From NCBI GenBank assembly GCA_009787645.1, contig WQSZ01000001.1, positions 7,145-61,182 of the forward strand: 54,038 nt of DNA, read 5' to 3'. Source of the stretch: Candidatus Fibrimonadales bacterium (GTDB lineage: Bacteria > Fibrobacterota > Fibrobacteria > Fibrobacterales > Fibrobacteraceae). The translations under genes were made by a program, and so were the position numbers. Below the pieces are notes generated by a model. The model made no database searches, was not told the origin of the DNA, and saw only the letters and a program-made list of their open reading frames with translations. This document shows, in pieces, positions 1-54,038 of the stretch (the stretch's first letter is position 1; each line of letters opens with the position of its first letter).

Positions 1-1208
1 GACTTGGGATCAATCTCCAGCAAGCGATGAATTGTGCTCGCTTTGAACTGGCAGACTTCTGCCATGCGGCGAGCGGCACGCCCTGTGGGAGCAGCTAACA
101 TCACCTTCTTTTTTTGCAAATTCAAAATGTGCAAGATGCCTTTTAATATCGTGGTTTTGCCGGTTCCGGGGCCTCCGGTGATCACAAAGAAATTGCTTGA
201 AACCGCATTTTTAATTGCCAATAGCTGCTCTTCGCTGTATTCTATTCCCTGCATGCTCGCCGCATAATTTGCGTCTGCATCAAGGTGCGACTTCTCTTCG
301 CTAAAATCAAAGCTGCGCCGAATAAACGCTCCTATGAATTTTTCCGCTCCGTAAAGCTCAGGTAACCAGACTCTTTCATTTTGAACCAGCACTTTTCCGT
401 TTTTTTGCAGACCGGCAAGCGCAGCGTAAAGGTTGTCAAAAATCTCATCGTCTGGGCCATAAGGATTTATGCGTAAAAAGTCCATTGTTTTTTGCAATAA
501 ATTTTCCTTTGGCATAAATGCGTGGCCGCCATCGTATTTTGCTTCTCTAAGAGTATACGCTATGGCAGCTCGCAGCCTTAAATTTGCGCTCTCTTCAAAC
601 CCTATTTTTTTTGCGGCATTGTCTGCTATTTCAAAACTGTATGCAAAAGGTTCTTCGCACAATGCATAAGGATTTTCATTTACTATATCTTCCGTGCCAC
701 CTTTGTATATGCTCCAAACGCTCATGGCTTTTGCGCCTGTGAATCCCAGTTTGTAGAGAAAGAGCAAAGTTTTTCTGCTCTCCTGCTGCAAGCTCCAGTC
801 ATCTATGAATTTTTCCAGTCTTTTTCCGCTTAATCCTCTAACCGCTCCACGCAATTTGCTTGGGTCTTTATCCAAAACGCTTGGCAAATCTTCCCCGAAA
901 ATCCCAACCAGTTTTTCTGCGGTTTTTTCCCCAACGCCGGCAAAAATTCCGCTAGCCAAATATGCAATCAACCCGCTTTCACCTTGAGGCTGCAAAATTT
1001 CGCACCCCGTAACAACAAACTGCTTCCCAAACTTGGGATGTTCTCCCCAGTCTCCGGTCAAGCGCACTCTTTCCCCTGCATGCACAGGTGGAAAATTTCC
1101 GGCTGCAGTTTCGCTGAGTTTGCCGCCTTTTATGCGAGCGACTGTAAAGCCACTTCTTTCATTTGAAAAGACTACGGATGATATTGTGCATTCCAGGGTT
1201 TGGGGCAT
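1..1208 (-). CDS. recD2: RecD2-type SF1 DNA helicase, N-terminal ~400 codons; the 3' end runs off the window
   Basis: Absent from the ORF track because no stop lies in the window. My minus-strand translation starts at ATG 1208-1206 (MPQTLECTISSVVFSNERSGFTV...). It reaches the Walker A region ...ITGGPGTGKTTILKGILHIL..LAAPTGRAARRMAE..TIHRLLE near positions 190-1. The start forms a TAATG overlap with the gatB stop. Confidence 0.75.
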   Translation of the reverse strand, partial: MPQTLECTISSVVFSNERSGFTVARIKGGKLSETAAGNFPPVHAGERVRLTGDWGEHPKFGKQFVVTGCEILQPQGESGLIAYLASGIFAGVGEKTAEKLVGIFGEDLPSVLDKDPSKLRGAVRGLSGKRLEKFIDDWSLQQESRKTLLFLYKLGFTGAKAMSVWSIYKGGTEDIVNENPYALCEEPFAYSFEIADNAAKKIGFEESANLRLRAAIAYTLREAKYDGGHAFMPKENLLQKTMDFLRINPYGPDDEIFDNLYAALAGLQKNGKVLVQNERVWLPELYGAEKFIGAFIRRSFDFSEEKSHLDADANYAASMQGIEYSEEQLLAIKNAVSSNFFVITGGPGTGKTTILKGILHILNLQKKKVMLAAPTGRAARRMAEVCQFKASTIHRLLEIDPK

Positions 1209-2650
1209 TAAATTTCATCCAGCAACTTATTCACCACCCCTGGATTTGCCTTTCCACCACTGTTCTTCATAATCTGGCCAACAAAGAATCCACGGAGTTG
1301 CGCCTTGCCGCCTTTGAACTCCTGCCACTGGCTCTGATTGGCTTCAATTACTTTGCGAACAATGGCTTCTATTGCGCTTGTGTCCGTAATTTGCACCAAG
1401 CCTTTTTCTTTGATTATAGTATCCGGATCTTTGCCTGTGGTTAGCATTTCTGCGAAAACTGTTTTGCCTATTTTACCTGAGATTGTGTTGTTTTCAATTA
1501 AGTTCACCATTTGAGCCAAGTCTTGAGGTTTGAATTTTAATGCTTGCATGCCACCTTCCATTTCTTTCAATTCACGCATAAGCTCGGAGGTTATCCAGTT
1601 TGCGAGGATTTTGGAATTTTTACAGGTTTTGGTGGCTAAGTCAAACCAATCGCTGATCCCCTTGTCTGCTGTGAGAACTTGGGCATCGTATTCGCTCAGG
1701 CCAAAGCTTTGCATATATCTGTTGCGGCGAGAGTCGGGGAGTTCGGGCATATTTTGCCTTATGCTTTCCACCTGGCTTTGCTCTATAAACAGCCTCAGCA
1801 TATCGGGCTCTGGGAAATATTTGTAGTCGTGGCTGTCTTCTTTGCTGCGAATCACCGTTGTTCTGTTGTAGTTCGCATCAAAACGCTTTGTGCATTGCTC
1901 AACTTCGCCGCCCTTGTCCAGAGTTTGGGTTTGCAGCGCAATTTCAGCTTCCAATGCTTTTTGCAAATTTGAAAAGCTGTTCAGATTTTTAATTTCCGCT
2001 CTTGTGCCAAACGGAGCATCTTCGCTCTTGCGAAGTGAAATGTTTCCGTCGCAACGCATATTTCCGTTTTCTAAGTTTGCATTGGAAACTCCTGTGTACT
2101 CCAAAATTTGCTTTATCTTTTCCAACACCAAAACCGCGTCTTCCGGGTTTCTTATATCTGGCTCGGTCACTATTTCGCAAAGCGGTGTTCCGCAGCGGTT
2201 TGCGTCAAAATGGGAGCTTCCGGGTGAAAAATCGTGGACAAGCTTGCCGGCATCTTCTTCCATGTGAATGCGAGTTATGCCAATGCGTTTTTTTTCGCCA
2301 TTTGCGCTGATTATCTCAATATGGCCCTTTTTGCATACAGGATGGTCGTAAATAGGGATTCCGCCGGTTTGGGTTATCTGGTAGCCTTTTGGCAAATCCG
2401 GGTAAAAATAGTTTTTGCGAGTCCACAGCGCACGGCTGTCAATTTCGCAGTTAAGCGCAAGCCCAAGCTTTATGGCCAGATTTAAAGCCTCTTTGTTGGG
2501 AACCGGCAGTGCGCCGGGCAAGCCCAAGCAAACAGGGCATACATGTTTGTTAGGCTCTGTGTTGACTTCTATCTCGCAACCGCAAAAAAGCTTTGTTCTG
2601 GTAGCAAGCTGGCAATGAATTTCTAAACCTATAACCGGTGAATATGGCAT
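1208..2650 (-). CDS. gatB: Asp-tRNA(Asn)/Glu-tRNA(Gln) amidotransferase subunit B
   Basis: 480 aa. N-terminus is GLEIHCQL..KLFCGC...CPVCLGLPGALP and the C-terminal tail is the GatB/YqeY type (ANPGVVNKLL). Confidence 0.95.
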   Translation of the reverse strand: MPYSPVIGLEIHCQLATRTKLFCGCEIEVNTEPNKHVCPVCLGLPGALPVPNKEALNLAIKLGLALNCEIDSRALWTRKNYFYPDLPKGYQITQTGGIPIYDHPVCKKGHIEIISANGEKKRIGITRIHMEEDAGKLVHDFSPGSSHFDANRCGTPLCEIVTEPDIRNPEDAVLVLEKIKQILEYTGVSNANLENGNMRCDGNISLRKSEDAPFGTRAEIKNLNSFSNLQKALEAEIALQTQTLDKGGEVEQCTKRFDANYNRTTVIRSKEDSHDYKYFPEPDMLRLFIEQSQVESIRQNMPELPDSRRNRYMQSFGLSEYDAQVLTADKGISDWFDLATKTCKNSKILANWITSELMRELKEMEGGMQALKFKPQDLAQMVNLIENNTISGKIGKTVFAEMLTTGKDPDTIIKEKGLVQITDTSAIEAIVRKVIEANQSQWQEFKGGKAQLRGFFVGQIMKNSGGKANPGVVNKLLDEI

Positions 2651-2690
2651 AATGGGAATCTAGAAAAAGGAGTTTTCTATATTCTCATTT

Positions 2691-3053
2691 ATGCTAGGCA
2701 AAAGACGAAAAACCGGCGTTATGCAGGATTTAACGGAAACCATATCCGTAAAAGTGGATTATATAGGCAAGCGCAATTTGCCCATATCGGCTATTTGCAA
2801 AATTTGCATAGTTCTTTTCAGTTGCTCAATAATCGTTGGAGTTTCCGGACTTGTTTCCAGAATGGACGATATTTCAAAAAAAGAGCAGAGCATAGAGAAA
2901 CTCAGAAACGAACATGATTTTTTGAAAAGCGAACTTGATAAAAAGCAAAAGCTAAAACAGGCGTTAATAGATGATACTCTGACCATAGAAGCCGTTGCCC
3001 GTAGCTATGGGATGAGCAAAAAAGGCGAAAGAATCTTTTACTTTGTGGACTAA
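2691..3053 (+). CDS. FtsB/DivIC-like septum formation initiator (small bitopic coiled-coil protein)
   Basis: 120 aa with one TM helix (ICKICIVLFSCSIIVGV), then the coiled coil KKEQSIEKLRNEHDFLKSELDKKQKLKQAL and IEAVARSYGMSKKGERIFYF. The start may instead be the internal Met at 2721. Confidence 0.5.
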   Translation: MLGKRRKTGVMQDLTETISVKVDYIGKRNLPISAICKICIVLFSCSIIVGVSGLVSRMDDISKKEQSIEKLRNEHDFLKSELDKKQKLKQALIDDTLTIEAVARSYGMSKKGERIFYFVD

Positions 3054-3838
3054 CCTTTTAAAACAGCTATCATGTCGAAAACATCGCCCTTGCCGGCTTT
3101 GATTTTTTTTGCTAAAAATTCAATAGCATCTGCGGTGCCTTCTCCGTAAATTTCTCTACCGCACACATTGTGGCGAAATTCAAAATGCACGGATTTATCT
3201 GCGCTATCAAGAGAATATGTGTGAAATGCGTGCCCATCTAAATACTTTTTCGGAACTTCCATTCTTTTGATTTGCGAATCTTCGTCTCGCACCATTTCTA
3301 TTGCATTGCCTGTTGCGCCCATATCTTGAAAACTCTTTACCAATGCTTTTGCCGTGCCGCTGGTATCGGCTTTGGTTTTTTGATGGCTTTCAACCACTTG
3401 CAAATTGTAGTCGCTGAAAACTCCGGGGAAATTTGTTGCGGTCCATTCAAGCATGGCTTGGAGTGCTACTATCTGTTTTGCCATGTTCGGGGCTATTACG
3501 CAAGGGTGGTTTGCGTTTTTTACCAATGCCATTAAAGATACCCTGTCTCCGCCTGTGGTTCCCATAACAAAGGGAATTTTATTCTTCACATAAAATTCCG
3601 CATTGCCGTTTACTGCGCTCGGATGAGTGTAATCAACAGCTATTAAGTTCGGATACTCATTCAGAATGTCTTTTATTTTTTCATCTCTTTCTCGGAGCCT
3701 TAACAGCTTGAATCCGTTGAATTCCGTCATGTCTTCGCCTGTTAGCGAAAACGGAATAACATTGAATTTTCTCTTTTTGCATGCCGCTGCCACTATCTGC
3801 GCCATCTTGCCGGGAAACCCGCAAACCATAATGTTCAT
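3050..3838 (-). CDS. dapB: 4-hydroxy-tetrahydrodipicolinate reductase
   Basis: 262 aa. Has an N-terminal dinucleotide-binding loop (VCGFPGKMAQ) and the DapB signature VVESHQKTKADTSGTA. Confidence 0.75.
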   Translation of the reverse strand: MNIMVCGFPGKMAQIVAAACKKRKFNVIPFSLTGEDMTEFNGFKLLRLRERDEKIKDILNEYPNLIAVDYTHPSAVNGNAEFYVKNKIPFVMGTTGGDRVSLMALVKNANHPCVIAPNMAKQIVALQAMLEWTATNFPGVFSDYNLQVVESHQKTKADTSGTAKALVKSFQDMGATGNAIEMVRDEDSQIKRMEVPKKYLDGHAFHTYSLDSADKSVHFEFRHNVCGREIYGEGTADAIEFLAKKIKAGKGDVFDMIAVLKG

Positions 3839-5112
3839 AAATTCTCCATCCAGCCTGTAACGGTGTTGTTTTTAGTGAAATAATGAGTTGCGGCATTTTT
3901 CACCGCTTCACGGCTAACTGATTCCAAAGACTTTGCCCAGTTCAAGTATAGATTGTAAGAACCATACATCTCAAACCATGCTAAATTCGTGGCTACTCCG
4001 GCCATGTCTGTTAAACTGCGAACTTGTGCTGCATAAGCGTTGTTTATAACCCTTTGAAATTCTCTTTCATTCACCAATTCTTTTTTCAGTTTTTCCAGTT
4101 CTTCCCAAACAATAGCCTCCGCTTTTGCATGGCTCGCTCCGGGCTTTAATGCAACCGAAACGCTGAATGTTGATACCGCTTTGTTAGGATTGTTGCTTGC
4201 GTTTGCGCTTGTGGCTAATTTTTCTTCTTCAACAAGTCTTTTGTAAAGCCTGCCGCTCCTACCGTTGAGAACTCCTTCTGCAATGTCTAAAGCATAAATT
4301 GCTGGATCTTCAACAGACGGTGTTTTAAAATATATGTCCACGCTGGGAGTTGCGTCGTTGCGCCGAACTATAAGCCGTTTTTCGCCTGCCTGCTCAGGTT
4401 CCTTTAAATGAATTTCAGGGAATGGTTCGCCTGTAGGGATGCTGCCGAAGTATGCGTGGATCTTCGGTAAAAGTGAGTCTGCGGAAAAATCTCCTGCAAA
4501 TACTAAAATTGCATTGCGTGGCTTGTAATATTTTCTGTAGTGTTCTTCTGCCTGTTCCTGCGTTAAGTTTTCAATGGAAGATGCCCAGCCTATTGTTGGA
4601 ATGCGATAAGGGTAAAGCTCGTAAATCATGCCTCGCAAAGTTTCTCTGTAGCGCCCTCTGGGAGGATCTTCATAGCGCATTCTTCGTTCTTCACGAACAA
4701 CATCACGCTCTGCTTTGAAGTCTCTCATAACGGAGTTTTGCATTCTGTCGGATTCAAGCCACAAAAAAAGCTCCACCTTGTTGCGAGGCAAGTTCACAAA
4801 GTATGCAGTCATCAAATCTGTGGTAAAGGCATTTAAGTCGGTGCCTCCGGCTTCCTGGTATGCGCTCCATAATTCATCTGCTTTTAATTTTTCAGAGCCT
4901 TTGAACAGCATGTGCTCAAGGAGATGCGCAAGCCCGGAGTTTCCCGGATTTTCATGGACAGAGCCTGTTAAATAAAAAAGCCTGCAAGCTACGGTTGGTG
5001 CCTGTTTGTTTTCATATAGCAATACCGTTAATCCGTTTGGCAAAACTTCTTTGCGAACCTTTATGTCTTGGGAAAAAGCCAGAGTTGCAAGCAATAATAA
5101 CAAAAAACGCAT
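3835..5112 (-). CDS. M16 (pitrilysin) family zinc peptidase, secreted
   Basis: 425 aa with a signal peptide (MRFLLLLLATLAFSQ) and the inverted zinc motif HLLEHMLFKG (HxxEH). ATGA overlap with the dapB start. Confidence 0.85.
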   Translation of the reverse strand: MRFLLLLLATLAFSQDIKVRKEVLPNGLTVLLYENKQAPTVACRLFYLTGSVHENPGNSGLAHLLEHMLFKGSEKLKADELWSAYQEAGGTDLNAFTTDLMTAYFVNLPRNKVELFLWLESDRMQNSVMRDFKAERDVVREERRMRYEDPPRGRYRETLRGMIYELYPYRIPTIGWASSIENLTQEQAEEHYRKYYKPRNAILVFAGDFSADSLLPKIHAYFGSIPTGEPFPEIHLKEPEQAGEKRLIVRRNDATPSVDIYFKTPSVEDPAIYALDIAEGVLNGRSGRLYKRLVEEEKLATSANASNNPNKAVSTFSVSVALKPGASHAKAEAIVWEELEKLKKELVNEREFQRVINNAYAAQVRSLTDMAGVATNLAWFEMYGSYNLYLNWAKSLESVSREAVKNAATHYFTKNNTVTGWMENL

Positions 5113-5113
5113 T

Positions 5114-7108
5114 TTATCTCCTGTGCATGGTTAAACTTCTCAGCAAAAATGGCTGCACAAAGCAGAACAGCAACATCGGTGGAATTGAAGCTATAACCGA
5201 GAATGCCATTAAAAGTTCGGGGCGATTAGCCATCTGGCCAACGGCAAGCCTTATTCCAACCGGCAAAGTAGCAGTACCGGAATCCGTTGAAAGAATCCAT
5301 ATAAATAAAATTTCATCCCATACAAAGAGGAAAATATAAATAAGGCAAGTGGCAAGCGCCGGGAGAATTACCGGAACAATTACCTTCCAAAATGTTTTCC
5401 ACGGAGAACAGCCATCCATCATGGCAGACTCCTCAAGGTTGGGAGGAATAGCTTTGAACATATCGTACATGAACTGAACGGTTAACGGCAAAAAGAACAA
5501 TATGTTTACAAATATAATGGTTGAAAAACTGTTGAACATCTGAAAAGAGCTCATTTGCAAAATTATGAATATTACGAAAATCGGCAGAAGGAATGGGAGG
5601 CTGGAAAGAACTTGAGATGAGAGAAGAATTTTTGTAAAAGTGGCTTTGCCGAAAAAATTGAGACGGGCTATTGCATAGCTGGGGAATATGGCGAGAAGTG
5701 TGCAAAGCAAACTCACGGCTATGGCAACCAAGGCAGAATTCTTTATAAACGAAGCTAGAGGCATAATTCTCATTATATCTTGATAGTTTGTAAATTGAAG
5801 TGCTCTGCTGCCTTTGGGAATTTCGCCGGAACCCATCTGAATATTAGAATCGTTTACAATTTCAAATCTTCCATCGCTATAACCGAGCCATCTGTAGCCC
5901 AGGTCGCTTTCATAGTAAGAGCTTACGAGCGGCGGCAGGGGTCTTTGCTCATGAGCCGGTTCGGTTTTGAAATTGCGAAAATCAAAGGTTATGCTTGAGC
6001 TTCCGTAGCTTATGGCAATTTTATCTTCTCCCAGAGTTTTGATGTAGAGATTTTGTTCGTCCAAATACGGAAGGTCATATTCGCCGAACATAAAGTTGTG
6101 GGTTATTTTGCCTGCGTTGAATTGAATTATGCTAAAGCCCACATCGTGCGCTGCCAGCACTTCGTGATCTGAAATTTGAACTATGTTCTGTATGGATGCG
6201 CTCGGGAGCCCTCTAGCTTCCGTGATCCAAGAAAGCTGTTTTGAGTCGGTATCAAAAATTGCGATTCCGGGAAAAAGATCGCCACGAATGCCCATTATGA
6301 TTTTGTCTCCGGCGGCTAAAACAGAAAGTCCCGAACTCACTACCTGATTAACCCATATCTTTTGCCAGGGAAAATACCTCAAGCGTGAAACCCTGTTGGG
6401 AAACAGCTCTGACAGGCAAAAGCGAAACAGCAAAAACTTTTCCTCTTCCGTGCGATTTGTAATTTTGAAAAGGTTGTGTATTTGCGGGTTAAGCCAGCCA
6501 TCCCATTTTTCCCAATGAGTTAGAATGGAGTTGAGAGCTCTGTTGTTAGGTGTTAAAATCCAGTTGAGCTGCCCTATGATTTCTTCCGATTCGTAAAATT
6601 TTATTCCGGTTATCGAAGATATGGACGGTATGGTGCTATCTCCCGGCAAGGCCGGCTCGTAGTTCAATTTATTTGAGAGCCATGCAAAATGCTCGGGTAA
6701 AATATCGCCGGAAATATAGAACTTAAAATGGTCAAAATTTTCATAATTGTTTTTGAAAAAATCCCAATCATAAGAGTTTATTTCCTTTCTGCTGTTCAAA
6801 TCTATTTCCACCAGTCCTTTATTTGCGCTAAACGCCCAGAGACTTGTCCCTTTTTTCGCATAAACAGTTGCTACCGATTTTATCTCCGCTATTTTTTTTT
6901 CATTGCGATACACATGCCCCAGAGATGTTGCAGCAATATCTTCGGTATAGAATGTTATTTTATTGTTTCGTTTCTGAGGAAAAAATGCAGACTGGTTAAT
7001 ATCTTCCGCATTCAGTATGGAAAGCCACACCATAAATACAATAGGTACGGCGCTTATCAAAGCGAGAGTCCATGCAGCGACTATTTTTCCGTACCTGAAA
7101 TAATCCAT
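5114..7108 (-). CDS. ABC sugar permease (MalG-type) fused to a ~430-aa N-terminal periplasmic domain
   Basis: 664 aa. The C-terminal ~220 aa is a binding-protein-dependent transport TMD (EESAMMDGCSPWKTFWKVIVPVILPAL). The N-terminus has one TM helix and then a large soluble region containing a propeller-like motif (ARGLPSASIQNIVQISDHEVLAAHDVGFSII). Confidence 0.75.
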   Translation of the reverse strand: MDYFRYGKIVAAWTLALISAVPIVFMVWLSILNAEDINQSAFFPQKRNNKITFYTEDIAATSLGHVYRNEKKIAEIKSVATVYAKKGTSLWAFSANKGLVEIDLNSRKEINSYDWDFFKNNYENFDHFKFYISGDILPEHFAWLSNKLNYEPALPGDSTIPSISSITGIKFYESEEIIGQLNWILTPNNRALNSILTHWEKWDGWLNPQIHNLFKITNRTEEEKFLLFRFCLSELFPNRVSRLRYFPWQKIWVNQVVSSGLSVLAAGDKIIMGIRGDLFPGIAIFDTDSKQLSWITEARGLPSASIQNIVQISDHEVLAAHDVGFSIIQFNAGKITHNFMFGEYDLPYLDEQNLYIKTLGEDKIAISYGSSSITFDFRNFKTEPAHEQRPLPPLVSSYYESDLGYRWLGYSDGRFEIVNDSNIQMGSGEIPKGSRALQFTNYQDIMRIMPLASFIKNSALVAIAVSLLCTLLAIFPSYAIARLNFFGKATFTKILLSSQVLSSLPFLLPIFVIFIILQMSSFQMFNSFSTIIFVNILFFLPLTVQFMYDMFKAIPPNLEESAMMDGCSPWKTFWKVIVPVILPALATCLIYIFLFVWDEILFIWILSTDSGTATLPVGIRLAVGQMANRPELLMAFSVIASIPPMLLFCFVQPFLLRSLTMHRR

Positions 7109-7109
7109 A

Positions 7110-8042
7110 TCAGTTCATCCTCTGCTTTTTGTAATAGTATAGAACAAAAATTCCTACGAGCAACATTAACATTGTGGACAAACTTGCGCCTATTCCCAAA
7201 TTCCAGTACTGGAACGATGTGCGGAATATATAGGGGATTATCATATCTGCGCCCTTGCTAGGAATCATGGTTCCGTTGCCGAACATCATCACAACAATGT
7301 TAAAATTGTAAATATTTATTATGAAATTTTGAACAATGATAGCCAAAAACACCGGCTTTAGAATTGGAAAGGTTATATATAAAAATTTATTGACTTTTTT
7401 TGCTCCGTCCATAACGGCAGCTTGATACACATCGTCTTGAATTGAGTGCAGGCCTGCCAAAAATAAAAGCATGGCAAACGGCCAGTAATGCCATACGGCC
7501 GGAATTGCTATTATAAATACCGAATATTGGCTGTCCAGCCACCTTGGGAGAATCAATTGTCCAACTTCGTTGTAATTCCATTGCAAACCGAACAAGGCGG
7601 AATAATAATCCACATTCAAAAGATCAAAGAGCAAAAAATTTACAACGCTGTTATCTTGCTGAAAAAGATAGCCGAAAAACATTCCAACCACGTAGCTGGG
7701 AATGGACCACGCAAGCATTATCAAAGTTATTACAACCCCTCTGCCTTTAAAAGGCTCTCTTAGGCAAATCGCAGCCCCTAATCCTATGGCGGTTACGAAA
7801 ATCGTGGTTGCAAGGGTGTATATTATTGAATTTCTAACCGCATTTATAAAACCGTCTTGCATAACGGCTGCTGCGTAATTATCAAAAGCTACGTATAAAC
7901 TAAACCACTGTTCGGGGTTGTTCCCTATATCAAATGCGCTTATCAGCACGTTAAAGAAAACCGGCAGCACCAAAAAAAACAGGAGGAGAATGCTTGTAGG
8001 CAATGCGAAAAATAATGCTATTCTGTTGCTCTGCTGTTTCAT
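7110..8042 (-). CDS. ABC sugar permease (MalF-type)
   Basis: 310 aa, multi-TM, with EAA-loop region YQAAVMDGAKKVNKFLYITFPILKP. Confidence 0.85.
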   Translation of the reverse strand: MKQQSNRIALFFALPTSILLLFFLVLPVFFNVLISAFDIGNNPEQWFSLYVAFDNYAAAVMQDGFINAVRNSIIYTLATTIFVTAIGLGAAICLREPFKGRGVVITLIMLAWSIPSYVVGMFFGYLFQQDNSVVNFLLFDLLNVDYYSALFGLQWNYNEVGQLILPRWLDSQYSVFIIAIPAVWHYWPFAMLLFLAGLHSIQDDVYQAAVMDGAKKVNKFLYITFPILKPVFLAIIVQNFIINIYNFNIVVMMFGNGTMIPSKGADMIIPYIFRTSFQYWNLGIGASLSTMLMLLVGIFVLYYYKKQRMN

Positions 8043-9406
8043 TCGCTTTGCCTTTTTTGATTGTCCTTGCTTAAAATAGCGTTTATCTCTTTATCGGCAG
8101 CCAGAAGTTCGGAATCTATTTGAGATTTTGGCCATTGCTTTCCTTCCGAGCCGGCTATTATGTTGAATATGTTGTTGAGCCTTTTTGTTAAAACATCTGT
8201 TTCTATTGCGCTCCATGCTGAAATTGCCGGATAGCTCACGCCGTTTTCAACTATTTGCTGAAATACTTTGCGATTTCTGTTTTCCGAGAAATATGGCAAG
8301 TTATAAGTTTCGGCAAGTGCCGGTAAAAAGCCTGAGATTCTTGAGAACTGAAATTGAACATCGCTCTGTGCGGTGAGGTATCTCAAAAGAGTGATGGATT
8401 CTCTTTTAAATGTTGTTGAATTGAATACTCCCAAATTAGAACCGCCTAAAAAGTATTTTCCTACTTGGCCTCTTCTGCTTGTCGGAGGAATTATGCAGCC
8501 GTATTCAAGTGTTGCAATGGAGCTTGCGTTGGCTTGGAAAAAGTTTTGGTTGTCGAGATACATGGATTTTGATGTGGTTTCCCCTATAAATGCGGTTCTT
8601 CCCTGATCAAAGTCACTGCTCACGCCGGCTGTTGTTTTATCCAAATTTGAATAATCGTTAAATCCGTTTTTTACAAAATCAAAATAAAAATGAATGCCGT
8701 CTAGAGTTCGCTGGTCAAGCAAATTGCTTCTGGCAAGGTCTTCGCTCAAATAGGAACCTCCGGCGCTGAAAACCCATGATGACAGGTTATGAACTATGTT
8801 CCAATCGTTTTTGGCGGGGTATGCCATGGGGTTGATCAGTTTGCCGTTTATGGATATTCTCGCTCTTTTTACTCTTTGCAAAACATCTGTGAATGATTCT
8901 CTTGATGTTATTGTATTGGGGTCTATTTTCAGAGAATCCAGAACATCTTTGCGATAATAAAAGGGCCGCACATCTAAAAACCAGGGGAGCGAAGTGACAT
9001 GCTTTGAGTGCCTGGGTTTCATTGTTTCTCTTGCGCCTTTTATGAACTGGTCCGGGCTTCCCCAAATATCGGTTATGGAATCCAGCGGCATAAGCGCGCC
9101 TATGTCTGTGAGCGATGCTGCCCATGTGGATGGAACTTGAATTACATCGGGGCCTTTGCGAGTTGCTGCAGCGAGCACAATTTTAGGAAAACCGTTGCCC
9201 CAATCCAAAACGGTGACTTCAACTTTAATTCCGGGATTTTCAACATGAAAACCTTTCAAGATTTTATTCATGTCTTCCAAAGGGCTTGGGCTATTGTTGA
9301 ATATCCACAGGTGTATTATTTTTTCAGAGGAAGCTTCTTCTTTGCAGGAGCCAAATAAAAGCAGCGACAAAAGCAGCAGAAAAAGCAACGGTGCGCTGAA
9401 CTTCAT
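8039..9406 (-). CDS. Extracellular solute-binding protein (family 1, sugar ABC)
   Basis: 455 aa. Has a signal peptide with Cys (LLLFGSCKEE) and lies inside the ABC operon with 4-nt overlaps to both neighbours. Confidence 0.75.
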   Translation of the reverse strand: MKFSAPLLFLLLLSLLLFGSCKEEASSEKIIHLWIFNNSPSPLEDMNKILKGFHVENPGIKVEVTVLDWGNGFPKIVLAAATRKGPDVIQVPSTWAASLTDIGALMPLDSITDIWGSPDQFIKGARETMKPRHSKHVTSLPWFLDVRPFYYRKDVLDSLKIDPNTITSRESFTDVLQRVKRARISINGKLINPMAYPAKNDWNIVHNLSSWVFSAGGSYLSEDLARSNLLDQRTLDGIHFYFDFVKNGFNDYSNLDKTTAGVSSDFDQGRTAFIGETTSKSMYLDNQNFFQANASSIATLEYGCIIPPTSRRGQVGKYFLGGSNLGVFNSTTFKRESITLLRYLTAQSDVQFQFSRISGFLPALAETYNLPYFSENRNRKVFQQIVENGVSYPAISAWSAIETDVLTKRLNNIFNIIAGSEGKQWPKSQIDSELLAADKEINAILSKDNQKRQSE

Positions 9407-10509
9407 ATCACAAATTTCCCATCGGCAAACAGATGAATTCCATTTTCTACGAGTTCAATGTGCACTGTTTCCCCCAGTTCGTAATTCTCGCTGAGCGGGA
9501 CTTCAACAGCTAGAGTTTGATGTTCGTGCGAAACATACAGGATTGACTGCGAACCCACGTATTCCTGCATTTCTACGATCATGGGAATAGTGTTTGGCTT
9601 TTCCGGAACTATTTTCAGATTTTCCGCTCTGATGCCTATTTTTGCTTTTGAATAAGAGCCTATTATTTTTTTGAATACCTGCGGAACTTTTATGGAACAA
9701 TCGGCGTTTATCAAATTCAAAATGCGTTCGTTGTTCTCTTCTTCGGTTTCAAATTCAAGGAAGTTCATCTCGGGGTAGCTTATAAAGCGAGCTACGGTTT
9801 CGTTTACAGGTCTGTTGTAGAGATCGTGGTTTGTGCCTATTTGATGAATTTCTCCGTCTATCATGCAAACTATGCGATCGCCCAAAGTCATAGCTTCGGA
9901 CGGGTTGCGGGTGGCATATATCACGGTTGCTTGGTGGTTTATGCAAAAACGCCTTATTGTTGATTGTATCTTTACTTTCAATTGCGAATCGAGCTCGGAA
10001 AGCGGTTCATCGAAAATTAAAACCTGCGGTCGTTTTACAAAGGCTCGAGCTATGGCTACGAGTTGCTTTTGCGAACCGGAGAGGTTTCTAGGTTTTGTGT
10101 CCATTATGCCTGTTATGCCGAGCAAATCTGCAATTTCAGATGTTCTCGCATTTATGTTTTCTCTGGACAGGTTTACCATTTTAAGCCCGAACTCAAGATT
10201 TTGCCGCACTGTGAGGTGAGGGTAGAGAGCCTGGGATTGAAACACCATCGCTATTTTATCGTAATTGGGAGAGAATTCGTTTAACGGTTTCCCGTCAAAA
10301 AGCACGGAGCCGGCACTGAGTTCGCTTAATCCTGCGATTATTCTCAATATGAGAGTTTTTCCGTTGTTTACCGGGCCCACCAAAGTGACAAACTCTCCGG
10401 CTTTTATGGTGAGTGATATGCCTTCATCAGAAGATGCAGAGCCGGTGAAGTCTTCTTTTTTCGGCTCTTTGTTAAAGAGCGAAACCTGATTTAGCGATAT
10501 CTCTACCAT
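9403..10509 (-). CDS. ABC transporter ATP-binding protein (MalK/UgpC-like) with divergent motifs
   Basis: 368 aa. Walker A GPVNNGKT, signature LSGSQ, Walker B LIFDEPLSELD. The H-loop position reads ATRNPSEA instead of the usual VTHDxxEA. A MalK-type C-terminal regulatory domain is present. Confidence 0.8.
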   Translation of the reverse strand: MVEISLNQVSLFNKEPKKEDFTGSASSDEGISLTIKAGEFVTLVGPVNNGKTLILRIIAGLSELSAGSVLFDGKPLNEFSPNYDKIAMVFQSQALYPHLTVRQNLEFGLKMVNLSRENINARTSEIADLLGITGIMDTKPRNLSGSQKQLVAIARAFVKRPQVLIFDEPLSELDSQLKVKIQSTIRRFCINHQATVIYATRNPSEAMTLGDRIVCMIDGEIHQIGTNHDLYNRPVNETVARFISYPEMNFLEFETEEENNERILNLINADCSIKVPQVFKKIIGSYSKAKIGIRAENLKIVPEKPNTIPMIVEMQEYVGSQSILYVSHEHQTLAVEVPLSENYELGETVHIELVENGIHLFADGKFVI

Positions 10510-10514
10510 AGTGC

Positions 10515-10973
10515 TTAAATTTGCTCCTGATTTTCCATTTGACTTAGGCTCGGCGGGCCTTCCGAATCAAATAATTTGCGTAGCGGTTCAAAATATACCT
10601 CATTTTGTTCATTTTCTCTGTTTAGCTTTGGGTAATTGAGTGCCACAAGCATTACATCCGGATTATTGTTCGCCATTTTCACAAACTCGCTGGTAGAGAC
10701 ATGTTCTTCCATTAAGTCCACAACATAAGTATCCCATTCTTCGTTTTCGGATAATTCAATGGCTTTTTCTTCGCTGTCTGTTATGCGAATAGTTGCGAGA
10801 GGCAAAAGGTACGCTAGAGATTCCTCTACCATTTGCAAAAGTTCCCTTTCTTGTACCCAAACCAGAATACGACGGGATTTATAATCATAAACGGGCAATG
10901 GTTGAGGTTTGTCCTCTTTGAACTCTTCTTCATAATCATCCAAAAGATCTTCGTCTTCTTCTAATTTTACCAT
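10515..10973 (-). CDS. Hypothetical acidic protein, first gene of the ABC operon
   Basis: I prefer the start at ATG 10973 (MVKLEEDEDLLDDYEE...). The track start at 11096 would overlap the divergent dnaB. No family recognised. Confidence 0.4.
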   Translation of the reverse strand: MVKLEEDEDLLDDYEEEFKEDKPQPLPVYDYKSRRILVWVQERELLQMVEESLAYLLPLATIRITDSEEKAIELSENEEWDTYVVDLMEEHVSTSEFVKMANNNPDVMLVALNYPKLNRENEQNEVYFEPLRKLFDSEGPPSLSQMENQEQI

Positions 10974-11014
10974 GTTTGTAATATAGAAAATATTTTTTCT
11001 ACATTTCTCCTTAA

Positions 11015-12424
11015 ATGTCCGATTATCATGTAAATAGTGACCCTCAGTCGGTAGATGCCGAAGTGTGGCTTTTGGGGGCAATTTTCCGCGATCCAAGGGT
11101 TTTGGACGAAATTGCGCCTATTTTGAAGAATGGAGCGGAATTTTACAACGGAAAGAACCAGGCTGTGTGGGATTCGATGATTGCCCTTAACAAGAATGGC
11201 GATCCCATAGATATATTGACCGTATGCAATATGCTGGAAAAAAAAGGCAAACTGGCAGAGGTAGGTGGCAAGGATTACATATTTTCGGTCAGTGAGTCTG
11301 TTCCCAGCGCAGCAAGCGTAGAGTATTATGCGGAGATGATTCGTGGGGCTTATGTTCTGCGCAGTTTGAGGAATGTTTCCAATGACATTATAAAGGAGGC
11401 TATGGCTCCGGCTGCTATTCCCAGAGATGTTTTGCAATCTGCGGAAAAGCGTATTTTTGAGCTGGCTACCGATCAGGTAAAGGAAAATGCGCTGCAGGCA
11501 GGGGAAGTTGCGCATGATGTTATGCACATGCTCTTAACGCAGAAGCATGGCGATCTGTCCGGTTGCCCCACCGGTTTTACGGAACTCAATACTTTGACAA
11601 ACGGCTTGCAAAATTCTGATTTGATAATTTTAGCGGCCAGACCTTCCATGGGAAAAACGGCTCTTGCTATCAACATTGCCACAAATGCGGCCATGGAAGG
11701 GAAAACCGTGCTGTTTTTTAGCCTTGAAATGCCTGCGCAATTGATTGTAGAGAGGGTGTTGAGTTCAATAGCAGGGGTTAATCTGAGCGATTTGCGAAAA
11801 GGCAAGGTGTATTCCGATGTTCAAAAGACTTTGTTTGCGAAGGTAGAGGATTTGAAAGAAAAGCCGTTTTACATAGACGATACAATTGACATGCAGGCTT
11901 TTGATTTGCTATCAAAGTGCAGAGTGTTCAAGAGAAAGCACAACAACAAACTTGACTTGGTAGTGGTGGATTATCTGCAACTGATGAAGATAAGAGGGGA
12001 TGTTGAGCGCAGAGATATAGGCGTTGCGGAGAACTCTCTTATGCTGAAGAAACTCGCAAAGGAGCTTCAAATTCCGGTTGTTGCTCTTGCCCAGTTAAAC
12101 CGAAATGTGGAAAATCGTACCGTTTCCGGCGGGCGTCCGCAACTCTCGGATTTGCGAGATTCGGGTTCCATAGAGCAGGATGCCGATATGGTTTGGTTTA
12201 TACATCGCCCCATAGTAGAAGAGCGAAAAAAGAAAAAAGGCGAAGATTGGAATCCGACCATAGAGGCTCAGCGTCAGGCATTTTTGATAATTGCAAAGAA
12301 CAGAAACGGGCCTACTGCGGAAATTGAACTTGAGTTCCATGGTGAAATTACTACATTTAAAGATCACCTGCGGACTTCTATTGAACCTCCACCGGATAGC
12401 AGTTTTAGCAACGCTTATGCTTGA
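11015..12424 (+). CDS. dnaB: Replicative DNA helicase DnaB
   Basis: 469 aa. N-terminal DPQSVDAEVWLLGAIFRD, Walker A ARPSMGKTALAIN, and LAKELQIPVVALAQLNR. The length is normal, so there is no intein. Confidence 0.95.
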   Translation: MSDYHVNSDPQSVDAEVWLLGAIFRDPRVLDEIAPILKNGAEFYNGKNQAVWDSMIALNKNGDPIDILTVCNMLEKKGKLAEVGGKDYIFSVSESVPSAASVEYYAEMIRGAYVLRSLRNVSNDIIKEAMAPAAIPRDVLQSAEKRIFELATDQVKENALQAGEVAHDVMHMLLTQKHGDLSGCPTGFTELNTLTNGLQNSDLIILAARPSMGKTALAINIATNAAMEGKTVLFFSLEMPAQLIVERVLSSIAGVNLSDLRKGKVYSDVQKTLFAKVEDLKEKPFYIDDTIDMQAFDLLSKCRVFKRKHNNKLDLVVVDYLQLMKIRGDVERRDIGVAENSLMLKKLAKELQIPVVALAQLNRNVENRTVSGGRPQLSDLRDSGSIEQDADMVWFIHRPIVEERKKKKGEDWNPTIEAQRQAFLIIAKNRNGPTAEIELEFHGEITTFKDHLRTSIEPPPDSSFSNAYA

Positions 12425-12433
12425 GGCAATTGT

Positions 12434-13216
12434 ATGGAATTGATATTATCACCGATACGCGCCATTGGCCAAACCATTGTTGATGGCATTACTGCTATTG
12501 GCGAAGTGATAGTTCTTTTTTTATCTACGTTAAAAAGGCTTCCTTTTTTGCCCAAGGTTATGAATTTAACCGTAAAGCAGATGATTTCCATTGGAGTTTC
12601 CAGTTTGCCGCTTTTGTTTGTAACTTCTATTTTCACAGGAATGGTTGCAACGGTGCAGGCGCAGTATCAGTTCAGAAATCTTGTTCCGGACAAGTTTGTA
12701 GGTACAGCCGCATGCAAAATGATTTTGATCGAGCTCGGGCCCATTTTAACTGCATTGGTGATGGCGGGCAGGGTAGGGAGTGCTCTTGCCGCAGAAATAG
12801 GCACTATGAAGGAAAAGGAGGAGTTAGCGGCTTACGAGGTGTTAGGTCTTGATCCTTTGCGTTATTTGGCATTGCCGAGATTTGTTGCATTTTTTGTGAT
12901 GTTGCCGGCTCTTAGCGTTATTTCGAATGGCCTTGCGTTGATAGGCGGTTGGATTGTGTGCGTTCTCGCATTAGACATAACAAGCTACACTTATTACACC
13001 GGCATGCAATACATGTTTGACAGCAGAGATTTGTACGCCGGCGTGCTGAAATCCTTTGTGTTCGGAACGCTGATTTTCCTTCTGGGTTATCACTGCGGCT
13101 TAAAGGCCGGTTCAGGCGCAAAAGGCGTAGGCTTTGCCACGATGAACGTGGTTGTTGCATCGTGCGTGTCAATTCTGATTTTCGATTTGATTGTCGCCAT
13201 GCTGATATTTAATTGA
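12434..13216 (+). CDS. mlaE: MlaE/YrbE family ABC permease
   Basis: 260 aa, multi-TM, with the conserved ELGPILTALVMAGRVGSALAAEIGTMK motif. Confidence 0.85.
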   Translation: MELILSPIRAIGQTIVDGITAIGEVIVLFLSTLKRLPFLPKVMNLTVKQMISIGVSSLPLLFVTSIFTGMVATVQAQYQFRNLVPDKFVGTAACKMILIELGPILTALVMAGRVGSALAAEIGTMKEKEELAAYEVLGLDPLRYLALPRFVAFFVMLPALSVISNGLALIGGWIVCVLALDITSYTYYTGMQYMFDSRDLYAGVLKSFVFGTLIFLLGYHCGLKAGSGAKGVGFATMNVVVASCVSILIFDLIVAMLIFN

Positions 13217-13233
13217 GTTTACAACAAAGCTTT

Positions 13234-13671
13234 TTAGACCGGATTTACTTCAAATTTCAGTTCTTTAGCTATGGCAAGCATGTTTTTATCGAAGGAGCAG
13301 AAAATAATGTTTTGTTCCTTGCTGTTTTCCTTAAAATAAAGAGCTGTAGCTATGTGAATCGCATCCAAACTTTTGCAACTATCAAGTTCTTTGTTTTGTA
13401 CTACGATTCGCTCAATAGAGCTATCCATAGGCTTGCAGTGAACTTCTTTAAGCAAAATGTTAAGTTCATTCATTTTTTGAGGCAGCCAAGAATCATCGTA
13501 TTTATGTTCGGAAATTTTATAAGTTCTGCGTAAAGATATATTAGTTTCTATTCTAAGCAAAAAAGAACTCAGCCAGAAGTCAGATGTTTCCCACATATAG
13601 CGAGCTGCATCATAGCGCTCTTCGTTGAACAATATTGCAAGCAGAACGGAGGAATCAAAATAGGCGATCAT
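13234..13671 (-). CDS. vapC: PIN-domain toxin (VapC-like)
   Basis: 145 aa. Has MIAYFDSSVLLAIL.., LDAIHIATAL and FCSFDKNM, the pattern of acidic PIN residues. Confidence 0.8.
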   Translation of the reverse strand: MIAYFDSSVLLAILFNEERYDAARYMWETSDFWLSSFLLRIETNISLRRTYKISEHKYDDSWLPQKMNELNILLKEVHCKPMDSSIERIVVQNKELDSCKSLDAIHIATALYFKENSKEQNIIFCSFDKNMLAIAKELKFEVNPV

Positions 13672-13674
13672 AAA

Positions 13675-13902
13675 TTAAAATCTGTCAGCCCTGACTTCAT
13701 TGTAAATAGGCCAAAAATCTATGGTTTCTTTTGGTTTGTCTGGGAATTTGAATTTTCCGTTGCCTATTGCCAAAATCATTCTGCCAGCGGCAGCTTCCTC
13801 TGCCAGCCAATCTTGAAAAGTCTGCCGTTCTTCAACCTCCACCCTTTGGATAGAGGTTCTCCGAGTTTTTGTTTGCGTTTTTTCAACAGCCACAGTTTGC
13901 AT
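13675..13902 (-). CDS. Type II antitoxin partner of the PIN toxin
   Basis: Small ORF 3 nt upstream of vapC. The start is taken at ATG 13902 (MQTVAVEK...), which is preceded by GGAG. The track start at 13962 adds an unlikely hydrophobic leader. Confidence 0.5.
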   Translation of the reverse strand: MQTVAVEKTQTKTRRTSIQRVEVEERQTFQDWLAEEAAAGRMILAIGNGKFKFPDKPKETIDFWPIYNEVRADRF

Positions 13903-14044
13903 AGAGGCTCCATTATGGATTGTCACAAGCATAATATAGAAAAATATTAAATTGCGAATCAAAGTTTACAAACCCTTTACGAAAAAATTACACTCAGAAC
14001 TTTCTGCTTTTAACTCTTCGCCAAATTTCTAATTTCACAGCACA

Positions 14045-17000
14045 ATGTTTCGACTTGCAATAGTGGCAGCTTTTCTGCTGTTGGCCGGTTTGTGCTTTGC
14101 GCAGCCCGGTGATTCCGCTATGCAAAGCCCGGTGCAATATATTCCGCTGCCGCCGCAGGCGGAGCCGCTTAAAGGGTTGCTGCCGCAAAAGGGAATCTCG
14201 GACGGCATGCCGCTTAAAGCCTCCAGACCTTCGGTTGTATATGAACACGGAATAGATTTTGAAAGCAGATCAAGCGTTGTGAAAGCCAGAATTGCAAACA
14301 GCATGAACAAAGATACTTTGCAGCTTTGGAATGCCTATTACCCGGAGCTTGCGGATTATTCCATGGAAATGTTCGACGTTGGGCTTAACAGGCTTTGGCT
14401 GAATTCCCTTATCGGGCAACGAAACGGCGGCTTTGATGATCCGGCAGAAGGTTCCATCTACAACATATCCATTCCCATGAAATTGCCGGCATGGATGAAA
14501 GATTTCGGTTTTGACAGGCCACAGCTTCTATTGCAAGGTACAATGGATATTCGCCTTCATGGCATAGGGGTTTTGGATGACGCTCCCGGAAGCGTGGACA
14601 ACAGTTTATGGCCTTCGCCAACGCTTTCTTATGTTCCGAGTTTTATTGTGCAGGGAAAAATAGGCAGAAACATAACCGTTGAGTTGAACAATACCGAAGG
14701 CGGACTGGGTGTGAGAAACAGGGTGCGCATAGTTTACGCAGAAGCGACACCTGGTGAGTTTGAAGATTATATTTTGCAAAGGCTGGAGGCCGGAAACACT
14801 TCTCTGAGTCTGGCCGGTACAGAGCTTACAGGCTATGCGGAGCAGCATCAGGGACTGTTTGGAATAAAAGCGGATTGGAAGTTTGGAAATTGGCGATTAA
14901 CCACAATTGCCTCGCAAGATGCCGGCAGCCAGGAGAGCTACTCCATAAGGGGCAAAAACGAAAGTACGGAATTTCAAATACAGGACAAGCAATTCACCGA
15001 CCACAAATATTACTTTTTAACGCATAGCATGCGCAATGCCTACATAAATGCAAGGGTAAACGGCAATCTGCCGCCGCGATGGAACTTAACAGGATTAAAA
15101 ATTTACAAAGCGAGCCCGTTAAACAATAAAACCACGACAATCAGCAATGCTATAGGAGTTTATTTGCCTCCCGGGAGCAGCAACCCTGTGGAAATCGGTG
15201 GATTGCCATTGGTGGAAATGCAGAGCGGAACGGATTATGTTTTTGATGCGAATACCGGAATTCTGCGGCTCAAAAACGGTTCTGCCGGTATGTTGATTGC
15301 GGCTTCCTGGAGCGGCGACGGCACGGGAAGAACAAACTCTACTATTACACATGGAGACAGAGTTGTTCTGATTCAATTCAATGGCTCTACGGATAATTTA
15401 AGGGATATTGACAAATTGATGCTTAGAAATACTTATAACGTGGGTGTATCTTCGGAAAATTCGAGCAATTTTATTTTGAGAATGAAAGACAGGTCCAGAA
15501 ATGCTGTTGATTTTTTGAGAACATTGGGAGTTGCAGACAGTGCAACAGGAGTTATTCTGACTAACGATGTTTCGATTTTTTTGAAAGAGGGCAATGAATA
15601 TACCGGCGATATGCGCTTGCCTTGCCGTGAGAGAAGATGGTATGAGCGAAACGGTTTTCCCAATTCTGCTGATGCTGAAAGAGCGGCCAGAGAACGCTGT
15701 TTGGAGCCTTTTAGAAATGTGGATTCCTCTGCGGCAATGGCTGCGCTTTATAACATGTCTGTGAACAATGTCAGGAGCCTTTACCAGTTTCGCTATTATT
15801 TTGAAGCCGTTGGAAAACGCAGGCGATCCAATATAAGCGTTAGGGACCCTAGCAGCAGTTATTCGGTTAGCGGCGGCGGTTGTTTGGATATCGCTCCGAA
15901 TTCGGAAAAGCTGAAAGCCGGCTCTGAGGTGTTGGTAAGAGATGTTGATTATCAGGTGAATTACGAGCTTGGGCAAATAGAATTGATAAGCGAACGTGCT
16001 TTGGATCCTAATAAAGAGATAACGGTTAACTTTGAGTGCGAACCTCTTTTTGAGCTTGATAGCAAATTGCTTTTGGGTGCCAGAGCGGAATATCCGCTTA
16101 AAAGATTTTCAGACGGTTCAATTTTCGGTTTAACCGCGCTTTACAAGAATCAAAGCGTTACCACCGAGAATCCAAGGCTTGGCGGCGAGCCTTTTTCCGG
16201 GCTTTTGCTGGGAACAAATGTGCGCTTAAGGGATACTTCCGAAACTATGGGTAAAATGATAAATGCCGTGCCTTTTATAGATACCAAAGAAAAATCCAGG
16301 TGGAGTTTTGAAGGCGAATTTGCCGCAAGTTACCATAACACAAATACGAGCAACAGAAAATCTGCGTTGATAGATGATTTTGAGGGTAGTGCTTTGAATT
16401 TGCAATATCCGCTTTACCGGCTTATGTGGTTTAAGGCGAGCCCTCCCGGCGGTATAGAAAGCGACAGGGGAACATACATTGAGCATCAGGATTACAGGCA
16501 TGCCGGAGAATTTGTTTGGCACAGCAATACAACCATGCGATATCGCCAAATTTATACGCCTATAGGCAATAGCGATGTGGACAGCAGAGAAATCTCTATT
16601 TTGAGTTTTCGCTTGCGGCCAAATGATAATTTGAGCGGAAAGAGCTGGGGCGGAGTGATGCGGCCAAACGGTGTTTATTATCAGGATTTATCGCAAAAGA
16701 GATATATAGAGATTGTGGTCAGAGGAAATGTGGGTTCTCTATATGTTGATTTGGGGTCTGTTAGCGAAGATATAAGCGTAAATGGTTTTGAGCCCAATAG
16801 CATGTTGGACTCCGAAGCGGATCCCGGTACCACAATGCCGCTCAACGATATGGGTCTCGGGAATTCCGCAAATGTTGACGGACAATTGCAGGTTTGGGAT
16901 TGCCGTTACTCGGAGTGTCGTTCAACGATTATAGACAGGACAAATGACAGGTTTAATCCGAATTTACTCGATTTAAGCGACCCTCCTCCTCAGATAAACG

Positions 17001-20000
17001 AAACAAAAGGCAATGCCGGCGAAAGGTCTTTTGATACTGAAGATATAAATCGCAACGGACGCTTGGATACGGAAATTCGTTTTGCGCGCTACAGAGTGGA
17101 CTTGTCGGAGATGGATGAGACCAAGTTTGAAAAACTGCAAAACGGGTGGCGCAGATTTCGCATTCCTTTAGACCAGCCAGATACTATAGTTTCCGGCACA
17201 GGAACTCCTTTGAGCAATATTTTGTCTGAAGCCATATTCACAAGGCTTTGGTATGGAAATTTGGGGCCCGGCGTTGCTGAGGGCAGAACTCAGATAGCAG
17301 ATTTGAAAATTGTTGGAAATGAATGGTTGGAGAATTCCGGTAACAATGAATTCGGCATTGTTTCAAATCCGGTTACGCAAAATGTTACCGGCGGAGTAAA
17401 TGGGGATATTTATGCACCGGGTTCTGTGATTGAACATGATAGCAGTTATATGAAGGTTCGAGTGATCAATAATCGTGACAATGCGGGATTCTATTTCACA
17501 TCTCCCAATACTCCCAGAGAAAGAGATTCGGAAACAAATGCCATTTTAAAGGAGCAGAGCCTGTTGCTGGAATACGGCGGGTTGCATCCCGGCCAAGCGG
17601 TTAGCGCAACCAGATTTTTTGACAATGAGGTTAAGGATTTTACCTCTTATAACACTATTAATTTGGAAGTGCACTATGAAACAAAAGCCGACACAACTCC
17701 GATTAGATTCGCATTGCAGTTCGGTCGCGGCGGATTGGACGGCAGCCAGGATTATTATGAATGGTCTTTTAAGCCGGTTAAAATTGAGTGCGATCTTTCC
17801 AAAGAAAGGGTTCAGGATTGTCACGAAAAAAACTGGAAAGCAAATGCATTTTCTCTGCCGCTTGCGGAATTTTCAAACTTGAAAAATTTGCGTGGCCCAC
17901 CTCCGTTTTTAAAACCTGCAGAGAGATTTTTGAGCGGAAACAGGCAAGAAAAGATAAAGATAGTTGGTGATCCGTCTAACAGCAATGTCAACTGGATTCG
18001 CTTTGTTGTTATAGCGGATGAAGGTACGGTATCGGAAGATTTGGAAGGAACTTTTTGGATAAATGATTTGCGTCTTACCGGCGTAAACAATGAATGGGGT
18101 TTTGCCACGAGATTGCACGGTCAGCTTGATTTTGCGGATGTATTTTCTGTTTCCGGTGAATTGCGCTATCAAGACGGAAATTTTGCGACTCTCAAAAGCG
18201 ATGGAAAAAGCCCAAAGCCAACTCTGAGTGAAGCGAATACTAGATTGGATGTAAACGGCGCAGCGAGCTTGAACTTAAATAAATTTTTCAAGGATGAATA
18301 CGGTTTGCGCTTGCCTTTTGGCGTTAGCTACAGCTCCACAACGCTTCGTCCGTATTTAAAACCCGAAGATGACGTAAACCTCAGCCACGATAATGCGTTT
18401 GATATGTTTTCGGATTTGGCCACCGTTAATTTGGAGATTAAGGATACGGCAGAAGAGCGAAGATTGCGGGATTCGTCGATGTCAAAGGGATATCAGAGCT
18501 TTTCTCGCACAAAAACTCTGTCACTTGGATTTCGCAAGGATTACACAAAAGATGATAATATATTTCAGGAGATTTTCAGCCAGATCTTTTTGGAACGTCC
18601 GGCGTTGAATTATTCGTATAGCGAAACCGAGCGGCGTGCTACGAAAATTGCAGACAGCTCTTATCAGTATAACACGGTTTTGGAATATAAACTGGGAACT
18701 TTTGAGAGGAGTCAATTTAAGCTGCTGGGTGTGCCTGTTGAGCTTTGGCCCAGCACCTTTGATTTAACTCTTATGGATTTATCTTACAGCAGAAATGTAA
18801 ATCAGGAACGAGACCCGAACTTCCTGGAACCGCAGGTGGATAAGATTACGAATTTTACAACGGATTTAAGGCATAAGGCTGATGTTAGATGGAATTTTCT
18901 TCCTTTTTTGAGCTTTAACTACACTTTGTCTATTAATCGTGATATGCATGGCGGCGGTGACAGGGAAGCTTTTACCAAAGGTGATTTTTTCAGTACGAAC
19001 GGGGATGGTGGCCTGTTCGCAAAGAATTTCATATTCGATCATGATCATACCGATAGAAGAATTTATTTTTGGGATCATTCCGATTCAATTCCGCTTGACA
19101 CATTGTTCAATGAATTGACCGGAGATACCACCGTTATATGGCAAACGGCTCGCTCGTATGAAATATATGATGTCGGTTCAAGGGAGTATGGAAAAACTTA
19201 TGGCATTTTGCGCAACGAGCGCAATCGCAGGCAGGATTTTAGAGCGAATTTGTCGCTTGACTGGATTCCGTTTATCTCCGAGTTCTTGCCAATGCGTCTT
19301 TCTTTCAACAGTGGCTTTACGCAGAACAAGTCCATTCCGAACAACTTTGATTTTTACGATGAAGACATGCTTTCCAAAAATTTCTGGACAATTCAGCAGA
19401 ACAATCGCTTTGAATTTTCTCCGAGCTTGAAATTGCCTCAGCTTGCCGGCATAGCCGGGAAAAATGCGGTTAGCTCGTTTTTTGAAAAATGGAAATGGCG
19501 TGAAGTTCGAGGCACTTGGAGCGTTGATCTGCAAACTAACGGCGAAGACTTTGCTCTGTGGCAATTATACGAGGAGCAGGGTGTGGAGCCGCTTCAATAT
19601 TATCTGTTTGGGCTTGGTTTGGGTGATGGGTATCGCAGCCGCAGTTTTTGGAACTTGGTCAGCGGCAATATGGGTCTGGATTCGCGTGGTGATTATGAGG
19701 GTTTTGCACAATACAGAAACCAAAATACGGATTCTGTTGTATATCAGGGGCGTTTTGACCATGCGGTTCGGCGCAGCTTCACAACTAATACGGCATTGAC
19801 TTTGCCTTTTTGGGACATTGGGGTTAAAGGCGATTTGACCTGGACTCAGACTTTCCGGCAAATGAGGGAAAATCCGCTTTTCATAGATACAACCATAACA
19901 TGGCCAAAGGTTGGAGTGGGAGTTGATATTCCTAATTTCGCAAAGCGCATTGATTTTTTAAATAGCAAATTCCGCAGTTTTTCAACATCGCATCGCTTTG

Positions 20001-20710
20001 ATTATCAGGAGCAGCGCACGGTTCGCCCGTATCAGAGTGCAGAGAACGAGTGGCTTACCACAATCGATTTTAATCCGATAATTCGCATAAGCGCACTAAC
20101 TCAGGGCAATATTCGCATAGACAACAGCGTTCGTTTTAAAACGGAAGAGCGTGTGCGCCGTGCGAAAATGGAGTTGCCCGGAACGGGGGATTGGGAAGAG
20201 GAAGAATACATAAAAATTCCTTGGCTATACACGGATAAGACTGTGGACAGGGGTTATGCTTTTGGTGATGAGCTTGCTATATCTTATGCGCTCAAAACAA
20301 AGCGAGGTTTTCAGTTTTGGCGTTGGTATATGAAGCTGGACAATGACATTGACTTAAAATTCACAAGCGGTTACAGTTATCGCAAGACTATACAGGAAAT
20401 TTATGTGGTGCATCCGGATTTTAATCCTTATGATCCTACTTTTTCAAACGGTGATGTGCATTATGTGTTGGAAACACCTTGGGGTATGGAGGTTAGCTAT
20501 AATCCAGAGCTTAAAAAGCTGCCTCGCAGAATTCCAACCCGTGCTCACGAATGGTATTTGCGCCCGAGCGCAGGCTATAATTTTAACAAAGTTGCAAGCG
20601 CAAGTGCTTATATAGAGTATCGCCAGTTGATTGAGCAGTTAAACGATGGTTACACGCACACAAGGCAAAGCCTAGCTTTTGAAATAGCGGTAATGCTGAG
20701 GTTTGATTAA
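14045..20710 (+). CDS. sprA: SprA-like type IX secretion translocon / giant outer-membrane protein
   Basis: 2221 aa with a signal peptide. The N-terminal region parallels the SprA family (LLLQGTMDIRL..., FIVQGKIGRNITVELNNTEG, ILQRLEAGNTSLSL, GLFGIKADWKFGNWRLTTIASQ, KYYFL). Confidence 0.75.
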   Translation: MFRLAIVAAFLLLAGLCFAQPGDSAMQSPVQYIPLPPQAEPLKGLLPQKGISDGMPLKASRPSVVYEHGIDFESRSSVVKARIANSMNKDTLQLWNAYYPELADYSMEMFDVGLNRLWLNSLIGQRNGGFDDPAEGSIYNISIPMKLPAWMKDFGFDRPQLLLQGTMDIRLHGIGVLDDAPGSVDNSLWPSPTLSYVPSFIVQGKIGRNITVELNNTEGGLGVRNRVRIVYAEATPGEFEDYILQRLEAGNTSLSLAGTELTGYAEQHQGLFGIKADWKFGNWRLTTIASQDAGSQESYSIRGKNESTEFQIQDKQFTDHKYYFLTHSMRNAYINARVNGNLPPRWNLTGLKIYKASPLNNKTTTISNAIGVYLPPGSSNPVEIGGLPLVEMQSGTDYVFDANTGILRLKNGSAGMLIAASWSGDGTGRTNSTITHGDRVVLIQFNGSTDNLRDIDKLMLRNTYNVGVSSENSSNFILRMKDRSRNAVDFLRTLGVADSATGVILTNDVSIFLKEGNEYTGDMRLPCRERRWYERNGFPNSADAERAARERCLEPFRNVDSSAAMAALYNMSVNNVRSLYQFRYYFEAVGKRRRSNISVRDPSSSYSVSGGGCLDIAPNSEKLKAGSEVLVRDVDYQVNYELGQIELISERALDPNKEITVNFECEPLFELDSKLLLGARAEYPLKRFSDGSIFGLTALYKNQSVTTENPRLGGEPFSGLLLGTNVRLRDTSETMGKMINAVPFIDTKEKSRWSFEGEFAASYHNTNTSNRKSALIDDFEGSALNLQYPLYRLMWFKASPPGGIESDRGTYIEHQDYRHAGEFVWHSNTTMRYRQIYTPIGNSDVDSREISILSFRLRPNDNLSGKSWGGVMRPNGVYYQDLSQKRYIEIVVRGNVGSLYVDLGSVSEDISVNGFEPNSMLDSEADPGTTMPLNDMGLGNSANVDGQLQVWDCRYSECRSTIIDRTNDRFNPNLLDLSDPPPQINETKGNAGERSFDTEDINRNGRLDTEIRFARYRVDLSEMDETKFEKLQNGWRRFRIPLDQPDTIVSGTGTPLSNILSEAIFTRLWYGNLGPGVAEGRTQIADLKIVGNEWLENSGNNEFGIVSNPVTQNVTGGVNGDIYAPGSVIEHDSSYMKVRVINNRDNAGFYFTSPNTPRERDSETNAILKEQSLLLEYGGLHPGQAVSATRFFDNEVKDFTSYNTINLEVHYETKADTTPIRFALQFGRGGLDGSQDYYEWSFKPVKIECDLSKERVQDCHEKNWKANAFSLPLAEFSNLKNLRGPPPFLKPAERFLSGNRQEKIKIVGDPSNSNVNWIRFVVIADEGTVSEDLEGTFWINDLRLTGVNNEWGFATRLHGQLDFADVFSVSGELRYQDGNFATLKSDGKSPKPTLSEANTRLDVNGAASLNLNKFFKDEYGLRLPFGVSYSSTTLRPYLKPEDDVNLSHDNAFDMFSDLATVNLEIKDTAEERRLRDSSMSKGYQSFSRTKTLSLGFRKDYTKDDNIFQEIFSQIFLERPALNYSYSETERRATKIADSSYQYNTVLEYKLGTFERSQFKLLGVPVELWPSTFDLTLMDLSYSRNVNQERDPNFLEPQVDKITNFTTDLRHKADVRWNFLPFLSFNYTLSINRDMHGGGDREAFTKGDFFSTNGDGGLFAKNFIFDHDHTDRRIYFWDHSDSIPLDTLFNELTGDTTVIWQTARSYEIYDVGSREYGKTYGILRNERNRRQDFRANLSLDWIPFISEFLPMRLSFNSGFTQNKSIPNNFDFYDEDMLSKNFWTIQQNNRFEFSPSLKLPQLAGIAGKNAVSSFFEKWKWREVRGTWSVDLQTNGEDFALWQLYEEQGVEPLQYYLFGLGLGDGYRSRSFWNLVSGNMGLDSRGDYEGFAQYRNQNTDSVVYQGRFDHAVRRSFTTNTALTLPFWDIGVKGDLTWTQTFRQMRENPLFIDTTITWPKVGVGVDIPNFAKRIDFLNSKFRSFSTSHRFDYQEQRTVRPYQSAENEWLTTIDFNPIIRISALTQGNIRIDNSVRFKTEERVRRAKMELPGTGDWEEEEYIKIPWLYTDKTVDRGYAFGDELAISYALKTKRGFQFWRWYMKLDNDIDLKFTSGYSYRKTIQEIYVVHPDFNPYDPTFSNGDVHYVLETPWGMEVSYNPELKKLPRRIPTRAHEWYLRPSAGYNFNKVASASAYIEYRQLIEQLNDGYTHTRQSLAFEIAVMLRFD

Positions 20711-20782
20711 GCGGCGGACCGGGCTCGAACCGGCGACAGTCAGCTTGGAAGGCTGAAACTCTACCAACTGAGTTACCGCCGC
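20710..20782 (-). tRNA. tRNA-Gly (anticodon TCC)
   Basis: The reverse complement GCGGCGGTAACTCAGTTGGTAGAGTTTCAGCCTTCCAAGCTGACTGTCGCCGGTTCGAGCCCGGTCCGCCGC folds as a cloverleaf with anticodon loop CTTCCAA. Discriminator is U and no CCA is encoded. The 3' end abuts the sprA stop codon. Confidence 0.9.
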
Positions 20783-20830
20783 GCAGATACAAATATAGTA
20801 AAAAATAATCATCGTGTCAAGGTACGACGA

Positions 20831-20862
20831 AAAGCCCGTCTGGCAAAGGAGCCAGACGGGGG
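20831..20862 (-). terminator. Candidate intrinsic terminator downstream of the flagellin gene
   Basis: 10-bp GC-rich stem (cccgtctggc / gccagacggg) with a 6-nt loop, followed on the minus strand by CTTTT. A second weaker hairpin (ggaacct..aggttcc) lies at 20861-20887. Confidence 0.5.
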
Positions 20863-20898
20863 AACCTCCAAAGGAGTAAAAGGTTCCGCTTAAACCTA

Positions 20899-22146
20899 TT
20901 ACCCGTTTATGAGTGTCAAAGCTGTTTGCGGAAGCGTATTTGCTTGCGCCAACATACTCGTTGCTGATTGCACCAGTATCTGATTTCTTGTGAAATCCGT
21001 TGTTGCCTGTGCAAAGTCGGTATCTCTGATACGGCTTTCTGCATCCTGGGTGTTGAATTCCAGGCTGGCTATGTTATTGATGGTGTATTCCAAACGATTG
21101 ATGTATGTACCAATCTTTGCTCTTACACCGCTAACACTTTTGATAATCTTGTCCAAATGGTCAATGGTTTCAGTTGCATAATTCTGAGACCTGATGTTTT
21201 TGGTAGAAAGACCAAGCGCACCTGGGTTTAGAGAAATATACGTAACCGTCATCTCGTTAGCCCATTTGCCACCCATGCCGGAGCTATAGTTAGGACCTAT
21301 ATGCAGCGTATAAGAAGCAGCGGAGGTCATATCGTTTATAACCATATCCCTAAAGAGCTGTGCCATGCTGTCACCTTCAGGTTTGGCATTGTTATAGTAT
21401 AGTATATGCAACCGTTCTTTAAGACCAGCAGCACGCTCTCTATCTTTTGCCGTGTCAAAAATGTTTGGATCTAGAGTGCTAAGGCCATCAATGACTCCTT
21501 TGAAAGTAGTAAGGGCGGCTTCAACATTTGCCGGATTATTCACTTCAGCTGTCAATGCAGTAATCGCATTAATAGCGGTTTGGAGCTGAGTAATTTCCGT
21601 CGTATTATTAGTTTGAGCGGTCTGGGTAAAGCCACTTAGCAAAGACAGCATTTTATCGCGTTCGTATTCCAGCCCTCGTTCCAATTGATGTTTGTCTCCG
21701 AGTGCGCCAAAACTTGTGTTTGGGCTTTCGGACCAGTTCAGCATGTTCTTGCCGTTATAGTCTGTTGTTTTAGCTATGCGAGCGACTTCTTTCGTAAGTT
21801 CCTGGAATTCCAAGTCCAAATACTTGCGCTCGGTGCTTGTCAGAGTATCGTTTGCAGCCTGCACTGCAAGCTCACGTTGCCTCTGCATAATGTTTGTGAT
21901 TTCCGCTAAACCGCCTTCGGCAATCTGCAAAGCGGCTATGCCGTCTTGAGAATTCTGCTTGGCTTTTCCCAAGCCTCGAATCTGGGTTCGCATCTGCTCG
22001 CTCATCGCAAGGCCAGCGGCATCGTCTTGAGCTCGGTTTATTCGCAGGCCGGTGGAGAGCTTTTCCAAACTCTTGCCCATGGCCGTGTTGTTTTGATATA
22101 ACGCGTGTTGCGTTATCATCGCATTAACATTATGATTGATTTTCAT
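20899..22146 (-). CDS. fliC: Flagellin
   Basis: 415 aa. Conserved N-terminus (MKINHNVNAMITQ..LEKLSTGLRINRAQDDAAGLAMSEQMR) and C-terminus (DFAQATTDFTRNQILVQSATSMLAQANTLPQTALTLING). Confidence 0.93.
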   Translation of the reverse strand: MKINHNVNAMITQHALYQNNTAMGKSLEKLSTGLRINRAQDDAAGLAMSEQMRTQIRGLGKAKQNSQDGIAALQIAEGGLAEITNIMQRQRELAVQAANDTLTSTERKYLDLEFQELTKEVARIAKTTDYNGKNMLNWSESPNTSFGALGDKHQLERGLEYERDKMLSLLSGFTQTAQTNNTTEITQLQTAINAITALTAEVNNPANVEAALTTFKGVIDGLSTLDPNIFDTAKDRERAAGLKERLHILYYNNAKPEGDSMAQLFRDMVINDMTSAASYTLHIGPNYSSGMGGKWANEMTVTYISLNPGALGLSTKNIRSQNYATETIDHLDKIIKSVSGVRAKIGTYINRLEYTINNIASLEFNTQDAESRIRDTDFAQATTDFTRNQILVQSATSMLAQANTLPQTALTLING

Positions 22147-22214
22147 GACAAACTCCTTTGTATGAGAAAAGCCTCAATCAAAAGCTTTTCTTGTGTGTTT
22201 CTGATAGTTATCTA

Positions 22215-22230
22215 TGCGATAATCGTGCCA
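22215..22230 (-). promoter_or_regulatory. Candidate sigma-54 (-24/-12) promoter for the flagellin gene
   Basis: The minus strand reads TGGCACGATTATCGCA against consensus TGGCACG-N4-TTGCW, one mismatch. It lies about 70 nt upstream of the ATG. The RBS AAAGGAG lies just upstream of the ATG. Confidence 0.5.
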
Positions 22231-22295
22231 AAAACACCGAGTTTGCATGAAAAAGTTATTTTTTTTAATTACTTAAGCGTTTTCTTCAAATTTTA

Positions 22296-22331
22296 CTTTA
22301 AGTTTCACTTTAACTTTAAGTTTTGCTTTAA
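22296..22331. repeat. Array of four CTTTAA (minus strand TTAAAG) hexamers spaced 12/6/12 nt
   Basis: The sequence is actttaagtttcactttaactttaagttttgctttaac, with hexamers at 22296, 22308, 22314 and 22326. It sits upstream of the sigma-54-like element. Confidence 0.6.
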
Positions 22332-22334
22332 CTA

Positions 22335-22766
22335 TTAATACGCTCCGCCGTCGTCAACGTCAAATGGAGGGGAGCCGCCATAGGGGTCACCTTCAATTTC
22401 AACGAGCTTTGAGGCGTTGGTCCAGTCTGCGCCTCTGAACTTCTGAGGGTCAACTTCTTCCCATTTCAGGCGGGTTATAATCTCGCCGGTCTTGTAATTT
22501 ATGTATTCCCAGGTTAAGCCGTCGCTTGATTCCCTGTCCGGTGGTCCCCAAAGGAGGTTTACCAGGTTTTTATTCATGCCTTCGGCTATATGCCCGGCCA
22601 AAAAGATTTTTTTAAGTCTGGCATCTATGCCAAAACCCTCTTGCACAACATCGTAGTTGCGCTCTTCTGCAGGAATGCCCCTTTGTATTAAAATGGGCGA
22701 TTGCTGTTTGCTGGCGCATGAAATTAGCACGCCAACCGCTAATAATGCTAAAAAGATTTTTTTCAT
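22335..22766 (-). CDS. Lipoprotein, BamE/SmpA_OmlA-like
   Basis: 143 aa with lipobox LISC. The segment GMNKNLVNLLWGPPDRESSDGLTWEY resembles the BamE core motif. Confidence 0.45.
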   Translation of the reverse strand: MKKIFLALLAVGVLISCASKQQSPILIQRGIPAEERNYDVVQEGFGIDARLKKIFLAGHIAEGMNKNLVNLLWGPPDRESSDGLTWEYINYKTGEIITRLKWEEVDPQKFRGADWTNASKLVEIEGDPYGGSPPFDVDDGGAY

Positions 22767-22793
22767 GTTTTAAAAATAGTATTTTTTGAACCT

Positions 22794-23750
22794 GTGTTAC
22801 GAATTTTTTTGATTTTAGCTCTATTTTGCAGCAGTTTTGCCTACATGTCCCCATTTTTGGTAATCGGGCCCAATATTGAATATGGGATATCCGGAGCTGT
22901 AGCCCCCGTGGATGTAAGGGGAGCCTTTGTTCCGCAGACAAATGCTCATTTTGAATATTCCTGGATTGAACCCTTAGGTGCGGATAACTATGGAGACTGG
23001 AAATTCAATAAAACGAATTATATGAGATTTTTTGCCGGAGCGGAGCTTTCTCCTTTTTATGGAGCCGTCAGGGCAGGGTTGGGCTTTGCCCCGTTTCCGC
23101 CTCCTTTTGCGGTTTTGGAGATTCGCTTTGTCTATTCAAACCAAAATTTATTTGCTAGCGATGTAGAAATGCCAATGAACCCGAATGACAGCCCTGCCAT
23201 AGGCCAAGCTTGGAATGCCGGATATATCTTTGACAATTTTTACGAGAATTCGTCTTATGCGCAAATTCAGAGCTTTGACTTGCAGCTCGGTGGGAGATAT
23301 GTCTCTCAAAAGTTTAATTTGTCCTTTTTAGTTCATTTGGCTCTCATCGACATAACATCGGACCATGACAAAAAGAGTTTTGACTATATGCGGGGCATTC
23401 CGGTTTACAGCAGAGATTATATAATTGCCGAGGAGTTGTTCGCAGTTTATAACTTCGGTAAAAATTTTTCGTGGAGCACAGAGTTTTCCGCCATGTTCTC
23501 CGGCCGTCGCTTCAAGTTCTATTCACCATTTAAAGCTTATGACAAGGAACCTCTTTACTATTATTTAATATCAACTGGCCCTTTGTGGAGATTCAATGAT
23601 GGCAAATCTTATATTTCCGTGAGTCCCGGTTTTTTCATTCGTGGCGGTAACGATGATTCCTTCTCGGATTCCATAAAGGAGAGAATTTTGCTCTCAGTTC
23701 AGTACAAACATTTTTGGGATTTCAGATTTGGAAAAAATACTAACCAATAA
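22794..23750 (+). CDS. Hypothetical secreted or outer-membrane protein
   Basis: 318 aa with a GTG start and a signal peptide (LRIFLILALFCSSFAYM). It is rich in aromatic/alternating segments. No family recognised. Confidence 0.4.
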   Translation: MLRIFLILALFCSSFAYMSPFLVIGPNIEYGISGAVAPVDVRGAFVPQTNAHFEYSWIEPLGADNYGDWKFNKTNYMRFFAGAELSPFYGAVRAGLGFAPFPPPFAVLEIRFVYSNQNLFASDVEMPMNPNDSPAIGQAWNAGYIFDNFYENSSYAQIQSFDLQLGGRYVSQKFNLSFLVHLALIDITSDHDKKSFDYMRGIPVYSRDYIIAEELFAVYNFGKNFSWSTEFSAMFSGRRFKFYSPFKAYDKEPLYYYLISTGPLWRFNDGKSYISVSPGFFIRGGNDDSFSDSIKERILLSVQYKHFWDFRFGKNTNQ

Positions 23751-24432
23751 ACAGATTATTCTGGAGAGAATAGCTAAAGCGTGTGAATTGGCGGGGCGAA
23801 ATCCGGCAAATGTTCGCCTTATTTGGGTTAGCAAAATGCAAGATGTTTCTGCGGTGGAGGCTGCGATAGCCTTGGGCGCGGCGGATTTTGGCGAAAATCG
23901 TGTTCAAGAGGCTTTGGAAAAATTTTTGCCGCAAAGGCCGGGCATTTCTTGCAGGATAATTGGCCCTGTGCAAAAGAACAAATTGCGAAAAGCCGTGCAG
24001 GTGGCGCAGGCTATAGACAGCGTTGCGGATTTGGAAAGCGTGCAGAAGCTCGAAGCGTTGTGCGAGGAGACCGATAAGAATCTGGAGGTTCTTTTTCAAG
24101 TTAATGCGTCGGAAGAGGCAAGCAAGAGCGGGCTTTCCATGCCGGAGGCTTTTGATTTTTTGAACGGTTTGCCCGAACCCAAAAGGCTTGTTTACAAAGG
24201 GTTGATGACTATAGGCAAAAATACCGGAAACCCCGAAGATTCTCGGGTTTGTTTCGCATTTTTAAGAGAATTGCGAGACTGGATTTTCAATTCACAGCCC
24301 AAGTTTGCGAATTTTTCAGAGCTTTCAATGGGCATGACCGATGATTTGGAAGTGGCGATAGCGGAAGGCGCAACGATGGTGAGGATTGGAACGGCGTTGT
24401 TTGGCCAAAGGTTTACTATATTACCCCCATGA
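23728..24432 (+). CDS. yggS: YggS family pyridoxal-phosphate homeostasis protein
   Basis: 234 aa with LIWVSKMQ...FGENRVQEA...SMGMTDDLEVAIAEGATMVRIGTALFG. Confidence 0.9.
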   Translation: MEKILTNKQIILERIAKACELAGRNPANVRLIWVSKMQDVSAVEAAIALGAADFGENRVQEALEKFLPQRPGISCRIIGPVQKNKLRKAVQVAQAIDSVADLESVQKLEALCEETDKNLEVLFQVNASEEASKSGLSMPEAFDFLNGLPEPKRLVYKGLMTIGKNTGNPEDSRVCFAFLRELRDWIFNSQPKFANFSELSMGMTDDLEVAIAEGATMVRIGTALFGQRFTILPP

Positions 24433-24743
24433 TTAAACACTTGGTTTTTTGGAAAATGAAGCCCGTTGCGGACAATCGTACCGGGAAGGAGAATGCAGAA
24501 GTCATGGCACAAAGGTTAAACGCTTTGAAAACCGTGATCCCTTTTGCCGTTGAAATAGAGGCCGGCGTTAATTTCAATGAAACTTCGGCAGCCTATGATG
24601 TAGGCTTGTACTCGGCCTTCAAAACAAAAGAAGATTTGAATGCATATCAAAAGCATCCAGCTCATCTTCAGGTTGCGGAGTGGATAAACAGCGGCATCAC
24701 GGAGTCTAGAGCCGTTGTGGATTATGAAATAGAGGGTGTATGA
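24429..24743 (+). CDS. Dabb (stress-responsive alpha/beta barrel) family protein
   Basis: 104 aa with MIKHLVFWKMK... and ...YQKHPAHLQVAEW. Confidence 0.7.
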   Translation: MIKHLVFWKMKPVADNRTGKENAEVMAQRLNALKTVIPFAVEIEAGVNFNETSAAYDVGLYSAFKTKEDLNAYQKHPAHLQVAEWINSGITESRAVVDYEIEGV

Positions 24744-25006
24744 CCTCGGAAATAGAAGCCCTGCGACAAAAACTTGATGTAATAGAAGATAAGCTGATAG
24801 AACTCTTAAACGAGCGTGCGGAGTACGTGCTTGAAATAGGCAAAATAAAACATGAACAGGGTTTGCCCATAACAGACCTTCAAAGAGAGGAATCTATTTT
24901 GAGCAGAGTGGCGGAGAAAAATCAAGGTCCGATGAGCAATGAATTTATGCAGGATATTTTTAAAAAAATAATAGAAGAATCGGTTAGGCTGGAGAAGGAT
25001 GTTTAA
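24740..25006 (+). CDS. Chorismate mutase (AroQ type)
   Basis: 88 aa with LRQKLDVIEDKLIELLNERAEYVLEIGKIK..LPITDLQREESIL. Confidence 0.85.
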   Translation: MTSEIEALRQKLDVIEDKLIELLNERAEYVLEIGKIKHEQGLPITDLQREESILSRVAEKNQGPMSNEFMQDIFKKIIEESVRLEKDV

Positions 25007-26066
25007 ACGCATCACCTTGGTGGGTTTTGGTTTGCTCGCAGGCTCTATTGCGGCGGCGATAAGGCAAAAAACTACAATTAGAGCCGTAAGCTCAAAAAGC
25101 ACATTGCAAAAAGCCAAAGAACTGGCAGATGAATTTTTTGAATACGATGATGTTAAAAACTGGTTGCCCGGTTCGGATTTAATTCTGTTGTGCAGCCCTA
25201 TAAAGCATATTTTGTCAACCATAGATGTTTTGCGAAAAAATGCGGATTTGCTCACAGAAGAGGTTATGGTGAGTGATATAGGCAGCACAAAAGCGGAAAT
25301 TTGCGAAAAAGGCTTTGCCTTGCCTAAACCCTTTGTTTTTGTGGGTGGGCACCCAATGGCAGGCTCCGAGAAACACGGCTTTGAGCACAGCGATCCCTCT
25401 ATTTTTGAAAATGCGTACTGGCTTTATTGCCTTCCGAAAAACTTAGCTGAATTGCCAAAGCCTTTACATGAACTTTTAGATTTTTTGGGCAGCCGTCCTG
25501 TGCAAATCGCTCCGACCGACCACGATTTTGCTATGGCCTGGCTTAGCCATGCGCCGCAACTCCTGAGCACTTCAATAGCAGCCGGAATTTCCCCTGAAGT
25601 GGTGAAAAATCATTTGCATCTTGCCGGGCGTGGCTTTAGGGATATGACTCGCATAGCCGGTTCTTCTTGGGGAATGTGGAAGGATATTCTGGAAACAAAC
25701 AGAAAAAACATAGATGAGGCTCTAGGCACTTATGCGCAAAAAGCATTGGAAATAAAAAGCAAGCTTAGCTCAGGGCTGGAAGAAGATTTTTCACGTGGAA
25801 ATGAAACTCGGCACAGCCTGGCAACGGGAAAAAACTACGCTTATCCTCTTTACGAAGTTGTGGCGAACATACCCGATGAACCCGGTTCAATATTAAAAGC
25901 CTTGAATCCTCTTGCGGATGAAGGCATAAATATCAGGGATATTGAACTTATGAAAGTCAGGGAAGGGGTTGGCGGAATTTTGCTTTTGGCGTTTAAGGCG
26001 GAAAATGACGCAAATAATGCGATTAAAATTTTAGAAAGCAGAGGAATCCATGCCGTTAGCCGCTAG
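24999..26066 (+). CDS. tyrA: Prephenate dehydrogenase with C-terminal ACT domain
   Basis: 355 aa with GFGLLAGSIA, VGGHPMAGSE and an ACT-like tail. Confidence 0.85.
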   Translation: MFKRITLVGFGLLAGSIAAAIRQKTTIRAVSSKSTLQKAKELADEFFEYDDVKNWLPGSDLILLCSPIKHILSTIDVLRKNADLLTEEVMVSDIGSTKAEICEKGFALPKPFVFVGGHPMAGSEKHGFEHSDPSIFENAYWLYCLPKNLAELPKPLHELLDFLGSRPVQIAPTDHDFAMAWLSHAPQLLSTSIAAGISPEVVKNHLHLAGRGFRDMTRIAGSSWGMWKDILETNRKNIDEALGTYAQKALEIKSKLSSGLEEDFSRGNETRHSLATGKNYAYPLYEVVANIPDEPGSILKALNPLADEGINIRDIELMKVREGVGGILLLAFKAENDANNAIKILESRGIHAVSR

Positions 26067-26262
26067 AATGACAACTCCTGTTCCCGGAGATGTTTTTATA
26101 GAAAATATGCCGGCTGCCACTATTGGTGACTTGTGTCCGGAAGTTGTTGTAAAGGGATCAAGCTCCGTATTCATAAATAAAAAGCCGGCGGCGAGAGTTG
26201 GCGATCCTATGGTTAAAGGCGTTGTTCCGGCTGGCTTTTCAACTGTTCTCATTGGAGATTAG
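26050..26262 (+). CDS. PAAR-like small protein
   Basis: 70 aa. Three PAAR-type repeats are visible (PLAARM, MPAATIGD, KKPAARVGD), plus the terminal STVLIGD. GAGGA lies 5 nt upstream of the ATG. The ORF overlaps the tyrA end by 17 nt. Confidence 0.65.
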   Translation: MPLAARMTTPVPGDVFIENMPAATIGDLCPEVVVKGSSSVFINKKPAARVGDPMVKGVVPAGFSTVLIGD

Positions 26263-26264
26263 CT

Positions 26265-27365
26265 ATGCATAAGCTTTATACGGAAAAAGAAGCCTTTTTT
26301 AACTGCGCATTTTTAGCGGCACTTGCAAACGGCAATTCCATTATACATGGAGTTAATGCAACACCGGAATTTGCGTTCTTTGCTGATTATTTAAGAGAAC
26401 TCGGCGCAAATGTTTCCATAAACGGAGAGCAATGGGAAATTACGGGCGTGAATTTTAAATGCAAAAAAGATTTGAATTTAGATTGGGTGGGCGATGATTT
26501 TCCTCATCAAAAGCGGAATAGAAAAATAATAGAATGTCTTTTGAGCGGAGATCCTTTTAGCTGCGAAGAAAAAATTCCGGTAAAAAATTCACTTATCAGA
26601 GAGCTTTGCTCATTCGGCGCAGAATTGGAATTCAAGCAAGATGGTCCTGAAGAAACGGATGAGTTTGCCAAGCGCATGGCAAAAATGCAAGGGATAAAAA
26701 TCGAAAAAAAATGGATTTGCAATATTCCGCCGGTTTCGTCTCTTTTAGCGAGGGATCGTTTTATTGCCGGAGATGCAACGCAAGCTGCTTGCCTTGCTTT
26801 GGCGGCATCTTTAATTCCCAATTCTGATGTGACTATTAAGGCGGTTAATCTGGATTCCAGCCGTTCCGGAGTTTTCGGGTTATTTAAGCGGCTAGGCGCA
26901 GATATTGAGGTTGTTTCCCGCCACGAGAGAGGAAATGATGTTTGGGGAGATTTGAGGGTTAAAACCGCAAAGTATATTAGCGGCACACGTTTGGGGCCGG
27001 ATGTTTTAGCCACTTGCCTTGAAGAAATACCTTTGCTGGCAGTTTTAGCATGTTTTGCGGAAGGCGAAACAATTTTAAGATTGCCGCCTTGGGCAACGGC
27101 TTTTTACAAACCGGTGTTATCAATTCTTTATGAAAATCTGGAATGCGGTCTTTATGAAGACGGTTTGATTGTGCGTGGAATTTTGCGTGGCGATTCTAAA
27201 ATGAAAGTTAAAACTTTTGACTGCAAAAATCATCCGATAGCAGGTTTGGCTTTGCATATTTTGAATTTGAAAATTAAAGGAAAAGATAATGTTGCGGGTA
27301 TTGAATGTGTTGAAAATATATATCCGGGAGGGCTGAATTTTGAAAATTGGCATAGTGTCTCGTAA
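26265..27365 (+). CDS. EPSP synthase (AroA)-like protein lacking catalytic motifs
   Basis: 366 aa. AroA-like blocks are present (AFLAALANG, GDATQAACLALAAS, EEIPLLAVLACFAEGETIL, DGLIVRG). The KS..R N-terminal motif, LGNAGT and RVKESDR are absent or replaced. Confidence 0.6.
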   Translation: MHKLYTEKEAFFNCAFLAALANGNSIIHGVNATPEFAFFADYLRELGANVSINGEQWEITGVNFKCKKDLNLDWVGDDFPHQKRNRKIIECLLSGDPFSCEEKIPVKNSLIRELCSFGAELEFKQDGPEETDEFAKRMAKMQGIKIEKKWICNIPPVSSLLARDRFIAGDATQAACLALAASLIPNSDVTIKAVNLDSSRSGVFGLFKRLGADIEVVSRHERGNDVWGDLRVKTAKYISGTRLGPDVLATCLEEIPLLAVLACFAEGETILRLPPWATAFYKPVLSILYENLECGLYEDGLIVRGILRGDSKMKVKTFDCKNHPIAGLALHILNLKIKGKDNVAGIECVENIYPGGLNFENWHSVS

Positions 27366-28182
27366 AGAAAAAAATCCGAAGCTCTTGGAAGGTTTGGCTG
27401 CAATAAGGCGTTGGGGTAAGAGAAGTAACGATAATATAATTTATGGTTCTGTTGGGGCACAGAATTTTGCGCCATTGCAAAAATGCGATGTTCTGGTGGC
27501 CATTGGTGGAGACGGCACTGTTCTTTCTGCGGCACGCATAGCTTGCGGCAAAGAGATTCCCATAATCGGCATAAATGCAGGGCGCATAGGTTTTTTGGCG
27601 GAATACAAGTTAGAAGATATACCGACTGTTTTGGATGCTCTTTCAAGCGGAACTTTCAGCACTCAGGATCGCATTATGCTGGACTGCAGTGTTTATTTCG
27701 GCCGCAAGAAAATTTTGAACAGAATAGTGTTGAATGAGCTTTTTTTGCATTCCCATGCGCCGGAAAAAATGGTAAACTTAGAGGTTAAGGTAAACGATAA
27801 ATTTTTAACCGAATACTGGGCAGACAGCCTGATGATCGCTACGCCCACGGGCAGCACCGCTTACAGTCTTTCGGCTGGCGGCCCCATAATTTACCCATCG
27901 GCAGAGGCTTTTGTTTTAAATCCGGTTAATCCCATGAGTCTTTCGGTAAGGCCCATAATCATTCCATCATCATCTGTTTGCAAAATAAAATGCATTCCGG
28001 GCAACACCGCAGAAATGGTTTTTGACGGTCATTTCAAAGAGACTCTAAAGCAAGATTCCGAGCTCGTAATTCGCCGCAGTCGTTCAGTGACTCGTTTCGC
28101 CCACATCGGAGAAGGCGGAGAATCCGGCTTTGTTCAAGCATTGAGAGAAAAATTAGGCTGGACAGGGAAGATGAAAGTGTAG
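27340..28182 (+). CDS. nadK: NAD kinase
   Basis: 280 aa with VLVAIGGDGTVL, NELFL and TPTGSTAYSLSAGGPII. Confidence 0.92.
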   Translation: MKIGIVSRKEKNPKLLEGLAAIRRWGKRSNDNIIYGSVGAQNFAPLQKCDVLVAIGGDGTVLSAARIACGKEIPIIGINAGRIGFLAEYKLEDIPTVLDALSSGTFSTQDRIMLDCSVYFGRKKILNRIVLNELFLHSHAPEKMVNLEVKVNDKFLTEYWADSLMIATPTGSTAYSLSAGGPIIYPSAEAFVLNPVNPMSLSVRPIIIPSSSVCKIKCIPGNTAEMVFDGHFKETLKQDSELVIRRSRSVTRFAHIGEGGESGFVQALREKLGWTGKMKV

Positions 28183-28190
28183 GCTTATAA

Positions 28191-29039
28191 CCGAAACTTT
28201 TTTGTATATTATCATCCGAACTTTCAACATACATTGCCGGTCGTTATATTGAGTTTCAGATAAGAACCCTTTCTTTTGCGGAGTTCAGAGAATTCAACGG
28301 CAAAACTTCTGTGGAAGAAGACTTTAAGTCTTACTTGCGTAAAGGAGGGTTCCCTGTAGTTAATGTTTATCCGTATAGTGAAATGGAACGAGATAAAATT
28401 ATATTTGATATTTATAATTCGGCAATCTTAAGGGATGTTATTCAAAGAAATAATATCCGCAATGTTGAGTTGTTAGACAGAATATCCAAATTTATATTTG
28501 ATAATTTGGGCAATTTGTTCTCGGCAAAAAAAATTGCGGATTATTTTAGAAGCCAAAACAGAAGCGTTGATGTTGAAACCGTTTACAACTACTTAAGTGC
28601 GCTTGAAAAAGCTTTTGTTGTGAAAAAAGTACCGCGCTTTGATGTTAAGGGGAAAGAAGTGCTAAAAACGCAAGAGAAGTATTTTGTCGGTGATCATTCG
28701 CTTGTGTATGCAATTATGGGTTATAAAGACAGGTTTATTTCCGGCGTTTTGGAAAACATTGCTATGCAAGAAATGGAGAGGCGTGGCTACAAGGTTTATG
28801 TTGGAAAATTGAATGGCTCGGAGATAGATTTTATCGGCGAAAAACAGAACAAAAAGATTTATCTGCAAGTGTGTTATCATTTGAGTTCAAAAGAGACTAT
28901 TGACAGGGAGTTTGCATCATTAGGGCTTGTAGGAGACAATCATCCAAAGTTTGTTATTTCCATGGATTCACTTTTTAAAGATAACATAAATGGCATTGAG
29001 CATAAGTTTATAGGCGATTTTTTGCTGGAAAAGTGGTAG
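28191..29039 (+). pseudogene. 5'-truncated remnant of an AAA_14/DUF4143 ATPase
   Basis: The open frame begins right after the nadK stop. Homology starts mid-protein (ILSSELSTYIAGRYIEFQIRTLSFAEF...) and continues through the DUF4143-like C-terminus. The AAA/P-loop N-terminal part is missing. Confidence 0.6.
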
Positions 29040-29113
<74 letters not shown>

Positions 29114-29139
29114 ATTGAGCCTGATGTGCAGGCCCTATA

Positions 29140-30546
29140 TCACAAGCTCTCGGATCCTAAAAGTAGTAAATAATTTTTGGCGGTATCATCCCAAGATACT
29201 CTTACGGAACTTGCATTTTTTACCAGCTTGGACCACAAGCTCTTTTTCTCACGGAAAATGCTTTCTGCAATGCGAACCTGCTCCAAAATCATATCGGGAG
29301 AAGATTCCGTAGCTACAAAGGAATTCGTCTTTATGAGGGATTCATCTGCATTTGGATCATAAGGTATCGAGTACAAAAATGGCTTTTGCGAACGCCTGTT
29401 TGAAATGTGCAAAGTGCCTGTAGCTGAGGCTTTCAAGAAAAGCGATAAAGACGGCTCACTTGAATCCGTTGACAAAAATACATCTGCGGCAGAGAGCCTC
29501 TGGTAGAGGCTCTCGTCATTTTCAATCAACGGAAGAAGCGCGATTTTATCATGGTGCTTTTCCTGTATGGCGGCAAAGTATGGAAAATTTCTGTTGTTCT
29601 CCGAGATGCCTATTGCCAACTGCAAATCCAAGTTCAACAGATTTGCCAAAATTGTTGATATAACCTGCGCTGTGCTGCCCGAATTGGCATCCAAATGCGC
29701 ATACATCAACATGCCGGAATCTGCCGCCAAGCCAAGCTCGGTTCTTAAACTTTCTTTTTTCTTGCATTTAAATTCCTCAGCGTCATTCGGAAGATTCCAG
29801 CTTGAATAATCCAAGCCGCTCTGAATGCTGTAGAGCTTACCTTTCTGGCTCTCCAAAAAGCCGCGCATGCCGCCCTGCAAATCCGTAGAAAGCAGGTAAG
29901 ACAGGTAGTTTGCGGAAGTAAATATCACTTTGTCGGAATAAAGCATCGCCGCTTTCAACATGCTCACCTTACCCCAGAACTCATAACCGTCAATGTCAAA
30001 ACCCTTTGGGGGGAGCCCTATTATAGGTATGTCATCGGGGCTGCAGTGGTAATCGTAATGTATGTTGTGTGTGGTTAATACCACGGGGATTCCGCCAAAA
30101 AAGTCTTTATATACGGTCTTTGCTATAGCTCCTGCAACGCCGCCCCATTCGTGGACATGGATTGCATCTGGCTTAAAGTCCATCTCTATGCAGCACTTCA
30201 AAGCTGCAGATGCCAAAAAGGAGAAGCGCAGATGGTTGTCGTTATATGTCTTTTCGGTGCCGTTGCCGTATATGCCGCTTCTGCCGAAGTAATTCTCGTA
30301 TTGTATGAACAGGTCATCTTCACAAGTGGTGCATCTAAGCACGGAATATTCTCTATTTCCGAGCTTTTCAATGAATTTTCGCCCGATTTTGCTGTCGCTG
30401 CTGTGAGGAAGTTGTGAAAAATAAGGTGAAAAGCCCAAAACCTTAGCCCCCCATCTGCGGTAGGCTGAGACCAAACTGCCTATAGCCCTAGCCAGAGGGC
30501 TGTCGCTCTCGGCATAGTTTTCTGAGCAAATTACAAGAATCTTCAT
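29140..30546 (-). CDS. Glycogen/starch synthase-like glycosyltransferase (GT5-like)
   Basis: Start taken at ATG 30546 (MKILVICSE...). HVHEWGGVAGAI fits the GlgA fold, but the KTGGL motif position reads DSPLA. Confidence 0.55.
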   Translation of the reverse strand: MKILVICSENYAESDSPLARAIGSLVSAYRRWGAKVLGFSPYFSQLPHSSDSKIGRKFIEKLGNREYSVLRCTTCEDDLFIQYENYFGRSGIYGNGTEKTYNDNHLRFSFLASAALKCCIEMDFKPDAIHVHEWGGVAGAIAKTVYKDFFGGIPVVLTTHNIHYDYHCSPDDIPIIGLPPKGFDIDGYEFWGKVSMLKAAMLYSDKVIFTSANYLSYLLSTDLQGGMRGFLESQKGKLYSIQSGLDYSSWNLPNDAEEFKCKKKESLRTELGLAADSGMLMYAHLDANSGSTAQVISTILANLLNLDLQLAIGISENNRNFPYFAAIQEKHHDKIALLPLIENDESLYQRLSAADVFLSTDSSEPSLSLFLKASATGTLHISNRRSQKPFLYSIPYDPNADESLIKTNSFVATESSPDMILEQVRIAESIFREKKSLWSKLVKNASSVRVSWDDTAKNYLLLLGSESL

Positions 30547-30630
30547 AAAAGTACTCTCATAATGTAAAAAATATTTTATTTTCAAAAAAAAAGAACTATT
30601 TTTATTATAAACAGTATTCCAACTTCAACT

Positions 30631-31698
30631 ATGAGGTCTTTTATGTCCAAAAAATGCGTTTTTTTCTTCTCTTTGGCTGCCCTTCTTTTGGGTTTAGTCG
30701 GTTGTAAGGGTAAAAATGAAAGTAACGGCGACTCCTTTTTAAAAGAAGGCAAATACAGAAACGCCGTTAACTCCTACACTAATGCTCTGAAAAAAGGCAA
30801 GGTATCCAAGGATTTTTACGATAGCTTTGTGATGGCTTATACTCTTTCGGCAAAACAAACATCCAAAAGGAACCCGGGAGACGACATTATTCGCAGTTAT
30901 ATAGAGCAAGTTCACAAATACTTGCCGCAAGCAAAGAAAGCTGCTACTCTAGACTCTGTGGTGGCAGGTCTGGCTGAGATTGGCGTTGCACAGGTTAAAA
31001 GCGGCATTGAATACCAAGTTACCTTGCAGGGCTTTCGTCATTTAGACAGTGCGCTCAGCATTGCAAAGCGAAACAACCTTGACATAAGAGCTGCCCATGC
31101 AGCTCGTCAGGAAGCGGAAAAATCAATTGTCACGCAAGCTATTGAAAATGCGGATGGTGTAAATAGCGACATCGCTGCCGAATATTATCTTTTAGAGGCT
31201 GAGGTGGTGGCTCCCAATAACGAAGATTTGAAAAAAGCTTTGGATAAAATTCGCTTTAAAAATCGCAACACATGGTTGATTTTTGCTGCGGCAGATATAA
31301 CTCCAAGCCCTTTGGTTGATAAATACGGTTATGTGATGTATTTCCCAAGTATTAACTTAACCCCAACAGGTGCAACAGGTGATATTCAAGTTTGGAATTC
31401 TACCGGTAACAACATGCCTTTTGAGCCGAACAAACTCAAAATTGTTTCAAAGACCGGCGAGGCAGTTACTGGCAAATATACAGGTGGTGGGTACTGCGAT
31501 ATTGATTTGGTTGATCAAAAAACCGGAATGTTCAAGCCGACTAAACAATTGTTCAAAGGTTCTGTTGGCGAGTTGCGCTCTGAAAAAAACTGTTATGCTA
31601 AAATTGCATTCACTTATGCGAGAGGTTTTGATCCTGACTATGTGGAATATACAGATTCGTTATCCAATATCGGTCGCAAATATTTCGGGAAAAGATAA
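30631..31698 (+). CDS. Hypothetical lipoprotein
   Basis: 355 aa with lipobox LVGC and a helical TPR-like N-terminal half. TAATG-coupled to the response regulator gene. Confidence 0.45.
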   Translation: MRSFMSKKCVFFFSLAALLLGLVGCKGKNESNGDSFLKEGKYRNAVNSYTNALKKGKVSKDFYDSFVMAYTLSAKQTSKRNPGDDIIRSYIEQVHKYLPQAKKAATLDSVVAGLAEIGVAQVKSGIEYQVTLQGFRHLDSALSIAKRNNLDIRAAHAARQEAEKSIVTQAIENADGVNSDIAAEYYLLEAEVVAPNNEDLKKALDKIRFKNRNTWLIFAAADITPSPLVDKYGYVMYFPSINLTPTGATGDIQVWNSTGNNMPFEPNKLKIVSKTGEAVTGKYTGGGYCDIDLVDQKTGMFKPTKQLFKGSVGELRSEKNCYAKIAFTYARGFDPDYVEYTDSLSNIGRKYFGKR

Positions 31699-32384
31699 TG
31701 CAGTATAAAGTTTTAGTTGTTGAAGACGAAGAGTTCATAAGAGACGGCTTGCAAGAGTGCCTGGAGATGGAAGATTACCAGGTTGCTGTTGCAGGTGATG
31801 GCGATGAGGCTCTGCAAAAAGCGGATGAGTTTTTGCCCCATCTTATTCTTTTAGATGTGATGATGCCCAAGAAAAACGGTTTTGATGTTTGCAGATTGCT
31901 GCGAAAAAAATATCCGTCTCTGGTCATAATTATGCTAACCGCAAAGGGAGAGGAAGCTTCAAAGGTTATGGGTTTGAACATAGGCGCAGACGATTACATA
32001 ACAAAGCCATTTTCAACTTTGGAATTGCTCGCCAGGGTAAACGCTTTTTTCAGAAAGCTCGCCATGCAAATGGAGTCTCTCGCTTTTAGCGGCGAATCTG
32101 CCGAGTTTAACGGCATTAAGCTGGACTTCAAAAAATACGAGGCAACCAAGAATGGAGATGCTTTGGATTTGAATGTTCGTGAGTTTCAAATTCTCAGTCT
32201 GTTTTGCAAACGACGCGGCGAAGTTATATCCAGGGAAGATCTTATTCAGTTGATAGATTCCAGTTCTAACTCCAGAACTATAGATAACTACATAGTGAAG
32301 CTCAGGCAAAAGATAGAAGAAGATCCGGAAAGCCCAAGGCTCATATTGTCCATAAGAGGGATGGGGTATAAGCTGGATGCTTAA
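31698..32384 (+). CDS. OmpR/PhoB-family response regulator
   Basis: 228 aa. Receiver domain (VLVVEDEE, LILLDVMMP, ITKPF) plus a winged-helix C-terminus (IDNYIVKLRQKIE...IRGMGYKL). Confidence 0.9.
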   Translation: MQYKVLVVEDEEFIRDGLQECLEMEDYQVAVAGDGDEALQKADEFLPHLILLDVMMPKKNGFDVCRLLRKKYPSLVIIMLTAKGEEASKVMGLNIGADDYITKPFSTLELLARVNAFFRKLAMQMESLAFSGESAEFNGIKLDFKKYEATKNGDALDLNVREFQILSLFCKRRGEVISREDLIQLIDSSSNSRTIDNYIVKLRQKIEEDPESPRLILSIRGMGYKLDA

Positions 32385-34482
32385 ACGGCTTGCAGTTAGT
32401 TGCTTGTGGCTGGTAGCTATTTGTTCTGCGTCTCCTGTTAATGATAAAATTCAGGAGGCGGCTTATGTATTGAGCATTGATGCCGATACGGCCAGGGCGG
32501 TGCAGTTGTTTGACCATGCGTTGAAACTTCCAAGTGCTTCGGTGCGTGAGAAGTTGAAAGCTCACCTGTATTTGGCTAAAATAGCAGAGGTCAAAAGCGA
32601 TACTTCAAAGGCTCTTGAACATTATGTTTTTTTAAAGAACAATTCGCAAAGCGTTCCGTTTGCATATATGGCGGCTACTCAGGAAAAACTTTTGGGAACT
32701 GCTAATGAAAAAATAAGAATGGCAAATGGAATTCGCAATCGGGATGTGTCTCTTTCGCATACTAAAACCGATGAGCGTTTTGTGAATTGCGAGATGGAAG
32801 GCGAGTTGTATCTTGCGCAGCGTATTGTGTACAAGTGTCCGGACAATTCGTTGCATTTGGTTTCAAAAAAAGACGGAGTAGAAACTTGGAACATTCCTTT
32901 TGCCGATAAACCTGCGAAAGTCTTTTTGACTTTTGACGGATTGTTTCTCTATTGCCAGAACTCGCTTTATTTTTATAGCCTTGGCAATGGCTTGGAATCA
33001 CCGGTAAGAATTTCAACCCTTGATGTGCAGGATGTGCAGGATATAGGAGATAAAATTTATGTTCTCGATATAAGCGGAAACATCAGCCTATTCAATAAAA
33101 ATTCCGGAAAGATTGTTTCCGGTGCAAAAAGCGATGGCGAAAAGTTTTTTAAACCTGGTATAGGACTGATTGGGACATATCAAAAGAACGGCGGCATATC
33201 GGTGTTCGACACGCTGTTAAATAATTTATGGGATTACCAGATAGATGGAGAAATTGACACTGTAGCTGTTAGCGCAGACTCTGTGGTTTTCTTTTTGCAA
33301 AACGGCAGCGCAGAGATTTTATACACCAGGCATTACCAGAAATTGACCGCTTTGGATGATAGCGGCGTGGATTCTTTGCTCTTCTTTGAAAGCGGCAGCG
33401 CACTTGCTTGGTACAATATTGCAACACGGGAAAACAGCGATAGCGCATGGCGGCGAGCAGTTATTTACGGAGCGAGAAAACCTGAATTTTCATCGGTTAT
33501 TTTCCTTGATTATGCACTGCGAATAGGTGCCAAGTGGGTTAAATACATGCCTGTTTCTTCTGCAATATCTTACCCGAAAATGTTCAGCGAGGCGAATTGG
33601 CTTTTTGTTTATGATGACGGTTCTCAAAGTCTATTGAAATTCTCTTTGGAAACCGGCAATGCAGGCGGCGAAGTATCCCTTCCGAAAGAGAAGAAATATA
33701 CTTTGGCAAATGATTACCCTCCCTGGCTTATTCTGAGCTCTGGGTACTGGCTCTCGCAGTTTTCGCTTAGGGAGCAAAATAGTCTTTCCATTGAAATGCC
33801 CGGTGTGCCTTTTTCTTATTTACGCAATAAAGATTCTATTTATGTAGGGCTTTGGAATGGTTTTGTATTGAAATATTTTACGCCGAAAATGCGTTTGGAC
33901 TGGTCTCGCAAGGTAAGTTCCGCCCAGGTGTTTTTGACCATAGGCAATATGGGTGTATATTCTCTTTCGCAGGGCAGGGTAACATTGCTTTCTTCCGAAA
34001 AGGCAGATAATGTGTTTAATTTGGATTTAAGCGGCCCTGTTAGTGATTTTAAATTTAAAAACGGTTTATTTGCAGTGGTTTTAGAAGGTGGTAAAATCCA
34101 GATTTTTTCCGAGGCAGAGCAATTTAAGCTTTTGGGGACGTTTTCGGCCAGCTCACCTGTTATCTCAATAGAATTGCTTGAAATGAGCGGGAAAACTTAT
34201 GCGCTTGTGGGTGAGGCTAATCAGAATCTATCTCTTTATGAAATTCCCAGTGCCGTTCATGTTTGGACTTTTAAAAGCAAGGGCTCGGCTGCTATGCAAT
34301 CTATTCTGCATGGCCAGCATGTATGGCTTGACCAAGATGGTTCTGTTGTTGGTTTAGACATAAAAACCGGTAAAGAGGTCAAAAAATATCCTATTTTCGG
34401 CAATGGAGCGTCAATTAGTATCCAAGGAAACACTCTTTATTGCGCCACTCCGGAGAAGCTGCTGTATGCATTTCCATTGTAA
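32377..34482 (+). CDS. Secreted protein with TPR-like N-terminus and PQQ/BamB-like beta-propeller repeats
   Basis: 701 aa with a signal peptide (LAVSCLWLVAICSA). Repeated motifs of the form 'IYVLDISGNISLFNKNSGKIV' occur. Overlaps the response regulator gene by 8 nt. Confidence 0.45.
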   Translation: MLKRLAVSCLWLVAICSASPVNDKIQEAAYVLSIDADTARAVQLFDHALKLPSASVREKLKAHLYLAKIAEVKSDTSKALEHYVFLKNNSQSVPFAYMAATQEKLLGTANEKIRMANGIRNRDVSLSHTKTDERFVNCEMEGELYLAQRIVYKCPDNSLHLVSKKDGVETWNIPFADKPAKVFLTFDGLFLYCQNSLYFYSLGNGLESPVRISTLDVQDVQDIGDKIYVLDISGNISLFNKNSGKIVSGAKSDGEKFFKPGIGLIGTYQKNGGISVFDTLLNNLWDYQIDGEIDTVAVSADSVVFFLQNGSAEILYTRHYQKLTALDDSGVDSLLFFESGSALAWYNIATRENSDSAWRRAVIYGARKPEFSSVIFLDYALRIGAKWVKYMPVSSAISYPKMFSEANWLFVYDDGSQSLLKFSLETGNAGGEVSLPKEKKYTLANDYPPWLILSSGYWLSQFSLREQNSLSIEMPGVPFSYLRNKDSIYVGLWNGFVLKYFTPKMRLDWSRKVSSAQVFLTIGNMGVYSLSQGRVTLLSSEKADNVFNLDLSGPVSDFKFKNGLFAVVLEGGKIQIFSEAEQFKLLGTFSASSPVISIELLEMSGKTYALVGEANQNLSLYEIPSAVHVWTFKSKGSAAMQSILHGQHVWLDQDGSVVGLDIKTGKEVKKYPIFGNGASISIQGNTLYCATPEKLLYAFPL

Positions 34483-34594
34483 AGCACTGTAAAGCGGAAA
34501 GATAGGGATTTATTTAAAAAAAAGCTGAAATACCCTTGCATTTTGCCGTAAAAAAAACTAAATTTGTATAGGAATTCCATATTAAGGAGATATT

Positions 34595-34891
34595 ATGAAA
34601 AAACCCGATCTGGTTGAAAAGGTAAAAGACCTCGCTGGTCTTGAAAGCAAAGCTGCTGCTGAACGTTCAGTTAACGCTGTTCTGGAAGCTATTGAAGCTG
34701 GTTTGCAAAAAGATGGCGAAGTTCAGTTGATTGGCTTTGGCACATTTAGAGTCAAAGACCGCCCGGCTCGTGAAGGCCGCAATGTTAAAACAGGCGAAAA
34801 GATTAAAATCAAAGCCTCTAAGACAGTTGCCTTCAAAGTTGGCGCAGCTCTGAAAGCTAATGCTACAAAGAAAGGCGGCAAAAAGAAATAA
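34595..34891 (+). CDS. hup: HU family DNA-binding protein with Lys-rich tail
   Basis: 98 aa with LIGFGTFRVKDRPAREGRNVKTGEKIKIKASKTVAFK. The RBS AAGGAG lies upstream. Confidence 0.92.
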   Translation: MKKPDLVEKVKDLAGLESKAAAERSVNAVLEAIEAGLQKDGEVQLIGFGTFRVKDRPAREGRNVKTGEKIKIKASKTVAFKVGAALKANATKKGGKKK

Positions 34892-34910
34892 TTTCTTTTA
34901 GCTGTTTTGC

Positions 34911-34949
34911 ACGACAGGGTTGCGTAAGTAGCTCTGTCGTTTTTGTTTT
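34911..34949 (+). terminator. Intrinsic terminator after the HU gene
   Basis: Stem acgacagg / ctctgtcgt followed by TTTTTGTTTT. Confidence 0.7.
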
Positions 34950-34971
34950 AGGCACAACACACGCATTAAAG

Positions 34972-35000
34972 TTGACAAGGTTGATTTTTTTTTCTATATT
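34972..35000 (+). promoter_or_regulatory. Sigma-70-type promoter for the 35057-38359 operon
   Basis: TTGACA (34972-34977), a 17-nt spacer, then TATATT (34995-35000). The RBS AAGGAGG lies at 35045-35051 before the ATG at 35057. Confidence 0.6.
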
Positions 35001-35056
35001 TACGCCGGAACTGAGAGGGAGCGCTTTATTATATAACAGCCAGCAAGGAGGTATTT

Positions 35057-35818
35057 ATGCGTATTTACGCATTTGTGCTTGTTATTATATTCACCGCAGC
35101 TCTTTCTCACGGCCGGAACTTCGCTTCCATCCGCAAAGACGCTTTTACAGTAGGCGTTAGCAAAAGCGACTCCGCCGCAGAATGTGATTTCATAGCAGAC
35201 ATCACGGCAAAGATGAAAATCCCACGCTTTAGGCTGGTGGTTTTTGAAAATTCAAACGCCGCACAAAAACTCCTCTTAGAAGGCAAAATAGATGCCATGA
35301 TCTCAAAAATAACCCATTCCCAACGCTTGGAAGCGAGTTTCTTAGTCTCAGCCCCCTACGCAAAAACAGAAATAGCCGTAGCCATCTTGGCAAAAAACAG
35401 CGAAATCTGGACCTTGGCAGACTTAAACGGCAAAGGCATAGCCTTCATTCCAAAAGAAATCTCCGGCGAACAAATCAAAGAATTCTGGCAAAACTCAAAA
35501 CCGATAGCTGCTCCAACTCTAAGAGAAGCCATAAAGCTCCTGCAAAAAGGCGAAGCCTCCGCCATAATAGCAAACAAAGAAACATTAAAAGAACCAGCCC
35601 TAAAAATCTTCCCAAACACCCTAGCAGAAAACAACACAGTAGCCCTATTCGCCCCCAAATCCCAAACCCTGCAAGAAGAATTCAACAAAGCATTAAACGC
35701 ATTAAACACAAAAAATTCTGAAAATCCTGTAAATTCTGAGAATTCTGGTTCAGACAGAAGAGAAAGAATTTTGCAACTGCTCAACGAACTCCAAAAAGAG
35801 ATCAAGGAGCTTAAATGA
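35057..35818 (+). CDS. Periplasmic SBP_bac_3-like (amino-acid-binding / MltF N-domain-like) protein with C-terminal coiled coil
   Basis: 253 aa with a signal peptide (FVLVIIFTAALSHG). Matches the family in LLLEGKIDAMISKITHSQRLEASFLVSAPY and LADLNGKGIAFIP. ATGA-coupled to the next gene. Confidence 0.65.
   Translation: MRIYAFVLVIIFTAALSHGRNFASIRKDAFTVGVSKSDSAAECDFIADITAKMKIPRFRLVVFENSNAAQKLLLEGKIDAMISKITHSQRLEASFLVSAPYAKTEIAVAILAKNSEIWTLADLNGKGIAFIPKEISGEQIKEFWQNSKPIAAPTLREAIKLLQKGEASAIIANKETLKEPALKIFPNTLAENNTVALFAPKSQTLQEEFNKALNALNTKNSENPVNSENSGSDRRERILQLLNELQKEIKELK
35710..35756 (+). repeat. Copy A of a 47-nt imperfect direct repeat, made of four 9-nt tandem units (AAATTCTGN)
   Basis: The sequence is aaaaaattctgaaaatcctgtaaattctgagaattctggttcagaca, located in the 3' part of the SBP-like gene where it encodes NSENPVNSENSGSD. 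Confidence 0.8.
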
Positions 35819-37152
35819 CAGACTTTTATGCGCAGGAATTAAAAACTTTGCAAACCCTGAAAAAAGATTTTGACAGCGTTTATCAAAATGCCGAATTGAA
35901 TTTTGACACCGAGCAATTATTGGCTGGGCTTGCCTCTTTAACCGCTAGAATTCGCCGTGAAATGGCGGAAACAGAAAACGAGATAGCCAGAGATTTTGTG
36001 GACAGCGTTGCCCCTGAAATGCTTTTGCCACGACCTGCCCGCTGCCTTGTGGAGATAATTCCTTCGCCAAGCGATAACCTAGAAAGAGAAATTCCAGATG
36101 GTTCATTGCTCTATTCCAAAAGCAAAAGGGAAAAGCCGTTTTTTTGGCGAGTGATTGGCGAACACAAATTGAATCCTCTGCAAAAAATAATTTCTGTTAA
36201 AGCTTTTGAAGATTGCCTTGAATTTGAAACCACAGGAAGCGGCCCTTGGATTATTTACATAAACGGAGGCTGGGATTTATGGCATTTTATGCTGGAGCAC
36301 GCAAAGCCTTATATCATGGCAAAGCCGCAGAATCCTTGGGAATTGTGCAGAGACTTTTTTTGCTTTGAAGAAAAATTCAAATATATTTACATGGAAAATT
36401 TACCGCCAAAACTGAGATTTTCAAAGAATATTCCCGCAAAAGTTAGCGCAGAAAATTTTAAGCTCAAAGTTTTGCCAATAGAAAATTCTTTTGAACAAAA
36501 TCTGGAGCCAGTGCTGTTGGAAAGCGGCGCATTTGAAGCAAAAATTTTTCCAAACGAAGAACGGCAAATTATTCTGCATTTAAAAGATGTGTTAGCCGGA
36601 AATGCCAAAAGAGCGAATTTCAAGGAGATTCAGTATCGCTATGATTCAAATAGAATTCGCTTTGAGAGCTTAGATGCAGATATGCTTTCCATAGCAGCGA
36701 TTGTTTGCGATGGAAATGCTGCTGCTTTGGAGGCGTTGCAGGCAAAAAACTCTACAATGCAGATGTGCGAAGTGCGCCCTGTGATCGATATGCTGCCGTT
36801 TTTGCCATGTTCCCAGTCAGCGGAATGGGAGATTTTGGGGCTTTTGCAAAGGAATTATCTGCGTTTTTTTGAAAACGATGCATTGAAAAATGCGCTGAGC
36901 ATGTTTGACACTCGTTCTTATATTGTGCAAAGCATAAAAAGTGTTTCTTTGGAGCATAAAAACGCTGTGTATAAGAATTGCCTGGTTCCATTGGCGTGCG
37001 TGAAAATAGTTCTGTCATTGGAATATGCGTCTGTTCTGCATGCTTTTGGCGAAATGCTTTATGAGTTGTTCAAGAAAATTTTTGTTTGCAATATGCTGGT
37101 AGAGCTTATTTTGCGCATTGAACCTTACGGAATGGAGCTGAAATGGGGATAA
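35815..37152 (+). CDS. tssF: TssF-like (T6SS baseplate wedge) protein, shortened
   Basis: 445 aa. The N-terminus FYAQELKTLQTLKKDFD...EQLLAGLASLTARIRREM...LLPRPARCLVEIIP parallels the TssF pattern YYxxELxYLRExxxEFA..ERLLEGFAFLxARxxxKLD..LxPxPSxxxVxF. The C-terminus WEILGLLQRNYLRF...LEYASVLHAFGEMLYELFKKIF..ELKW parallels the TssF C-terminal block. Confidence 0.65.
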   Translation: MTDFYAQELKTLQTLKKDFDSVYQNAELNFDTEQLLAGLASLTARIRREMAETENEIARDFVDSVAPEMLLPRPARCLVEIIPSPSDNLEREIPDGSLLYSKSKREKPFFWRVIGEHKLNPLQKIISVKAFEDCLEFETTGSGPWIIYINGGWDLWHFMLEHAKPYIMAKPQNPWELCRDFFCFEEKFKYIYMENLPPKLRFSKNIPAKVSAENFKLKVLPIENSFEQNLEPVLLESGAFEAKIFPNEERQIILHLKDVLAGNAKRANFKEIQYRYDSNRIRFESLDADMLSIAAIVCDGNAAALEALQAKNSTMQMCEVRPVIDMLPFLPCSQSAEWEILGLLQRNYLRFFENDALKNALSMFDTRSYIVQSIKSVSLEHKNAVYKNCLVPLACVKIVLSLEYASVLHAFGEMLYELFKKIFVCNMLVELILRIEPYGMELKWG

Positions 37153-37823
37153 GAAATTCTTTTTTTGAGTGGATGCAGCAAAAGAGAAATAAAAAAGTTC
37201 GCATAGTGGGCAGCAATTTCATGAAGCACCCAAGCGGTGACATAGATTTTGTCAAAATCAAAAAGAACGAGATAGTGCTCGGATTGAACGAGATGAGTTT
37301 ATGTGGCGCAGATTCCCCATTGCCGGACAATTTTTTGAGAGGCATAAGATGTGAAAATGAAAGCTCGGTTGTTTTAGCCGAGTTTTTGAATATGTTCCAG
37401 CATCACTTGGCAATGCTCAGATTCAGCGCATTTTTGGCAAAGAGGGGAGACAAAAATCGCATTGCATTATATAACGAAAAATTCTCACCGGAATTTCTGA
37501 GAAGTTTCTTTGCAAAGATGTTCCCCGCTTGCAAAGTGCAAGTCCATTGCTTTGAGCCGCTGAAAATTAAAAATCCCTCTCCGATTATTTTAGGCAAAAG
37601 CGGAAAAATCCTGGGAAACACCTGTACAACCATAACAGCGGCCATGCGTGTAGATATAGATGGAATTCCATTAGAGCAAAGCCGTGAATTAAAAAGGAAT
37701 TTCATAAAAGAAAAGTTTCCGTTCAAAATTAAAATGTGTTTCAGAACAAAAATTCAAAAAAACGAAGGTTTCCACTTGGGAACCAAAAACTTAGAAGACT
37801 TCAAATGGGAGAAATGGCTATGA
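37143..37823 (+). CDS. tssG: TssG-like (T6SS baseplate wedge) protein, shortened
   Basis: 226 aa. LGLNEMSLCGADSPLPDNFLRGI...LAEFLNMFQHHLAMLRFSAFLAKR parallels the TssG core (GLxGxxGPLPxxxTE...FLDxFxHRxxSLFYRAW). Overlaps the TssF-like gene by 10 nt. Confidence 0.6.
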   Translation: MGIRNSFFEWMQQKRNKKVRIVGSNFMKHPSGDIDFVKIKKNEIVLGLNEMSLCGADSPLPDNFLRGIRCENESSVVLAEFLNMFQHHLAMLRFSAFLAKRGDKNRIALYNEKFSPEFLRSFFAKMFPACKVQVHCFEPLKIKNPSPIILGKSGKILGNTCTTITAAMRVDIDGIPLEQSRELKRNFIKEKFPFKIKMCFRTKIQKNEGFHLGTKNLEDFKWEKWL

Positions 37824-38359
37824 AAAAAATCCTGAAAATTCAGATAATTCTGCAAATTCTGGTCCAGACAAGCTGCATGCAGTTAGAGTACGCAGAAATG
37901 CTTAAGGTTATGGAAGACCCTTCTTCCAGCTCTGTTACGGTGGCAGAGGGCCCAACATTGCAAATGGGCGAGCATGAGCTTGCTCACAGAGGCATTAGCT
38001 ATTACGAGGCTATCCTCATAAGCAATAAAATGTCTCTAGAAGAAGGCTTGGATACTCTTTATCAATACGATGCTCCGGTGTTCACGGAAGATTCTCTTTT
38101 TTGGCTGCCCAATATTCGGGTGTTGGAAGAGCGTTCCGGCTACAGGTTGCCTACAAAAGATGAGTGGCTTGCAGCCGAAGTTGAAAAGCAGGATGCAAAT
38201 GTGGGGGAGTGGCTTTATGGAGAGGCTCATTCTCAATACGCAGTTTTTGAGCTAGCGCCGAATTTCGTTAAGGCTGTTGGCTTGTACAGAGAGCGGTCGG
38301 GTTATCCGGTGTATGGGATGCGTGTGGTGAAAGTGTTTTTGTATATTAACAGAGATTAA
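37820..38359 (+). CDS. FGE-sulfatase (SUMF1/GldK-like) domain protein
   Basis: ISYYEAILISNKMS..GYRLPTKDEWLAAE..VGEWLYGE..GMRVVKV fits the FGE/SUMF1 fold motifs. The start is uncertain: ATGA-coupled ATG at 37820 (hydrophobic leader ending QTSC) or an in-frame ATG near 37910. Confidence 0.5.
   Translation: MKKILKIQIILQILVQTSCMQLEYAEMLKVMEDPSSSSVTVAEGPTLQMGEHELAHRGISYYEAILISNKMSLEEGLDTLYQYDAPVFTEDSLFWLPNIRVLEERSGYRLPTKDEWLAAEVEKQDANVGEWLYGEAHSQYAVFELAPNFVKAVGLYRERSGYPVYGMRVVKVFLYINRD
37824..37870 (+). repeat. Copy B of the 47-nt imperfect direct repeat
   Basis: The sequence is aaaaaatcctgaaaattcagataattctgcaaattctggtccagaca. It matches copy A at 39 of 47 positions by my count and is read in a different frame (KILKIQIILQILVQT). 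Confidence 0.8.
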
Positions 38360-38371
38360 GAAGGAGTGATA

Positions 38372-38827
38372 ATGTGCAAGGTTTTTGATGTTGCCAAGTA
38401 TATTCTGTCGGAGATAGGTGAGGTTTCCACTATGAAGCTTCAGAAGCTCTGCTATTATTCTTTGGTCGAAGGACTTGTTTCTCCGCAACAGGTTGCTATT
38501 TTCCCCAATAAATTTAGCGCGTGGGCTAATGGGCCTGTATGCCGTGATTTGTGGAATGTTCACCAAGGCTTATTTTATGTGGATAAAAAGATTATTCCAA
38601 AGTCATTGCTCTCCAGAAAAGAACTTCCGCTTATGTATAAAAAATATATTAATGCGGCATTGGAAAAGTATGGGAAAATGACAGGCACAGAGCTTAGCGA
38701 GTTGACCCACAAGGAAAAGCCGTGGATAGATGCGATTCAAGATGTGAACACATCAAAGAATTCTAACCGAGTGCTTTCCAATAAGGTTATTATTGAATTT
38801 TACAGGAAAAAACGACGTTATGTCTAA
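38372..38827 (+). CDS. Panacea/DUF4065 (SocA-like) antitoxin
   Basis: VFDVAKYILSEIGEVSTMKLQKLCYYSLVEG...FSAWANGPVCRDLW is the DUF4065 signature. The ATG at 38372 lies 5 nt after the AAGGAG at 38361-38366. Confidence 0.7.
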   Translation: MCKVFDVAKYILSEIGEVSTMKLQKLCYYSLVEGLVSPQQVAIFPNKFSAWANGPVCRDLWNVHQGLFYVDKKIIPKSLLSRKELPLMYKKYINAALEKYGKMTGTELSELTHKEKPWIDAIQDVNTSKNSNRVLSNKVIIEFYRKKRRYV

Positions 38828-39242
38828 ATTTAAATGGCGCATTGATAGCGAAAATTATTTGTCCAACAATTCCAAGCAAGCAGACAAGATGATGTTGAAA
38901 CATTTTGTTGAGACTGTTTGTTGCAGTTTGGATGAGTATTGTGAAAAATACACGCTTGAAGATGCGAAAGCCGGTAAGATAAAGTATTGTCATTCGTGCT
39001 CTGGGCTTAGAAATAGAAATAGTTCTTCTGCGAAAAAATTGTACGGACATATGCAAGAGATAAACACAAGGCTCGGCAATAAGCCTGAACCTGCTCAAAT
39101 CTGCGAAAATGACATTTATCAATTCAAAATAAAAGAATTTGAAGGCAAGAGCGGATACAGGTGCTTTGGATATTTTTTGCCAGGCGATGTTTTGTTTAAC
39201 TTGATTTATCTAGACCCGGATCATGAGGTTTACAAGGAGTAG
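38820..39242 (+). CDS. Candidate toxin partner of the Panacea antitoxin (unclassified)
   Basis: 140 aa. The ATG at 38820 overlaps the upstream stop (ATGTCTAA). The C-terminal GYRCFGYFLPGDVLFNLIYLDPDHEVY is reminiscent of a RelE/ParE-type C-terminus. No firm family. Confidence 0.4.
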   Translation: MSKFKWRIDSENYLSNNSKQADKMMLKHFVETVCCSLDEYCEKYTLEDAKAGKIKYCHSCSGLRNRNSSSAKKLYGHMQEINTRLGNKPEPAQICENDIYQFKIKEFEGKSGYRCFGYFLPGDVLFNLIYLDPDHEVYKE

Positions 39243-39266
39243 GAAACTTTTTTCTAAATTATAGCC

Positions 39267-39662
39267 ATGGATTTTATAAAAGCGTTATTGCCTAAATTCA
39301 TTCAATATTTTTTTGTTGGGTTGTTTTGTGCCATTGTGAATTGGTGCATGTTTTATATTTTCAACTATAAGCTTCATATTGCTTATCTGCCTGCGGCTAT
39401 AGCAGCCTTTTTTATCAGTGCGACCGTGAATTTCTTTTTGTGCAAAATAGTGTTTAAGTCCAAGGAGGGCAGGAAAAAGATTACGGAATATGTTATGGTT
39501 GTTCTGGTTGGGGCAATAGGATTGTCCATAGACTTAGGCATAATGACCTTATGCATTGAATTTTTCAAGTTTCCGAATATGTTTGCCAAAATCACCGGCA
39601 CAGGAGTTGCCTTTATTTTTAACTACATAAGCAAGCAATTTTATATATTTTCCCCTAAGTGA
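39267..39662 (+). CDS. gtrA: GtrA family membrane protein
   Basis: 131 aa with 4 TM helices; FIQYFFVGLFCAIVNWCMFYIF.. is typical of GtrA. Confidence 0.8.
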   Translation: MDFIKALLPKFIQYFFVGLFCAIVNWCMFYIFNYKLHIAYLPAAIAAFFISATVNFFLCKIVFKSKEGRKKITEYVMVVLVGAIGLSIDLGIMTLCIEFFKFPNMFAKITGTGVAFIFNYISKQFYIFSPK

Positions 39663-39663
39663 A
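39631..39663 (+). repeat. Copy 1 of a 33-nt direct repeat (authentic 3' end of gtrA plus GTGA junction)
   Basis: The sequence is gcaagcaattttatatattttcccctaagtgaa. Confidence 0.85.
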
Positions 39664-41239
39664 TAGAGACTTTGACATAACTGTTCCCGCAGGGCTCACA
39701 TCTGAAGTTCCAACCTTCAATTGGCTGCATGGTTATGAAATAACAGAAGAATTATTAGCAAAATGTTCTGCTCTGTATTCAAAACATTATGGCTTATGGA
39801 GTGAACACGATCCGCAAAAACGAATTGGCAACATAAAGCTTTCAGTGAGTAGAATAAAAAAATGGGTTGAGTCAAAAAATGCAAAAATAGCATATTGTGA
39901 GAATAAAGATTGTGAACTTTTAGGATATGCTTTTTGCATTCAGGAGAATATAACTAATATTGGCTATATTTCTTGGGTTACACAATTAGTGGTTCATAAA
40001 GATTACAGAAATAAAGATATTGCCAAGCGTATGTTATTTTATATTTGGAATTTCGCAGATCATAAATGCTGGGGGTTGCTCACTGCGAATCCATATGCTG
40101 TACGGGCACTGGAAAAAGCAACTCGCAGGCGAGTATATCCGGCTAGAATTCAGAAAAATGCAGAAGAAGTATTCGCCTTTGGTAAAGAAAATGTGTCTTA
40201 TTTGGAAGATGTTACTCCGCCAATTGTCAATAATGAAGCCTCTAAAATAAACACAAAATTCTTTGTAAATCATTCCGATGTTCCTGAAATGATGAGTAAA
40301 TCATCAAAAGATGAGGCTTGGTTGCTAGGTTCTCTGGAAGAAGGCTGGGAATGGTTTGCATTTACTTTTTCAGACCAAAATACTATACCGCTTTCAGAAA
40401 AAGATATTGCGGAAATGCTGAAAATTTCTGATCAGATTACGCAAAGGGCGTACTCTAAAATGCAATTTGATTCTCATAAATGGGCAGGAAAAACCGATTA
40501 TGAAATAGATTATATTTTTAAAAAAATTAAAGTAAATTCTACGGATAAAATATTAGATGTTGGCTGCGCTACCGGACGTCACACAGCAAGATTGACAGAA
40601 CTTGGCTATAAGGCTTATGGAATTGATTATTCTCAGAAATTAATTGACATGGCAAAAAAGAAATACCCTGATATAAGTTTTAATGTTGCTGATTTTCGTA
40701 ATGAAAAGGATACGAAGGATATAGGAAAATTTGATTTAATTTTATTGCTATATGATGTATTTGGCAGTTTTGTTAGCACAGAAGATGATGGCAAAATGAT
40801 AAAACAGGTTTATTCTCATTTAAATTCAAATGGGTTTGCCGTAATATCCGTGATGAATTTACAATATATTCTAGCAAAAGGCGTTAAATCATTTTCTTTT
40901 AAGAATGAACCTGATAAAATCTATGAAATACCGTTGTCAGATGCTATGAGTAAAACTGGCGAAGTATTTAATGTTAATAATATTCTTTTAGATGCGGAAG
41001 AAAAAATTGTTTATCGTAGAGAGATATTTAGAGATGCTAAAAATCCATCTCAAATACCGGAAGAATTATTGGTTAGAGACAGGCGTTATTTGAAAGCAGA
41101 GATTGAGAATATGTTTAAAAGTCATTTTGAAATTGTAGAGAGTAAGTATGTTCGAGTTGGAGACTGGGAAAGCTGTGGAGAATCTGATGATTGCAAGGAA
41201 ATTTTATTGATTATCAGGAAAAGCTTGCTGGAGCAGTAG
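39659..41239 (+). CDS. GNAT acetyltransferase / class I SAM-methyltransferase fusion protein
   Basis: 526 aa with a GTGA-coupled start. The GNAT core is VTQLVVHKDYRNKDIAKRML. The methyltransferase motif I is ILDVGCATGRHTARL. Confidence 0.65.
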   Translation: MNRDFDITVPAGLTSEVPTFNWLHGYEITEELLAKCSALYSKHYGLWSEHDPQKRIGNIKLSVSRIKKWVESKNAKIAYCENKDCELLGYAFCIQENITNIGYISWVTQLVVHKDYRNKDIAKRMLFYIWNFADHKCWGLLTANPYAVRALEKATRRRVYPARIQKNAEEVFAFGKENVSYLEDVTPPIVNNEASKINTKFFVNHSDVPEMMSKSSKDEAWLLGSLEEGWEWFAFTFSDQNTIPLSEKDIAEMLKISDQITQRAYSKMQFDSHKWAGKTDYEIDYIFKKIKVNSTDKILDVGCATGRHTARLTELGYKAYGIDYSQKLIDMAKKKYPDISFNVADFRNEKDTKDIGKFDLILLLYDVFGSFVSTEDDGKMIKQVYSHLNSNGFAVISVMNLQYILAKGVKSFSFKNEPDKIYEIPLSDAMSKTGEVFNVNNILLDAEEKIVYRREIFRDAKNPSQIPEELLVRDRRYLKAEIENMFKSHFEIVESKYVRVGDWESCGESDDCKEILLIIRKSLLEQ

Positions 41240-41245
41240 GCTTGG

Positions 41246-41278
41246 GCAAGCAATTTTATATATTTTCTTATAAGTGAA
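41246..41278 (+). repeat. Copy 2 of the 33-nt direct repeat (relic gtrA 3' end in front of the oxidoreductase gene)
   Basis: The sequence is gcaagcaattttatatattttcttataagtgaa, identical to copy 1 at 30 of 33 positions. It would encode [10 protein letters not shown] against gtrA's SKQFYIFSPK*. Confidence 0.85.
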
Positions 41279-42659
41279 AAAGACTGCGTTAATTATAGGT
41301 GCCGGTCCGGCAGGGCTTACTGCGGCTTTGGAATTCTTGCAAAAGGGCGAAATTCATCCTATTATTGTAGAACAGGAGAGCTTTGTTGGCGGAATAAGCC
41401 GCACGGCAGAATATAACGGCAACCGAATGGATATTGGCGGCCACAGGTTTTTCAGCAAAAACGACTGGGTTATGAACTGGTGGAAAAATATATGCAGTGA
41501 TATGATGCTTCGCCCACGCCTTTCCCGCATTCTCTATTTGCGCAAGTTCTTTGACTATCCGGTTTCGCTAAATATGAACACAATAAAAGGGCTCGGACTT
41601 TGGCGCATGGCAAAAATTGGGTGCAGCTATCTAAAAGCCGGTCTTTTTCAAATTAAGCCGGAAAAAACATTACAGGACTTTATGCTGAATCGCTTTGGCA
41701 AAGAGCTGTATTTGACATTTTTCAAAGATTACACGGAAAAAGTTTGGGGCATTCCATGCGAGCAAATAAGCGCAGAGTGGGGTGCGCAGAGAATAAAGGG
41801 CCTGAGCATTGCAAAGGCACTCAAACACGCTCTTTTTAAAAATTCCAAAGAAACGAGCTTGATAGATGAATTCTTATATCCAAAGCTGGGTCCCGGAGCC
41901 TTGTGGCAAAATGCGGCTGATAAGGTTTTGGAGATGGGCGGGGAGATTTTGTTTGATAGCAAGGTTGTTAAAGTTGAGAGTGGAGAGTTGAAAGTTGAAA
42001 GTGGAAGAACTTTTAAGTTTGATTATGTTTTGAGCTCTATGCCTGTTCGGGATTTGGTTTGCGCAATGGATGGCGCTCCTCAGAATATTAAGGAAATTGC
42101 TGAGGGCTTGATGTACAGGGATTTTATTACGGTTGGTGTGCTTTTGGATAAATTGGAAGTTGGCAATATTAAGGATAACTGGATTTATGTTCAGGAGAGC
42201 GATGTTAAGGTAGGCCGTTTGCAGATTTTCAATAATTGGAGCGAGCATTTGGTTAAGGAGCCGGGCAAGGTTTGGATTGGCATGGAGTATTTTGCCAATG
42301 AAGGCGATGATTTGTGGGAGATGAGCGAGAGGGTTTTCAAAAAATTGGCCATAAGCGAGCTTGAACAAATAGGCATCGCAAAGAAGGAAAGTGTTTTGGA
42401 TAGCGTTGTGCTTAAAGTTCCCAAGGCTTATCCGGCATATTTTGGCACTTACAATAAATTCGGTGAGCTAAGGGCTTGGCTTGATGGCATTGATAATTTA
42501 TTCTTAATCGGGCGCAACGGAATGCACAAGTACAACAATATGGATCACTCAATGCTTAGCGCAATGGAAGCGGTGAAGGCCATTCACAGCGGCTCAGCGG
42601 ATAAGTCTGTGGTTTGGAATGTGAACAGCGAAGAAGATTACCACGAGAGCAAGAGCTAA
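41274..42659 (+). CDS. NAD(P)/FAD-dependent oxidoreductase (amine-oxidase/HemY-like fold)
   Basis: 461 aa with a GTG start and the dinucleotide motif [15 protein letters not shown]...VGGISR. Confidence 0.75.
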
Positions 42660-43576
42660 TGCTATCCATTATTGTGCCATGCTTAAACGAAGAAGCCAGC
42701 ATACCTTTGTTTTATGAAGAAATGCTTAAAATGCTTGCGCAGTTGAACGCGCAAGCAGAGTTTATATTTGTGGATGACGGTTCAAAAGACAACACATTGA
42801 GTGTTTTGCGCGAGATTGCCGAAAAAGATGAGTGCGTGCATTACATTTCTCTTTCTCGCAATTTTGGCAAAGAAGCTGCTATGCTTGCCGGTTTGCATAA
42901 AGCTTGCGGGCAATTTGCAGTGACTATGGATGCGGATATGCAAGACCCTCCGTCTCTTATTCCTCAAATGCTTGAAGCGGTTGCTTCGGGAGAATATGAT
43001 TGCGCTGGTACTAGGCGAGTGAGCCGCAAGGGTGAGCCGTTTATCCGTTCATTTTTTGCGCGACGTTTTTATGCGGTTATGAAACTGTTCTCAGATATAG
43101 AAATTGTGGATGGCGCTCGGGATTTTCGCTTGATGAACAAAGCTTATTTAGATGCGTTGCTGACTTTGCAGGAGAGGAATAGGTTTTCAAAAGGAATTTT
43201 TCCGTGGCTTGGCTTTAAAACAAAGTGGTTTGAATACGAAAATGTTGAGCGAACAGCAGGCCACACAAAATGGTCTTTTTGGAACTTGCTCTGGTATTCT
43301 TTTGACGGTATTGTGGCATTTTCTTCAAAGCCTCTTGCCATAGCCTCTATTTTGGGAATTCTGCTATTCCTTGTTTCAATTTCGCTTATTATATTTATAG
43401 TTGTTCGCAAGATAATGTGGGGAGATCCTGTTGATGGCTGGGCATCGACTATCTGCATAATTCTTTTTTGCTCCGGAGTTCAGCTTTTTTCCGTTGGCGT
43501 ATTGGGGCAATATATGGCAAAAACCTATACGGAAGTTAAGTGCCGCCCAAATTATTTGATAAGAGAACAGCAATGA
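42659..43576 (+). CDS. gtrB: GtrB/ArnC-like polyprenyl-phosphate glycosyltransferase (GT2)
   Basis: Start taken at the TAATG-coupled ATG at 42659 ([12 protein letters not shown]...). Has FVDDGSKDNT, MDADMQDPP and two C-terminal TM helices. Confidence 0.85.
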   Translation: MLSIIVPCLNEEASIPLFYEEMLKMLAQLNAQAEFIFVDDGSKDNTLSVLREIAEKDECVHYISLSRNFGKEAAMLAGLHKACGQFAVTMDADMQDPPSLIPQMLEAVASGEYDCAGTRRVSRKGEPFIRSFFARRFYAVMKLFSDIEIVDGARDFRLMNKAYLDALLTLQERNRFSKGIFPWLGFKTKWFEYENVERTAGHTKWSFWNLLWYSFDGIVAFSSKPLAIASILGILLFLVSISLIIFIVVRKIMWGDPVDGWASTICIILFCSGVQLFSVGVLGQYMAKTYTEVKCRPNYLIREQQ

Positions 43577-45318
43577 AAAGAATCCTGCGTGAGCCTTTGC
43601 TTTATTTATTGCCGTTGCTTGCGCTCATTTATATAATCATTGCTCCTCGCATGGATATTTCCGATATAAAGTCAACAAGAGGCAGCTCAACAGAAAATAT
43701 AAAGCTTCCATACTCGGCCGAAATGCCGCAAGGCGAAATTTTTTATATATCCTTTAATTTATTGAACAAAAACAATTCTGTAAAATTAAATATAATTCCA
43801 GATAACTGCATACAGGAAATTCTGATTAACGGAGAAAAATTCCCTTTAGATGGCATTGACGGGATTTGTGATTACCACAAGGGAGTTCATTTTGATTTTT
43901 CGAAATACGTTAAAAAAGGGATGAATCATTTTGAATTTCGCATGCAAAATCACACTGGGCCCGGAGGAATGCGGATTGGAATGCCTTATACTGGAGCTAG
44001 GTCGCTTTCTTTTGCGCACTATGTTTTTGCTTTGCTTTTGCTGCTTGCGATAGCTTTAATTTTAAGAAAATTTGAATTTAAATTCGTAGCCATTTCTATA
44101 ATATTGCTCGGAATACTTGCTCGCTTAATAGTATATACATACACAGGCCCTGCGCAAAACTCTTACGACACTTATGGGCATTTAGACTACATTCAAATAA
44201 TTGCCGAAGAAAAACGCTTGCCCAAAGGCAATGAATGCTGGCAATGCTATCAACCACCTTTGTATTATATTGCTTTTGCTGTTGTAAAAAATGCCGCAGA
44301 CTGGTATGAGCCTAGCCTAACTAACAGAATTATGCAACAGTGCAACCTATTGCTTTCTTTTATGTGCGTTGCTTTTGGCGTAGCGTTAATCCTGAATTTG
44401 CTAGGCAACAATACAAGAGCGCATCTAATAGCTACTGTTTCGGTTCTTTGGCCGGGTTTTGCATTGGTAGCACCCCATATAAGCAATGACATTCTATTTT
44501 ACACGACCTCTTTGTTCTGCATGCTATTTGCGCAAAGATATTGGCGAACGCATAAAAGCTCGGATATGCTGCTTGCTTCAATTGGGGCTGCCATTGCTTT
44601 GGCTGCAAAATCTAATGGTTTAGTTATTTTAGCCGCTTGGGCCATAATTTATATTGCATGCGCAATGCGTTCTCTGAAAATAGGTTCTCTGCGAGCGTTG
44701 CTCGCTTCCGTATTAATAGTAGCGCTGTCCATCGGGCTTTCACACCATAAAATGGTTGTGAATTTATTTGTCAATAAGAATTTAAACTTGGTTGATAATA
44801 TCGGGGGCATGCCTGATTTCCTGAAAGTTGAGAATAAAGCGGGCAATTATTTATATTTTGACCTGAAAGATTATCTGCTTACACCCTACGCAGATCCTTA
44901 CAATGACAAAGGCGGCAGGCATTATTTTTGGAATTATGCGCTGAAAACATCATTGTTTGGGGAATATAAGCAATGGGATTCGCCGGTTGGGCATATATTT
45001 GCAACGGCATTAAGCGTTCTTGCCCTGCTTATATTTATATTCGCTTTATGGGGAGTAATGCATGCAAGATTCAAAGATTTTCCTCCAATGATTTTTGCGA
45101 TATTTTTATTTGCAGCGCTTATTTATTTCAGGATTAGCTATCCCTATACTTCTTCCGGCTGTTTCCGTTATATTTATCCGGCGGTATTTCCTCTTGTGTA
45201 TTTTTCCGTGTGCGGAGTGCAAATTTTGGAAAAACCCCGTATGAGAAGATTTTCTTATGCGGCTATTGTTGCATTCTTCTGCCTGTCGTTTTTATTCATT
45301 CTCGGTATGTGGTTTTAG
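43573..45318 (+). CDS. GT-C fold (ArnT/PMT_2-like) membrane glycosyltransferase with N-terminal periplasmic domain, paralog 1
   Basis: ATGA-coupled to gtrB. Layout is TM1, a ~125-aa soluble domain (IKLPYS...IIPDNCIQEILINGEKFPLDGIDGICDY), then a multi-TM core with the YDTYGHLDY..YQPPLYY loop. Confidence 0.6.
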   Translation: MKRILREPLLYLLPLLALIYIIIAPRMDISDIKSTRGSSTENIKLPYSAEMPQGEIFYISFNLLNKNNSVKLNIIPDNCIQEILINGEKFPLDGIDGICDYHKGVHFDFSKYVKKGMNHFEFRMQNHTGPGGMRIGMPYTGARSLSFAHYVFALLLLLAIALILRKFEFKFVAISIILLGILARLIVYTYTGPAQNSYDTYGHLDYIQIIAEEKRLPKGNECWQCYQPPLYYIAFAVVKNAADWYEPSLTNRIMQQCNLLLSFMCVAFGVALILNLLGNNTRAHLIATVSVLWPGFALVAPHISNDILFYTTSLFCMLFAQRYWRTHKSSDMLLASIGAAIALAAKSNGLVILAAWAIIYIACAMRSLKIGSLRALLASVLIVALSIGLSHHKMVVNLFVNKNLNLVDNIGGMPDFLKVENKAGNYLYFDLKDYLLTPYADPYNDKGGRHYFWNYALKTSLFGEYKQWDSPVGHIFATALSVLALLIFIFALWGVMHARFKDFPPMIFAIFLFAALIYFRISYPYTSSGCFRYIYPAVFPLVYFSVCGVQILEKPRMRRFSYAAIVAFFCLSFLFILGMWF

Positions 45319-47063
45319 AAACCCATGCCCACGATAAACATAAAGGATAAGCCTGCGAAAGACAGCATAGCAACGTAGGAGAGTGCTTTTAAGCGAGAGT
45401 TTTGCAAGATTTGCGCGCCTCGCATGGCAAAGTAAACCAGCGGGAACAATGCCGGCATAATGTAGCGAAAATCGTTTGAGCAGGAATACGGATAGCTAAT
45501 GCGCAGATAAGCCAGCGCAGCAAGCAAGAATACAGCGAAAAGCAATGCCGGGAATTCTTTTAACTGCGCGTGTATCATGCCCCAAAGAGTCAGCATAAAA
45601 ATGAACAATAGCAGAAAGCTAAGCATTATAGCCAAGATATGCCCAGCAGGAGAACTCCACAATTTAAATTCTCCGAACAGAGATGTTTTTAAAGCGAAAT
45701 TCCAAAAGTATTGGCGGCCACCTTTATCTGACCAGGTTGAAGCATAAGGCTCAAGCAAATAGTCTTTCAAATCAAAGTATAAGTAATTTCCGGTTTTATT
45801 GACGACCTGCATGCCGCTGTGCAAATTTCTAATATTCCCAACCAAGCTTGCTTTGTTTCCATCGTAGATATCAATAACTGTTCTGTAATTAGAAAAGCCT
45901 AGAGACAATATAATTATAGATGCTGAAATCAACAAGGTTCGCAAAGAATGCATTCTGAAAAAACGCAATGAGCCGGAAATGCAAATGATAATCCAGATTG
46001 CTAAAATTACAAAGCCTGTGGATTTAGCCGTTAGGGCAATAGCCGCTCCAATAGAAGCTAAAATAATGTCGGAACTCTTGTGCATTTGCCAGTATTTCTG
46101 CGCAAAAAACATGCAGAATAAGGCTCCAAAATAAAATAAGCTATCGTTGCCTATTCGTGGGGCGGCCAATGCAAAACCAGGCCAAAGCACGGAAACAAGG
46201 GATGTTAGGTACGCAGGCCAGCAGTTCCCAAACAGGCGAATGATTAACGCTACCCCAAAGATAATGCTGCCAAAAGACAACAGAAGGCTGAATTGCTGCA
46301 GAATTCTATTGGCAATGCTGGGATCATAAAGATCGGAAAGTTTTTTTATAGCCGCAGATGATATGTAATATAAAGGCGGATGGTAAGTGCTCCAGCCTTC
46401 ATTGATTTCGGGCATGCGGTTTTCTTCGGAGATTATCTTTATATACTCCAAATGGCCGCCTGTGTCGTAAGAGTATTGGGTAGGGCCCACATAAGCGTAT
46501 AAAACCAATCGAACTGCAATTCCGAGCAGTATTATAGAAGCTGCTATAAACCTGAATTTGATCTTTCTTAAAATCAATGCTGTGGAAAGAAGGAAAAGCA
46601 ACGCAAAAACATAGTGCATTATTGAGAGCGACCGGAATCCGTTGTAAGGCGTTTCAACTCGCAATCCTGCGGGACCGCCGTGATTCAGTATGCGGAATTC
46701 AAAATGATTCAAGCCTTTTTGGGCATATTGAGAAAAATCAAAGTAAGCCCCCTTGTGATAGTCGCAAATCCCGTCAATGCCATTCAGCGGGAATTTCTTT
46801 CCGTTAATCAAAATTTCTTCTATGCAGTTATCAGGAATTATATTGAATTTCACAGATTGGTTTTTAGTAAGCAGATTAAACGATATGAAAAATACTTCGT
46901 TTGCTTCCGTGCTGATTGAGTAGGGTAGCTTTATATTTTCTGTTTTATTGTTCCTAGTTGCCTTTACATCAGAAAATTCTATTTTAGATGGCAAAATAAT
47001 TAAATATGCTATTGCAAGCAGGGGCAGCAGATATAATAGAGGGTTGCGAATGAGCTTTTTCAT
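45315..47063 (-). CDS. GT-C fold membrane glycosyltransferase, paralog 2
   Basis: 582 aa, colinear with paralog 1 along its full length. Its stop codon shares 2 nt with the convergent stop of paralog 1. Confidence 0.6.
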   Translation of the reverse strand: MKKLIRNPLLYLLPLLAIAYLIILPSKIEFSDVKATRNNKTENIKLPYSISTEANEVFFISFNLLTKNQSVKFNIIPDNCIEEILINGKKFPLNGIDGICDYHKGAYFDFSQYAQKGLNHFEFRILNHGGPAGLRVETPYNGFRSLSIMHYVFALLFLLSTALILRKIKFRFIAASIILLGIAVRLVLYAYVGPTQYSYDTGGHLEYIKIISEENRMPEINEGWSTYHPPLYYISSAAIKKLSDLYDPSIANRILQQFSLLLSFGSIIFGVALIIRLFGNCWPAYLTSLVSVLWPGFALAAPRIGNDSLFYFGALFCMFFAQKYWQMHKSSDIILASIGAAIALTAKSTGFVILAIWIIICISGSLRFFRMHSLRTLLISASIIILSLGFSNYRTVIDIYDGNKASLVGNIRNLHSGMQVVNKTGNYLYFDLKDYLLEPYASTWSDKGGRQYFWNFALKTSLFGEFKLWSSPAGHILAIMLSFLLLFIFMLTLWGMIHAQLKEFPALLFAVFLLAALAYLRISYPYSCSNDFRYIMPALFPLVYFAMRGAQILQNSRLKALSYVAMLSFAGLSFMFIVGMGF

Positions 47064-47065
47064 AT

Positions 47066-48820
47066 TTAAATTGCCCTTCCAAAGATAAATACAATCGATA
47101 AGCCGGCAAAAGACAATAATGCCATGTAAGCAAGCCTTCTAATGCGGGAATTTAATAAAATCTGCGCACCTCGCAATGAAAAATACGCAAGAGGAAAAAT
47201 CATGGGAGCAATATAGCGAAACTCATTATTGCATGCATTGGGGTACGATATTCTAAAGCAAATAAGGGCAGCTAGCAAAAATAATAAAAAGAGCAATGCC
47301 GGTAACTCTTTGATTTTTACATGTATCACGCCCCACAGCGCAAGCACAAAAATAAGCAACACGCAAACGTTTAATCCGGTTGCTATAATGCGGCCCACCG
47401 GCAAAGTCTCAAATTTGGTTTCTCCGTGCAGGTACAAAGACGATTTTAAGAGATAGTTCCAAAAATACTGCCGCCCGCCTTTATCTGTCCATGCGCTTGT
47501 GTAAGGTACCAGCAAGTAATCTTCTATGTCAAAGTATATGTAGTTCCCAACTTTATTTTCCACTCTCAGGCCACTATGCACATTGGAGGTTTCCAGTAAA
47601 GCAACTCCTCTCCCTTCAAAAAGCTTGATTATGGTTCTATGGTTTGAAAAACCGGCAAACAACGCAATTATGAGTATTGATGCAAATAATGTTCTCAAAG
47701 AACTGATTTTTAGCGAACGTATAACGCTGAGTGCGTAAACAATAATCCAAACAGCCAAAACAACATAACCGGTAGTTTTTGCGGCTAAGGCAATAGAGGC
47801 TCCAATAGAGGCTAGGAGCACGTCTGAATTTCTATGCAAAAGCCAGTATCTTTGCGCAAAAAACATGCAGAACAAAGCTCCGAAATAGAAAAATATGTCA
47901 TTGTTGATTCTAGGCCCGGCAATAACAAGGCCAGGCCAAAGCACGGAAATTAAAGCTGCCAAGTACGCTAATCGGTTGTTTCCAAATAAATTAATGATTA
48001 AAGCCACTCCCAAAATAATGCTAGCGAAAGAAAATAAAAGGTGCACTTGCTGAAAGAATCTGGAAGTTAAAGCTGAATTATAAAGATCAGTAACATTTTT
48101 TATTGTTGCAAACATGATGTAATACAAGGGCGGTTGGTGGCACTCCCAGCACTCATTTATTTCCGGTAAGCGTTTTTCATTCGCAACAATTTGTATGTGC
48201 TCCAGGTGCTCTATCACATCGAAAGGGCTTTGCATTGGCCCCATATACACGTATACAGCCAGACGTACGGAAATGCCAAGCAGTATTATAGTGCTCACTA
48301 TAAATTTGAATTTAAGCTTTCTTAAAATCAAGAAAATATAAAACAGCAGGAACAATGTAAAAACATAGTGCAGTATGGAGAGTGATTTAAATCCGTTATA
48401 AGGCATTTCTAATCGCAATCCTCCCGGAAAGCCTTTATTTATTATGCGGAATTCAAAATCATTCAAGCCTTTTTGAGTGTATTTGGAAAAGTCAATATAT
48501 GCCCCTCTTGAGTAATCGCAAAGCCCATTAATGCCGTCTAGCGGGAATTTTTCTCCGTTAATCAGGATTTCTTCTATGCAATCATCGGGAATCACGTTGA
48601 ACTGCGCAGATTTATTATTTTTAACGTATAATTTAAAAGAAATGAAAAATACTTCATTTGCTTCCATTTTAACGGAATAAGGCAATTTTATATTTTCTGT
48701 TCTATTATTCCTCGTTATCTTAGTATCTGAAATTTCCATTTGGCCTGGAATCACAATGAAATACATTATGGCGAGCAATGGCAGCAAATAAAGCAAAGGC
48801 TCACGCAGATTTTTTTTCAT
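47066..48820 (-). CDS. GT-C fold membrane glycosyltransferase, paralog 3
   Basis: Start taken at ATG 48820 (MKKNLREPLLYLLPLL...). Same architecture as the other two paralogs. Lies 2 nt upstream of paralog 2. Confidence 0.6.
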   Translation of the reverse strand: MKKNLREPLLYLLPLLAIMYFIVIPGQMEISDTKITRNNRTENIKLPYSVKMEANEVFFISFKLYVKNNKSAQFNVIPDDCIEEILINGEKFPLDGINGLCDYSRGAYIDFSKYTQKGLNDFEFRIINKGFPGGLRLEMPYNGFKSLSILHYVFTLFLLFYIFLILRKLKFKFIVSTIILLGISVRLAVYVYMGPMQSPFDVIEHLEHIQIVANEKRLPEINECWECHQPPLYYIMFATIKNVTDLYNSALTSRFFQQVHLLFSFASIILGVALIINLFGNNRLAYLAALISVLWPGLVIAGPRINNDIFFYFGALFCMFFAQRYWLLHRNSDVLLASIGASIALAAKTTGYVVLAVWIIVYALSVIRSLKISSLRTLFASILIIALFAGFSNHRTIIKLFEGRGVALLETSNVHSGLRVENKVGNYIYFDIEDYLLVPYTSAWTDKGGRQYFWNYLLKSSLYLHGETKFETLPVGRIIATGLNVCVLLIFVLALWGVIHVKIKELPALLFLLFLLAALICFRISYPNACNNEFRYIAPMIFPLAYFSLRGAQILLNSRIRRLAYMALLSFAGLSIVFIFGRAI

Positions 48821-49031
48821 AGCGTTTATAATATACAAAATAGCATTTTAAAAAAGCCTTTTCTCGGTTCTGTTTTCAGGGCAAATGCATCTAAAATAGC
48901 ATCATTGAATGTGACGAATATCACACAAAAACGACATTTTTGACGAAAATCAATTTTTTTATGCATTTTTTCAAAAAAAAATCTTTTAAAATGCGTCTAA
49001 GTATATGGAAAGGTAACTATGGGAGATTTTT

Positions 49032-49754
49032 ATGTCCAAAAAGAAAGAGAAAGATCAGAGTCCGGCGCAGTTGTTTGACAACTCGTTCAAGTTCATAATG
49101 ACCGAGGCTAGCACGCCTGCTGTGGTGCATTTGATCAACGGGCTTTACAAAAAGAGCTATCCGCCGGATACTGTGGTGAAGATTGAGCCTAATGAATCCA
49201 TAAAAAAGCACCCTAAATCGGGTAATCTTGGTAAAATAGTCTCTGATATAGTGGTAACCCTGTTTTGCCAAGACCGCAATGACACTTATCTTATTGAAGC
49301 GCAGATAGATGACGATATGGAGATGTCGCTCAGGATTTTCAATTACAGCGTTCAGATAGCTTTGAAGCGCAAGAAGTTGGCGGCGGAATTGGCTGGTTAT
49401 GTGAATGAGATAGCCGAAGTTTTGCATAAGAGCCGTGAAAATTGCTATATTACAGATGTAGATGTTGTAATGCTCAAAGATTGCTTGTCTAACATGCATT
49501 CAGTGCTTTACGGTGGATATGAGGAACTTACGGAGGTTGATATGACATTAAAACAGATGCATGAGTCTAGCTCGCTTAGGACTATTGAGAAGGCTGAGGC
49601 GAAAGCCGAAATTAAAGGTGAGAAGCGTGGTATAAGCCTAGGTATAAATCAAGGCGTAACTCAAGTTGCCAAGGCAATGAAAGCGAGTGGCGAGGCTATC
49701 AGCAAAATTATGAGCTATACCGGTCTTTCACGGCGTGAGATAGCGGCGTTGTAA
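49032..49754 (+). CDS. Rpn/YhgA-like PD-(D/E)XK recombination-promoting nuclease / putative transposase
   Basis: 240 aa with FDNSFKFIMTE..., DIVVTLF...YLIEAQIDDD..MSLRIFNY, and a C-terminal helix-turn-helix-like tail (ISKIMSYTGLSRREIAAL). Confidence 0.6.
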   Translation: MSKKKEKDQSPAQLFDNSFKFIMTEASTPAVVHLINGLYKKSYPPDTVVKIEPNESIKKHPKSGNLGKIVSDIVVTLFCQDRNDTYLIEAQIDDDMEMSLRIFNYSVQIALKRKKLAAELAGYVNEIAEVLHKSRENCYITDVDVVMLKDCLSNMHSVLYGGYEELTEVDMTLKQMHESSSLRTIEKAEAKAEIKGEKRGISLGINQGVTQVAKAMKASGEAISKIMSYTGLSRREIAAL

Positions 49755-49839
49755 TTCTGATTCAAACAGTGAGTTAGCGATGAAGTGTGAACTTTGGAAT
49801 AGGGGATTAGGGGGATTAAATTTAGTAAATTACCCTTCC

Positions 49840-51120
49840 ATGAAAAAATTTTATTCCCTGAGTCTAGGATGCGCAAAAAACCAAGTGGATAGCGAGCGAG
49901 CAACAGCAGAACTGCTGTTTGCTAATCTTAAAGCAACTGTAAACCTAAAAGAAAGCGATGTGATACTCATAAACACCTGCGGCTTTATAGAATCTGCACA
50001 AGAAGAATCCATAGAAGCAATACTCTTGCATTTAAAGGACAAAAAAGCAACTCAAAAAGCCATAGTTTACGGATGCCTTAGCCAAAGATACTCAAAAGAA
50101 CTCGCAAAAGAAATCCCCGAAGTGGATATGTGGCTGGGCAATTACCATGCCGGAATGCTATTGGAAGCACTGGGATTTGAGTCACAAGCCAAATTGTGCA
50201 AAGCCAGCCCACCCAAGAGAATAAGGAATTCCGAGCACCCACACCACGCATACCTGAAAATAGCCGAGGGTTGCAATCGAGCATGCTCATTTTGCGTAAT
50301 ACCCTCAATACGGGGAAAACAGGTTTCGCAAAGCGTTGAAAACCTGGTAAGTGAGGCAAAGCAGTTAGAAGAAAACGGGGTCAAGGAACTCTCCTTAATA
50401 GCGCAGGATCTTAGCTCCTACGGAACGGATCTATACAAAGCGGCGAGCTTGGAACGGCTTTTGGAAGCCTTGCTGAAAAACACAAAAATACCCTGGCTGC
50501 GCTTAATGTACCTCTACCCGGAACACATAACAGGTGGCTTGCTGAACTTGATGGCAAAGGAACCGAGAATATGCAAATACGCAGATATGCCCATTCAGCA
50601 CGCAAGCGACAAAATGCTAAAACTTATGCGAAGAAAATATACCGTAAAAGATCTGAAAGCCCTGCTTTACAAAATGCGGGAAAAAGTGCCCGGCATATCG
50701 CTGAGAACAACGGTGCTTTTGGGTTTCCCCGGCGAAGAGCACAGCGACTTTGAAGAGCTTATGAACTTGGCAGAAGAGATTCGCTTTGAGCTTTTGGGAG
50801 GCTTTATATGGTCACCCGAAAAAGGAACTTCTGCCATGAGATTAAAGGAAAAGCGAGTGCCGGAAAAAACGGCGAGAATAAGGCTGGACACACTGATAGA
50901 GAGGCAAGACGAGATTTCCGCAGAAAAAAACAACGAATTAATAGGCCAAACCTTTGATGTAATTCTAGACAGCCCCACAGAAGCCCGTACACAAGGCAAT
51001 GCACTGGAAACAGACAACATAGTGAAAATTTCAAAAGGCAAAGGCAAAACCGGAGAGATAAGAAAAGTAAAAATAACAAAAACAGAAGCGCACGAACTGG
51101 ATGGCATTTTTGTAGATTAA
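49840..51120 (+). CDS. rimO: Ribosomal protein S12 methylthiotransferase RimO
   Basis: Start taken at ATG 49840 (MKKFYSLSLGCAKNQVDSE). Has the radical-SAM motif CNRACSFC and a C-terminal TRAM domain. Confidence 0.85.
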   Translation: MKKFYSLSLGCAKNQVDSERATAELLFANLKATVNLKESDVILINTCGFIESAQEESIEAILLHLKDKKATQKAIVYGCLSQRYSKELAKEIPEVDMWLGNYHAGMLLEALGFESQAKLCKASPPKRIRNSEHPHHAYLKIAEGCNRACSFCVIPSIRGKQVSQSVENLVSEAKQLEENGVKELSLIAQDLSSYGTDLYKAASLERLLEALLKNTKIPWLRLMYLYPEHITGGLLNLMAKEPRICKYADMPIQHASDKMLKLMRRKYTVKDLKALLYKMREKVPGISLRTTVLLGFPGEEHSDFEELMNLAEEIRFELLGGFIWSPEKGTSAMRLKEKRVPEKTARIRLDTLIERQDEISAEKNNELIGQTFDVILDSPTEARTQGNALETDNIVKISKGKGKTGEIRKVKITKTEAHELDGIFVD

Positions 51121-51124
51121 AGAA

Positions 51125-51535
51125 ATGAAAATAAGGACTCCTGTAAATCCTTTAATCCTGTTAATCGGGGTTCTGACGTTTTCCTGCACCACAACTTCAA
51201 TGCTTAGGGACAATGCGAATACGCTTTATGAGGAGTATAAAAGCTCTGTGAAATATCACGATGAATCTGAAAGGAACTATCTGATTCTGCTTGAAAATCT
51301 GGAGAGATACCCAAAGGACCCGTATCTTTTAACGAGAAAACAAATACTTCGCAAGGAAATAGAGCAAAACCGGTTGCTTATGCTGCAAGCTCGCAGCGAA
51401 TTTGAAAAAGCGTTGCTGGAATGGGACCTGGCTGTGCAAAAGATGGAAACCGGACTGCCGCAAGACTCCATAGATATAAGACAGATATTCGGATTACCAT
51501 CCCCTAAGGATACTATGTTACAACATTATAGGTGA
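51125..51535 (+). CDS. Hypothetical lipoprotein
   Basis: 136 aa with lipobox LTFSC; the remainder is helical. Confidence 0.4.
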   Translation: MKIRTPVNPLILLIGVLTFSCTTTSMLRDNANTLYEEYKSSVKYHDESERNYLILLENLERYPKDPYLLTRKQILRKEIEQNRLLMLQARSEFEKALLEWDLAVQKMETGLPQDSIDIRQIFGLPSPKDTMLQHYR

Positions 51536-52293
51536 ACCGTTAAATCAAAGATAAGCTTGCCGGCCAAGCCAATACTGGCAACCTGAATTACCCTTCTAAC
51601 CCAAATCTGATCGTATTTTTGCTGAAATTTGCTGCCGAAATATCCGCCTAAAATAGCACCCAAAGCCATGCAAGCCGCAAGTTCCCAAATCACTTTGCCC
51701 GCTATGAAAAAAGCAATGGAACTGAAAAACAAAAACCAGAAGCTCAAAAAATTTTTAATTCCGTTAATCTGTTTTATATCTAAACCGCTGTATTTGCGCA
51801 AAGCGAAAATCTGTATAAAACCCATGCCAACCTGCAAAAAACCGCCGTAAAAACCAACAAAACTAAAGCCTAAAAAAGCTTTTACCCCAAGCTTTGCCGG
51901 TGGTGCCTCAGGCGGTTTTCCCAAAGGGTCTATGCCCATGGAGCTCATAATGGCAACCGCAACCATTACAAAAGCGAGAAGCACCTGAAAATGCAAATCG
52001 TTTATAATAATAGCGAGCGTGGTTCCAAAAACCGCCCCAAAGAGAACCGCCGGCAAAAGGGCTTTTGCAATGTCCATTCTTATGAAACCATAGCGTTTCA
52101 TGTTAAAAACCGTGCTTAAAAGCCCAATGGTCATTCCGAGTCTATTTGTGCCGTTAGCAATGGTAGGCGGCAAACCGAGCAAAATCATAATGGGCAAGCT
52201 AAGAGCACTAGCTCCGCCGGCCAAACTGTTTATAAAAGTGACGGCAATACCAAGAATAAAGAAAATAACTGCGTAATAAAGAGAGAAGTCCAA
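51526..52293 (-). CDS. TauE/SafE family anion exporter
   Basis: 255 aa, multi-TM, with a TTG start at 52293. FINSLAGGASALSLPIMILLG is typical of TauE. Confidence 0.75.
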   Translation of the reverse strand: MDFSLYYAVIFFILGIAVTFINSLAGGASALSLPIMILLGLPPTIANGTNRLGMTIGLLSTVFNMKRYGFIRMDIAKALLPAVLFGAVFGTTLAIIINDLHFQVLLAFVMVAVAIMSSMGIDPLGKPPEAPPAKLGVKAFLGFSFVGFYGGFLQVGMGFIQIFALRKYSGLDIKQINGIKNFLSFWFLFFSSIAFFIAGKVIWELAACMALGAILGGYFGSKFQQKYDQIWVRRVIQVASIGLAGKLIFDLTVHL

Positions 52294-52356
<63 letters not shown>

Positions 52357-52366
<10 letters not shown>

Positions 52367-52797
52367 TTGCGGACAAATATAGTAAAATCGTTCACTTCCC
52401 TAAACTCTTTGTAAACAGAGGCAAAGCGCACATAAGCTACCGGATCTAATTTGGCAAGCTCATTCATAACCAAATCGCCTATGGTAGTGTAAGAAACCTC
52501 TATTTGATTCAAATGAGAAAGCTCATTTTCAATCATAGATACCATTTCATGTATTTTTTCGCTGCTAACAGGGCGTTTAACACAAGCCATTTTTATGCCG
52601 GATTCCAGTTTTTCGCGCTGAAACGGCTCACGCCTGCCGTCTCGCTTGGCTACAGTCAGTGAAACTCTCTCCACGTACTCATAAGTTGTAAAACGCTTAG
52701 AACACTCTAAGCACTCCCTGCGCCGTCGCACGGAATCTCCATTAGCACGAGTGTCAATTACCTTGTCGTTATCCGCTTTGCATCGTGGACAATTCAT
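52357..52797 (-). CDS. nrdR: Transcriptional repressor NrdR
   Basis: 146 aa with a zinc ribbon (MNCPRCKADN...CLECSKRFTTYE) and an ATP-cone. Confidence 0.92.
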
Positions 52798-53266
52798 AGT
52801 TAGAATGTAGTAAAATTCCGGTTCTTGTCATGCTATCGCTCGCATCGTTATAGGATATTAAAATGGAATTCCACTCTTTCATGGTCATCTTTATCTTTTT
52901 TTCAAGAACATTTTGCCTGTAGGCCGCCGCACGCCCCAATACCTCAGCGACGGTTGCCAGCAAATCCAAATATTCGGGCAACAGTTTTAAAAAAGGCAAA
53001 TCACCTTCGGGGCAACCATGTTCACCTTCGGGGCAACCACGGTGAATTGCCCCTACGGTGTTTGCCAAATATTCTTTTTGTTCGTTGCATTTTTCTTTTA
53101 AATTATCCATCATTCGGGTTATGCGAATCCAATCAACCTGCGGCGTAAACAGGCTTATGGGCCAGATTTTTGTTATGGAGAACTTGAACATGGAATCGTG
53201 CGCAGCGCGCTGGAGCTTTACCAACTCCCGCAAATTAGCGAGCATTGTTTCTTTTAATGAACTCAT
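52769..53266 (-). CDS. Hypothetical helical protein
   Basis: 165 aa with no family recognised. Contains the duplicated GCPEGEH/GCPEGD segment. Confidence 0.35.
   Translation of the reverse strand: MSSLKETMLANLRELVKLQRAAHDSMFKFSITKIWPISLFTPQVDWIRITRMMDNLKEKCNEQKEYLANTVGAIHRGCPEGEHGCPEGDLPFLKLLPEYLDLLATVAEVLGRAAAYRQNVLEKKIKMTMKEWNSILISYNDASDSMTRTGILLHSNYELSTMQSG
53001..53042. repeat. Two tandem copies of a 21-nt unit
   Basis: The copies are tcaccttcggggcaaccatgt and tcaccttcggggcaaccacgg, identical at 19 of 21 positions. Confidence 0.85.
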
Positions 53267-53268
53267 AT

Positions 53269-53904
53269 TTACAATGTAGAAAGATGCTTCACAATTCTGG
53301 GAACAGGCAAAAAACTGAACACGCTGTAAATTTTCAAGTATATTTTTTCACAAAGATTTACGCAAGGAATTATTAATTTTGGCAGGCCCGCCGTGCTGAA
53401 AGGCATGGAAAACTTGGCTCCACCGGCTTTGTTCCACAGAATAAACCTGCTGCTGTAATTTTCAAAACCCAGTTCTTTGCATAAAGAAAAAAGTGCTTTG
53501 GAGCCATACCACGCAGGCGCAACAAAACCCTGAGCTTCACCGGCATTTAATTTTTGCCAAGCTTGCAAAGCCTCGTGTAGCAGTATCTTTGAATCTTCCT
53601 TTGAAAGCCCCGCAAACTCCGCCTCGTAATTAGTCAAACGCAGGGCCATGCGCCCAAACAGGCTTCTTCTCATATTTGTGTCTGCCTTGTGCTTAAAACC
53701 ATGCAAATGCAGGCAATATCCCTCTTTTTTCCATTCCAAAAGCTGCATTGTGAATTTGCCCAGAGCCTCTACCCCAAGCTCCCCCGCAAAAGGTATTACC
53801 ATCAAATTCCACTTAATATCGCCGAATTTCCGCAATTCCGCAGCTATCTGCTCAAAATTGCACATCCCTACATCGTGAAATTCATAGACCGGAGAGCAGT
53901 GCAT
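53269..53904 (-). CDS. DUF2334-like (predicted polysaccharide deacetylase fold) protein
   Basis: 211 aa with LHLHGFKH...EAEF and GFVAPAWY. Confidence 0.45.
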   Translation of the reverse strand: MHCSPVYEFHDVGMCNFEQIAAELRKFGDIKWNLMVIPFAGELGVEALGKFTMQLLEWKKEGYCLHLHGFKHKADTNMRRSLFGRMALRLTNYEAEFAGLSKEDSKILLHEALQAWQKLNAGEAQGFVAPAWYGSKALFSLCKELGFENYSSRFILWNKAGGAKFSMPFSTAGLPKLIIPCVNLCEKIYLKIYSVFSFLPVPRIVKHLSTL

Positions 53905-54037
53905 CTATCTCGTCTTGGCTCAAAATACCATCTGTTTTTGCCTCTTCATGATGGGGTGGAGGTGAAGCCTGCTGAACCGGAACTGCTGCCGTAGGCATTG
54001 CTGAAAAAGCAGGTGGCGCTGTAGATATGGGAGCCGA
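53882..54037 (-). CDS. C-terminal fragment of a protein ending in a FliM/CheZ-type CheY-binding peptide
   Basis: Absent from the ORF track because it is open at the window edge. My translation reads ...PPAFSAMPTAAVPVQQASPPPHHEEAKTDGILSQDEIDALLSGL*. It overlaps the downstream gene start by about 23 nt. Confidence 0.4.
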   Translation of the reverse strand, partial: SAPISTAPPAFSAMPTAAVPVQQASPPPHHEEAKTDGILSQDEIDALLSGL

Positions 54038-54038
54038 G

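What the first reader, a model, noticed from the sequence alone, without database searches (positions are those of the whole stretch)
34972..38359. Orphan, shortened TssF/TssG-like baseplate-wedge pair in an operon with a periplasmic SBP-like protein and an FGE/GldK-like protein
ORFs 35815-37152 and 37143-37823 carry the N- and C-terminal hallmark blocks of TssF and the core block of TssG; the motifs are quoted in the features. As I recall them, typical lengths are ~600 aa for TssF and ~330 aa for TssG. These proteins are only 445 and 226 aa.

They are translationally coupled. An ATGA junction at 35815 links them to an upstream signal-peptide-bearing SBP_bac_3-like protein. A 10-nt overlap joins the two at 37143. 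An ATGA junction at 37820 links them to a downstream FGE/SUMF1-fold protein, the fold of the T9SS/gliding lipoproteins GldJ and GldK. The operon sits behind a near-consensus TTGACA-17-TATATT promoter.

No sheath (TssB/C), Hcp, VgrG, TssE, TssK, TssM or ClpV gene is present anywhere in the 54 kb. TssF2-TssG is normally only a sub-assembly of the contractile baseplate. A minimal F/G pair wired to envelope proteins suggests either a highly split T6SS or a repurposed wedge module in an undescribed envelope-associated system.
Basis: partly seen in the sequence, partly recalled or inferred. Interest (0 to 1): 0.8.

Follow-up and report, generated by a model that had tools for sequence, protein, structure and literature searches.

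The report
Detached mini T6SS baseplate-wedge module
Four tightly coupled genes in a termite-gut Fibromonadales genome are a shrunken, duplicated copy of one block of a type VI secretion (T6SS) gene cluster. The block holds two baseplate-wedge proteins and two envelope accessory proteins, and here it sits apart from every other T6SS gene, so it is a known machine in an unusual reduced form, not a new kind of system.

Summary
ORFs 35815-37152 (445 aa) and 37143-37823 (226 aa) are true but short TssF and TssG homologues. TssF scores 75 bits on Pfam, and its AlphaFold model matches solved TssF with TM 0.75. The ATGA, 10-nt and ATGA overlaps are real and recur in related loci. The four-gene order is conserved, and no other T6SS gene lies in the 54 kb.

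The interpretation needs correcting. The SBP-like and FGE-like partners are not foreign envelope or gliding proteins. In sister Fibrobacteria the same SBP-TssF-TssG-FGE order sits inside complete T6SS loci with ClpV, VgrG, Hcp, TssA/B/C/E/K/L/M and Rhs toxins. All four window proteins are positional orthologues of that block, and all four are smaller.

Fibromonadales carry at least two paralogous clades:
- 'Type A' keeps T6SS-locus neighbours (PEGA/FGE protein, NlpC/P60). One of its three loci, L015, also has Hcp and a short VgrG.
- The window copy belongs to another clade, which I call 'type B'. It has no T6SS neighbours and often lies next to a GtrA/GT2/GT-C glycosylation cluster.

All four genes are under purifying selection.

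I could not test whether sheath and membrane-complex genes exist elsewhere in the genome. This is a new variant of a known kind, of moderate interest.

The parts
34911..34940 (+). Intrinsic terminator of the upstream HU gene. It marks the 5' boundary of the operon.
   Evidence: 13-bp stem followed by a T-run.
34972..35000 (+). Promoter-like site, TTGACA-17-TATATT.
   Evidence: Read directly. It is the best-scoring site (11 of 12) in 34.4-45.4 kb. It is a consensus match only; promoter usage in Fibromonadales is unknown.
35057..35818 (+). Periplasmic SBP_bac_3-like protein (253 aa) with a signal peptide. It is the positional orthologue of the 317-aa SBP_bac_3 accessory protein of Fibrobacteria T6SS loci.
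   Evidence: PF00497, 33.8 bits. 32% identity over 245 aa, E = 6e-43, to L023:9033-9986. Also matches the SBP protein next to TssK/L/M in L029. Present upstream of TssF in 10 of the first 22 related loci. dN/dS about 0.13.
35815..37152 (+). Miniaturised TssF (445 aa), a baseplate-wedge protein with no signal peptide.
   Evidence: PF05947, 75.4 bits. A family profile hits EAEC TssF 6GIY_A at E = 8.9e-10 in three collinear stretches. AlphaFold model pLDDT 90.8. Foldseek top hit is TssF 6N38_H, TM 0.75, E = 6e-26. About 130 canonical alignment columns are missing, spread over about 14 sites. dN/dS about 0.1.
37143..37823 (+). Miniaturised TssG (226 aa), overlapping the end of tssF by 10 nt.
   Evidence: PF06996, 40.5 bits; TIGR03347, E = 2.3e-12. 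A family profile hits TssG 6GIY_C at E = 0.014, over the conserved 'G..SPLP' block only. Collinear end to end with the 277-aa TssG of a T6SS locus, E = 3e-22. The 10-nt overlap recurs in the related loci.
37820..38359 (+). Small lipoprotein (179 aa) with an invariant lipobox Cys19, a Ser-rich linker and a truncated FGE-type (C-lectin-like) domain carrying a GYRLPTKxEW motif. It is TagR-like in domain type only.
   Evidence: TIGR02171, E = 4.5e-12. Profile A5 hits TvpA 2Y3C at E = 1.3e-4. 48% identity over 61 aa, E = 7e-17, to the C-terminal FGE domain of the 489-aa protein that follows TssG in L023. Invariant Cys19 and motif residues across 15 orthologues. Present after TssG in 20 of the first 22 related loci.
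38366..39242 (+). Inserted pair: a SocA/Panacea-type antitoxin (38366-38827) and a 149-aa ORF (38793-39242). This is not part of the module.
   Evidence: PF13274, E = 1e-11, and NF047745. Absent in the close relative L004, where GtrA follows the lipoprotein gene after 3 nt.
39267..48838 (.). Neighbouring envelope-glycosylation cluster: GtrA, a GNAT/methyltransferase, an FAD amine-oxidase-like protein, GT2, and three paralogous proteins of about 590 aa with 9-11 predicted transmembrane segments (a paralogue in L001 hits the GT-C family PMT_2). It recurs next to the module. A functional link is not shown.
   Evidence: Pfam. Transmembrane-segment count. Members of this cluster lie next to the module in 13 of 23 loci, in either orientation. 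A paralogue in L001 hits PMT_2.

Best explanation
**What it is (shown).** The four genes are a detached, shrunken paralogue of the SBP-TssF-TssG-FGE block found in T6SS loci of class Fibrobacteria. The window comes from a termite-gut Fibromonadales bacterium.
- TssF and TssG are genuine baseplate-wedge proteins that keep the whole TssF fold and the TssG core motif.
- The SBP-like protein and the FGE-like lipoprotein are the envelope accessory proteins of this T6SS lineage.
- The whole block was duplicated within Fibromonadales, and all four genes are kept under purifying selection.

**How it most likely works (inferred).**
- TssF and TssG are made in fixed proportion by translational coupling and assemble into a cytoplasmic (TssF)2-TssG-type wedge.
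- The exported SBP-like protein and the lipoprotein act on the periplasmic or outer-membrane side, as an anchoring or sensing pair. This is loosely like the outer-membrane/periplasmic sensor TagQ/TagR in Pseudomonas.
- The window copy ('type B') serves as a second, alternative wedge-plus-sensor module for a reduced T6SS-type machine. Its tube and spike genes (Hcp, short VgrG, as seen in the 'type A' locus L015) and any sheath genes would lie elsewhere in the genome.

**Confidence.** About 0.9 for the ancestry and composition. About 0.45 for the 'still serves a T6SS encoded elsewhere' mechanism.
For: **Homology and fold.**

**Closest relatives outside the short family.**
- A profile search of 1.84 billion representative proteins found TssFs of 547-551 aa as the nearest relatives (E = 2.6e-78 and 6.5e-75). 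Canonical TssFs of about 586 aa start near E = 1e-32.
- Those relatives lie in the order ClpV-VgrG | PEGA/FGE-SBP-TssF-TssG-FGE-TPR-Rhs-immunity.
- A contig from the same sample as one of them (L026), with similar read coverage, carries ClpV-VgrG followed by TssE-Hcp-TssC-TssB-TssA-TssM-TssL-TssK.

**Positional orthology of all four window proteins**.

**The accessory pair in other Fibrobacteria.** The PEGA/FGE + SBP pair also sits next to TssK/L/M in other Fibrobacteria T6SS loci, including a 1.16-Mb MAG contig.

**Conservation within Fibromonadales.**
- F-G-X order in 20 of 22 loci (X is the FGE-like lipoprotein), with the same gene overlaps.
- dN/dS of 0.06-0.34 for all four genes.
- In the TssF tree, L015, L016 and L018 form a clade that keeps T6SS-locus neighbours.
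- L015 has an intact Hcp (PF05638, 108 bits), a 468-aa VgrG and a PEGA/FGE protein directly upstream of SBP-F-G-X.
- That Hcp is 89% identical to the Hcp of the complete T6SS while synonymous sites are saturated (pS 0.84, dN 0.08). This is long-term constraint, not recent transfer.
- The three MAGs with two copies each hold one type A copy and one copy from another clade.
Against: - No sheath (TssB/C), TssE, TssK, TssL, TssM, TssA or ClpV gene appears in the window or in 22 Fibromonadales loci (385 kb), nor in the further type A locus L112. In sister clades these genes lie within about 30 kb of tssF/G.
- The apparent ClpV hit in L015 is ClpB: it has a full M-domain.
- Nine of the 12 MAGs found show only one copy, and none of those is type A.
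- The VgrG in L015 is truncated (468 against 706 aa).
- TssG is missing in L003. TssG and the lipoprotein gene are missing in L009.
- All four proteins are smaller than their T6SS-locus counterparts.
- A VgrG homologue search listed Fibrobacteria hits but no Fibromonadales hits. This is a weak negative, because the word prefilter also missed the Fibromonadales TssFs.
- The module's recurrent neighbour is a glycosylation cluster, not T6SS genes.
Confidence: 0.5

Rival explanations
1. **Sheath-less repurposed module.** Fibromonadales lost the contractile sheath, membrane complex and ClpV. The mini TssF/TssG wedge, with its lipoprotein and often the SBP-like protein, was kept for a new, non-contractile envelope-associated role. 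That role may be linked to the neighbouring GtrA/GT2/GT-C glycosylation genes.
For: - No other core T6SS gene in about 400 kb of Fibromonadales loci, including type A loci.
- All four proteins shrank, then stayed under strong purifying selection.
- TssF and TssG diverged far (about 28% and 25% identity to the nearest T6SS-locus orthologues), while Hcp in L015 stayed 89% identical.
- The whole trio was duplicated.
- Glycosylation genes lie next to the module in 13 of 23 loci, in both orientations. A TMEM260-like GT-C and a GT2 lie beside the short VgrG in L015.
- Most MAGs show only a non-type-A copy.
Against: - TssF keeps the complete wedge fold and TssG the core motif.
- The short TssF/TssG form coexists with a highly constrained Hcp and a VgrG in L015. 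So at least one Fibromonadales lineage keeps tube and spike genes.
- No known non-T6SS function exists for TssF or TssG.
- Adjacency to glycosylation genes may be inherited synteny within one order.
- Absence of sheath genes was tested only in flanks of up to 10 kb, not in genomes.
Confidence: 0.35
2. **Decaying relic.** The module is a non-functional remnant of a lost T6SS that is on its way to deletion.
For: - Shortened proteins.
- Loss of TssG in L003, and of TssG and the lipoprotein gene in L009.
- Loss of neighbouring T6SS genes.
Against: - Intact ORFs in the window and nearly all of the 22 related loci, from at least 12 MAGs plus metagenome contigs.
- The overlapping start/stop junctions recur in the related loci.
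- dN/dS of 0.06-0.34 with saturated dS.
- The AlphaFold model is confident, which indicates a foldable protein.
- A duplicate of the whole trio has been retained.
Confidence: 0.05
3. **Part of a T9SS/gliding-type or other non-T6SS envelope machine.** This is the reader's GldJ/GldK analogy: the wedge pair is wired to foreign envelope proteins.
For: - The fourth protein has an FGE-type domain, the fold family of GldJ and GldK (my own knowledge).
- The window also encodes SprA (14045-20710).
Against: - The FGE-like and SBP-like genes are positional orthologues of genes inside complete T6SS loci.
- SprA lies 14 kb away and is not conserved near the module in any other locus.
- The lipoprotein keeps only about 120 aa of the FGE domain.
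Confidence: 0.03

Closest known systems
Canonical T6SS baseplate wedge, TssF2-TssG (EAEC Sci-1; PDB 6N38, 6GIY)
   Same: - Same families (PF05947, PF06996).
- Same gene order, with tssG directly after tssF.
- The TssF fold is shared (TM 0.75 to 6N38_H).
- The conserved TssG 'G..SPLP...FL..F.H' block is present.
   Different: - TssF is 445 aa against about 586 aa. TssG is 226 aa against about 300 aa.
- About 130 canonical TssF alignment columns are trimmed at about 14 sites.
- Only the N-terminal third of TssG matches the profile.
- Scores fall below NCBIfam's equivalog cutoffs.
- No TssE, TssK or VgrG lies nearby.
Fibrobacteria-type T6SS loci (uncultured; L023, L025, L026+L111, L029, L034, L035, L037)
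   Same: - Identical sub-order SBP_bac_3 - TssF - TssG - FGE protein.
- All four proteins are orthologous to the window's.
- The accessory PEGA/FGE + SBP pair is a hallmark of these loci.
   Different: - Those loci also carry ClpV, VgrG, Hcp, TssA/B/C/E/K/L/M, Rhs toxins and immunity genes.
- Their proteins are longer: SBP 317 aa, TssF 547-551 aa, TssG 272-277 aa, FGE protein 463-504 aa.
- The window copy has none of those neighbours.
TagQ/TagR envelope sensor of the Pseudomonas aeruginosa H1-T6SS
   Same: - TagR is a periplasmic COG1262 (FGE-sulfatase domain) T6SS accessory protein that works with the outer-membrane lipoprotein TagQ (PMC13584744; PMC7253367).
- The window's fourth protein is an exported FGE-type-domain lipoprotein encoded in a T6SS-derived operon.
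   Different: - No PpkA, Fha, PppA or TagS/T genes lie nearby.
- The domain is truncated to about 120 aa.
- I made no direct sequence comparison with TagR. The resemblance is in domain type and location only.
Orphan or auxiliary T6SS modules (vgrG/hcp/PAAR-effector islands)
   Same: A T6SS-derived gene set located away from a main cluster. Such orphan islands are common (PMC13098142).
   Different: [quoted passage not shown] My paper searches found no description of a detached tssF-tssG pair with its own envelope accessory genes.

Membership tests
TssF (PF05947 / TIGR03359) | Significant profile match above the curated threshold | tested here: met
   Pfam 75.4 bits against a cutoff of 25. The NCBIfam equivalog cutoff is not reached: 58.1 against 260.3.
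TssF (PF05947 / TIGR03359) | Collinear N-terminal, middle and C-terminal regions, and the gp6-like wedge fold | tested here: met
   Three collinear stretches against 6GIY_A. AlphaFold model pLDDT 90.8. Foldseek 6N38_H, TM 0.75, E = 6e-26.
TssF (PF05947 / TIGR03359) | Typical length of about 580-600 aa | tested here: not met
   445 aa. The family median in Fibromonadales is 471 aa against a canonical 586 aa.
TssG (PF06996 / TIGR03347) | Profile match above threshold, encoded directly after tssF | tested here: met
   Pfam 40.5 bits against a cutoff of 24.6, covering only profile positions 29-118 of 304. The equivalog cutoff is not reached: 46.7 against 143.3. Full-length collinear with a T6SS-locus TssG, E = 3e-22.
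TssG (PF06996 / TIGR03347) | C-terminal loops that bind TssK | not testable with these tools
   The C-terminal 130 aa have no profile match. No TssG structure model or complex prediction was possible.
Type VI secretion system (13 core components) | Co-located sheath (TssB/C), tube (Hcp), spike (VgrG), TssE, TssK, TssA, membrane complex (TssJ/L/M) and ClpV | tested here: not met
   None in the 54-kb window. None in the flanks of the related Fibromonadales loci, except Hcp and a short VgrG in L015.
Type VI secretion system (13 core components) | Remaining core genes elsewhere in the same genome | not testable with these tools
The VgrG searches gave only weak negatives.
FGE-sulfatase / C-lectin-like domain (PF03781; TagR, Tsi3, GldJ/K) | Domain match | tested here: inconclusive
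   Pfam E = 0.2, below threshold. However, profile A5 hits 2Y3C at E = 1.3e-4, and BLASTP to a PF03781-positive T6SS-locus protein gives E = 7e-17. Only about half of the domain is present.
FGE-sulfatase / C-lectin-like domain (PF03781; TagR, Tsi3, GldJ/K) | Catalytic FGE activity (active-site cysteine pair) | not tested
   Not examined. The truncated domain makes enzyme activity unlikely (inference).
SBP_bac_3 periplasmic binding protein | Domain match, signal peptide, and a cognate ABC transporter | tested here: inconclusive
   Domain match 33.8 bits against a cutoff of 26.4, and a hydrophobic N-terminus. No permease or ATPase is in the operon or conserved nearby. It behaves as an 'orphan' SBP-like accessory protein.

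The most novel reading that the evidence does not exclude
Termite-gut Fibromonadales have turned a T6SS sub-assembly into a stand-alone, sheath-less apparatus. It would consist of a miniaturised TssF2-TssG wedge, an FGE-type lipoprotein and an orphan SBP-like protein, working independently of contraction. It may act together with the adjacent GtrA/GT2/GT-C envelope-glycosylation genes. This would be the first non-contractile use of baseplate-wedge proteins.
Probability: 0.3. Interest if true: 0.8.

Novelty: new variant of a known kind. Interest (0 to 1): 0.5.

Why it matters
TssF and TssG are known only as obligate parts of a contractile baseplate. Here a complete tssF-tssG unit with its own envelope accessory genes has been miniaturised, duplicated and kept under selection away from all other T6SS genes, across an order of uncultured cellulolytic termite symbionts.

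Two outcomes are possible:
- If the rest of the machine exists elsewhere, this shows a T6SS with interchangeable wedge-plus-sensor modules and an unusually small baseplate. That would be useful for defining the minimal wedge.
- If it does not, this is a rare case of a contractile-injection part recruited to another job.

The work also brings out a Fibrobacteria-specific T6SS flavour whose loci carry PEGA/FGE and SBP_bac_3 accessory proteins. Text searches of a 2026 review of T6SS accessory factors found no mention of solute- or substrate-binding proteins, sulfatase domains or Fibrobacter (PMC13584744).

Tried and rejected
- **Shallow AlphaFold run.** An 81-sequence alignment that included canonical TssFs fixed this.
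- **Contaminated TssG alignment.** The first TssG alignment (A2) included the L003 lipoprotein by mistake. I rebuilt it as A4.
- **PADLOC.** No defence-system match for any of the four proteins.
- **Synteny with a T6SS locus.** I considered that the window might be syntenic with the T6SS locus of a Fibrobacteria MAG (L029), because both have a MiaB-like radical-SAM gene and a DUF2334 gene. I rejected this: the radical-SAM proteins are only 29% identical and DUF2334 gave no hit.
- **'ClpV' in L015.** This tblastn hit is ClpB; it has the full coiled-coil M-domain.
- **VgrG homologue search and VgrG metagenome scan.** Both looked for Fibromonadales T6SS genes. Neither returned a Fibromonadales or termite-gut hit.
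- **Literature.** I found no paper linking Fibromonas, Fibrobacteres or Fibrobacterota with TssF or orphan tssF/G. The held supplements of the Fibrobacteres phylogenomics paper contain no T6SS terms.
- **Neighbour clustering.** My first clustering reported only families present in four or more loci, so it missed Hcp and VgrG in L015. A targeted tblastn found them.

Full report
**1. What is in the sequence**

The region holds four co-directional ORFs:

| Gene | Coordinates | Length |
|---|---|---|
| SBP-like | 35057-35818 | 253 aa |
| TssF-like | 35815-37152 | 445 aa |
| TssG-like | 37143-37823 | 226 aa |
| FGE-like | 37820-38359 | 179 aa |

- Upstream, a strong terminator (34911-34940) ends an HU gene. 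It is followed by TTGACA-17-TATATT at 34972-35000 and an AAGGAGG ribosome-binding site.
- The promoter-like site is the best in 11 kb. Such sites are not enriched over shuffles, so it is only a consensus match.
- The SBP-like protein and the fourth protein have hydrophobic N-termini. The fourth has an invariant lipobox cysteine (Cys19) across 15 orthologues.
- TssF and TssG have no signal peptide.

**2. Are they TssF and TssG?** Yes.

- TssF scores 75.4 bits on PF05947 (cutoff 25), in three collinear stretches. TssG scores 40.5 bits on PF06996 (cutoff 24.6).
- Both stay under NCBIfam's equivalog cutoffs, so they are divergent members.
- A profile of the TssF family hits the solved EAEC TssF (6GIY/6N38) at E = 8.9e-10, over N-terminal, middle and C-terminal stretches.
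- With an 81-sequence alignment, AlphaFold gives pLDDT 90.8 and pTM 0.85. Foldseek ranks TssF of 6N38 first (TM 0.75, E = 6e-26). Next come the gp6-like wedge proteins of other contractile systems.
- The shortening is not the loss of one domain. About 130 canonical alignment columns are missing at about 14 sites. The largest gaps come after residues 143-194 and 268-288.
- TssG keeps the conserved 'G..SPLP...FL..F.H' block. It is collinear end to end with a 277-aa TssG from a real T6SS locus.
- The fourth protein is a truncated FGE-type domain: a profile hit to TvpA 2Y3C at E = 1.3e-4, and TIGR02171 at E = 4.5e-12.

**3. Where it occurs**

- All 60 close TssF homologues are 273-487 aa long, including a few fragments. 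Every one that carries an organism name comes from a Fibromonadales, Fibromonadaceae or Fibromonas MAG, apart from one 'Fibrobacteria bacterium'.
- A scan of one genome per species found 15 loci in 12 MAGs. Most isolate and contig names match termite-gut metagenome bins. Three MAGs hold two copies.
- The window's flagellin and SprA genes fit this lineage (PMC4704652).
- Across the first 22 related loci, the order F-G-X is kept in 20 (X is the lipoprotein). The SBP-like gene is upstream in 10. The gene overlaps recur in the related loci.
- dN/dS is 0.06-0.34 for all four genes. dS is near saturation, so the ratios are rough.
- The flanks vary. The only other recurrent neighbours are members of a glycosylation cluster: GtrA, GT2, an amine-oxidase-like protein, and proteins of about 590 aa with 9-11 predicted transmembrane segments (one paralogue hits the GT-C family PMT_2). 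They appear in 13 of 23 loci.

**4. Where it comes from**

- A profile search of 1.84 billion representative proteins shows the short family as two clusters. The next-closest proteins are 547-551-aa TssFs (E = 2.6e-78 and 6.5e-75). Ordinary TssFs of about 586 aa begin near E = 1e-32.
- Those intermediate TssFs lie in the order VgrG<-ClpV | PEGA/FGE(537 aa)-SBP_bac_3(317)-TssF(547)-TssG(277)-FGE(489)-TPR(429)-Rhs toxin-immunity.
- A contig from the same sample as one of them (L026), with similar read coverage, carries ClpV-VgrG followed by TssE-Hcp-TssC-TssB-TssA-TssM-TssL-TssK. I infer that the two contigs belong to one locus, which would make it a complete T6SS.
- Each window protein is the positional orthologue of its counterpart there:

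| Protein | Match to the T6SS-locus counterpart | E-value |
|---|---|---|
| SBP-like | 32% over 245 aa | 6e-43 |
| TssF | 28%, full length | 9e-51 |
| TssG | 25%, full length | 3e-22 |
| FGE-like | 48% over 61 aa, to the FGE domain | 7e-17 |

- The nearest named relatives of that VgrG are 'Fibrobacteria bacterium' MAGs.
- In one of those MAGs, and in three metagenome contigs, a PEGA/FGE + SBP_bac_3 pair sits directly beside TssK-TssL-TssM, with ClpV-VgrG a few kb away.
- So the SBP-like and FGE-like genes are lineage-specific T6SS accessory genes, not foreign partners.
- FGE-domain proteins already have two T6SS roles: the periplasmic sensor TagR (COG1262; PMC13584744, PMC7253367) and Tsi3-type immunity proteins (bioRxiv 10.1101/2021.05.21.445229).

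**5. Two kinds of module in Fibromonadales**

- tblastn with the core proteins of the complete locus against 385 kb of Fibromonadales DNA hit only two loci.
- L015 (MAG GUT307) has, directly upstream of SBP-F-G-X, an intact Hcp, a 468-aa VgrG and a PEGA/FGE protein.
- L016 has the PEGA/FGE protein and NlpC/P60. L112, the longer contig covering L018, has both of these plus a protein of about 800 aa. That protein is related to the one beside VgrG in L025.
- In the TssF tree these three loci form one clade, which I call 'type A'. The window falls in a different clade.
- Each two-copy MAG has one type A copy and one copy from another clade.
- The L015 Hcp is 89% identical to the Hcp of the complete T6SS, although synonymous sites are saturated. 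It has therefore been held under very strong constraint. TssF and TssG diverged to 25-28% over the same split.
- An apparent ClpV in L015 is ClpB.
- No sheath, TssE, TssK, TssL, TssM, TssA or ClpV gene was seen in any Fibromonadales locus.

**6. Interpretation**

*Shown:*
- The window module is a detached, miniaturised paralogue of the SBP-TssF-TssG-FGE block of Fibrobacteria T6SS loci.
- It is conserved and under selection.

*Inferred:*
- TssF and TssG form a cytoplasmic wedge.
- The two exported proteins act in the periplasm or at the outer membrane.

*Not resolved:* whether the wedge still feeds a T6SS encoded elsewhere, or has a new, sheath-less role.
- I put a T6SS elsewhere at about 0.45. 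The constrained Hcp and the VgrG in a sister paralogous locus favour it.
- I put a new, sheath-less role at about 0.35. The evidence for it is the total lack of other core genes in about 400 kb of flanks, the shrinkage, the erosion in L003 and L009, and the glycosylation-cluster neighbourhood.
- A decaying relic is unlikely given the selection signal.
- A T9SS or gliding connection is not supported.

**7. Novelty**

- I found no paper describing tssF/tssG in Fibromonadales, or a detached tssF-tssG-plus-accessory module.
- This is a new variant of a known kind. It is moderately interesting as it stands, and would be highly interesting if the sheath-less reading proves true.

Noticed in passing
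window 38366-39242: A SocA/Panacea-type antitoxin gene (153 aa; PF13274, NF047745) and an overlapping 149-aa ORF (weak MAG6450-family and NsnC hits) are inserted between the lipoprotein gene and gtrA. In the close relative L004, gtrA follows the lipoprotein gene after 3 nt. This looks like a toxin-antitoxin pair that landed inside the operon.
   Followed up: partly
window 39267-48838: Envelope-glycosylation cluster: GtrA, a GNAT + methyltransferase fusion (526 aa), an FAD amine-oxidase-like protein, GT2, and three paralogous proteins of about 590 aa with 9-11 predicted transmembrane segments and no Pfam hit. A paralogue in L001 hits PMT_2. Members of this cluster lie beside the F-G-X module in 13 of 23 loci, in either orientation.
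   Followed up: partly
L015 1800-5633: A TMEM260-like O-mannosyltransferase (GT-C, 978 aa) and a GT2 lie right next to the short VgrG in the type A locus of MAG GUT307. Glycosyltransferases therefore accompany both kinds of module.
   Followed up: no
L015 8709-9176 vs L111 6015-6482: The two Hcp proteins are 89% identical in amino acids but only 76% in nucleotides, with saturated synonymous sites. Over the same split, TssF, TssG, VgrG and the accessory proteins are only 25-36% identical. The tube protein and the baseplate have evolved at very different rates.
   Followed up: partly
L003 10001-11913; L009 5063-6406: One Fibromonadales genome (R8-3-H12) has tssF followed directly by the lipoprotein gene, with no tssG. 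Another locus (Co191P4bin13) has tssF alone, abutting a GT-C-like gene. TssF can therefore persist at a locus without its neighbours.
   Followed up: no
L023, L025, L026, L029, L034, L035, L037: Fibrobacteria T6SS loci carry a PEGA + FGE-sulfatase protein (about 540-570 aa) and an SBP_bac_3 protein (about 317 aa) beside TssK/L/M or TssF/G. NlpC/P60 is present in several of them, and a small lipoprotein follows VgrG in at least L111. I noticed no TssJ among the precomputed Pfam annotations. This accessory set may stand in for or extend the membrane complex.
   Followed up: partly
window 14045-22146: A 2221-aa SprA-like T9SS translocon gene lies next to a flagellin gene on the opposite strand. 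This fits a motile, T9SS-bearing Fibromonadaceae (PMC4704652).
   Followed up: no
window 31698-34482: An OmpR-type response regulator gene overlaps the start of a 701-aa secreted protein with weak BamB/PQQ beta-propeller matches, just upstream of the HU gene. I noted no sensor kinase nearby.
   Followed up: no
window 26265-27365: The EPSP-synthase-like ORF is only 366 aa and matches only positions 199-326 of the 417-position Pfam model. It may be truncated, frameshifted or a divergent variant.
   Followed up: no
L022 11907-12725 and L007 2622-3419: In the most divergent member of the short family (Fibrobacterales bacterium MS499-38, 40% TssF identity), the lipoprotein carries an N-terminal extension of about 90 aa before the FGE-like domain. 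Its length is intermediate between the 489-aa T6SS-locus protein and the 179-aa window protein.
   Followed up: no
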